A DNA stretch of 55,601 nt, filler included, from Bipalium vagum (lineage: Eukaryota): the NCBI GenBank assembly GCA_037834085.1. It is 3 parts of 3 records of this genome, joined end to end, with 100 filler letters (N's around TTAATTAATTAA, not from the genome) between each part and the next. Parts side by side here need not be neighbours in the genome. Positions count along the whole stretch, not along the records: positions 38,985 to 55,601 come from JBBMKC010102631.1; 2 more parts are not named here. One strand, written 5' to 3'. Positions within the stretch are counted from its first letter, which is position 1, and each line of letters begins with the position of its first letter. Shown piece by piece: positions 1 through 55,601 of the stretch. Below the pieces are notes generated by a model. That model was not told the origin of the DNA and did no database searches. It saw only the letters and a program-made list of their open reading frames with translations. Position numbers and translations under genes: made by a program.

Positions 1-1684
1 CGCACAAACGCAACCTTCAACCGTTAAGACCTGAGAGACATTTACGCTCCGATCTTTAACATCCTTTTTGTCCATCATTATCCAGGATCTTAACACATTT
101 TCTTGTGTAGATTGATATCTTCTTAAATTAAATATTGTCATTTTGATTTTAGTAAAAGAAAAACCTTTTTAAAAAGTTGTAAAAAGTGTGTTTAAAATAA
201 AAGTTTTAAAAATCGTTTTGTTTTCCTTTTTTGTGATCGGTACACTACCTTAAGGAGTCAGATTGAGATAAACTATACACACCCTCACCCTCTCGAAACT
301 TAACAAGTCTATTTAATAAATTCATTTGTGACAAAATACACATTGAAGCACATTACCAAGAGTCCACTCAGACTTGAAGCCATAAGCTTAATTACAGGTA
401 CATTTCTGTCACAATAAAAAATCTTAGTTATTGTGTTTATTTTTAGTTGAGGTGTGAACCGTATACTCGCTTAAATCTTTTGGACTCAGATTTAGCTTAT
501 AATTCGAAAGATTACTTCTGTTTCTTGTATTTTTATTGATATTTATATTAGCTGTTAGGAACTACAGTTAGAGTTGAACGTTTGGTAGACAAAGTGTTAA
601 AAGTAAAATATGACTTGAGTCTCAAGAAAACTTCACCAACTATAATTGTTTTATTTTCATTTTAGTTTGTATTTTTATTGAATTCAACGTTTTATTGACT
701 GATTACAGAGGGTGATTGGCGGTATTCATAAAGCCATTGTGATGTTTGGTTCAGTTAGTTGAAAACAGTGTCAGGTGTATAATCATTTCTTTATTTTGTT
801 GGGAAACTTTAAATGATTTTGATTATTTTTGTACCATTTACTGATTGAATAAAATTTTAGACCTATGAGTTTATTATTTCGGTTTGCTTACAAAGACATT
901 AGATTTTTGGAGTCAGATTAATTTACGTGCCTGGCTAATATTCAAGATATTAGAACTTGATTTGATTTTTGGATATGATTTATGGTTTTATGAGTTAAAT
1001 ACTTTCTGATTCAAAATGAGTTCTAAAAGTCTAACTATAAACGATGCATTTATTGAATTGGATTATAATATACTCAAAACTAACAGATAGTTCTCTTAAC
1101 ACCCACAAGCTTAAATATCAATATTAATTAGTCATAAAAATTAAATTAAAAAGGGAAAATAAAAAAAATAATTTTCTTATCAAAAATTAAATATCTTAAA
1201 TATTACTTTTCAATGATGACTTAACCTTTAAATAAAAACCCAAAAGAATAATTTATAAATTACTATTTGTTATCAATTTTAAAGATTTTAAAATTTTAAA
1301 GTAAGGAATATGGTAAAAGCGACCTTTTTTGAGATATGAGAAATGAAAAATAATGAATTTATTAATAAAGTATCATTTATTAATAGTATATATATTTTCC
1401 CAAAGCTCTCGGGCAGATAATTACAGATAATTGTAATGTCTGGTTCAGATTAATAAGAAAAAACTGCTCTTTAGCAATGATCAAACAAAAATTTGATTAA
1501 ATAAATTTTTATGTGTTTATTTGTTATCAATAATTGAAATTTTTGTGACTAATTTATAAAATGACTTTTTCAATGTAAAAATGCTATTTAAATAATCAGT
1601 CTTACATGTTATTTGTTTAAATTCGAATTCAATTATTTGTGAGAAGGCGCATTATTTGTATATGTAGTTGATAGTAAATTTCTA

Positions 1685-4600
1685 ATGAATGGCATTTTAT
1701 GGAAATGGACAAATTATTATATGGGTAATATAACATAAATGTATAAAATGACTTTCTTTTTTTTCTTAGGTTGGCAACCGAGATGGTTTGTTTTAAAAGA
1801 TGGGATTTTATCATATTATCGATCTGAAGAAGAAGTTCAAAGTGGTTCAAAAGGATCAATCAATTTATCAGTTTGTGACTTAAATGGTATATGGTTATAT
1901 AATATACAAAGTTTATATTTTCAGAATACATTTAAATTTTATTAATTCTTTATTTATTAGTTCCATGTATTTTAGTCTATATTTAAATCATAAAACTACA
2001 TTCTATAAAGCTTTGATATTAAAATAAGTATTTTAAGCTTGTACATGGTTTATAATTCGTTTTTAAATTATTGTCTTTTATAAATATTTATAGCTTTTAT
2101 TGATAGTTAACAGTTTCGATAATACCCGATTTGAAATCTTAATTCCCGGTGAACAAAAATACCATTTGAAAGCTTCAAATATTCAAGAACGTCAGCGTTG
2201 GGTGGTTGCTATCGGCAGTTGGAAAGCATGTCACATTGAACCGGAGTTTGAAATAAACGCGAGCTCTAGTCTTAGTAAAAAAATGATAACCTATCAGAAA
2301 GTTGAAACATAATTGTTTCATTATAGGTCACAGCTTACCGAGCAATGAAATCAGCTCTAAAGAATCAGAAATGAGGTTGTATATGGAGTTAATCAATCAA
2401 CAAGTGTTGTTGATAAAGAACCAGTTGTCCGAAAATAAATGTCCTGATATAATCGTAAGATTCGGTATGATATTTGATGTAACTGCAGAAGTTTGCACGT
2501 AGACAATTAATGATCTCACTTCAACACTTAACGCTGCCTGTGATACTTTCTTGGTCTCGCTGAAGGAGCTGATATCAATAGTCGCATTAAGTAGCATCGG
2601 TTTTGTTGACTCACCACCAGCGTACGTTGGATCGCAACCCTTCTCGTCCTTAAATTCAATCAATGGGGCAGATTACAAAGCAAGAAAGGCTGTCAATATG
2701 ACTTCAGTCACAAGGTTAATCATAAATATTCTGGTTTCTAGTGGTTTTAATTCTCAGCGCCCTTTAAAATATCCTTAAAACGACTTTGGGAACCATGTAT
2801 TTTCAGTTTTCATTTAGTATTGATTTTTTTTTGGAATCGATAAACTTACAAAAAAGTCGTCATAACCAAAAAGCACTCTTATTAAAAAGCCCTTGTAGTT
2901 GTCGTCTTTGTCATAACCGTATTGATTTAGTTAGAGATTTGCGTAATTAATTTTTGGTTTTTTACCATTCTTGGATAAAGATGAGCATAAAAAATGGTAG
3001 CTAGTGAAACTGTTGGCCCGGAGAAATCGGAGAACAAATCAGAATGGGAACTGAAATGTAATTGGTGGTCGGCTTTCCCATACCCGATTATCAAGAATAC
3101 GATTGAATTAAAATTGGATTACGCTTGCTAGCAAATAATCGATCCCTTTGTGTTGATTCTTTAACTTCTTGTCTATATATTATATAATTATCGATTAGTG
3201 GTAATATTGTGCAGATAACGAGAATCGTTTATGTCACATTCATATAATTTTTGATAAAAGAGATAATTGGTGACAATTGCCTCTTTTCTCTGTATAGTTA
3301 ATTTTAAATGAATTTTTCAATTTTCTAAGAGAAATGTTATTTACATAATTAAACTAGTTGCAATCGTTAAGGAAATTAAAATGTAACAATATTGGAGAAT
3401 ATTTAATAATTATTGATTTATTTAAAACAGGAATTATAAAATTATAATTTCTGACTTATCTGACAAATAATAACCTGACAATGATTATTTTCAAAACACT
3501 GAAAATGAAAATCATTGTTGGGATTTCATTTGATTTATTGATAAAAATGTAAAGGGTTTTTTGGTGATTTTTGATAAAATAAATTTAAAATTGATTATTG
3601 TATTTCTAATTAATGATAGACAAATCAATATTCTTATTGATTTTTTGTTGTTATTATTGACTTTGTTTTTTGCAGCTTATGTAATTTTTTCACCTGGTAA
3701 ATACTTTGACAATATTTCTATGGAGATCTGTAATGAATATATTCATATAAAAGTGCTCACCAGGAATGACTGAAAATTTTGGATCACTCTGTTTTATCAA
3801 ATATATTTTTGACATTACTGAATCTGACACCATTGTTCTATTTCCACACAGTTTGTTTTAAGACTTTGAGGCACAGACACCTGTTTATACAATTTTAACA
3901 AAAAATCTCACTATGACGACGCGTGTCGATAAATGATCTAACTGATTTCGGTAAATGGAACGAATTTCGAGCTGTTCATGCTCAGATTAGTTTTTTAAGT
4001 GGTTTAAAAAATATTCAACGCGCATCATAAGTTTCCATAAAGTGGAACAAATTTAATACCATAATTTGTCAGAGTTAAAATTAGTAGAATAATTTAAAAA
4101 ATCATTGTGACATCTTATTTTCTATATTATTTTTATTTTTCTTACTCATTATTATTGATTTTTTCAATAAAAATAATTGAAAAGTATTTTCAATGATCAG
4201 TTGTGAAATAATTATCAATTAAAAATTTATAAATGATAATTAAATTGAATTAAAAAATATTTTTATTCTCATAATAAAAAGAGGTCTAGAAAGATGGGGG
4301 TGGGAGAACGTAAACCTCTTGTGAGCTAGTGTCACTCAAAATCTTTATATCCATGTTGTCTGTTCTCTTCTCTGTTTTATCTCTGGTGAGTTGAGAATTT
4401 CAGTAGATGTTTGTGAAAATATTTTAGTTTTTAGGGTGTGACTTTATGGTTGAGCGCAGTTATGTGATTGGTGTGCTAGCTAATGAAAACATTCTCAGAA
4501 CTGTCATCATTATTGATGCTGATCAGTCCACCATAAAATTATCATTGTTTTTTTTATTATTGAAAAATGTTCTTTTTTTTTGTTTTATTGATTTTTGCAC

Positions 4601-7600
4601 AACATTCATTCTATAAGATTAAAAACTAAAAATATCAAATCAAAAATGAATTGGAAAAGGGAAATATAAATTAGTTATCATTATTATTTTTATTGTTTTT
4701 CACAGATCAGCTTAAATTAGCTTATTGAGTAGATTATTTTTAAGATTTTTTGTGGAAGATTTTAATTATTTAACATAATTTTAAGTTCAACGTTTGAAGA
4801 AAATTTGAACTTAAAATTCCTTTACCCTTAATATTGGACAATTCTCATTTTCTCTTGTAAATGATTTTGTGAACCAATCAATTGATTTTCAGGGGAAATT
4901 GATTAATAACTAAATTTTTGTGAATATCACAACGAAAATAAATAAATTTTCTTCATAAAATTTGAAATGTCATTTATTGATGTTTTTAATGGTAAAATCT
5001 CTGTTGGACATGGATAGATTTTATATGATAAACAAAAAATACACAGAGTGTTAATAAATTTTAAGAAAATCATTTTCTCGTATCTAGAATTGAATTTAGA
5101 ATCTGGGAAATTTCTCCAATATTAATTTAAATACAGTGAAACCTGCATAAATGAACAACTTTGTTAGCTGAACACCTCTTTTATTTGAACATTTAATTCC
5201 GTACACTGTAAATATAAGTTAAACTTGAACACCTTGATTATCTGAACACCTCTCTAATTTGAACTTTTCAGCAAGGACACTATGATGTTCAATTTAAGCA
5301 GGTTTCACTGTATAGAAATGAAATATCGCTCTTGTCTTTCAATTTTTGCTTATGAAAAACAAGTGCCTTTCAATGACAGTTGGTTTTAGAATCGACTGGT
5401 TTCGATTGATTATTATTATTATTAGACATTTGTTATATTCTGCTGAGAAGGCAAATGAAAAAGTCCTTTAAACATCTCATTATTACTTTTGATGAAAATA
5501 GGTTTTTTATGAAAATCCGAAACAAGAAAATCATAGGTCAATTCGGAAAATCAACACCTAAATGAGACTTGCATTGATACACCGCGAAGTTTATTTTTTA
5601 AAATTTATTTTGAGCTGCTGAACAAACATGGATTAATGGTTACCAGCTACAGTTAATAAAATTGATGCAAACATTAGACGAAAGACGGCCAGACTATTTT
5701 ATAAGACATGATACGGTTTTGTTACAGCATGATACGTCTCGACTTCACACTTCGATTTTAGTGAAGAATATGGATGGGAAGTTTTTCCTCAACAGACATC
5801 AAATCAATGAATCAAGGCCTTTCTAAATTCATAATTCATTATGATGTCGAGAAATGGCTTGAATGTTGGGTTGTTTCAAAAAGTTTCCGAACTAGCATAT
5901 TTAAAAGACAACATAAATTATAAATATTTATTTTACAAGTACAGCATCATACATTCTCAAAATACTTGCCAAGGCATCAATACATTTTGTCCAGAGCATA
6001 GGAAGGTCATTTAACGCATCATGGAACATATGCATAAAAAGCGAAGTCTTTTCTAAGTCATCTGAGGACTCAAATATCATTTCACGAAGGTGTTTTTTTA
6101 ATTTTCCAAAAAAGACAATAATTAGTTGACCAAATCAGGACTGTATGGAAGGTGAAGTAAGAGCTTGAATTCTTATTTGTCGATTGCATCTTGAGTGATA
6201 CCGCTTGTGTGAACCGGAGCATTGTCCTATTGTAGCCTGTGGGACAGTCCTTGTGGCTTCCGGATGATGCCACGCAACTTGGAGATGAGACCAGCATAGT
6301 ATTGGCATGTAATTTTCTTACTCTTCCAAAAAATTCAACATAATTCGACTACTGTTCCAAAAAACAGTAAGCATGATTTTTCTGTGTTTAGTTTTGCCTC
6401 TTTAAACCATCCATTTCTTTCCATCTTCAGGCTTTCACCATTCTCTTGACCCACAAACTGGTAGTTTTAAATGATATGCAAATCTTTTAAAAATTTACAT
6501 GCTTCTTAGGCTTGTCCAGAATCTTTTTCAACGAATCATGTATCTAACATAATAACGATCACAAGAAATCATTTTTATTTAAATAAATCAATTTGTTTGT
6601 AGAATATTGAGGTTATATTTCTTATTTGGCCAATATTTATTTAATGGCTAAACAAAATTAAATGTATTATGAAGAAAAATGAGAAAATTTGATGAAAACA
6701 GGTAAAAGTAATGACCACGAATTTAATAGTCAGTAAATGATAAAATTTCTATATTTAATTAATAATAATTGAAAAATGCATTTTTCTTTCCTCAAAATAA
6801 TAGATATGTGGTAGAATGACAAAAAAGTTAAATCTAATTGTTTTCGCTCTATTAATGTACATTGTAATTTTTTACAAAATAATTCTAATGAATCATGAAC
6901 TTTTATATTTTTACAAAATGAAAGCTTACTCAATTATTGAAAATACATTGAAATACAATATATGAAAATATTGTATAAAAAATATTTCATTAATATTATG
7001 TTCTGTATAATTACTTCTAATGTCAATTATTGATCAATAAATATTTTTGATGTGCTGTCTAAACAAACCAGTCTCAAATTCTTTAGTAAAAATAAAATAT
7101 AAAAAACATTTAAAACAATTTAAGTTTGAAAAATTTCGAATTAAATTAAGGTTTCCCTATAAACAATCGATAAAAATGGTTCATTAACGAGAAAAAATCA
7201 TTTGTCAATAGGGACATGTTTACTGAAGCTTCAACAGATTTTTTTTTAATCAGATATTTTATCTGCTGTAAGCAACCGATATTGCACAATTTGATGATGT
7301 ATTGCATGGAAGTACAGTCATGATTATAATATAAATAATTAATCCTTTTAAAACTCAAGATTTGCAAAGAAAAGCAATTCATTAATCTACTCTAAACTAT
7401 AGAGAAAATTGTATGAAATTATATGTGAAAATTTTAATAAAGCTTATTCAAAGGAAAGTTTGGCAGAACTGTGTGATTTGCGCTTTCGCAGGTTATTCAA
7501 TTATTCAAACTGGAACTTATCAATAATTAGGATCTGTTCAATTTCCTTGTCGTTGGCATCTAATTTAATCAATGATTATTTGCGAGAAAGCAGCAACCAT

Positions 7601-10600
7601 TGAAACAAATGATAGTTGATGTGGCACTTCATCATTCATACTTTCTTTGTCTTCTTCAAAATGATACTCTTCTGTTTGAGAATCTATATTGACAGTTTAT
7701 TAATTTTAAAAAGCGGTTAAAAATACTTATTTTCAATAAAAGCACACCAAAAAATTAACTGAGAAAATAAAATTATGACATTTATTTGATCAACGAATTA
7801 TCCTCAAGTGTCCATCACTTTACCATAAACAGAATCTTGATTCATCACCAAAGATGATTTTATTTCATTCGTCACTTCAATGATATCATTTTAGACACCA
7901 AGTAAGTTTTGTGGATTTACCATATAAAATAAATGGTATATATCGCTTTAGACGGTATGAGTCTAGACCAATACCAGCATCTTTGGTATGTGGTGCTGAA
8001 AGAAGCGATTTTTCTAAGATTCATTTTCCAATTTTTGTGGTCTGTATAAATCCGTCTCTAACAGCTAGGAGATAAAGATGTCTATCTTCATGTTCGTTGT
8101 AAGCCTTACTAACATCATGCATTCTATACTCGTAAAATAAAGAAATAATTTTTTCCCAAACGTTTAGTCATTTTCTGAAATTTATTACCCCTTCATAAAG
8201 TTCAATTATTCACCCTACAATATCTGTTGTAGAAAATTCGATATAAATGAATATTTTTCATTAATTTTAGTAAAAAAAGACCAGGTATTAAAATATCCGT
8301 TATAATCAATTCTGTTGTAACTCGAGTCTCCTGTATATTTTAGAAATGTATAAAATCTTAATTATGAACTTTGATGGTAGATAAGTTTTGGTAAAAAAGT
8401 TTTTGTTTAAGAAATAATAATGTCTTTTTATTATAAATATATGGACAGGATGGATTGCTTTATTCAGACTTTTTAAATATTTTATTTACCTTTACAAATA
8501 ATCAATAATTATATTATTATCAGACTTTCCAAATACTATCATTTAATTAAAACTACTGGTATTCGAGATTTGGCATTTTAACTTGCCGAAGTAGGTAAGA
8601 ATTTACGAAGTGATGTTTCAACGTCCACATTGCAACAAGAATATGGGCTCAAAGTGTATCTGAGGCTGATTTACAGAACATTCATCGAAAATTAAATTTC
8701 CTTCCAGTTTAATGATGTGAGTGGGTGCATGTTACAATGGAACCACAAAAGTGGTATTCATATATGAAAAAATAAATTTTAATAATTATATTGAGAATGT
8801 ATTACGAGTAGCACTCAAAGAAGGTAAAAAAATTGATGAGAGATAATTGGGTGCTTCAACAAGATGTCTATACTGCAAAACGTACACAAGAATGATGTAT
8901 AACACATTTTAGTTCATTTATTTATTCTGACAAATGATCTCCAAGTAGTCCTGATTCAAACCCGTTAGATTATTTAATTTGAACTAAACTGTGACGGAAT
9001 ATGAATTGGAGAAAAATTGCAAACAAAAACACACTTAAAGAAGAAATTTTGATAAGGATGCAAGAAAATTAGACAACGTTCTGTACAGTTCAGTGTGGAC
9101 TCATGGACTAAAGGATGTTTTAGAGTAAAACGAAATGAAGGAAATATTTTAGTTGATTAATTTATTCACTTTAATAAATATATACTCATGTTGTTCATCG
9201 TTATATATTTTATTTAAGTGTTTATAAATGTATTCATTATTATTTGACGTTTTTATTTATTCTGAGTCACCCGATATTTTTATTGGTTAAAAATGTATAC
9301 TATCTTGTTTTTTGTATATAATTTTAATAGTTTCTTATTAAAAAGTATATTTGTCTTATTATAGAATAATTGCTTATTTTAATTATGTAATTTTAAAAAT
9401 AATTATTAATTTTGATCGATAAATTATAGTATTTTTTATAAAAATCATTATAAAAAAATACTCAGGCAATCGATCGATAATGATTTGCCTAGATCCCGTA
9501 CTCGCAAGTCACTGTCTCAAGAAACAAATTTGTCCATCGATCAAACGTTCTTGGAAAACCGAAGAAACTCTAACTTTTTCAGCCAAATGACGCATAGCTT
9601 TGTAGACTGGAGTAAAATGGTTGAAACAAACGGTAAAATTGGCACAGAGAATTACATCAACTCTTTCTGGTCTCTGTTGCATTTCATGGATAATTTCACA
9701 TCCTCTCCAATCGTCTCTTTGAAAATGGACATTGTCGCTGATGTCAAAGTAAGTCGAGTGTTTTGGTTACGAAATGACTCTATGCTCACAATTGGAACAT
9801 ATTGCAGCGACTGTCACAAAAATACGAAGCCGACCGGGAGAAATTTTTCACTTTGGACTGTATAATAAAATCGGAGAACTGTAACTCCTCTATCCAGTTG
9901 AATGTGGAATCGGCCACATATGTCATCAGGTCTTTGAATAGGTAATCATAAATATCCATTGATTTTTTGAAAATAAGAACTCTTTCTTGTACTTTTATTA
10001 ATATCATTATCTGTTTTTTAAAAATAATTTTTTACAATATATTGATAAAATATATTTATATTGATTTTTTAAATTAGCTCTATATAAAAATTTTTATATT
10101 AAATGAAAATTAAATGTCATATCATTTAAATTACTTTGAGCTGTTTCATTAAGTGATAATTGTTTACGATTGCTTGAGATACTCTTATATCACAATTTTT
10201 ATTATAATAACGTTCGTCAGATGTCTGGTGTTCATTGAACGGTTTATGCAATATTTCCAAGACTGGTTGAAAGTGGACACTGCCTCTGATTACGACGAGG
10301 CTAGTGTGTTAAAAACGCTCATCACTCGAGCGTACAATGATACCTTGGAAGCGAAAATGAATTGGCTCAACCAAGGTCTGTTTACGGTAAATATTTACCT
10401 TGCTTTCCATACTCATTACAACTGTTACTGGTTGCAGATTATCACCCGATCCTTGCCATCACTGTCAGAATTCATGTGTCATTTGTTATGCCAATGTGAC
10501 GAAATCGGAAAGTCGTTCGGGGACATTCTCTTGTCCTTTCGTTATGCCATCGATCAGTTACTCGTCGACATGGATATTTACAGGAATAGCATGTTGGAAA

Positions 10601-10650
10601 TTAATTCCCATCTGAAGCAGTCATTGTCCGATTTGCGAATTGAGTTGTGA
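1685..10650 (+). CDS. PLEKHA8: PH-domain + GLTP-domain lipid transfer protein (FAPP2/PLEKHA8-like), 9 coding exons
   Basis: Exons 1685-1724, 1770-1886, 2107-2274, 2327-2454, 2503-2714, 9466-9748, 9808-9941, 10221-10386, 10438-10650 all have GT-AG ends with matching phases. Translation [30 protein letters not shown]...[54 protein letters not shown] matches the FAPP PH domain. [14 protein letters not shown] and LNAACDTFL match the FAPP helical linker. [25 protein letters not shown]...AYNDTL..NW matches the GLTP fold. The start codon could lie slightly upstream. Confidence 0.9.
3800..4060 (-). mobile_element. Decayed mariner 5' fragment in the long PLEKHA8 intron
   Basis: Weak, stop-riddled resemblance to a mariner transposase N-terminal HTH region. 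Boundaries approximate. Confidence 0.3.
5134..5310. mobile_element. pogo/Tigger-type MITE, 177 bp
   Basis: TIRs CAGTGAAACCTGC.TAAAT.GAACA / TGTTCAATTTAAGCAGGTTTCACTG, flanked by a TA target duplication on both sides. Internal repeats of TGAACACCT. Confidence 0.92.
5520..5900 (+). mobile_element. Decayed mariner transposase fragment
   Basis: [11 protein letters not shown] (degenerate HDNARPH) and GWEVFPQ (GWEVLPH), with many stops and deletions. Confidence 0.55.
5940..6540 (-). mobile_element. Decayed mariner transposase fragment
   Basis: Minus strand reads [10 protein letters not shown], followed by a degenerate PDL.PxDYxLF-like stretch (...[11 protein letters not shown]). Confidence 0.6.
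8560..9275 (+). mobile_element. maT/DD37D-type Tc1/mariner remnant
   Basis: [13 protein letters not shown] at about 8941-8982 corresponds to WPPxSPDLNPLDYxxW. TIR-like end GAGTCACCCGATA at about 9265-9277. Confidence 0.65.
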
Positions 10651-11970
10651 TTTCCGTTTTGTGTTTCTCTGTGATTGATATATATATTCCGTTTTTCATT
10701 TAATTCCAAATTTGTTGCAGAAATTAGAATTGAACCGAAATGATAATATTTCGATAATTCTAAATATAGTTTTATTGAATTACTTAATCGATTTTCAATT
10801 TAAAATCTTAGTAATTAAATCATTTTATTTAATTTTTGAATAGGAAAATGAATTAATAGCATTTTTAAATAATTAGTTTTCGGTAAAATAATATGATGAA
10901 TGAGATAAGTTGAAAGGATCGTGCTGAAAAAATTGTATTGCTTAATTATTGTTAAAATACTGTAGTTTCTAAACTGGTAGGATCTTATGCTCACTTGATA
11001 ACTTGAACTTTGATAAGCCTTAAAATAATTATTTTCATATATGGATCTTTTTATCCTAAAAATAGTCTTTGTAATTATTTGTTTTCTAATTTTCACAATA
11101 GAATATGTATAGAAAAATAATGAAATTCCAAAAAATTAATGGAACAGTGTTAGTTAATAATAGAGAAAGAAGTAATAAGCAATTGTATTATATGTCAAAG
11201 GAAATAATAATGGTGATTAAAGATAATCTGAAAAATAAAAACGAAATTTAACTTATTTACTGAGGCAAAAAGTGTTCCTGTTCTGTTCTTTAACACAATT
11301 AAAACTTTTAAACTCATTTAAAATACTGCCTATCATAATAGTATCCTAATTAGGATAGAACTTTCGATGGCTTCTGTTCGAAGAGATCTTCAGAGGAAAG
11401 TCGCTATTAGAGTGAATAAACGATTGGTAACTTGAAGAAAAGAACATATTCAAGAGTAAGAAATTGAATGTAGTACTTCAGATGAAAAGAGTACCACTAT
11501 TATTATAATTTCGTTGGTTCCTATGAAACCTGAAATTCAGTTTTAGAAATAAATATTTCTCTTTTTATAAAACTTAATTAAGATTTTTTGTATTTTTACA
11601 ATTCACTCGTTCGTATTTATATATTATTTTGCTAACCAAGGACTTCATGTTAAAAATTGTAGTTCCTAATCTGTAATTCATTGAGTCTTTTTCAATGTCT
11701 ACTTCTACTGATGAACTTTTCATACTAGTTCTCTATTGTTAGTAATTGTTGAGTTCCTTTTTATTTCAAATTAGTTCTTTTTTTCTAAAAATCTTTTATA
11801 GCATGTTTTATGAAGTGTGCAAATGAATTAGTACAAGTTTTTATTGAAAGACCTAAATTTTCAAGTTAATGTCTAGTGATTGTAAAATATAACTGTTAGA
11901 ATTACGCCACAACCCTTCTTTATAATACATACGACAACCCTATTTAAATAATTATGTATTACATAATAAG

Positions 11971-12560
11971 TACAGTAAATTTTCAATTATTTGCCATTTT
12001 TGGGACTTGGCTAATTTGTGACAAATAAAAGAATTGGAATAATAGAATAAAATGAAACAAATAAAATTTATTTTTGAATAAAATATACTAAAATCCCTTT
12101 GTCATTAATTGACCTCTTTTGATTATATATAAGAAATTCTTTTTTAAATTCAAATCGATTTCGTCCATTTCAGTTTGTTGGCTTAAGTAAACGTCAATTT
12201 TCTAAAGGTACTTTAAAAGTGTCATAAGTTCCTGATCTTTGTTATCTCTTCTACTTTTTCCTCAATTTCATTAACTAATTCTAAAATACTTCCTGGATTG
12301 GAATCAGAATATTCGTGAACAATTTCCTCATTTTCTGTATCCAAAATATCAATGTTTATTATATATATATAAAAATCACAGACATCCATATACCTATTAA
12401 AACAATTAAAATTGCGAAAATTCTTTTTTCTGAAAGTCCATTGAAGACTCGATTTTTTATATTTTCCTCCAAGGAGAACTCAGTCATTGATCATTCTATA
12501 TTCGAGAGAAAATAAATTAAAATCACTTTTATTCTCTCAAACCATAATTGCAATCTGACA
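11971..12560 (-). mobile_element. Possible pogo/Tigger remnant (3' end)
   Basis: TA-CAGTAAA terminus at 11971, typical of pogo TIRs, plus an acidic decayed reading on the minus strand (DILDTENEEIVHEYSDSNPGSILELVNEIEE). Confidence 0.35.
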
Positions 12561-13665
12561 TAATCCCGACTCGAGTTTTCATATCAAATTAAAAAGTTAA
12601 ATAGATAAATCACAGAACAGTCAGGAATGATAAATTAAAATTAAAACACAACACTGTCTTAACAGAGCGGTCAACGGATCCTGAGGTCGTCTACTAGGCC
12701 CTTAACTCGAAGGGACTCATTCTAAAAATCATGTTGCATGTTGTCTGAAAAAGAAATAATGAGAGTAAATTGCTTACGATAAATCAATAAATTTTGAACT
12801 GAAATCTTCCCACAAAAATAAATTTTTCAAATAATTAATCCTCAGATTGTTAAATTCATCCGATGATAAGCTTCCAAATAACATTCTTATAATCAATAAA
12901 TTGCCATCTTCAATTACAAAAACAGACTTTCTTTTCGGGGAATTTCTCAAATGAGATCCTCATCTTATATAGTGGGAACAGGTTAGCAATGAGCACTATT
13001 CGCTACTTTTGGAAGAATATTTACTCCGATAGCCCAAAATTTCCTAAATTATGTTACACTTCTTTAGATGACGATAATTGGTACATAATCTTTTTATAAA
13101 TTATTATCTCGGCGAGATAAATTTCTGTTTTTAAATTATTATTGATCCTAGATGTCAGTCTTTGACGAACCCAACACTTAAAAACTTAAGATCACCCTCT
13201 TTCATGCCTCAATCACAGAGGCCTACATTTTTTTTTCAGTTAACTGTAACAAATGTTTAACAAAATTAACTAAAAACCGCAACTTTGTATTCACAATACC
13301 AGGTTTAGATATTTTTTTTAAAAAATCTCTAAACATTTATAATTAAAAAATCAATTATACTTAATAATGTCATAAAATTAAAATGGTATTAAATAAGGTG
13401 TAAAATATTTCAAGTCTCTTATTGATATTTTAAGTTATTTTCATAGATTTTAAGATCTATTTTTTTTACAAATTCTGATGTACACATCATTTTATTTTTT
13501 TAATTAGATTAAAAAATTTGCCAACCAAGAAACATTACATTGCTGCTAATTCGAAAATAAAAAATCAAAACTATTTATTAATTTAATGAAACAGTACAAA
13601 ACATAATTTTTAAACTTCCGTTAAAACAAGGATTATAAAGATTTTTATTGTACAAACATTATCGG

Positions 13666-14456
13666 TTAAATCTGTAAGCTATTAAGCTTATTCATCAGGT
13701 CGTCTAAATAAAAAACATCAACTTTTCTCAAGGAATGTAAAACCAACTTGTCTTTTGGTTGATCCAATTCAGCGATTGCATGTGAGCGTTCAAGATCCGA
13801 GTGACCTGAGCCATAACATCACCTCCAGAAGCGGACAATTCATTTGTATCCGAATCGTAGGCTTTGTTTTGAGTATTAATTCGGTCAACCATTTGTTTAA
13901 CATCTCCGGATATGTTTCCTAGCTCAGTCTGACAGTTTTCTGCCAACTGATAAATATTTTCTCGTGCCCTGTCAGGATACTGATAGCGAATGCTTAAAAT
14001 GGAGCTCTGTTGCAATTCTTTCTCAATACTTTCTGTGGCTGCTTCCAACTCATCTTGCTGATCTTCAAAAAGCTGCAGTTCTTGTTCCAAACGGGTCTGA
14101 TCCATGGTACATTGTTCGATTTTATCATGAAGACTAGCAATCTTATCAGCATTATTCATTAACTGACAGTCCCTCTCATTCATCTTACGTGCTTCATCTA
14201 CAAAGCAGCTTTCTAAATGGTCTAGTTCTCTAGTCCATTTATTGATCATTTCTTCCATTTGACTATATGTCATATCTTATATTATTAAAATATTTATTCT
14301 TTTTATTATTACTTGGTAAGTTATTAACTTGAGCCTGCACAGTAGGCTGGGTTGTTAAAGAATTCTGTGGTGAAGTTCCGAAAGGAAATTGCGCAGCATC
14401 TATTCAGATTCATTACTTAAATAAATGTGAAATCTTAAATGAAACCTACTAGACAT
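13666..14456 (-). CDS. NUP62: Nucleoporin Nup62/Nsp1 homologue: C-terminal coiled-coil with a very short N-terminus, 4 exons
   Basis: Exons 14456-14450, 14399-14313, 14275-13748, 13703-13666; introns of 50, 37 and 44 nt, all GT-AG phase 1. Protein MSNAAQFPFGTSPQ...MTYSQMEEMINKWTRELD...RLEQELQLFEDQQDELE...RENIYQLAE...QVTRILNAHMQSLNWINQKTNDLMNKLNSLQI*. INKW..EL and ILNAHM.SL.WI are Nsp1_C/Nup62 hallmarks. Confidence 0.88.
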
Positions 14457-15115
14457 TTTAAAATATTATTTAAAATATATTTATTTAAACAAATTTCTTT
14501 TTAAGTATTTCACTTGACTAATAATAATTTTGGTAAATATTTTAGAATCTGAGAAATTAATACATTTTAAACTGAAATTATTTTAAAAATTTTTAATTTT
14601 TTCAATAAAATTATTTAGAAGTAAATTGATTTTTCATTTATAAGCTGTTTCTCTAAATATCTGTTATTTTGACTGATTTTTTAAAAAAAAATTCGATATA
14701 TATACATTCCTGAAATTTTTTTAAAATGTCTCATTTTCATTTTGATGTGGTACTACGCCTGTTAAGGAATTTTAATAAAATTTTTAAAAACTATTTCGTG
14801 TATTAAAACTAATCAACCTTAAAATGTTATTATAAAAATTCAAACATTCTTTTTATGAAATAAAATATCATTTCTTAAAAATTTTATTCAACAAGATATT
14901 ATTATATATCTCTTTAAATATAGTTCATTTTATTCAAAATGTTTATAAAATAACTTATTTATAATCGGTTTTGGTCAGTCTCATTTAACTGATTTTGAAA
15001 TTTAGGTGATATCTCATAAAAACTTAAAATTCAATTTTTAATAACTTTTATTATAAAGCAACAATATCAATAAAGTATAATTAGCGAAAACGATTTAGGG
15101 AATGCAGCTCGATAA

Positions 15116-16407
15116 TTAGGCATAATAAACGAGATTTGGCTTTTTTCGTGCTTGGACCTCGAAGATTGCATCCATAAAATCGTCGTGTTCTATTCGAGCA
15201 TTTCCTCTTCTTAAAGCAAGCATACCAGCTTCTACACAAACAGCTTTACACTGAGCTCCATTAAAATCATCTGTGCACCGAGCTAACTCTTCGAAATTCA
15301 CGGCTTTTGACAAGGTCATCTTCCTGGAATGAATTTGCATTATTCTTGCTCTTGCTTCTTCATTTGGAGTGGGAAATTCAATTTTTCTATCAATTCTTCC
15401 ACTTCTTAATAATGCTGGGTCCAATGAATCTACTCTATTTGTTGCAGCAATCACCTTTACTTGATCATTTGGTTGAAATCCATCTAGTTGATTAAGTAAT
15501 TCCAACATTGTACGTTGAACTTCTCGATCCCCAGATTTTTCACTATCGAATCTTTTAGTTCCTATAGCATCCAGTTCATCAATGAAAATAATAGTTGGTG
15601 CCTTCTCTTTTGCTAATTGAAATGCATCACGTACAAGCTTAGCTCCATCACCAATGTACATTTGAACAAGCTGTGGTCCTGCTAACTTAAGAAACGTAGC
15701 TTTTGTTTGAGCTGCGCATGCTCTAGCTAATAATGTTTTACCGGTACCTGGTGGCCCATACATTAAAACCCCTTTTGGCGGCTTAATGCCAATGGCTTCA
15801 AAACGATCTTTATGAGTAAATGGGAGAACAACTGACTCAATGAGTTCTTGAATTTGCTTGTCTAAACCTCCTATATCAGTGTAGACTTCAGATGGACGTT
15901 CATCGATTTCCATAGCTTTAACTCTTGAATCTATTTCGGAGGGCAATTTTTCCAAGATCAAAAATGAATCTTTATTTACTCCAACTATATCTCCAGGTTT
16001 TAAGTCTGAATGATGCACTAAGCCGATACGTGGGAGAAATATTGATTGTCTAGTACTGGTTTTTATGACCGCACATTTACCATTAATCCCTGCTTCCTCA
16101 TCCATAGTTCCTCCATCTTCTTCTTCGGGTTCCAAATCCAAAATTTCAGTAACAGTGGAAACCAAGTAAGGGGTGACCTTGTTCATTTTGATTTTGTCTT
16201 TATTTTCTTTTAGTTCAAACTCTTTTGCTTTAAATTCTGATTTTACTATTCTTAATTCGCTTCCCAGCAGACTTATTTCATTACTAATTAAATTAGATCT
16301 TGTAATCAGATCCTCAGTTGACATTTGAGCTACTTCATCCATAAAATCAGTCTAGTAAAAATAAATTTATTTAATACTAAAAATTAAGAAAATACATTTT
16401 CAGTCAT
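15116..16407 (-). CDS. PSMC3: 26S proteasome AAA-ATPase regulatory subunit 6A (Rpt5)
   Basis: Exon 1 16407-16396 (MTEN), a 44-nt intron, then exon 2 16351-15116. Contains [11 protein letters not shown], Walker [33 protein letters not shown], Walker [25 protein letters not shown] and the C-terminal HbYX tail NLVYYA. Confidence 0.97.
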
Positions 16408-18199
16408 CGTTGCAACCTAATAATATTTATATAAACAAAATTTATTAATTTTTTATTTATTATTTCAATTAATTAATCAAAAAATAATGTTTTTAAAAAT
16501 AATTTTTAAAACTAAAAACATTCGTATAAATTAAAACTTTTAATTTAACTATTAATTACTTGGTTCTATAAGTAAAAAAAATAAAATTTCTAAATAAATT
16601 ATTTAATTAATATAAAGTAATCTATAAAAAATCGGAAAATACAATTTATTAAATTAACATAAACCAAGCACATGAACACATCTCCATTAATGAGGTTTAT
16701 ATAATTTATATTAAAAAATATTTTAATTCTACATTAATTTATTCACATTCCGTAATTATGAAAGATTATTTAATGGAAATAATCAGACCATGGGAACTTT
16801 TATTTTTAAAGTCATATTTAAACAATATCTTTGTGAAATTTAAAATTTTTCAACAATTGTATTTATTTAAATATAAAAATTTCATTTAATTTTAAATATT
16901 TTTCCGAAATGAGACATAATAATAAATAATAATAATACTAATAATAACAATGATAATAATAATAATTATTATTATAGTATTAATAACATTATAATCTTAA
17001 ATCTTAATTAATTATATTATTTTAAAAAAGTATATTTATTTAATAGCTTATTAATATTAACAATTTATAATTATTTGATTTTTAATAGGAAGGGAGTATA
17101 TAATAAAATTATTTTCGAAATAATAATTCTAATAGGTGACAATAAAATAAAATTAATTAGAATTCTGTTACTCTGATTATCGGACCAGCAGTGAGAGGGC
17201 AGTGTGAGGCAGAATAGAGAAAATCGAGACCTGAAACACGATTCTCGTCTAATATGTAAAAAATATTTCTCCATTTTCATCTGAAATAAACGAAAAATTA
17301 ATTTTTTTACTAATTTTCACAAAATTTGAAATCAATAAAATTCGGCATTTCACAAAATTAAAGAAATTAAAAATCAATAAATAAATTAATTGCATGAATT
17401 TAATTAATTCAGCCACTATTTCCATTTAAATTACAATGAAATCTTGTAAACATTTTTATAAATTTGTTTCTTATAAAACCCATTGAAAAAGTAAACATAT
17501 TTATCATAAAAATATAAAATGTTATTGTTAATAGAACTTCCAATTAAAAAAAGAATTCTCTTTTATAAAAGATTATTTATTAATTTTAGTTATTTATAAA
17601 TAATAACGTTATATAATCTAAATTATATAAAAAACAATCAAACAACTAAAGATCTCACTTCAAAATCGTTTTGATGTGTTCAATAATTATCAACAATCCT
17701 TAATCAAATCAATCGTTGCGCAGATGCAATACGGTGAAATTAATACTATTGTTCCTCGGAAGATACGATATTTTTAGTTACCTATGTAATTTCACCTGAT
17801 TTAAATAGTGTAAGAACTTGGTTGCATTTAGATGACCAGGCAACGAACGGCCATCCCATCTGTTGCGGGATCCCAGTAACCGAAAGGCCGATGGTATTCA
17901 ATATCCAAACCCCATGATGATGACTGATGAATAAACAAGAAAACGATGAAGATGGTGTCCGATGCAGATTTTCCTCTAAAGAGGTGGCTTTTCTTAAATA
18001 ATTTTATTTGTTGTAAATCTAAACCTTTTAATTAAATGGTAATGAAATATCATACCAATTAATGTCTCCTAATAAAGGTACCCATCAAAAAATCAATAAT
18101 CTTCAATGATATTAAAATTTCAGTCTCGACCTCATCAATGATTAAAATAAATAAAAAATATTAATAATCAAATTTTCTTGTTATTTCCTTATAAAAATG

Positions 18200-18407
18200 A
18201 CAATTACTTTGAACCGTATTTGGTTCAGATTCCTCGGTAAGCTACTCGGATCCTTTCATTCACTTGTCAGCAGCCAGACTCTCTGAAAGTCCAAGCACAA
18301 TCATTAACATAATGCATACTCGAATCCCACTTAGTTTCTTTGATACTTCAAATTCGTTGACTGTTGGTGTGACCAGTCCCTTGACTTTCTTTGGCAGCTA
18401 ATCCTGC

Positions 18408-18472
<65 letters not shown>

Positions 18473-18483
18473 TTATTATTATT
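18200..18483 (+). repeat. Non-coding element ending in a stem-loop and an (ATT)n tail; possible SINE/LINE 3' end
   Basis: GC-richer stretch ends in TGGCAG-CTAATC-CTGCCA (18392-18409), directly followed by (TAT)n running into the gap. Confidence 0.4.
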
Positions 18484-18583
18484 NNNNNNNNNNNNNNNNN
18501 NNNNNNNNNNNNNNNNNNNNNNNNNNNTTAATTAATTAANNNNNNNNNNNNNNNNNNNNNNNNNNNNNNNNNNNNNNNNNNNN
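18484..18583. other. Assembly gap (100 nt) with artificial TTAATTAATTAA linker
   Basis: N-run with the all-frame-stop linker at 18528-18539. An identical construct is at 38885-38984. Confidence 0.95.
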
Positions 18584-18630
18584 ATAATAATAATAATAAT
18601 AAGAATAATAATAATAATAATAATAATAAT
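18584..18630. repeat. (AAT)n microsatellite
   Basis: Direct trinucleotide repeat with one AAG interruption. Confidence 0.95.
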
Positions 18631-19029
18631 TTGATTTCCAACATTAGATAATGAAGATTTAAAAATTCATATTTTTATTTTTAAGTTTAACTTTCTTTAT
18701 ATCCAATAAAAACTTATATTTAACAAATAATCTGACTAAGAATCCTTAAGTTAGAATAATATTAACAAAACAAATATATAAAGGAAAACTTGTACCCAAA
18801 CCAAATAAAACAAGTTTAGTAATTTATAAATAATAATTTAATTTTTATAAAAATTATTTTAAGCAAAAAATATTATATTGATACGGAAATTTTCGATTTA
18901 ATTTATTTCAAATAATTCTCATTTTCAACAAAAACGAACCACTAAAAAAATAAAAGTTAACAAAAAAATTATCAAATATATTTTATCAAGTTACATGAAA
19001 TAAATTTCTGTTGAAAATATTTAGAGATG

Positions 19030-20000
19030 TCAGTAGAGAGTCACCACCTCTTACGGTGCAATCTTGAATATTTCTTTTCATACCATAAAAATACGATTTA
19101 TTTCCCGTTGTATTATGTTGTTTCATATTTGTTAAAATTGATTTTTTATTTCATACAATGCGCTTGGAGTAAAAAAAGAATACCATAGCTGATGATAACC
19201 CACACATTTTCAACATGAGATAAATCTGGTTTATGCGCTGCCTAAGTTATTGTTTTCACTTCTGATCCTTCCAAATAATTCTCTGTTATACTGTTGGTAT
19301 GAGGTATCGCGTTGTCTTGTTGGAAACTACTGCCTGGAAGTGTTTGCATTAATGAAGATCATACGGGTCACAGAATTTCATCTGTTTATTCATGATCATT
19401 CAAATAAGCACATAAATACAAGGGGTGACCAAAGCATTCCATATTTACTGATTTAACGCCCTTGCAACTTGGTAACAACGAACTATTGTTTTTCAGTCAC
19501 CATGGTGACGTCTGACTCTCAAGCGTTCATCACTTTGTCATAAATAAAAATTTGATTGATTACTAAATAATCTCCTTCCATTCTGTCACTTTAACGTTTT
19601 TTTGTCTTTCTTACGGCTTTATGATCTGATGTCAATAGAAACATCGCCGACCAAGACTACTTAATCTTTGATATGTAATATTTGAAAAACACCTTTTTTT
19701 CTAAGATTCATTTTTAACAGCTAGGAGATGAAGATTCGTGGTGCAAGTTTGTTGGTACTTCAATGTTGTCCACTGATTCTGTGACAATGGTAAAAGCCTG
19801 TCTCACACCACGCATGCCATACCCTTCTCTCCAATTGTCTGGTGATTTCTCAATAAACTTATACAAGTTTCATGAGATCCTAATATTTGACATCTTTCAA
19901 ACTTTCATAGTGGGATGAAATTTTGCGGTTTTCTTATTCCAATCATATTGTTAAATGTAATATGAGAAAAATTATCATTGATTGATAATTTACTCACCTA
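19030..20000 (-). mobile_element. Decayed Tc1-family (DD34E) transposon
   Basis: Minus strand motifs EWKEII..., SSFQQDNAIPH (about 19300-19335) and PDLSHVENVW (about 19200-19229), with many stops. Confidence 0.75.
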
Positions 20001-20159
20001 TTTAAATGATTGCATACAAATGTGCAAAACTGATTGAATTGGATTGATTAAACAACAGGTGCAATAATTCCAATGCAATTGATCAAAATAATAAAATGTG
20101 ACTTATAATAAGACATTTAACACAAAATTAAATATGTAGAAAGTTCACTAGATTGCAAA

Positions 20160-20700
20160 GATTAAAACTGAATTATTCAAATATTATTTTTATTTGAAAA
20201 CACAAATTATAGAAATTTTTCTAGAAAAAGCGTTAGTGTCATTTGAAAAAGTTATTTGTTATTTCGCTACAAAGTCATTCGAAAAAGTTTTCGGTTACAT
20301 AAAGAAGAAATTACTGAGAGATTGAACCAACATTTTCCTGAAGTATGTTCGATTTATTTTTAATAACGGACAATCAACGGTCGGTTGATCTAATGGTTGG
20401 ATGAATTCTCAAAATTTGGTAAGGATTCTTCATTCTATTATTGATATTGCTCTTTATCAATAACAATTTACATTTTCTTTTAACAGTTTGGTGATCTGAC
20501 AGATTAATGTTTTTACTCTTAAATAAATTTGAGACATTGGTTGAGAGTTTTAAGTTGATCTAGTTGATCGGAAGAATCTAAAATCGATAGTTGTAGAAAT
20601 ATTTGATATTTGCGCAAATCATTGTTTTATTGTCAATAAGATTTTATTGTTGAACTGATTATTATTCTTTTATGATTAACATCAACCAGTAGTAAAGAGG
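20160..20700 (-). mobile_element. pogo-like DDE transposase remnant
   Basis: Minus strand IQPLDQ at about 20385-20402, the pogo/CENP-B QPxD motif. Confidence 0.5.
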
Positions 20701-21109
20701 AAACATAGTGACTTAAAGCTTAAATAAGTATTACTAGTTTGGTATTACTAATTAATTACTAATTACTAAGTATTACTAATTTCTAAAATCTGGTCTTTTT
20801 TATAATAACATTTCCAGGAGCAATTAAATAAGATTTTGAAAACAAACCAATGATATAAAGTTATAAATTTACGAACCTCACAGCACCATTACTTTTATTA
20901 AAAATTAAAATGGCTTTTTCAAAAATTATTTTAACATATGAACTATTATGGATGTTAGTTACTGCCAAGTTATCTACACTTTTGGGATTCATAAATTCAA
21001 GATTGAGTATAATATTTATTTTATGAAAATAATTGAATAATTGACTGGGTATTTCTTTTTATTATTTATTTAAACAAACTATTAGTTATAAAAAATTTAA
21101 TTAACATTA

Positions 21110-21400
21110 CAGGGTATGCAGAAATATATAGAAAAATATTCAAAATATATAGAAAATTATTCAGAAATTATTATAATGGAAATGTACACTAAATAAATTA
21201 TTGTCTCACCAAGGTTTTTCTATAAACCGCCTCATGTTGCGAAAATATTCTTTTAAATCTGTATTGTTATGCATGAGTACTTGAGTAATCAATCTTCCCG
21301 ATCTATAATGGTTCTCATAAAAGATGATACAGTATTTGCGAATTGTAGCTGAGGCGAGTATGGTGGCAGAAATCTATAAAAGAAAACTTTAAATTATTTT
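21110..21400 (-). mobile_element. IS630/Tc1-like transposase C-terminal remnant
   Basis: Minus strand FLPPYSPQL at about 21346-21372, then a frameshifted EYFRNMRRFIEK. TA-CAGGGT terminus near 21108. Confidence 0.6.
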
Positions 21401-21549
21401 AAAAATTTATTTTACATTAACGATTAAATTTTCGATAGAATCCGAATGAAATACATTTTTTGTCTATGTTATATATTTATCATTGTAAAATAAATAAAAT
21501 GAAATACTAATAGAATGTTTTTATTTATAACTTATTTGCTAAACTTGTT

Positions 21550-22600
21550 GTTAAATATAATTACCATATAGCCGTTCTCACCTTCTCATTTCTTTTTCTA
21601 AAGTTTGAGCTTACTTTCTTTGGATGCTCATTGCTGATAATTTAGAATTCGGCATCAATAGCACCCAGAAGAGAATCAGTATAAGGATACTGGAACTTAT
21701 TTGCTTGTCTTTCAATCACACCGATAAATTCTTTGACCAAAACATATCAACATTTTTTGCGAGCCAGTTTTGAACTAATAGACTTTTATTCTACATTCTC
21801 CATCCAGGGTTTTACTAAAGTCATCAAAACATTCAAATAAACATCCTTGGTGATTTTTAGACCCTACTGAAAAAAGAATGGTGGTATAGCATGGCCTTCA
21901 CTCGAACCTACACTGAAGATATGTACACAAACTGGAAATTTGGTCTTTCCTACCACAGGCCATCCTTAGGGCTTTGAGTAGGCCACCGGTGATTTCTTCT
22001 GTTCACCTTTTTCAAACAGTGAAAATCTTAGAAAAACGGACGCAGCTAGAAGCTTTTTGTTTCAGAGAGTGAAGAAGCAATTTGCACCTGGAAACTGTTT
22101 TTAGCCTGGTGGTCTCTGAGAGAATCAGGTTGACTTCCCGAGTGTAAAATTTATACCTTAGATCCTCTTCAGCCAAATGACTTTGTTCTTTGTACTCATT
22201 CCCAAGATCGATGTCATTTTCCGCATTGATGTTCCTGGGTCTTTCCTTATCATATCATTAGCTCTTGCGATAATTTGTGCAATCCTCTTTGTTTCCTGTC
22301 TGTTTTGAATCTTCTTAATGGATCGGCATTGGTCTCCTAAGATTTTTTTGAGATAGTGTGTCTCTGCCACATCGTACACTGTGAATTTCGCGTATCAAAA
22401 TTTTTTTATTGTTTCAGCGGGCGCTCTTCCGGCATGAAGGCTATTGGTGATGGCAGCCTTTTTCGTATTCATTCAGATTTTCAATTTTAAAGTCGCTTTG
22501 ATATAATATATTGAAATTATCAATCTAAACAAAAAATAATTAAACAATCCATGATTTCTAATGGATTTAAACTTTGTCCGGATTCTAGCACAGCACCCTG
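21550..22600 (-). mobile_element. maT/Bmmar1-like (DD37D) transposon, decayed
   Basis: 5' TIR CAGGGTGCTGTGCTAGAATCCGGAC next to TA at 22601-22602. Translated relics AAITNSLHAGRAPAETIK..TVYDVA, KDPGTSMRKM and KTKFPVCVHIFSVGSSEGHAIPPFFF...YLNVLMTLVKPWM. Confidence 0.85.
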
Positions 22601-22762
22601 TATTATTTAAAAATGTCTTTTAAAAAAATTTATAAATTATCTTTAATTATTTTATATTAATTAAAATTTAACTCTGGGTATATGTAAAATTTAATTGGGA
22701 TAAACAATCAATGCACAGTGAAGTTTTAATTTTAATTGTACTATCAGTTATGAAATACTTAC

Positions 22763-22996
22763 TTCAATCCAGATGCAAATTGGCATAACCAGAAGAGCCA
22801 GGCTTATGTCAGCTACGGCCAAGGAGAGGATAAAATAATTGGTGGTTGTCCTTAAACTGCGCTCTTTAATTATACTCAGCACCACGAGAGAATTTCCCAA
22901 AAGAGTAAAGAATGGAATTAAAAATAATGTCAAGTACCAATACTGTCTGGGCTGAATAGAATCAGGGGTACCCGTCCTCCAAGAATTATTATCCAT
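22763..22996 (-). CDS. First coding exon (N-terminus, TM1, TM2) of a D2-dopamine-like aminergic class A GPCR; downstream exons not found
   Basis: MDNNSW...QYWYLTLFLIPFFTLLGNSLVVLSIIKERSLRTTTNYFILSLAVADISLALLVMPICIWIE, then GTAAGT. GN in TM1, ERSL.T.TNYFI.SLAVAD and VMP are aminergic receptor motifs. A phase-0 intron after TM2 is as in D2-type genes. Confidence 0.85.
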
Positions 22997-24171
22997 TAAT
23001 TCCTCAACTAAATAAAGTTGAAAAAGATAATCAAATGAAATATTTTGTACTTCAAATATTTTAAAAAGAAATATTCGCAAGATATTCAGTTATTGATCAA
23101 GAGCACTGTTTATCATTGAAATGTTTTCGGTAGTTTTTTAACACCGAGAATATTAATTTAATTTCATGTAGCATAATATGCACCGAAGGTTCTTCGTTCA
23201 TTCTTAATTTTATTATCATGCATAAAATATCTTACATTAAGTTAAATTTTCAGGAAAAATGTTGAGTTTTTTTATCAGTTAGTTAACAAACTAATGATAA
23301 ATAATTATAAAAAATTCGGTTGAACTTCGATATCACTGCAGGTCTTTTGTCAAGGTTAATTTAATATTTATGAATTTAATATTTCTTATGTTATTCAATG
23401 TGTTTTAGAATTCAGATTTACAGAGTGATTTTTTAATCATCGGAGCGTTTTTTAGGATCTTAAATTTACTTACTTAAATTACTTAAATTTAATAAAAATA
23501 CTATATAGTTACAAAAGTAAAACTAAAATTAATATTTCTTTGAAATTAGATAATTCATTTAAAACAAAAACAAAATGTTGCAGCTATATCGAATGAAATC
23601 CAAAAGTACAAATGGAAATACCAGAAAAAGTGGAAAATTGATTATTTGTTCAATTTTGATAATCGCCTTTAAAAAATAAGTTATATCAGGAATTCCAGAT
23701 TTCTTTTTGATGAGAAATAATAAATATTAACTTAATTGAAGAAAATTTGTTACAGTAATCATTTTTATTTCGTTCGATAAAAATTCGATTATGACGAAAT
23801 CTGTTCATTTTAAATGGAAGGGGAAAAATTGCCAAATATCACCAAGCTCAGTTTTACAAAAAATGTTAAGATGATTAGACCATAATTAACACTTTGCAAT
23901 AACTAATTAAATTATGAAAAAATTGTTTATTAAGCCTCAATACTCAAAAATCAAATATAAAAAAATTTAATTAAATTTTCATTCATTTGTCATTCAGACC
24001 TAAATTAATAATAAATGTGACTTCAAAGGAAAACTGTAAATAGTTTCAGATAACATTTTTTAGATTTCGATTAATAATTATATACTATGACAAAACAAAT
24101 AATTTTAATTGGATAACATAGGCACAATTCTTAGATTTCGATTATGGCAGTGAGATTAATTGAAAATTAGT

Positions 24172-24235
24172 CGGGGTGTAGCTCAGAAGTCAAAGCAGTC
24201 CAAGCGCATGTGAAAGGCCTATGCTAAAATCTTTC
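24172..24235 (+). pseudogene. Possible tRNA-derived relic or SINE head
   Basis: CGGGGTGTAGCTCAGAAGTCAAAGC resembles a tRNA 5' end and A-box. No intact B-box (GTTCRA) or cloverleaf. Confidence 0.25.
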
Positions 24236-25289
24236 AAATTCTTCTTTTAACCATGGTATTCTTTTAATAATAATTAATAATAATATCAATTAATAATAAT
24301 AATTTATTATATAAAATGTGAAATAATATTTTTTAAAATATTTCCGCGGTATTTTAAGTATTACAGAAATTTTTAAAAATTAAAAAGTTTTTACATTAAA
24401 TTACTTTATATCTTATCAAAGGAGGAAACAGTTTGATGCCTTCTTCTAATCAATATCTATTAAGAGTAACAATAGGAATGATTTCAGTTTGATTTTTCAA
24501 GGTAAAATTATTATTTAAGGATTTTATGATTTTTCGTAATTTATTAAAATTTTAATTATTCTCTTTAATTTTAATTTATAGTTAAATTCGGACAAGGGAA
24601 TCTCTTTTCCGTAATAATTTTAACAAGAATTAATCCTGTTAATTTTATCGAATATTATAAGTTACAAATAATAATGGTTTTGTTGAGATTCTAAAATAAA
24701 TTTAGGGACAATAATCAACAAATTTTAAGTTAAAAACTAGGTTGTAAAGGTCTGGAGTAATAATGATATTAATATACCATGACAAGAACTTGTCTAATGT
24801 CTAAAATATTGAACTTGATTTGTGGATATTATTTTGGAAATATACCTACAGAGTCGATTTTAGATCCCCCTGGTAAAAATTTTAGAGCTAGAAATAAATT
24901 AAATTCTTTTCAATTTTACGGAAGAAGCACAATTAGATAGATTAAGGGAGACTCCGGCTATATGAGGAATTCTCAAAATCATTAATTCCAGACAGCTCAG
25001 AAAGCTTTATATATGTAAGATATCACAACAAAAATTACTACGTCACCTTAGTTGGTAAAATTTGGTATGGTAAAATTTGAAAAATATTAAGATTACAAAA
25101 ACCTGATTACCGTGTTATTGAAGCAGAAAACAGTTGAAATTAAGAGATGTCTTATTTTTTGGATAAAGTTGACGAAGACGTTAATTAAGGTATGACTCAA
25201 ACGATTACCAAATAAATGAAATATTCTATTAAGTATATGCATAAGTATTAGTCTATTTTTCAGTTAAAAATATATATTATCACTACAAG

Positions 25290-26340
25290 AAATCAATCAG
25301 AAAAATAAAATCCATTTTTATCCATCACTTTTTCCCATCTTTCAGGTAATTGACGAATTCCCGAACGATAGAATGATCTGGATTTCGAAACAAGGAAATT
25401 ATCCCGAAATTCTCGAATATCAGAAAATTTTTTTGTTACAATGTTTTGCTAAAAACCGTTGGATATGTGGAAACAGATAGTAATCTGTAGGAATCAGGTC
25501 CGGGGAATTAGCCGCATGAGAAAGTACTTCCCAATCTAATTGTGAGATTGCGTAAGCTCTGCCACATGTGGTCTGGCATTGTCAAGCAGTAGGATAATCT
25601 TATGCGATCCTTGGCTTGAAAAAGGTCTTTTTTCTTTATTTTTGCAACCAATTGCAACAACTACTGATGTAACGTTCTAAATTAATGGTTTTACAAATCT
25701 GGAGAAGATCATAATAAATTAAATCTATCATATCCGACCAGAAACAAATTAGTAGTTTTTTGCTGTGAATATATACTTTTGCGGTTTAAGTTGCTGGCAC
25801 GAATGAATGCGCTTTGGATTATCTTAGGCAATCCACTTTTCATCTTCAATGAAGATCTGCCATAAAAAATCTTTTTTTTCTTTGCCTAGTAAGAAGAGAC
25901 GTGCATGTTGTTAAACGACATGAAATGTTCATTTCTGAGAGTTCATATGGCAACGACTTTCAGCCTTCTGAATTTTTCCTAGTCTATTTAACTGCCAGCT
26001 AAAAGTTTCATGGTCGACTCCAAGCTGTTTCTCAAGTTCTTCTTGTGTTTGGGTCGTATTCTCGCAGAGTAGTTCTTCCAATCTCTCAGGGTGCAATATT
26101 CGTGGAGCACCGGTTTGTGGTACATTGTTTATAACAAAATTTCCGTCTTTAGATTGGCGATACCAATATTTACAAGTACCTTGCGAAATAAAACTATCTC
26201 CTAGAACAGAGCATGTGGTTTGAGATGATGCAAAAGCACTTTTTCCGTGCTGAAATTCATATTTCACAGTTTCGATAGTATATATTTTGGTCACTCAATT
26301 CTAAATCCAAAATTTTTTGATACTCTATAACAATTAAAGT
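25290..26340 (-). mobile_element. Near full-length decayed mariner (DD34D) transposase pseudogene
   Basis: N-terminal YEFQHGKSA...CKYWYRQSKDGNF...TQEELEKQLGVDHETFS, then [20 protein letters not shown] and PDLIPTDYYLF. Multiple stops and frameshifts. Confidence 0.85.
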
Positions 26341-27979
26341 GAAATATTTATTTTATCAATAAATATACAATACAATAAATTACCGAAATTTATATTATTG
26401 GGGTTTTTTGATTATTTATTAATTTATTTAAACAATGATTAAAACATGGTTTAATACAATGCATAAATACTAAATCTAGTATTACAATCGGGTGCCGATT
26501 GAACTAAGTATCTAGCGGATCACAATGGTAAGGAACTAACCTTCGACTGGTTCCATGTAATACTGTTATATTTTCATTATAATTATTTATTTTCTTCACA
26601 TGATTAATTTCATTTGATTTATCATGCATATTCATTTCCGTTAGTGATCAGGCATTTTCTTCAAAAGTGATTACGTACTTATACAAAGACTGATAATAAA
26701 AATTTTAAACTTACGTTTTGAACAGTTAGTATAGTAAGCAAATACAAGTTTTGGAATCAAGTTATAGCGGACTTGGTTAATAAAAATTAACAATTATTTT
26801 TAATTATTGAGGCAATTATGAAATAATTCTCAATTTCAAATAATTAAGTACCGATATGAATATTTTAGAAACTATTCCTCTACCGAACATTAACGACCAC
26901 TGGTGTACAATAAATAATTAATGAATATATTTACTTTAATTTATTTAATTCATTATAGCTGAAAATAACAAGAATATATACTAGTCATCAGCGAATTAAG
27001 TTACAATGTACGTTAATTAGTCAAAAATATTTATTCCCAAAAAAATATATAATGATAATTATTTTTCACTGAAAATACATTTTTTAAAATAAAAATCTTT
27101 TTATATCTTTTGAATATGTAAATTTACTTTGAAATTATAAAATTACTCAACAAGTCTTATTATCAGAGAATCAGAGATTCTTATTGAGGTCTTATCAAGA
27201 AAATTACCTCAATTACCTCAATGAAATTCTGACATGGTCCAAACTACTGTGTGAAAATTCAAATATCTGTGCTGTAACATCAATTTATTCCAGAATCCTT
27301 AAAATTGATAATGACTTTTGTGAAACATAGTTCTGCCTTTCCAGATCGTAATAAAATTCTCTTTGGGTTGACTGTGTCAAACCTAATTTTTGCCAGGTCT
27401 ACATTAAAAGTCTTTAATTTGATATTGATATATTTTCAGGATATAATAGTTGCACCGAAATTCTTTTCCCAAAATTTAATTACTTGGTATACAAAGCAGA
27501 TTAATATAGATTAATGATTTTTTCTTATTATATTAATCAATCATTCATTGTTTAATTACTCCATATGAATTTTTATTACAAACAACATGATAACTAATCT
27601 CAACCAAATTAAACGTAAACAAGTTACTGAATTTTTCCTAAGTCATAATACCGATCGTACAGTGACAAGAAATCATTTTTACACAATAGGATTTTAACTT
27701 ACGTTTCATTAACCGAGCTTTTGAACAGTATAGCAAAATTGTCAGTTTTGAATATCAATCTTCATCTAGCAGAATTTCAACGGTCTCTATCAAGACTAAT
27801 GTCAAAAAAACTGAATCTTTAGTGTTACGTATTGAAAGGTTCCTTTTTTAAGTCGTATGAAAAATGAATTCTTTATGATAATCGAAAGACCTTCAGCATA
27901 ATTGTTAAATGTCGATCAATCTCCGTTCCATTGCCAAAACCTGGTCTACATTACAAAAAATAATAATTACTTTCTGACG

Positions 27980-28320
27980 TGACTATCACAGCAAACAAGT
28001 AGTGCTCAGATCTAGAAACAATGTACCAAAAATTATTCATTAAGCAGCTTTCAGTGGTCAACAGAAAAGGCTTAGCCCTGATGCTTGGCAATCTGGGACC
28101 ACATGTATGTAAAAAGACTTTTAAAAACTAGACTGAGCTGGGAATAAAAAGTATTCAACTGATATGACATCAACGGATTGCCATTTCTTCAAGCATCTAC
28201 ATAATTTTCTGGTCAAAAAGTCTTTTTAAATCATGAGGATATCAAAAAGGATATCTCCTAATACATCTCAGACTTTTACATAAATGTTAATTAAAAATCT
28301 ATTGGAAATATTTTCAAAAA
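27980..28320 (+). mobile_element. mariner C-terminal remnant
   Basis: VNRKG..LMLGNLGPHV and TDCHFFKHLHNFL (degenerate HDNARPH and PTDYHFFKHL). Confidence 0.55.
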
Positions 28321-31300
28321 ATTACTTTGATTTTTCAGGCTGTGGACCTTTACCAAAGAACATTCATAAGTGTGAATCTCAGTAAAAGTTACTGTTTATC
28401 AATCATATTCATTTTTTTTAATATTTTATTTTCATTAATTAAAAATTTTTTAAGTATTCATATTTCCATTTAGCACAGGTTAAGCTTCTCTCCTTAATAA
28501 TCCTTTGGTGTTTATAATTATTAATTGTTGAATAAAGAGAACCCTATTTTTATTAGACTTGCTTTTGAAGTAGATAGTGTTAATAAGATTCAACTTCCAT
28601 TATTAAATATAAATTTACAAAAGTTTTATCATTATTCATGCTATCTCGAAATCATTAACTAATTATTTTGAATTGTTTGTTTTACTGAAGTAAATTGTTT
28701 GAATGAAAAATATATATTTAAGTTTTTGTTTTTGTCTTTAAATCAAGTGTTTGTGTCTAGACCGAGCAACTTTTTTTCATCCCGGATTAATGTATAATTA
28801 AAATTTACTTCAATCAAAGTGTAAATATTGACTATGGTGGGAAAAAGTGAAAATATTTTCCTTTTGCATTTAAAGATTCCATATACTGTGAGAGAAAATA
28901 CGACTTTATATTCTTCACAGGAACGCTTATAACAGAATTCCAGTACCGCATCTCCTTTTAATTAATTTAATCTTTTTCTTTTTCTTTTTACTATGTCCAG
29001 TAGCACAATTATACACCGAGTGTCCGGTAATAATTCGAAATAATTATTTTTCCATAAATATTACTGTAATATTTATAATAAATTAAAATCAGAGTGGAAT
29101 GGGAAGGAATTGTGAAATTTCTATTATAATATAAATATTAATGTACTTGTAAGTAGTTCATTGTTTTATTCAACAAAATAATTTTGAACTGGGGCTCTAA
29201 AGTCCCTGATTCTGACTGATTCTGCCCTTTCACATATCTTTTGAAACAGGTGATAAGTAACATCAAACTGTGGAAGAAACGTGGATGAAAATACCATGCC
29301 TAATAAATATCTAAATGAAGACACTTGTCCAAACCCTATTCTGAGAACTTTAACAAATTATTTTTTCCCATTTTTGGTAAAATGTATTAAAATTGAATGA
29401 GATCTTTGAACCTATGTTAAGAAATTTTAATTTTACATGAAGCCAAACTGGAAAACGTTTTAATTTTTTAAAATCATAATTTAATTCACTTAAATTTACA
29501 TATTATAATAGTTATAATAAAAAATTCCAATAATTTTAATTAATAATAATAACAATTGTGTAAAATTCGGGTAAAAATGATAAATAAATAATTTTAAATG
29601 TTTTATAATCTTAAATAGAACAATGTTGAGTTTTAATCAAATCAGTAATTAAATAATTAAATTAAATTTTAAAATAGAGTTGAAAATTCTATGGTTTGAT
29701 GATTAAATTTGCTTGAAAATTTCGAATTGATTAAATCTGACAATACATAAAAAATGATGTCATCAATTATTAAATATATAATATTTAAAGATTAGTGTCA
29801 ATTTTAATTGATCCAACATTCCTATGTATCAGAAGAAATAAATAAGGTTTTTCAAAGTCTAATTTTTTGATAAATATAAAATTATAATTATAGTGATAAT
29901 TATCTTTTATTTATGTTAACTGTGATTTAACAATTTCAGAGATAAGTTTTAAAGATTTATTGGACTAACTTCAATCCTTGATCCACATTTGTTTAAAATG
30001 GTCAATTTAATATGCTTAATTTTAAAGAATTTAAAAAATTCTTTTGATTTTAATAGTTAGACTTTATTTGTGGGTCAATTTCTTCATGTTTAGTCGTTAG
30101 TAGTTATAATGTTGAAGTAATTTTTTAAATTTCATTTATTTTAATAGTTAAAATTTAGTTGTTGTTCAATATCTGCCTAAAGGTACTGCCTCAACTCAAC
30201 AATTAAATATATGTCAACGAAAGTCTTTTAAAGTTGTTGTCATGCATGAAGTCCATATATTATCTCCAAACTACCAACATTTCTTCGCAGGACTATGAAG
30301 AATCCATCACATCTTGTAGCTTAATTTTTATCAATCGATTATGTAAGGATGTCCTGAAAATACCATTATTTATTATGGACAACGCATCTGCCATTAAATA
30401 AAAATTATGTGGATGATTAAGAGACTGATTGATGAAGTTCCTCTTTATTCAATAATAATCGACAATCTTTGTTTCATTTAATCAAACATATGGCCTGATT
30501 TAAAAATGAACAATTTTTAGTCAATATTTCTTTAAAAATGGAATCTACAACTTTCATTGAAAATCTTTTTGTGATGAGAACAAAATTCTTTCAAAAATCA
30601 TACATTTTATGCATCAAATTAATGACGCATTTAAACAATACCGTTTCAAAATTAAATTAATTTTAAAATTTAATTATTATTAGTGATAAGATAATATTAT
30701 TATATAAATATAACTAATACTTTACATAAGTTATATATAGCATACAGATGTATTGATACTGGTCTACCTCGATTTTTGTGATCACATTATGTTGATCATG
30801 ACTATTGATTATATAATAATAACAATATTTCTGATGGAAATCAGAATAACTTTATTTATTTACTTTCAATCTATTGATATTTAAAAATCTCGAAATGTTT
30901 TCATGTGCACCTAACCATTGTAATTTTTATACTAATAAAAAATAGAAAAACTAATAAAAATATTTATAGTGATAAAAACGCAGAACAATTTTCTAATAGC
31001 CTGAAAAATAAATGATGAATCGAGTGACCAACTCTTTTTGAGCATCCACTTGATTAAATCCACTTATATGTATTGTTTGGGGCTGTTGAAATTATTTCAT
31101 TGTCAACCGACAGAAAATAAATGTAAAAATTATCAGTGGGCGATTGTAAATCAAGTAAGGAGGTCCAGATTACCCTTTTATGAAAAAAGTATTTTTGTGA
31201 ATTATTAAAAATTAATTGTTATATTTTATAATTTATAAATTATAATAATTTTATTATTTTTTTCTAATAATTTTTATTATTTTATCATTACTATTATATG

Positions 31301-32038
31301 ATTATGGGAAAATAATTTATTAATTATTACTCATAAAATACACATTATTTATATTATATCTAAATGTTAACTGTGATAAATTTTCATAAAATATTGAAAT
31401 CATAATCCATGAAAAAAAATTCAGAATGGAAGCTATTGTTAATTTACGCGTCACCAAAATCGAATGGGAAAAGTTAATTAATTTTATTATTTAAGGATAA
31501 TAATTTTTCAAGTCAAATAATATCTTTTATAAAATTTACTCATTTTAATAATATAATTAAAAATATAATTATTATTGATCAATTACTCCTATGATTTGTA
31601 AAAATTTAAAACCATGAAGAATATTGTTCAATGAATAAGTATTTGTGGTCTATAATTTAAAGACTTAAAGTTTATCCAATTCTTATCATCCCAATATAAA
31701 TCTTTTGAGAGGTTTATAATAATTGGTAAGTATTATAAATAATCTTGAAAGTAACCAAGACTTTTATGATCTGAATTTTTAAATTTCGTTTTTTGGCAAG
31801 TTTAGATCAATCAAATTCAATGATCACAAAATATTCATTATATCTCATTTATAATTCATCTGGCATGATAATGAATTTATGAGCTTTGGCTTTGCATGTC
31901 TGGCTCAGTTTTATTATCATATATTTATCTTATAAAAATGTATTCAGTAACATACCGGATTAAAAATTAAAAAATGATGTCAGACTTTCCAAAATTATAA
32001 TAAAACATTTTACAAAAATTTAATTTCGATTTTTTTTA

Positions 32039-32177
32039 NNNNNNNNNNNNNNNNNNNNNNNNNNNNNNNNNNNNNNNNNNNNNNNNNNNNNNNNNNNNNN
32101 NNNNNNNNNNNNNNNNNNNNNNNNNNNNNNNNNNNNNNNNNNNNNNNNNNNNNNNNNNNNNNNNNNNNNNNNNNNNN
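32039..32177. other. Assembly gap (139 N, no linker)
   Basis: N-run. Confidence 0.98.
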
Positions 32178-33536
32178 TCATATATTAAAATGAAAAAAAT
32201 TCATTTTAAATGTAAAAAACATATTATCCTATTGAACAAATGCTATCTCAAAGTAAATTTGTATTGTAAACGTTACCCTGGTGACCTAAAGAAACTAAAA
32301 TAAGTATTAATCTTTTGAATAATTACTATTTGTAAGGTAGATTAACATTAATGTAACATGGTTTACAAAGATAACGATAAGAGTTGAATATATCTACAAA
32401 TAAGGATTTCATGAGATTAAATTGTACATATTTAATCTTGTACAGTTTATTTGAGGATGATGAATGAGAATAAAATTACATTCCGATCTTGTACATTTTC
32501 ATTTGATGAAATATCTCAGCTAGAATGAATTAAAAAATTAGGATTATTGATGTGAAATGCTTGCAAAGATCTGGAAACCTTATATGAAATTAATTATGGT
32601 CAACACAATTCAAACCCCGCTTATAAATTTCTAAAGCTGATAGATTTGCTTCATTTTAATTTTTTCTAAGTTATTACAATTTATATAATTTTTTATTAAT
32701 ATAATATTTGCAAAAAGAAAATAAATTGCATCACTTTAGACTGGCTGTTAAAAGAAAAAGTAATAAAATAGCTTTAATCTTTAATGAAGTAATTTTTAGA
32801 GTTGCAATAACCAAATTTTCTCTCAGTATTTAAATTCTATGAAAGATTATCATTACTAATTATCATAATAATTATGCATAAATATGTTTTATTCACATTT
32901 ACCGGCAATCTTTTAAAATCCATCTGTTAGTTGAAACAATACCTAGATTTATTGATTAATTTATCAAATTAAAAGTTTTCTTAATGAATCATTACTAGTC
33001 ATTACTACTGATGCAATAACTAAGTGGCTTTATTAGTGAAATAAATCGGCGGATAAATTCATAGATTCTCAAACCAAAATAAGATTATTTTGATAAATTT
33101 ACAGTAGAAGTAATAATTTTTTTGGGATTTTCTCTAAAACAATAGAATATGATTTATAATCCTTATTATATAATAGAATAATCTTCAAAAATAATAAATA
33201 TTTTACAAATATCATTCCATTCTATAGATTAGTTTTCTTTTGTAATCCTAATTATGGTGGATTATTGATTCGTCGTCCCGAGTCTGATTTTCAGTGCTAA
33301 TGGATCTAAATTACTTTCTTTTGTTTTCAGACATGGCATTTCCATCTTTAATATGTTTCAAAGATAATGCAATTTTCTATAGATGATATTCAATTAAATA
33401 TGTCCTTTGTTTCTGTGGTTTTGCTCGACTTTTGTTTTTCTTTTATCTAACTTGTATGACTATAAAGTCTTAATTGTATCTTTTATTTTTGATGAAAAAT
33501 TGTTAGATTCACATTCTAAGTAAATAATATATAAAC

Positions 33537-33539
<3 letters not shown>

Positions 33540-33569
<30 letters not shown>
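33540..33569. repeat. (TA)n microsatellite
   Basis: About 15 TA units. Confidence 0.95.
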
Positions 33570-33573
<4 letters not shown>

Positions 33574-34559
33574 TTCACATAGTATTAATGATTATTATAA
33601 TATTTTCATTATTTTCCATTAGGTTTCATATAAGTCTGTACTGAAATATAATACTATTCTTATTCTTTATAAATATTTTATTATATTTTTGTAAGGCATG
33701 CATATTTGTATAATAAAATATTTTTCAAAGTCAAAATTGAGATTATTATGATAAATGAAATAAAGAAACTTTTCTGTTGATGAGAGATCAATAACACTAC
33801 GTTATTTACGAATATGAAGATTTCTATATACCTCACCTTAATAAACGCAATTTTTTCTTGATTTTTTTCAATCTTCTGAATATCGAATATCAAATACCAA
33901 ATATTGAAAAAAGAAATTTGAAAAAAATATAAAATTTTTAAAAATAAAAAATATTAAAAAAATTAAATTTATTCTTAAAAAATCTGTAACAAATATACAA
34001 CATCAAATTCAATTATCAGTCTCGATGAATGGAAACCTATCGAAAATGTTCTTTTCCTGACTATTTATTTCATGATGACTATAATGTAAGATTTCTAAAT
34101 TTTGGTGGTAATACAATAATTTATTTAAATTCTCATTATTAAAACAAATTTTAAGGAATAGTTTATCAATTAAAAATTTTTCCGAAAGATATAATACAAA
34201 ATAATATTAATAATTGTTTAAATCTTTAGAAGCAATAACAAGTTTCAATGATAATTGTAATGTAAAGTTAAAACCTCTATATCCTTTAATTTATTCATGA
34301 AATGGTTGTTTCCCCTTAAATAAAAAAGATAATTCAATAGATCAATTATTTATAAGATAAGAAAAAACTTTACAATCAGAACAAACAATAAATATTGAAT
34401 AAATAATGAATATATCAATAAATAATTTTTGAATTTTTAATTATGCCAAAAACAGTTAAAAAAATAAGAAAAAATTATTTTAATTTTGGAGAAAGAGATA
34501 GAAAGAGAAAGAAAAATGGGCAATAAATTACATAATGTCACAAGTAGAAATCAAAACAT

Positions 34560-35090
34560 ATATAAATAAAAATAATGATTTAAAATGATTTGAATATTTT
34601 TAAAAATCAGATTTATAGTTTATTCTCATAATAATAATGAATATATTTTATACAGAGGAAATGAAGATTTTAAAAAACAAACTTATTTATTATGATCAAG
34701 AAAATCATTATTTTATTTCAATAAAAAAAATATCAGCATTTTTATAATCAAGAAAATATTGTCATAATTGTTTCATAGGATTTCATAATTAAAATACTTG
34801 TACAACAACTAAATGTAAAATTTTTTGAAATAAAAAAGTATATGATCGTTGTAACGAAGAATATTTTAAATCCTATGAACATAAATGTGGTCATACAAAT
34901 TGCCTAATTTGTAATGAAAAATACGTATCTCCCATTAATAATCACAAATGTTTTTTAAAGAATAATGAAGGAAAATTTAACCAAAGCAATAAATAGTTAT
35001 TTTTTGATTTTGAGGCTACTCAAGAAAATGTCGGTTATCAAGAAATGAATTTTGCTATAGCTTTTAATAATGAAAGGAATATATTTTATA
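34560..35090 (+). pseudogene. Polinton/Maverick/adintovirus protein-primed PolB, N-terminal Zn-finger and ExoI fragment
   Basis: CHNCFIGFHN*NTCTTTKC...HKCGHTNCLICNEKYVSPINNHKCFLK...*LFFDFEATQENVGYQEMNFAIA: Cys/His cluster followed by the FFDFE ExoI motif (34997-35023). Confidence 0.7.
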
Positions 35091-35999
35091 ACTAAAATAT
35101 AAAAAATTGAAATAGAAATTTTAAAATAGAAAATTCTAAAAAAGGTCCAAAAAATTTGAAAGAATTAGAAAGCAATATTGCATTAAATATGAGAAATTTA
35201 ACAAATATTTTATATTATATCTTAAATCTTTCAAAACATGAAAAATTGAATTAATAAAATCAAATATAAAAAATTTTAAAATAGGTGAAAGTAATAACAA
35301 AATTTTAAATGATGCTATCATAAAAATAACAAATGATAATGAAGGTCTTCTTTAAGTTACTAAATGCTATGAAGATAAAATTTAAAAAGTTTTTGCACAA
35401 AATTATTATAAAAAAGTGTATGAAAAAATTCCACCTATTGCTTGTTGGTATTCTTATTGGAAATCTTCATCAAGGTATATTATAAATTCTATAAACTTGG
35501 AAATCAATTTAACAAAGTTAGAGTATTTGGTTGGAGAAAGATTATTATTAAAAAGAGAATTTACAATCATATTAATTGCAGATAAAAATAAGTACACAAT
35601 TAATAATGTTATAAATTTTGGAACAACAAATAATTAACATGTTTTTGGTTGGTATAATACTTATAGAAATTACCTTATGGTTGATGGAAGACCTTTACAG
35701 AAAACATATGTTAAAAGTTATAAAGGAACGGATATAATATTTGTAAAATATTTATATTCAAACTTCTATTATAATTCTGAAGAAAAATATTCAAATGAAT
35801 TTAAAGAAATTAGTTGTAATATGAAATTTAAAATTTATTCAAGACATAAAAGTTTATGAAATTCTATTTTTTCATCATTATGTATGTTAGTTACATTTAT
35901 ATCGGTTGACAAGTTATCAAGTCTTATTTTTAAATTGTAAATTTTAATAAAATTATTTAAGCAATTTAATTATTTAGTTTTATTTTATGTTATCCTGTT

Positions 36000-38290
36000 T
36001 TGTTCTGTTAAAACAATATTGGCATGCTTTTGTAGAGAATGCTGTCTTTTCCTACGATTCCTCTTCCAATTCTACCTGGTAGTAGGCATTCCATAAATCA
36101 ATAGAGCTTAAATACCGAGGTCCCCCGAGTTTATTTATTCTTTTACGTTGGGTATTAGGAAAGCCTGTCTCTCAGTGATTGCGTTCAATCTTCTGAAGTT
36201 TAAACAGAGTCGAATATCCTTCTAATTCTTCTTCCAGACACAAATGATCCGCATATTAAAAGGAGAATTGCATCTTTTTATGATTTTATTTTTATACAGG
36301 TGTAAGTGTTTGGTTCGAATATAAAAATACTAACACTATTAATATAGGTTAGAAATGGACTCACCAACTACGCCAAAGGTAGTGTAACAAATGAGTGTTC
36401 TAGGGTACGAACTAAGTCTAATTAAATTATTTGAGATAACACGATTTTTGTTACAAAAATATATTTTGTAAAACAAATAAAAATCTTTCTTATCACAATT
36501 ATAATATTAATTATTAAGTCTTCTTGGTTTTACGATAACCGAAGAAACCCTGGTGTTACAAATACGTCTTCTATTTCCGAAGCGTATTTATTACCTTTTA
36601 CCAGCTTAACTTCTTGTTGCGAAGTTAATTGCGATTTGAATGAGAAAACCAAGAGCTTATATACTCCTGCTATTCACATTCCTGATCTCTTGATTAGTGG
36701 AAAATAAAACTTTCCATTAATAGAGTAATATGGGGTTTTTGCTATTTTAGGAAAGATCTTATAGTATAGAACTTACTAAATATAGCCTCCCATATATTAA
36801 TAATTTTTCATATTAATGTATTTTTAGTAAGTTTTATTTTCTTACTCATTATTACTCATTTTAATTAATTTTAATAATTTTGTGGATTAAGGTTTAATTA
36901 ACTTCAACCCACAATTTATATTATTATTTTTATAAAATATAAGCTGAAATATATAAAATAACATAGAGTCAAAATATAAAAGAAACAAAGCCTAACAAGG
37001 CTTTTTCATGCAAATTTTCACAATTAAAATGTTTATTAATTGTAGATTATGAGCTTTGGAGAATCATCCTCCATAAGCTCTTGTTCTGGCTGTAGCGACT
37101 TTGCGGGCTTTGAATTTGAATTGGTGGGTGCTTGGACCTCTTTTTCTATAAATCCAAACACAAGTTTGAAATAACCTTGTCTATTTTATTTTCCAAATGA
37201 GCCGATTGTCTCTATGATTTCATATTAGTGGGATCTTATGCTTCAATCTGATACTTCAACAGGTCCGTACATCCAAATATCTCATTTATCTGCCATAAAA
37301 ACATTCATATTGTTCCTTATAAACTCTAACAGCTTTTGGTGATTTGATATGTTCAATATTTCTCTGGCCTTTTAAAATCTTTCAGCATCTGATATTACTC
37401 TTCCAAACTTTTCCTCAATATTGCATACATCAAGTTTTATTTCTTGCAGGTGCCTTCATACCATTGTAAAGCCAATCCAAATTGTTGCTGTAGCTCCAAA
37501 CCTCTAATTATGTTGAATGTGATATGGTTCACTATCCTGAAAGTAATATTTCTCATTTTGTCACTGATCTCCATTTCTAATTCAGTTTTCCCTACAAATT
37601 CTAGCTTGCTCTCTTTTGCACATTTTAATTTTTCATTGCTTTTGATCATATCTGTATTTTGAAATCTGTAAAATAATTTTGCACTCGTCACATTTATTCT
37701 TGCTCCTGTGTATAGGAAACAATCAATTTCTATATCTTGTATCTTCAATGTGATACTTGGACGTCCTTGCAACTTATGGTAAGCTATATCTGTATTTTTC
37801 AATTCGCCTATCGACATTAACTTCACCGAGTTCACCTCTTCTGGAATTCTTTAAATTACTCGTATAATTTATATTGTTCTTCTTTAAAAATACTTTTTAT
37901 CGATTGCACTTCACAGTGGGACATTATATTCGAAAGTGCCCTTATTTACAATCTCATTTCTGTTGATCATAGACCGCACTTGTAGCTTTTCTATATTTCT
38001 TTCTTCTCTTGGTCGTATAATTAAGGCTGATTTATAGGTCTGGTATTGTCGTGCATTTATCTTATCTATCTCAGCTCTACACATCCATCTCTTTGATTTT
38101 CTCCTTTCACTTCCCGCAAGCATTACTTCAGTTTAACTCATTTGTACAGTGTACCAACAAAAGTTCTAACAATGATTCTTTATCCCACGTATCAGAGCAA
38201 TTTATTGTCCAGTTTTTCTACTTTTTTGAAATATTTTTCTTCTGATTCATTTGTCTAATTGTAAATCTTCAGCATCGAGCTTTTCATTTG
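36000..38290 (-). mobile_element. Decayed Ty3/gypsy element (gag-protease-RT N-terminal part)
   Basis: Protease GRPSITLKIQDIEIDCFLYTGARINV (LDTGA mutated). RT start KIIKRCNSPFN...KKN*KDIRLCLNFRRLNAITERQAFLIP at about 36130-36290. Confidence 0.85.
36301..36997. mobile_element. 697-bp TG...CA insertion (solo-LTR-like) interrupting the gypsy RT
   Basis: Starts TGTAAGTGTTTGGTTC and ends GAAACAAAGCCTAACA (imperfect terminal inverted repeat). AGG is duplicated at the flanks, and gypsy coding sequence resumes on both sides. Confidence 0.65.
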
Positions 38291-38339
38291 AAACCCTTTG
38301 CGTAGAAATCATTTATATTTAATTCAAACTTCTTAGATA

Positions 38340-38884
38340 TTATTGCATTTATCAAATTATAACTTTTACCTTTAATATAATCATATGGATAAATTCTTTT
38401 TTTATGTTTTGATTTAAAAGATTTTAAAATTTCATATTTATTTAATTTTATCAACATATTACCTAATTTTCTTATCTTTGTAAATGGAAAAATTCTCGTT
38501 AAATCTAAACAATTGATGTTTCTAAAACTAAAACTAGAATCTTCTTTATCTATGTTATTATTTTAAAATTTTCTTTAGGAAACTAAGATAGTAATTCTAT
38601 GAAGTGTAGATGAAAATCGTATTTTGAACCATTTTGAAAATAAAATGGAATAAAGAAATTTTTAATGACATTACATGAATTATTGGATGATCCTTTATAT
38701 TTTCCATTTAAATGATTATTTTTAAATGAATCCTTGTGAGTAATTCGAATCGTCTGCGCTGATAGTTCTTTTAACTTTTTCTTTTTCTCTTTCTCTGCTT
38801 TTGAAAGGTCTCTTTTATATTGAATTGTTGGAAATGATTTATCGTAATAACGGACAATTATTTTGATTATTCTGCTATAGTTCC
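38340..38884 (-). pseudogene. Second-type Polinton protein-primed PolB fragment (HNH/EndoVII-like motif plus ExoII)
   Basis: Minus strand HKDSFKNNHLNGKYKGSSNNSCNVIKNFFIPFYFQNGSKYDFHL and later YPYDYI. These correspond to DHxHxxGxYRGxAxxxCN, IPxxFHNxxxYDxHL and KGxYPYDY. Confidence 0.7.
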
Positions 38885-38984
38885 NNNNNNNNNNNNNNNN
38901 NNNNNNNNNNNNNNNNNNNNNNNNNNNNTTAATTAATTAANNNNNNNNNNNNNNNNNNNNNNNNNNNNNNNNNNNNNNNNNNNN
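38885..38984. other. Assembly gap (100 nt) with artificial TTAATTAATTAA linker
   Basis: N-run with the linker at 38929-38940. Confidence 0.95.
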
Positions 38985-39109
38985 TATATATTCGATTAAA
39001 AATTGGCCAAGTAAAACGGTACGCTTTCAAATATAGGTATTTTCATAAGCTAAAGGAATAATAAAACCAATTTATTTTTTTTATTATTTTATTATTATTA
39101 TAAAATTAC

Positions 39110-42100
39110 CGAATTTGTGTCTGACATATCGACCACTTTTTGAAACAGAATATTACTATTACAATATCTGTGCAATGAAAAGAGACTTTTGCAAGTAGTA
39201 ATGGTCATAATTTTATAAACGGGTCCGATTTCATTAATGCATTCATAGAAATGCTTCACTACTAAATAAAAAGTTCAATAAATAAATTATTTTTCAAATT
39301 TTTGACAAACTTTAAATAACAAAATTAAATATTTATCCAACTCTATTTATACTTTATTTTTTTGAGTATTTTTTTCATAATTTATAATTTTTATTTCACT
39401 TATAATTTTCTGAAGTATTTAAAATATAGGGTTTCAATTAAGTAGCTTTACAACTTTAAAGTTCAATAAATTTCTGAATATTTAGTTTTGTTTAACTAAA
39501 TTATTGTAACTTATAAGTTGACATAATATTTAAATTGTAATAAAATTTTTTTGATATTAGATTATACATCGATTGTCTGGCAGTGACAAACTTAAGGCTT
39601 AGGATCGATTCAGAATCGTTAAATTGAAATAGAAATTCAACTCACCATAACAATTCAAAGACTATGAAAACGGAAAAGGAATAATAATCCAAGAAGTAAA
39701 CCAACAATCAACGCAATATTTAATATAGATTCCTCAAGACTGGGAGCACCAAATTGTGGACGTCAACAAAGTAAGGATGGGGAAATTTTGGATAAAAAGA
39801 TTAATCAAATTTTGTAAGAAGAGCTCAGCGCATCTCTTAAACGACTATCCAATGAATATAATGTTTCATATGAAACAGTCCGTAAAGTGGTGAAGACATT
39901 GAAATTTAAACCGTACAAACCCAGATAGGTTCAGTTGTTGACAGAAAATGATTTTGACAGACGAATGGAGCTTTCTTGCGAATTCTTCACTCAAATTGAC
40001 AAAGATCTAAGAATAAATCTTTGTATTCTTATTCTGGGGAACAAGAAGACTAAATTTCATATCGTTGGTTTATTGGTAATTAGAAAATCTTCTGACAATG
40101 GAGAGGTCGGTCAATTTATTATGGTCTGCCCCTCTTTGTATGCTGGCGACGATTGAACCATAATTCTTCTTCGAAAATATGTGACAGAGACTAATACTAC
40201 TGATCAAAATTATTAGGCAGATACTCGCATTTTTAAATATAACATAAACACTTTGTTTATAACAAATGTTTTACAGTTAATTTATTTAAAAAATTTAACA
40301 ACCCTTGCTATATTTATTCGTACTAAGAAAAAATATTAATTTTATATTCTATATAACATTCATCAAAGTAGTCTCTATGAATTTGAATAACATATAAATC
40401 TCTTCGGCATACGATTAAGCAATTGTGCTTTTAGTGTCTTTTATTACTTGGATATGTTGAAACTTATTTTTGCATGCTTTTAATCAATTACAACCTTTTC
40501 AAAGCTCTAACAGGACATTCCTAAACATTGGTCTTAAGTAGTTCGAGAATGTCTGTCAAAAATTTCTTGGCAGAAAAGGAGCTATTGATTGACCACCAAG
40601 GTCAGTATCACAAAAGGTAAATTTTTTCCTTAAGAACTGGATTTTAACTGATTATGTATACAATGGAAATCACAAACTGTTTATGATAAATGTTATTTCT
40701 AAAGAATAATTACTCAAATATAATTACACTAGGTCATCCCAAAAAACAGTTGCCATAACCTTGCCAACTGACTGCTGTGATTTTGGCCGATGTAGAGCAC
40801 TGGAGCACCTTCGCATTGCTTTGACTGTCGTGATGATTCGGGTGTGCGATTATGTATCCACATTTCATCAACGGTTATATAACGACCCAAAAATTCATTT
40901 AGATTTTCCATTAAAAATGCTTAAGCACAGCTTTGAATCATTAACTCGCTGCTTTTGATCAATTATCAAATTGCGCGGCACTCATTTTGCGACAAGCTTT
41001 TTCATCTCCAATTCATTGTGAATTATTTTCCAAAGACTGATATTTTTGCGATGTTAGATTACTCGCGGATTTTGATTTTTCGATCATTCTTAAGAGCTTC
41101 ATTGATTTTTTGAATGTTCTCTGACACAGCCACTTCGATTGGACGACCGCTTCGTTCAACATCATTTGTGCTTATACCACCGAGTTTAAAGTCAGCGAAC
41201 CAATTTTTTACCGTTGAATATGAAAAATCAGAATTACCATAATATTTATCCAGTTTTTCTTTTGCTTCTTCTGGTGTTTTCTTTCGTAAAAAATAATGCT
41301 TAATCAATATGAGGAATTCATCTTTTTCCATCTAGAACATCAAAACTGATTTTAATGTTAGTGGATAATTTTAAAAAGATGATAGATGGCATAAAAATTT
41401 GGAATTTCATATTTTAAAATAATGCTTTTTTCACTATTTTGGTAATTTTTTACTATTAGCGTTTTTTCATGTTCGGGTCAGGGACTTTTCGAACGACCTA
41501 GTATATCGACTTTTATATTTAATTTTTAGATAATTATATTTTGAAAGTTATTCATTTGAAATTGATTTTACAAAAAATACTGAGACCATATAATAATTAT
41601 CTTGACAATGAATAAAACTTACAAGTTGCCAAACAATCAATAATAACAATATTTTGAATATTGACTTCATCAATAGAACAAGGAATCAATAAATCTAAAT
41701 TGTCTAGACATATTACAGACGGGGATCGCCATAGGCTTTCAACCAAAATGTCCAATATATTACGTTTTACTGAATCAGGCTGCTTTCCTAAAAGTTGGAA
41801 AATCATTATTGGTTTTTATTTGAAATCGTATTAAATCCGTTAAAGAATACAGCGGAAAGAATGATACAAATACCTTTTAAACATTATTGATTTAAAAATT
41901 ATAATAAATAATTCGCTAAATAAAAAATTATTATTACATTATAAATTTATATTTATAAAATATTTTGTTTCCATAAATTAAAAAATACCTATTAAATCTC
42001 TACAATCAATAACAGATGTAAAACATTGAAAAGTTTCATCTACAGATAGTAAAAAGCAAATCTTTTCACAAAAAATTGATTTTCCAATTCCCGATGGTCC

Positions 42101-45100
42101 GTGAATTAAAATATTTCCACTTGATACTTGGTTATCATTGATAAATTTCTTTAAAACATGAAATGTAAAATTCCTATTTAACCACCTAATAAAAAATTAA
42201 ATCAATAAAATTAAATTTATAATCATGCATATTTATTATTAAATTTATTAGTTATTATTTCTATCATAGTTTTTAAAGATTTACAAATTTCGATGAAAAT
42301 GAACTGCATATGAAAGGGGTCAAATAAAATGAATTATATTAAATATTAAAATAAATAACTCACTCTTTCACTTTGATTAAATTTTCAGTTTCATCGACAG
42401 ATGTCTTTTCAACAATCACAGAATTGTTATTAATCCGAATTTTAATGGAATCCGTTTCCAGAAAATATTTTGAGATTAAGCAAAATCTATTCTGGTGTGT
42501 AAAATATTTTGAATTTTGAAATTTAGGCACCAATGTCACTGTTTTATCTGATAATATATAATTTAATTTTTAAAAAATTTCTTCTGAATAGTCATTATAC
42601 ATTTATTATAGATTTAGATTTAAAAATAGATTTAGAGATATCGTAAATATTAAAATAACAACTGATACTTATGAGGTTCAAAGGAATTTTCATATTTTCC
42701 CGAATAAGCAACGGTATTTCATCATTGTCAACAGTTGATATACTTTGCTTTAATGCATTTATTATTTGTTGAGGAGCTATAGAGTTTTCCTGAATAATAA
42801 ATGAATATAATAAATAAAACCAATATAAATTTAGGAACTACATATTTTATTCCAATTATTTTTAGATCATATAAATAATTTCATATTTATTACTGAATTT
42901 TTCTATAACACAAATGTATACGTTTGTAAAATCATAACTTGTTCGCTTTTGACAGATTTTATTTAATTTCACGTTTTTTTTAATATTAAGTTATTAAAAT
43001 GTTTATGGTTTTCATTATAATTTATGGGTTTTGATATAACAATCATAACAATCAATCCTAAAAATATTATTTTCTAAATTTATATATACATTATAAAAGG
43101 AAAGGAAGTCTTTTACATACATGAAGCTTTATCACTTAAGGAAATAAAATGATTTTTGAATACAGGAATGATAAATATATTACAGAATCAATCATTAAAC
43201 AGAGCACTCATATTAAATTTTAATGTCTACAAAATTCGATTATTGCTTTTTGGAAAAATACTTTCAAAGTGAATTATTAATTTATAATGTTTACTATTAA
43301 GAAAATAATAATAATTATTGGGTTTTATAGACAATTTTAAGCTGTAATTTTTAAAATTTTAAATCACATTTAATTCATTACTCCTTATCCATAAATTTCT
43401 CTCATTTATAACTACGTTTTATGCAGCTCTCAAAAGAATATGATTTAACGAATCACTCTCCTATATATTCAAAAGAAGTTCCTGATTTTTCAGTCTTCCA
43501 TTTTTCAGTTTTACTTTTGGACAATCTTGTTTCTGATTTTTATTAACTATCAGATATTTTCAAATGTGCATTCTCATCATGTACATGATTCCAATGTCAT
43601 TCTTGTATCCTTAAGCACTAGATTTTATTCTAAATTCAAAATAAATAATTTTTTCTTATCATCACTGACACTTTATAAATGAAAAATTAATTTTGTAACT
43701 GGACAATTAATAACAATTTTAATGAACACTGTTCTATTCAAAATTATGCTCATAAATAATATTGATAAGTTTAAACAAAAATATCAGTTTTTAAATTCTC
43801 TAAAAATTAATTTTCTACAAAATAACAGCTTTTTTTTAATCGAACAATTTCAAAAAAGCAAATTAATCTTACCTGTAAATTTACATCAAAATCTACCTCC
43901 CTTGTAACACATACCTTATATTCAAGGATTTTACAAACTGCTCTGGTGCCAATTTTGAAATCTTCCCAAAAACTTTCAGGAATGATAAAATTAGTATGAT
44001 TATCCATATCGATTTTTTCAGAAATTTTAATTAAACAAAACAACTCTGATCCAGACATTACTTCTAAATTATTATCTCTAAATCGAATTTTTCCAATGGT
44101 TCCAAGCATTAATTTGCCAATAGGTAAATTTTCATTGAAATTTAAAGATGACATTTCGATTAATACGTGGTCTTGTAAATGACTCAGTGCATTATTGTAA
44201 GTTGTTTTCTTAGCCCTAAAACATCTTCCGTAAAACTGTTTATCGAATGACAAACCTGGTTGGTAGCTGAAATGAGACTCCCATCTTTTATAAATTATAT
44301 TTTCCCTTTGCTTTTGATTAAATGTCCTACCAAAAATAAGATAGTAAATAAAATCAACTAATACTAAAAATGATTTTATCAAAAATTTCTTTCGAAGATT
44401 TTTTCGTTCAGGTGTTATAATTTTATTAGAAGATTTTCTAATATTATTTGAAAGACTTTTTTTAGATGTAAACAAATTCTGACTTATGGTCATGACTGTT
44501 GTAGTACTAATCATACAAAATTCGCTTAAAGGAACCATTGACTCTAAATAAAAAAATTTCCGACATTTTAGTTCCAAAAATTTATCGATAAATCTTACCA
44601 ACTTTCAGTAAAAGACAAATGTTTCCTATCCATATTGGAAAAATCAGACCTAAATTAACACAACAAATCTGCTTCAGAAGGTTTTCTTCAATATAGGTAA
44701 CATTTTTATACTAAATTCAAAATCTTTAAAAAATTTACTAATTAAAATATATTAAATTACAATAAGATCCCATTCATCATTTGAAAATGGTATTAAATTA
44801 ATATTATCTGCGTAATACATATTATTAATGGTAATAACATCAATTGAAACCTAAAAATAATTATAAATTAAGGAAAAAATTTAATTCAGAACTTCTTCAT
44901 TAGGTATTAAATTTAAATGCCAACCAAGTAACCCGTTGAGTTCAATTTTATTAGAATTCTGATATTCAGTAGATTTACATGATATATATAAAGAATTTTG
45001 ATTGTTTATCGAGGTTACTTTTAAAATTGTTCCCTAGGAAAATATATAAAATAGAATATTGAAACCCATATTATGATATACTGGAATTATGGATAAATCA

Positions 45101-45159
45101 TCTGATACTAAATGACAAAAGCAATCCTTGCGCTTTGAAAAATCTAAATTAGCTATCAT
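39110..45159 (-). CDS. PEX1: Peroxisomal AAA-ATPase PEX1, 5' part (N1/N2 domains and D1); 3' part lost at the gap
   Basis: ATG at 45159. Spliced reading MIANLDFSKRKDCFCHL...IELNGLLGWHLNL...INLIPFSNDEWDLI|YKNVTYIEENLLKQICCVNLGLIFPIWIG matches the PEX1 N-terminus (DCFxHL, EPxSxDDWEIL, LLxQIRxV..FPxW). D1 reads GNILIHGPSGIGKS...DCRDLI|GKQPDSVK...WRSPSVICLDNLDLLI. The last visible exon is 39261-39110 (IMTITTCKSLFSLH...FQKVVDM). About 10 exons; phases were consistent at the junctions I checked. Confidence 0.9.
39425..40250 (+). mobile_element. rosa/maT-like (DD37-41D) transposon remnant in a PEX1 intron
   Basis: TVRKVVKTLKFKPYKPR*VQLLTENDFDRRMELSCEFF is typical of this group. TA-TAGGGT terminus near 39425. 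Confidence 0.65.
40729..41501 (-). mobile_element. irritans/Himar1-like mariner, 5' half, in a PEX1 intron
   Basis: TIR CTAGGTCGTTCGAAAAGTCCCTGACC after TA (41502-41503). MEKDEFLILIKHYFLRKKTPEEAKEKLDKYYG...STVKNWFADFK...ERSGRP, and FLGRYITVDEMWIHNRTPES. Confidence 0.9.
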
Positions 45160-45989
45160 TTTTAGTAATATTAAAACAAACAGATGTTCTAAATTGATTC
45201 AAATCTTTTATTAAATATTATATTTAAGCTCACTTTCATTCAAAACATTATTCTCATTACTTCAATAATGTATAAAATAATATTTAAAAATTTTCTATAA
45301 ACTAACAATTTTAAAATCATTAAATTATGCATAATATGGATAAATGAAAATATATATATGAAATATAATATTTGAACGAATAACTATTTCTTCTATTTAG
45401 TAGAAAAGAAAACACGAAACAAAAATGATATTAAAAAGATAAAAGATAAAATAATAAAAATAAATAAGGGCAAAAAATATTACTTGTAATCATACTACTT
45501 TAAAAAAGTGCAGGAAAAATTCTACTTTAAAATTACTTTAAAACAACAGGATACTCTTAAAAAGTGATTTATAGATAACAATCACAATTATAAATTAAAG
45601 GTGTAAAGAAAAACTGTAATTTCATGATATTTTAAAAATTTTGAAAAATTTTACAGATTTATGAGGTAGTTTTAAAAATAATTTCTATATTCAAGATTAC
45701 CCTGTCAAACTCAAAAAGTAGTATATACGAAAGAAAGACATTTCTTCTAAATTGTTCAAGAAGATTATTGCTCGAAAAGATTATTATTGTTTTAAAGAGG
45801 CTCCTAACATTGATTGAGACTTTATTTTCAAATTGTTATAAAAATTATTGTTTGTTTTTTAGAAGCTTCCGAATAGTGAAGAAAACTAGTCTATGATGAC
45901 AGAACCCAGAACGTACTTTTTGCTTAATTTTTTATTTTTTGGACTTTATTTTGTTACGATATTATTTTACTATGGACACTATCGTAACA

Positions 45990-46392
45990 CTTAGCTCGCA
46001 AAGTTACTGACCCCTTCACTTTTGCCTATACGTGTACGCAAATGAATGAATCAAACAACTACGAACAACATTTATTTGCTAAAATAACAATAACAAAATG
46101 TTTTAAATGATCAATAAAATGTTTGCAATCAATCACAATAAAAATCAACGTCAATAATAATCAATTAAACTAAAATCAAATAATTAAATATAAATATCAA
46201 TTAATTTAAAAAGAAAAAAAGACAAAATCAAGTTATTCTCACCACTTGTGACGACAGGTCCAAAGGATGGTTACACAAAGTGTACCCCTTTCGTACCCAC
46301 ATTTTTTCTTCACTCATTCGCATGCGTGCCTCCCGGCACATACTCATTCGTTCGTCAAAAAAGTGTTTACAAACGAATTACACTTTGTGTCG
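45990..46392 (-). mobile_element. LTR end, primer-binding site and leader of an LTR retrotransposon
   Basis: Minus strand ...GTCGTCACA(46247)-AG-TGGTGAGAAT: a CA terminus, a 2-nt spacer and a TGG-initiated PBS resembling tRNA-Ala-type TGGTGGAGAAT. Confidence 0.55.
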
Positions 46393-47720
46393 TATAAAAA
46401 TATTAGGTTGGTTAATTCAAAATAAATTACCAGTTGAAAAAATTAGTTCTGGTAGTAAAATCACATACTTGCGAATAAAACAATTTTATATAAGATTTGT
46501 AGATTCAATAAATTTTACTTTATGTCCATTAAAAGCTTTTCCAGAAATATTTGGTTTTAAAGGTTCTAAAGGATATTTTCCACATTATTTCAATACAACA
46601 AAAAATCAAAATTACATTGGTAAATATCCAGATTTAGAATTTTATGGATATAGTTATATGAGTGATAATAAAAAAAATTATTAAAACAATGACATGGTGA
46701 AAAAATACAAAATAATGAAATTTTTAATTTTCAAATTCAAAAGTTTTATTATTGTTTAATAGATTTTATTATTTTAACCAATGGTTGTTTAATTTTTAGA
46801 AAATTATTTTTAAATATAAATATATCAGAAACCCAAAAATTAAATATGGATCCTTTTCAATATGACAATTGCTCAAATTTGTACAAAAATATTTATGTCC
46901 ATGATTGATAATGAAGAAATTGGAAATCCAAGATTAAGTAATTTTGAAAATATATATTCAGATAAATGTGTTCATTGGTTGGAATATTTAAGTAAAATAA
47001 AAAAATATAAATATTCAACATGCAAAAAGAGGAGGAGAAAAAACTATGAGGTAATAAAAAACATACAAAGCTGATGGATGATCAAACTTCCAAAACTTAT
47101 TGTATTTATGAATTCAATGGTTGCTATTTTCATGGTTGTTTAAAATTTTATAAAAAGAGGAAATTTGTAAAAAAGGAAATAAAACAATGGAATTTTTAAA
47201 TAATCGATAAAAAGCTTTAAGAAAATCCTGATTTTAAAATTTTTAAAATTTATCCAGAGTTATCTCAACTAAAACCTAAAGAAGAATTTTATGGAGGAAG
47301 AACCGAACCTATACTATTATATCATAAAAGTGAAACTGAAAAAATTAAATATGTAGATTTTGTTTCATTGTATCCAACTGTAAATAAATATGATGAATAT
47401 CCAGTTGGTCATCCTATAAAAATATTTAATATTTCAACAGAAGAATATTTAGAATAAAATTGGGGTCACTTTGGAATTATAAAATGTAAAATTTTATAAC
47501 CAAGAAATTTACATTTACCAGTATTACCTTATAAACAAGAAATAGGAAATGCTCACAAGTTAGTATTTGGATTATGTGAAACATGTATGGAAAAAATAAA
47601 TATTAATTGTAATCACTATGTTAAAAATAGTTGTTGTCCAAATATTGAAATTCAGGATCGAACGAAAGGTTCTAACAATGAAGTTATGCACAAAATAAAT
47701 AGATGTAAAATTTTTTTAAA
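46393..47720 (+). pseudogene. Polinton/Maverick/adintovirus protein-primed DNA polymerase B, central part with Vsr-like nuclease insert
   Basis: IRFVDSINFTLCPLKAFPEIFGF..SKGYFPHYFN, MDPFQY.TIA, WLEY...IQHA..GGE, KADG...IYEFNGCYFHGC, FYGGRTE, YVDFVSLYP, YPVGHP, LPVLP and LVFGLCETC. Several stops and frameshifts. Confidence 0.92.
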
Positions 47721-47999
47721 TAATAAATATATAATTTTATAAGCTTCAGTATCATTATGATTAAAGGTTTATTAGTTAATTATTCCGTCTAAATTATGAA
47801 TTTTATTAAAAGAAGAATTTACAAGCTTTAAAAGTTACCAATTGAAACTTATAGCGAGATTACAATATTAATGATTGAGGTTATGATTATTTAATATTAA
47901 TAATAATAATGGTCTATTATGTATATTTTAAAACCCCGAGAAATAAATAATACACAATAATTGTAATGATGTAAATAAAAGCCTAAATTTAATGAATAT

Positions 48000-48392
48000 T
48001 AATATAATAATAAAAAAAATAATAGTGACCTTATTATAGTATATATAATAATAGAGTTAAAGACACTATTAAATAGACAGGTTATCCCCCTCATCCTACA
48101 TGTTGTAGGTAAATATGACATGATTGCGCGATAACAGACGCAATCATATCGGTTGATAACCTATGAATGTCCTCTCTTTGAAGCCAAGTCGACGGAGTAT
48201 GTTATCATTTTCTGTATCCCAGGAGCCGAGGCACCCGAGATTAATCGTCCAGATATCAATTTTGTTGCGGGTTGCAAGTACCATTTGTTGAGCGAGTTCC
48301 TTATATTTCTTCTGGTTTCTCTTTCTACCTTCAGAAAGTTCAAGCATTCGTCATATGGCACTTTGAGGTCGATGAGACTAATAACTTCTTCT
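48000..48392 (-). mobile_element. 3' fragment of an R2/NeSL/Utopia-type non-LTR retrotransposon (restriction-like endonuclease)
   Basis: EVISLIDLKVPYDEC, frameshift, then RNQKKYKELAQQM...IWTINLGCLGSWDTENDNILRRLG. This corresponds to the RLE IDxxxP..KxxKY..GxLGSW motifs. Confidence 0.8.
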
Positions 48393-50176
48393 TAGCTCTT
48401 CACTGCTTGATGTTAGTGATTGCCAAATGCTTTCCTCTTCCGCTGGTGTGTCCAACGCAATCGGCTCTATCAATACTATAATGTCTTCTTCTGCTATCAT
48501 GTCCTCCCATCTGGGTGTTGGTGTTACTTCATCTTTTCTCTTTGCCTTTTGATGACATGGTGATCCATGGATTGTCACCTTCCTCGTGAAATCCGTGGTT
48601 ACGTTCTTAACCTCTTGATGGCTTTTTACGGGTTTTGGACGTTTCTTATTATATTCTTCCCTCGTGATGACTCTAGGCTCGTTGTCACTGTCATCTAGAT
48701 CTATTGGTGGCGATTTATACAATTCCCTAAATTTCATAAAATTTTCTTCCATTCTCTTAGCCTCGTTCGTTCTTCTTCACTATTTTCCTCCAACTCGCCT
48801 TCTAATCCACCGTAGAAGTGTCCATTCTTTGATTTTCAGTTTCTACTTCTGCCGGTGAGTCTGGTATTTCAATGACTTCCACCATGACTAATGGTTTGGC
48901 TGCCGGGTTTTCTCTTTTTACTGATACCTGTCTTTCCTTCCGCATATTAACTATCTCACCTATCTTTTCGACTTTCTTTGTTGGCTGTTCTTCCTTTTTC
49001 TTTGTCAATTCTACCTTCTTCGTAGCCTCTGTCATCTTTTCCACTTCTCTTTCTTGTCCGTACATTGATCTTTCCATGTCTTCAGTACACCTGGCTTCTA
49101 CACTGTTCCAAACCTTCATCATAAGTTCAATATCCCTTGTTCTATTTTCCATTTTTCTGTTTCACAATAGAGCACTAACATGTGTAGTGAAGCGGTTCCA
49201 TCTCGTCTTGGTTAAAATAGTCAATCTTTTCTTATTAGTGGTAACGTGGCGAGATCCCAGTAGCCACGAATCCAACTCCTATCAACTCTTATTGCTTCTA
49301 ATGCTCTTTTTACTTCATAACCTATCACTATTTTTCCTTCGAGTAACCTGGATAATTCTAATTTCGCTGCCAGTTTGTCAACTAGCCCTTCTACCATCTC
49401 TGATGTAATACCATGGTCGATTGTCCTATAATCTGCTACATGCTCTGGATGTTATTATGCTCCTAAAGAAAAAGTTTCCTTTAGTATCAGACAGAACAGT
49501 TCCTAAGGGGACCATTCTTGTCATGAACATTTGCACGTCCAAATGACAATCTGTCGATTATCTGGATGTTTCAGCCAGCTTCTGTCGACATATGGTTTTC
49601 ATGCTTGCCAATCTTCCTCTGGAATAGGATCCCATTCTGCCTGCTTTTTCTTAGCTGCTCTCCATTCTTCTCGGTGTTAGCTTAACACTTCAATTATTAT
49701 GGGTCGAGTGGTTAGTAGATAACACTCTAAATCCACTTCTTCTTTTATTTGTAGGGATACTTGAGGTTCTGGCATAGATTCTTCGGCATATATCTCATTG
49801 TTTCTTCTTTCGATCACCAATGCCCTACCAGTACTCAGAAAATGAATTTCTTGCCCCCAGCGACTAAGGTAAGCAAGATTGACTGCGGAGACTGGTTGCC
49901 CTAGACAAATCATTTGCCTATAATCAGTTTTTCTTCCTTTTATTTTATTGGGGATTGTTTCTGGTTCTGTAAACCATTTCATGGCTCCCTTATTCTGTCT
50001 GAGCCATGTCGTAATAACGTCTATTTCTTTTAGGTTGGCTAGACAGCTTTTCTTAGGTAAGGTCAGGGGTTTATTCATGTCCATATTCTCCTCTAAATAA
50101 ATGATTTTCTTTTCTTCGCGGGAAATGAAAGAAGGGTACGGAATTTCGGCACGCTTCCATCATTGATTTGTTTTTG
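48393..50176 (-). pseudogene. Long accessory ORF of unknown function downstream of the gypsy PPT (decayed, roughly 590 codons)
   Basis: ORF pieces 49677-50084, 48802-49152 and 48378-48752 share the element's strand and purine-rich codon style. The reading starts right after a TTATTGTTTCAG acceptor (AG at 50178-50177). Lys/Glu-rich C-terminal half. No family recognised. Confidence 0.6.
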
Positions 50177-50265
50177 CTGAAACAATAATAAACATTAACA
50201 AATCAATCAATATTTTTGCATTACTAATATTCGTATGCAACAGGAGCTTTCTTTTTGGGGTGATA

Positions 50266-50282
50266 CGTCACACCCCCTTTTT
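50266..50282 (-). promoter_or_regulatory. Polypurine tract and start of the gypsy 3' LTR
   Basis: Minus strand: pyrimidine-rich run, then AAAAAGGGGG (50282-50273), immediately followed by TGTGACG (50272). Confidence 0.75.
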
Positions 50283-50465
50283 ATCAAAGAAAAGAAAAGA
50301 GAAGAAAAAGAAGAAAAAGTTAATTTTTTTAATTAATATATAAAAATTTAATTTTAATTTTTTTACACTAACTCAAATATGATACACACATACATACTAT
50401 AACAATCACAAAGCATTCCATCAAACATTAAGCAAAACATTCCTCTGTTCTGCGAAAACTCGAAG

Positions 50466-51530
50466 TTAAGTTTCTCCATGATTTGATAACGGTTGTATTT
50501 CAGTTGGGAGTTCCAAACTCGATAATTTTTTCATTTTCTTCTTCATTACTACTCTTCGTTGTCTTCTCCAGCGTTTTCTAATGTGGCAACACAGTGTTCC
50601 TGTAGACATGATTAACAATGCTGATCCACAAGCCCCTACGGCCATAACCCTATTTGTCATTCTCTTAACTGCTTCCAACTTTCGTTTTCTCGATCCTGGT
50701 TTTCCTTTCCTACTTCTCTTTGTGGAAACTATTGGTACCTGTCTCCTCACTTTCCAATCAATTCCCTCTTTTATTGGATTAATTTTAACAAAACGTCTAG
50801 TGCTTGATCCCGTTGTTGCTTCTACTGCCATGGTTTGCACATTTCCTGTGCTTGTTCTTCTTAACGTTGTGGTTTCTGTTCTCCGTTCTGGTGTCATTTC
50901 TCCACTCGCGCTCTTCATCGTTTTACTAGTACTCATGGTCATCCTCGGTGTAGTTGTGACCTTGCAACTTCGTTTCATTTCTCCACTTGTACTTGTTGTC
51001 CGTATCATAGCGGGTTTGAGTCCACGCCTGCTCGGTCCCTTTTCTTTGTGCGGTATATCTGTCTTTTCTTTGATGTTCGTTTGATTTTCCTTTGGGCATT
51101 TGATTTTCCTTGCTGAATCTTCTTCTACCTCTTCTTCCAAATTGTCCAAGTCCTCGTATTGACAGTCTTTAGCAGTTAACCATAAGACGGTGCTAAAGCT
51201 CTTCTGTGCTGTTAGAGCTTTCGATCCACAATTCGGAGTATATGATGGCTCTTCATCTATTTGTACAATCCCAAGAGTGTAAGTGGTATTGAAGCAAATT
51301 ATTAATATTTCTACTATTCTATACCCATGCTAATTTCGATTTCTAGGGCCCAAAAAGATAACTTCGAACTGCGCAATGTCGGTCTTGTTTACATGCTCCT
51401 TCACTCTGATGTAAATATTATCTTTGACACTCTATGGTTATTGTCTCCCCCGCTGTTCCAAAAATCATCATCATTATTAAGGGTAGCCAAAACCATCTTG
51501 GTGGTTTAACATTTGCTACCAGGTTCCTCT
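50466..51530 (-). pseudogene. env-position gene of the gypsy element: predicted type I membrane glycoprotein with mucin-like stalk
   Basis: Signal-like RWFWLPLIMMMIFGTAG-ETITIEC, then a roughly 100-aa domain with 4 Cys and NKT/NTT sequons (1 frameshift, 1 stop). This is followed by a Thr/Ser-rich region (TTSTSGE..VTTTPRMTMSTSKT..TETTTLRRTST), a TM-like VMAVGACGSALLIMSTGTLCCHI and a basic stop-transfer RKRWRRQRR. Confidence 0.65.
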
Positions 51531-54500
51531 CTGGATCGTAACGGGTATCGTTCCTTGGTCTGTTCCACCATTTTTTTGCATCGATTGGCGTGGACTATAA
51601 ATGATGATCCTGATTTCCGAGTGTTCACTAGAGATAGACTAGTTGGTGTCACATTTTCTACGGTGTATGGACCTTTAAATGTTCTCTAAAGTTTCGGCGT
51701 TTTTCCTCTTATTGGTTCTGGTGTCTCGACCATTACTTTATCACCAATTCTGAAATTATGCTCCTTCGCCGTCTTGTCATAACGTTCCTCGTACTTCTCC
51801 TGGCCATATTTTATATTAAGTCCCGCTTTCTCCCACGCCTCTTGAAGTCTCTCCTGCATAATGACTTTATAATCTTCTTCTTCTACATATTTTGATATCG
51901 GTTTCACATACTCAAGATCAATGGGCATGTTGTTATTTCTTAAATACATCAGGTAAAATTTTGTTTTTCCTGTTGCTGGATGGACTGCGTTCCTATACGC
52001 AAACAAATATGAGGATATATGAACGTTCCAATCCGTCTGGTGTTTGTTTGTATATGACGATAACATTTTAAGCAACGTACCATTAAATCGTTCTACTAAG
52101 CCATCTGTTTGTGGCCTGTATGGTGATATATTGAGCTTCAAGATAGCAAACAATTCGCAAATTTCCTTTATTAATTCATTCATAAAATTCTTTCCTCTGT
52201 CCGTTAAAAGTTTTCTCGGGGCTCCATATCTGAAAACAATGTCTTCCACAAAGATCTATAGTTGCTGCTTTCTGATTTTTCATCGCATAAGCCTCTGGCC
52301 ATTTCGTAAAATATTCGCAGAGAACTATTATGAATCTATTCCCCGATATTGTTTCCGGCAATGCCCCAACGACGTTCATTGCTCCATTTCTATCGGTGTT
52401 GCAGGTGTTGAAATTGGCTTTAATGGAACTTTTGTTTTAGCTCCCGTTCCTCTGCGTGTCTGACAAATCTTGCAGGATTGACAAAAATTCCTAATATCTA
52501 GCTCCATTTTAGGCCAAAGATATGTTCGTGATATTCTTGATAAAGTTTTTCTAGCTGACAAATGGCCTCCTAACGCTCCATCGTGGTACTGCATCATTAT
52601 TGGTTCTCGGTCCTTACTATGTACCACGTAACATGGCTCTTGATTTTTACTAAAATATAATATGCATTTCTTTATTTTAAATTTGTCCTTTAACTTATCC
52701 CAATTCTTTTCCCAATCTTCAGGAATATTTCCTTCCATGCACCTCTTGATTAGTTCTATTTCTTCCTCTGCCTTCTGATCGTTTTCTCTAGAGTCCACCA
52801 TATTCACTCTTCTGATTGTTGCTAACACAGTTTCATCTTCTTTGCCAAATTGATCATCTTCTCTGGATAATCCCCTTTTTTCATTCGGGATAAAGTATCG
52901 GTGTTTTCAGTGGCCTCTCCTTTTCGATATCGAATTTCTATATTGTATTTCTGTAATATTAAGGCCCATCGGATAAGTCTACTTGCCTTATCCCTGTTTT
53001 TCAATAGCCATTGTAAGGAACTGTGGTCTCTAAATAAGATAGTTTTCTGTCCCCACAATTAGTGTCTGAACTTCTTCACTGCAAACTATCGCCAAGGCTT
53101 CTTTCTCGATCGTCGCGTAATTAAGCTCGTGCTTCTTCAATCCTCTACTGGCGTAGGCTATGACATGATCTTTTTCACCTTCTGCCTGTTGCGCTAGCAC
53201 TGCTCCAACTGCATAACCACTAGCGTCCGTCATTAGCAGAAAAGGTTTCGTCATGTCTGGATACCGCAATACTGGTTCTCGTATTAGCTGTTCTTTCAAT
53301 TGTTCAAAAGCCTTCTGTTGTTCTTCTCCCCAAATGAATTTATCAGTTTGTTTCTCTATTATATTCACTAACTTCTCTCGCTTGGCTTTTCTCTTCATTG
53401 CTTTCGTCTCTCCTTTCAACAAATCATTCAAGGGTGTCGCTATTTTGGCATAATTCTTAATGGATCTTCTATAATATCCTGCCAATCCTAGACATTCTCT
53501 AACTTCCCTCGTATTTCGAGGTATCGCAAATTTCTCTACTTTCTTCACATTTTCCGGATCTGGTCTAATTCCTGATCCTGACACTATATGACCCACGTAT
53601 TTTACTTCACTTTTTGCCCACTCACATTTGGTGGGTTTCACTTTCAAACCTGCGACTTTAAGTCTTTGCAATACTGCCGCTATGTCCTTTATGTGCTCGT
53701 CCTCGTTAATGGAAAATATAATAATATCGTCCAAATAGACCATAGCGTGTTCCACATCCATCAAAATCAAATTCATTACTCGCTGAAACGTTGCCGGAGC
53801 TCCCGTTAATCCAAATGGGATTTTATTGTACTGATACAATCCTTTACTAGTCACAAAAGTCGTGATTTCTTTACTTTCTCGATTCATGGCTACTTGATTG
53901 TATCCTTTTCGTAGGTCCCTCACAGTGAATATCGTGGATCTCTTAATCTTCTCGAACATCATTTCGATGACCGGTATAGGACATATATCTTTCCTTGTTA
54001 CTTCGTTCACCTTCCTGTAGTCGATACACATTCGAATAGAACCATCTTTTTTCTTCACCATCACTATTGGCGATGCCCACGGTGATGAACTTGGTTCTAT
54101 GGTTCCAACTTTTAACATGTCTGTTATCTGCTGATTGATTTCCTCCTCTAACGCATATGGTTGTTTATATGCTCTTAGCTTGATTGGGGTTGACTCAATA
54201 AGAATAATTTTGTGTTTGAGTCTGAGTACATCCCAAATCATAGTCATCTTTGGCAAATACCTTGTCATATTTAAAAATTACTTTTTATAGATTTTCCCGT
54301 CAAATTTGGACTCACGATCACCGTCGGCTTGTACTTCTTAATTGCGTTTGGTTTTATCACATTAATTGAATCTACATAAGACTCCTCGGTTAATGGTTAT
54401 AGCTGTCCAATTCGCGTCTTTGCGTACAAATGTTTTTCCTTAACATCGAAATTTACAACTCAATGGTATTTTTCCGTCTTTAATTTCTGTAACCTCGTCC

Positions 54501-54610
54501 ATTGCACCGTGTAGCCATCGTAATTCGATACTGGGATTGAAATTCATTGCTCCTTCACCCTGCACTCCAGCTGTTGCAATAGCAAATTTTCATTTAATAT
54601 AATGTCTTTG
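51506..54610 (-). mobile_element. Ty3/gypsy pol (RT-RNase H-integrase), lightly decayed
   Basis: SSPWASPIVMVKKKDGSIRMCIDYRKVN, PFGL..APATFQR, YLDD, RNase H TDAS.YAVGAVL, HHCC (HDGALGGH..CKIC), LLTDRG..F, PQTDGLVERFN, a GPY motif and terminal RYPLRSR. Order RT-RH-IN. Confidence 0.97.
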
Positions 54611-54612
54611 TA

Positions 54613-55430
54613 CGAGGGTAGGATAAAAGTTCGCTGCCTAACAAAGAAATAACAAACTTATTGACAAAATTATATTTATTTTTTAACATAGTCTCCTTGC
54701 AATTCAATACATTTATTCCAACGATATTCAAGTCTTTTAATATCATCAGCATAATATGATTTATCAATGGCTTTCAAAATATGATTCAGTTTCACATTGA
54801 CCCTCCACATTTGATCTGAATCGTTTTCTTGCAAGTGACTTCTTCAAGTTTGAAAACAAGAAAAAATCACTGGGAGCCAAACCTGGAGAGTACGTCGGAT
54901 GAGGAAGCAATTCATATCGAAGTTCATGGAGTTTAGCTTGTGCAACTGTTGAAGAATGAGCTGGTGCGTTGTCATGATGAAAAAGAACCTTTTTTCTTGC
55001 TAAATGAGGACGCTTATTCTTGATCTCGTTATTCAATTTGCTCAATAATGAAGCATAATATACTCCTGTAATGGTTTTCCCTTTCTCTAGATTATCAATC
55101 AATATTATGTCTTTTGCATCCCAAAAAACGGTTGCCATGACTTTTCCTGCTGAAGGAACAACTTTTGCTTTTTTTGGTGCACCTGAACCTGCTTCTACCC
55201 ATTGCTTTGACTGCATTTGTTTCTGGGGTATGATGGTGTACCCATGTTTCATCAACAGTAACGAATCGCCGTAGAAATTCATTTGGATTCGACTGAAACA
55301 TCTGTAAGCATTGAATTGACAGATTCATTCTTTGACGCCTTTGATCAATGGTTAGCAAACGTGGCACTCATCTTGCAGATAGTTTTTTCATATTTAAATG
55401 GTTGTGTAGTATGAAATTTGTAGATAATGA
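54613..55430 (-). mobile_element. mariner (DD34D) transposon inserted at TA upstream of the gypsy RT, 5'-truncated
   Basis: TIR CGAGGGTAGGATAAAAGTTCG after TA at 54611-54612. VPRLLT, FVTVDETWVH, GKVMATVFWD, HHDNAPAH and YSPGLAPSDFFLF, with a frameshift. Confidence 0.93.
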
Positions 55431-55601
55431 AATTGCCAACTTTAATTGTTGTTTATTTGTTATCGGCTTGATATTTTACCATTCTGTTTTTTGCGTTGGT
55501 AAATTATATATCTGTCTTGTTTGTAAATATCATTTTAATCTGATAAAGTATAAATCAATTGTTTAAATTAATCATTTTTATTAAAAATGGATATATCGGA
55601 A

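Follow-up and report, generated by a model that had tools for sequence, protein, structure and literature searches.

Accessory genes coded in the U3 part of the LTR are known from retroviruses, as with HIV nef, MMTV sag and foamy virus bel. Outside retroviruses, the bdelloid LTR retrotransposons Juno and Vesta, as well as Terminons, carry an ORF3 that, according to the passages on it in PMC5408684, stands in the place of env, is typically spliced and codes for an RNase D-like DEDDy exonuclease with intact catalytic residues, its function being given as untested. The same passages present Maelstrom and EXD1 as inactive DEDD derivatives that retain RNA binding in the piRNA pathway (PMC5408684). 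Among Ty3/gypsy elements, an orchid lineage has an extra ORF for an AlkB 2-ODD, described as an active m6A demethylase (PMC9289625). The giant planarian gypsy Burro/GYPSM1 is described with a very long polyprotein that includes env-like and ankyrin parts, with accessory ORFs, a SUMO/ubiquitin-like motif, a dUTPase and an env of the fusion-glycoprotein type placed between gag and pol, and the sections consulted of that description mention no exonuclease ORF (PMC6431247). The main text of an eLife survey of env-carrying gypsies does not contain the words "fibronectin," "exonuclease," or "accessory." Our literature searches brought up no gypsy whose accessory parts include ISG20/DEDDh, REL or FN3, none with an ORF coded in the LTR, and no FN3-like domain at the env position; Repbase and supplements may contain such elements.

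The window, by which we mean the whole stretch of 55,601 nt of Bipalium vagum DNA that was analyzed, holds a gypsy copy whose pol, env-position segment and accessory reading all lie on the minus strand. Our reading of the locus as a whole, to which we give a probability of about 0.55, is that it contains a native pseudo-exonuclease gene, likely with a barrel domain and expressed from spliced RNA, whose product would serve as an RNA decoy or shield, and that this gene probably sits in the U3 part of an enlarged LTR. The pol remnant (51509 to 54611), with a frame broken by stops and frameshifts, retains the end of the protease along with RT, RNase H, and integrase in the order PR-RT-RH-IN required of a Ty3/gypsy LTR retrotransposon, with Pfam matches to RVT_1 (E = 1.6e-34), RT_RNaseH_2 (8.3e-32), Integrase_H2C2 (2.3e-20) and rve. 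On the 5' side it is interrupted by a mariner (Pfam Transposase_1, 4e-23, at 54767 to 55324). Mariner remnants cover 54612 to 55601 (the one that interrupts pol), 25929 to 26294 and about 40700 to 41500, and a second decayed gypsy remnant with protease and RT pieces was found at 36007 to 37850 (minus strand). Host genes are present at 15116 to 16351, 13728 to 14276, 9416 to 10650 and 22748 to 23089, namely a 411-codon open frame (proteasome AAA ATPase), Nsp1/Nup62-like and GLTP-like genes, and an amine-receptor-like GPCR exon; the host DNA is that of an animal and rich in AT. Since Rfam gave only two chance-level matches, we consider the window free of ribozymes and tRNAs.

The closest RT proteins are 52 to 60% identical to that of the window (alignment A1) and belong to pol-env fusions. 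The RT-protein alignment retrieved 80 metagenome loci and 18 loci from genome collections, while viral contigs gave no RT relative. A quick RT tree was built from 68 rows, comprising the window, 43 of the 96 usable loci and 24 of the 120 proteins and leaving aside named gypsy clades. In it, the window was sister to locus L005 (SH-aLRT 99) within a 14-row clade that also includes L001 to L004 and L081 (support 99). Each of L001 to L005, all metagenome elements, has one long polyprotein and, behind it, one to three long ORFs in the sense direction; exonuclease ORFs make up seven of these, one or two per element. The earlier note had proposed an accessory gene of a distinct retroelement lineage and had named an RT phylogeny as a check on it; the tree bears this out, as the same type of gene occurs in the same place in five relatives of the RT clade. 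The distance from the env stop to the first accessory ATG is 167 to 335 nt in these five and 303 nt in the window, and L081, which ends inside env, is uninformative about accessory ORFs. The window frames or the degenerate exonuclease P0006 had matched L001 to L003 prior to any profile building. Of the 10 accessory ORFs put to Pfam, RNase_T matched 5, with 3 of these matches passing the cut-off, and the L004 ORF matched ISG20L2 (7e-12) and ISG20 (3e-10). A profile of the exonuclease ORFs matched the window and 5 of the 98 loci, the latter being those whose ORFs had served to train it; 11 loci extend 4 kb or more past RT, and the ORF was missing from the other 6 of these. This is a real, clade-wide accessory gene, and the stretch in the window is almost certainly a decayed copy of the one native to its element. 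The window copy itself is dead.

Behind integrase, positions 50466 to 51500 translate into an env-position segment with a signal-peptide-like stretch, a Thr-rich stalk and a transmembrane-like stretch. Its counterpart in the relatives is the in-frame C terminus of the gag-pol polyprotein; the segment matched no Pfam family and gave no hhalign match to the ectodomains of the relatives. In L001 to L005, L081, P0026, P0030, P0033, and P0036, as in the window, the last part of the polyprotein is a type I membrane protein whose beta-rich domains are repeated. A profile of this membrane protein had seven weak PDB matches (E of 0.2 to 0.8), all to Dscam or IL-2 receptor beta chains; we read the matches as FN3 domains and the protein as FN3-like. 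Several other features of the relatives were recorded. Between integrase and the membrane segment, L001 (3400 to 6660) and L002 (3900 to 7106) have an additional aspartic protease as well as ankyrin repeats (compare P0111). Further accessory ORFs, each with an acceptor-like AG ahead of it, were found in L002 (10906 to 11517), L003 (12229 to 12663) and L004 (11375 to 12040), one with a weak ubiquitin/SUMO-like match (E of 0.04) and two coiled-coil-like. Behind its accessory ORF, L005 has a run of similar stem-loops with CA-rich loops (5720 to 5975; z of -5.8 for 5850 to 5975), followed by a 23-nt tandem repeat. L081 lies in a record titled as a Turicibacter MAG and is likely eukaryotic contamination there.

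All the sequence motifs from which the accessory gene had been claimed were found again. A pyrimidine (U-rich) run leads into the polypurine tract AAAAAGGGGG (together 50273 to 50330, the tract itself at 50282 to 50273), directly followed by TGTGACG (50272 to 50266), and the splice-acceptor-like site TTATTGTTTCAG lies at 50188 to 50177, with ATGATG 13 nt downstream. In this decayed copy the first long reading, which begins at 50159 (minus strand) with WKRAEIPYPS, uses another frame than that ATGATG. From the acceptor to a stop near 48381 the reading measures 598 codons with many stops and frame changes, in agreement with the roughly 590 codons estimated before. Coding homology runs beyond the start coordinate given earlier, down to 48094. 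Pfam on three frames and on 10 pieces of the reading returned no convincing family, and word-index homologue searches with the stop-read frame gave no match. The statement that no family could be recognized does not hold, as the reading has a DEDDh exonuclease domain and ends in a restriction-like endonuclease (REL) tail. Two other identities were tried and rejected, namely the gag of a second element (the homology is to an exonuclease) and a whole non-LTR element (there is no RT).

The exonuclease domain is of the ISG20/REX4-like DEDDh group and occupies 49100 to 49560 in two frames. With stops read as X, main-frame residues 285 to 359 match human ISG20 (phmmer, PDB 1wlj, E = 2.5e-6), the profile of the relatives matches at 49224 to 49448 (E = 2.9e-12), and a frame-aware alignment places the homology at 49551 to 49134. 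A HMMER search of 1.84 billion proteins had four matches with E of 0.001 or less, the degenerate exonuclease P0006, which maps to 49412 to 49224, and three REL domains. By eye, at most two of the five positions of the catalytic D-E-D-H-D set are kept in the window, both acidic, and the copy is, as judged from its sequence, of the degenerate type. The set is full in 4 of the 7 relative ORFs and degenerate in the other 3 and in P0006; since those three are still open frames of 460 to 615 codons, dead versions appear to persist as open frames. An RNase D-like DEDDy type does not fit, given that the intact relatives have His at ExoIII. Between the exonuclease and the end of the reading (48381 to 49100) there is a charged, low-complexity tail, the end of which resembles by eye the C terminus that the degenerate ORFs have in L001 and L002.

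The fold search by AlphaFold and Foldseek that had been suggested earlier was done on the L004 relative, for which a cupin/AlkB-like barrel followed by an ISG20-like exonuclease is predicted (pLDDT of 71, from an alignment of 9). The best folds for the model were ISG20 (Z of 20.7, rmsd of 2.1, 159 aligned), Pan2 and the small-RNA nuclease SDN1 (Z of 15.3), above RNase D (Z of 10.4). Residues of about 7 to 140 resemble ALKBH6 (Z of 10.0, rmsd of 5.4, 135 aligned), Ofd2 (Z of 9.9) and cupins (Z of 9.8 to 10.6), and Foldseek likewise gave cupin and viral AlkB-type matches, consistent with a double-stranded beta-helix fold as in AlkB/2OG-Fe(II) oxygenases. By eye, alignment A3 has no conserved HxD, the start of the AlkB HxD...H metal site. 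The likely counterpart in the window is the N-terminal domain at 49680 to 50159, and the tie is weak, consisting of an IPN-x-K motif at 49955 to 49938 shared with the relatives (1 of 2,000 shuffles as good) and an hhalign probability of 17% against their barrel domain. A single-sequence fold of the window piece had a pLDDT of 31, and its 160 amino acids matched nothing in the ESM Atlas or the metagenome scan. On balance, the barrel predicted for L004 may be extended, weakly, to the window copy.

The acceptor motif alone is not rare (5 TTTYAG sites in 6.5 kb of the element). An acceptor beside the start codon recurs among the relatives: of the 10 accessory ORF starts tested, 8 have a YAG ending no more than 6 nt from the ATG, four of them directly at it, and from this we infer that the gene is likely made from a spliced or trans-spliced message. 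A donor near the 5' end of the element, or a trans-spliced leader, would probably join the acceptor at 50177.

The position of the gene relative to the LTR is less straightforward. Of the 23 purine runs of at least 10 nt with at least 4 G listed between 45.5 and 55.6 kb, only the one at 50282 to 50273 is followed by TGT, and 50272 alone among seven PPT-like candidates can be paired with an inverted partner of 7 nt, the CGTCACA that ends at 46247. These termini delimit a candidate LTR of 4,026 nt (46247 to 50272, TGTGACG ... CGTCACA). TGGTG stands two bases beyond 46247, within the PBS-like motif TGGTGAGAATAAC (46232 to 46244, 2 nt past the candidate end), so that the candidate LTR has a PPT ahead of it and a PBS-like motif behind it, the signals that in Ty3/gypsy elements precede the 3' LTR and follow the 5' LTR; no tRNA to serve as primer was found in a search of the window. 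Terminus pairing plus TGG was equalled in 7 of 2,000 shuffles, a figure that overstates the pairing because termini of the TGT-N-ACG kind are generic, with 11 occurrences in the window and two more lying no further than 300 nt from 46247. Adjoining the candidate end, in an R/U5-like position, there is a long hairpin (46273 to 46389); the region from 46240 to 46389 folds at -50.8 kcal/mol (z of -4.3, 0 of 200 shuffles as good). A 16-nt LTR-end pattern had 13 exact matches in viral contigs, which we took as chance. The window contains one candidate LTR and no LTR pair, the 5' part of the element being cut by the mariner, and the 4,026-nt span also takes in the REL tail and antisense debris of a Maverick/Polinton-type DNA polymerase B gene (46395 to 47620, plus strand; Pfam DNA_pol_B_2, E = 4.3e-11 and 2.1e-4). 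Beyond the PBS-like motif, 45952 to 46245 contains a 255-nt AT-rich leader ending at a 38-nt unit that has inverted TGTTACGA on either side. Very high contig depth was seen in the leader bin and the 5' part of env (42,481 and 46,308 in run X1), and the leader may be a high-copy non-autonomous derivative.

We lean slightly toward placing the gene within the 3' LTR of the window copy, in its U3 part. If the LTR does start at 50272, a boundary shift in the lineage explains this most simply, as the gene lies at the usual distance from env; a PPT-att cassette arising in the spacer between env and the ORF would, somewhat better than evenly likely, have started plus-strand synthesis upstream of the gene, so that the LTR engulfed it. 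Short of even odds, and still the strongest alternative, is that the same native gene is internal, between env and a true 3' LTR that starts further down (48079) or has been lost, the tract at 50273 being a PPT that is internal or due to chance, with a hairpin, and another insertion being the source of the LTR end at 46247. This is the layout of all five relatives: a PPT plus TG between env and the exonuclease ORF was found in none of them, and PPT-like tracts in L004 (about 15238, then TGTG) and L005 (5789, then TT) lie only downstream of the gene. It also agrees with the generic LTR termini close by and with a second PPT-like tract, GGATGAGGGGGATAACC (48080 to 48096), before TGTCT and where the G+C content, 0.33 to 0.47 from 50300 to 48100 as in pol, falls to about 0.2. 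The region is multicopy throughout by contig depth in two runs, a measure on contigs that gives no copy number, and with the same caveat the X1 depth over the ORF body (2,476 to 3,150) is not above, let alone double, that of pol (3,234 to 7,017), which weakly favors an internal gene. However, 48079 begins with TGTCTAT and has an inverted partner of no more than 4 nt, whereas 50272 is a typical TGTGACG right behind a G5 tract, with its 7-nt partner and PBS-like motif.

The REL tail (48094 to 48376, three frames) is the C-terminal part of a NeSL/Utopia-type endonuclease. Its phmmer matches among the 1.84e9 proteins, P0004 (3.8e-5), P0005 (2.6e-4) and P0007 (5.3e-4), map to three frames at 48376 to 48097, one of them being a domain of an RT-bearing dragonfly protein. 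It is further supported by tblastn (1e-13 and 4e-14) and by a frame-aware score of 184 to 185 against at most 43 in 15 shuffles, and a piece of it fell in unnamed, mostly mollusc clusters of the ESM Atlas at 0.94. The motifs described for R2 in the sections used of PMC4838377 (second acidic residue, K..KY and G.W) are present together with a C-terminal helix, as in R2, NeSL, and Utopia, but the tail has only about 280 nt and lacks RT, CCHC, RH and a clear PD; the RT, CCHC, and RH parts of P0004 and P0007 found no match upstream. By eye, a decayed PD strand is possible at 48432 to 48412. Because those upstream parts are missing, the REL occurs in none of the 98 relative loci, and NeSL-related LIN families are reported in planaria (PMC4640811, from the parts drawn on), the tail is probably a 5'-truncated insertion of a NeSL-clade non-LTR element at the natural end of the gene, outside the accessory protein. 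It is unlikely that the REL is instead a true C-terminal domain, giving a barrel, a dead exonuclease and an endonuclease-like domain captured from a non-LTR element. Such a fusion would account for the shared strand without a gap, the frame that the main REL piece has in common with the charged tail, and a coding-like G+C maintained to the REL stop, with both runs covering the REL. It conflicts with the absence from all 98 loci, with the unrecovered PD and RH motifs, and with the REL starting directly behind the stretch that by eye resembles the natural end of the L001 and L002 degenerate ORFs; the higher depth over the REL (4,380 to 5,348, against 2,476 to 3,150 in the ORF body) also points, weakly, to free non-LTR copies. 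Very improbable is a chimera in which, after deletion or nesting, the short LTR start of one copy came to lie against the accessory gene of another. The many fragments heaped up in the region (mariner, polB and REL, along with further LTR-like ends) would fit it, but the distance from gene to env is that of the relatives and the spacer runs unbroken into the acceptor region.

As for function, we tentatively suggest that the barrel plus pseudo-exonuclease binds RNA ends, and in doing so might shield element RNA or soak up silencing small RNAs. With equal caution, the active paralogues of the relatives might trim RNA 3' ends while the dead form binds such ends. This decoy model draws on the inactive DEDD proteins that act in the piRNA pathway and on the fold match of the L004 model to SDN1. 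A more specific version is distinctly unlikely: a gypsy lineage with the LTR boundary shifted upstream of the gene would have a U3-coded suppressor of piRNA silencing made of an AlkB-like barrel, a dead exonuclease and the REL, in complex, envelope-bearing retroelements with an FN3-like surface protein.

Like rotifer ORF3, the gene is an additional ORF behind pol that codes for a 3'-5' DEDD exonuclease (PMC5408684), and presumably it is spliced as well. It differs in being an ISG20/REX4-like DEDDh enzyme behind an env-like segment, with a predicted N-terminal barrel, in versions that appear either active or dead, with one element having as many as two, and possibly inside the LTR. The orchid Ty3/gypsy has in common an extra ORF with an AlkB-like fold (PMC9289625), but the barrel here is predicted in L004, is fused to an exonuclease and by eye shows no HxD. 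With Burro the clade shares the very long polyprotein with env-like and ankyrin parts and the accessory ORFs (PMC6431247), the ankyrins here being in L001, L002 and P0111 and the weak SUMO/ubiquitin-like match in L002. In contrast to the fusion env of Burro, the membrane protein here looks FN3-like, follows integrase (the gag side lies outside the view) and ends the polyprotein, a separation from Burro made on the published description. The picture is of large gypsy elements that form a clade and are complex in the manner of retroviruses, with a membrane protein fused to pol and several accessory genes that are likely spliced, apparently including paired active and dead ISG20-like exonucleases. 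The intact versions in L001 to L005 make the idea of retroelement RNases or RNA decoys against host small-RNA defense testable, a question that is open for the rotifer ORF3s as well. If the LTR reading holds, the gene would share with nef, sag, and bel a sense ORF reaching into U3 and spliced expression, while those are unrelated proteins of vertebrate Retroviridae and not of Ty3/gypsy elements; the clade would then record an LTR taking in a gene, a possible route by which U3-coded accessory genes originate.
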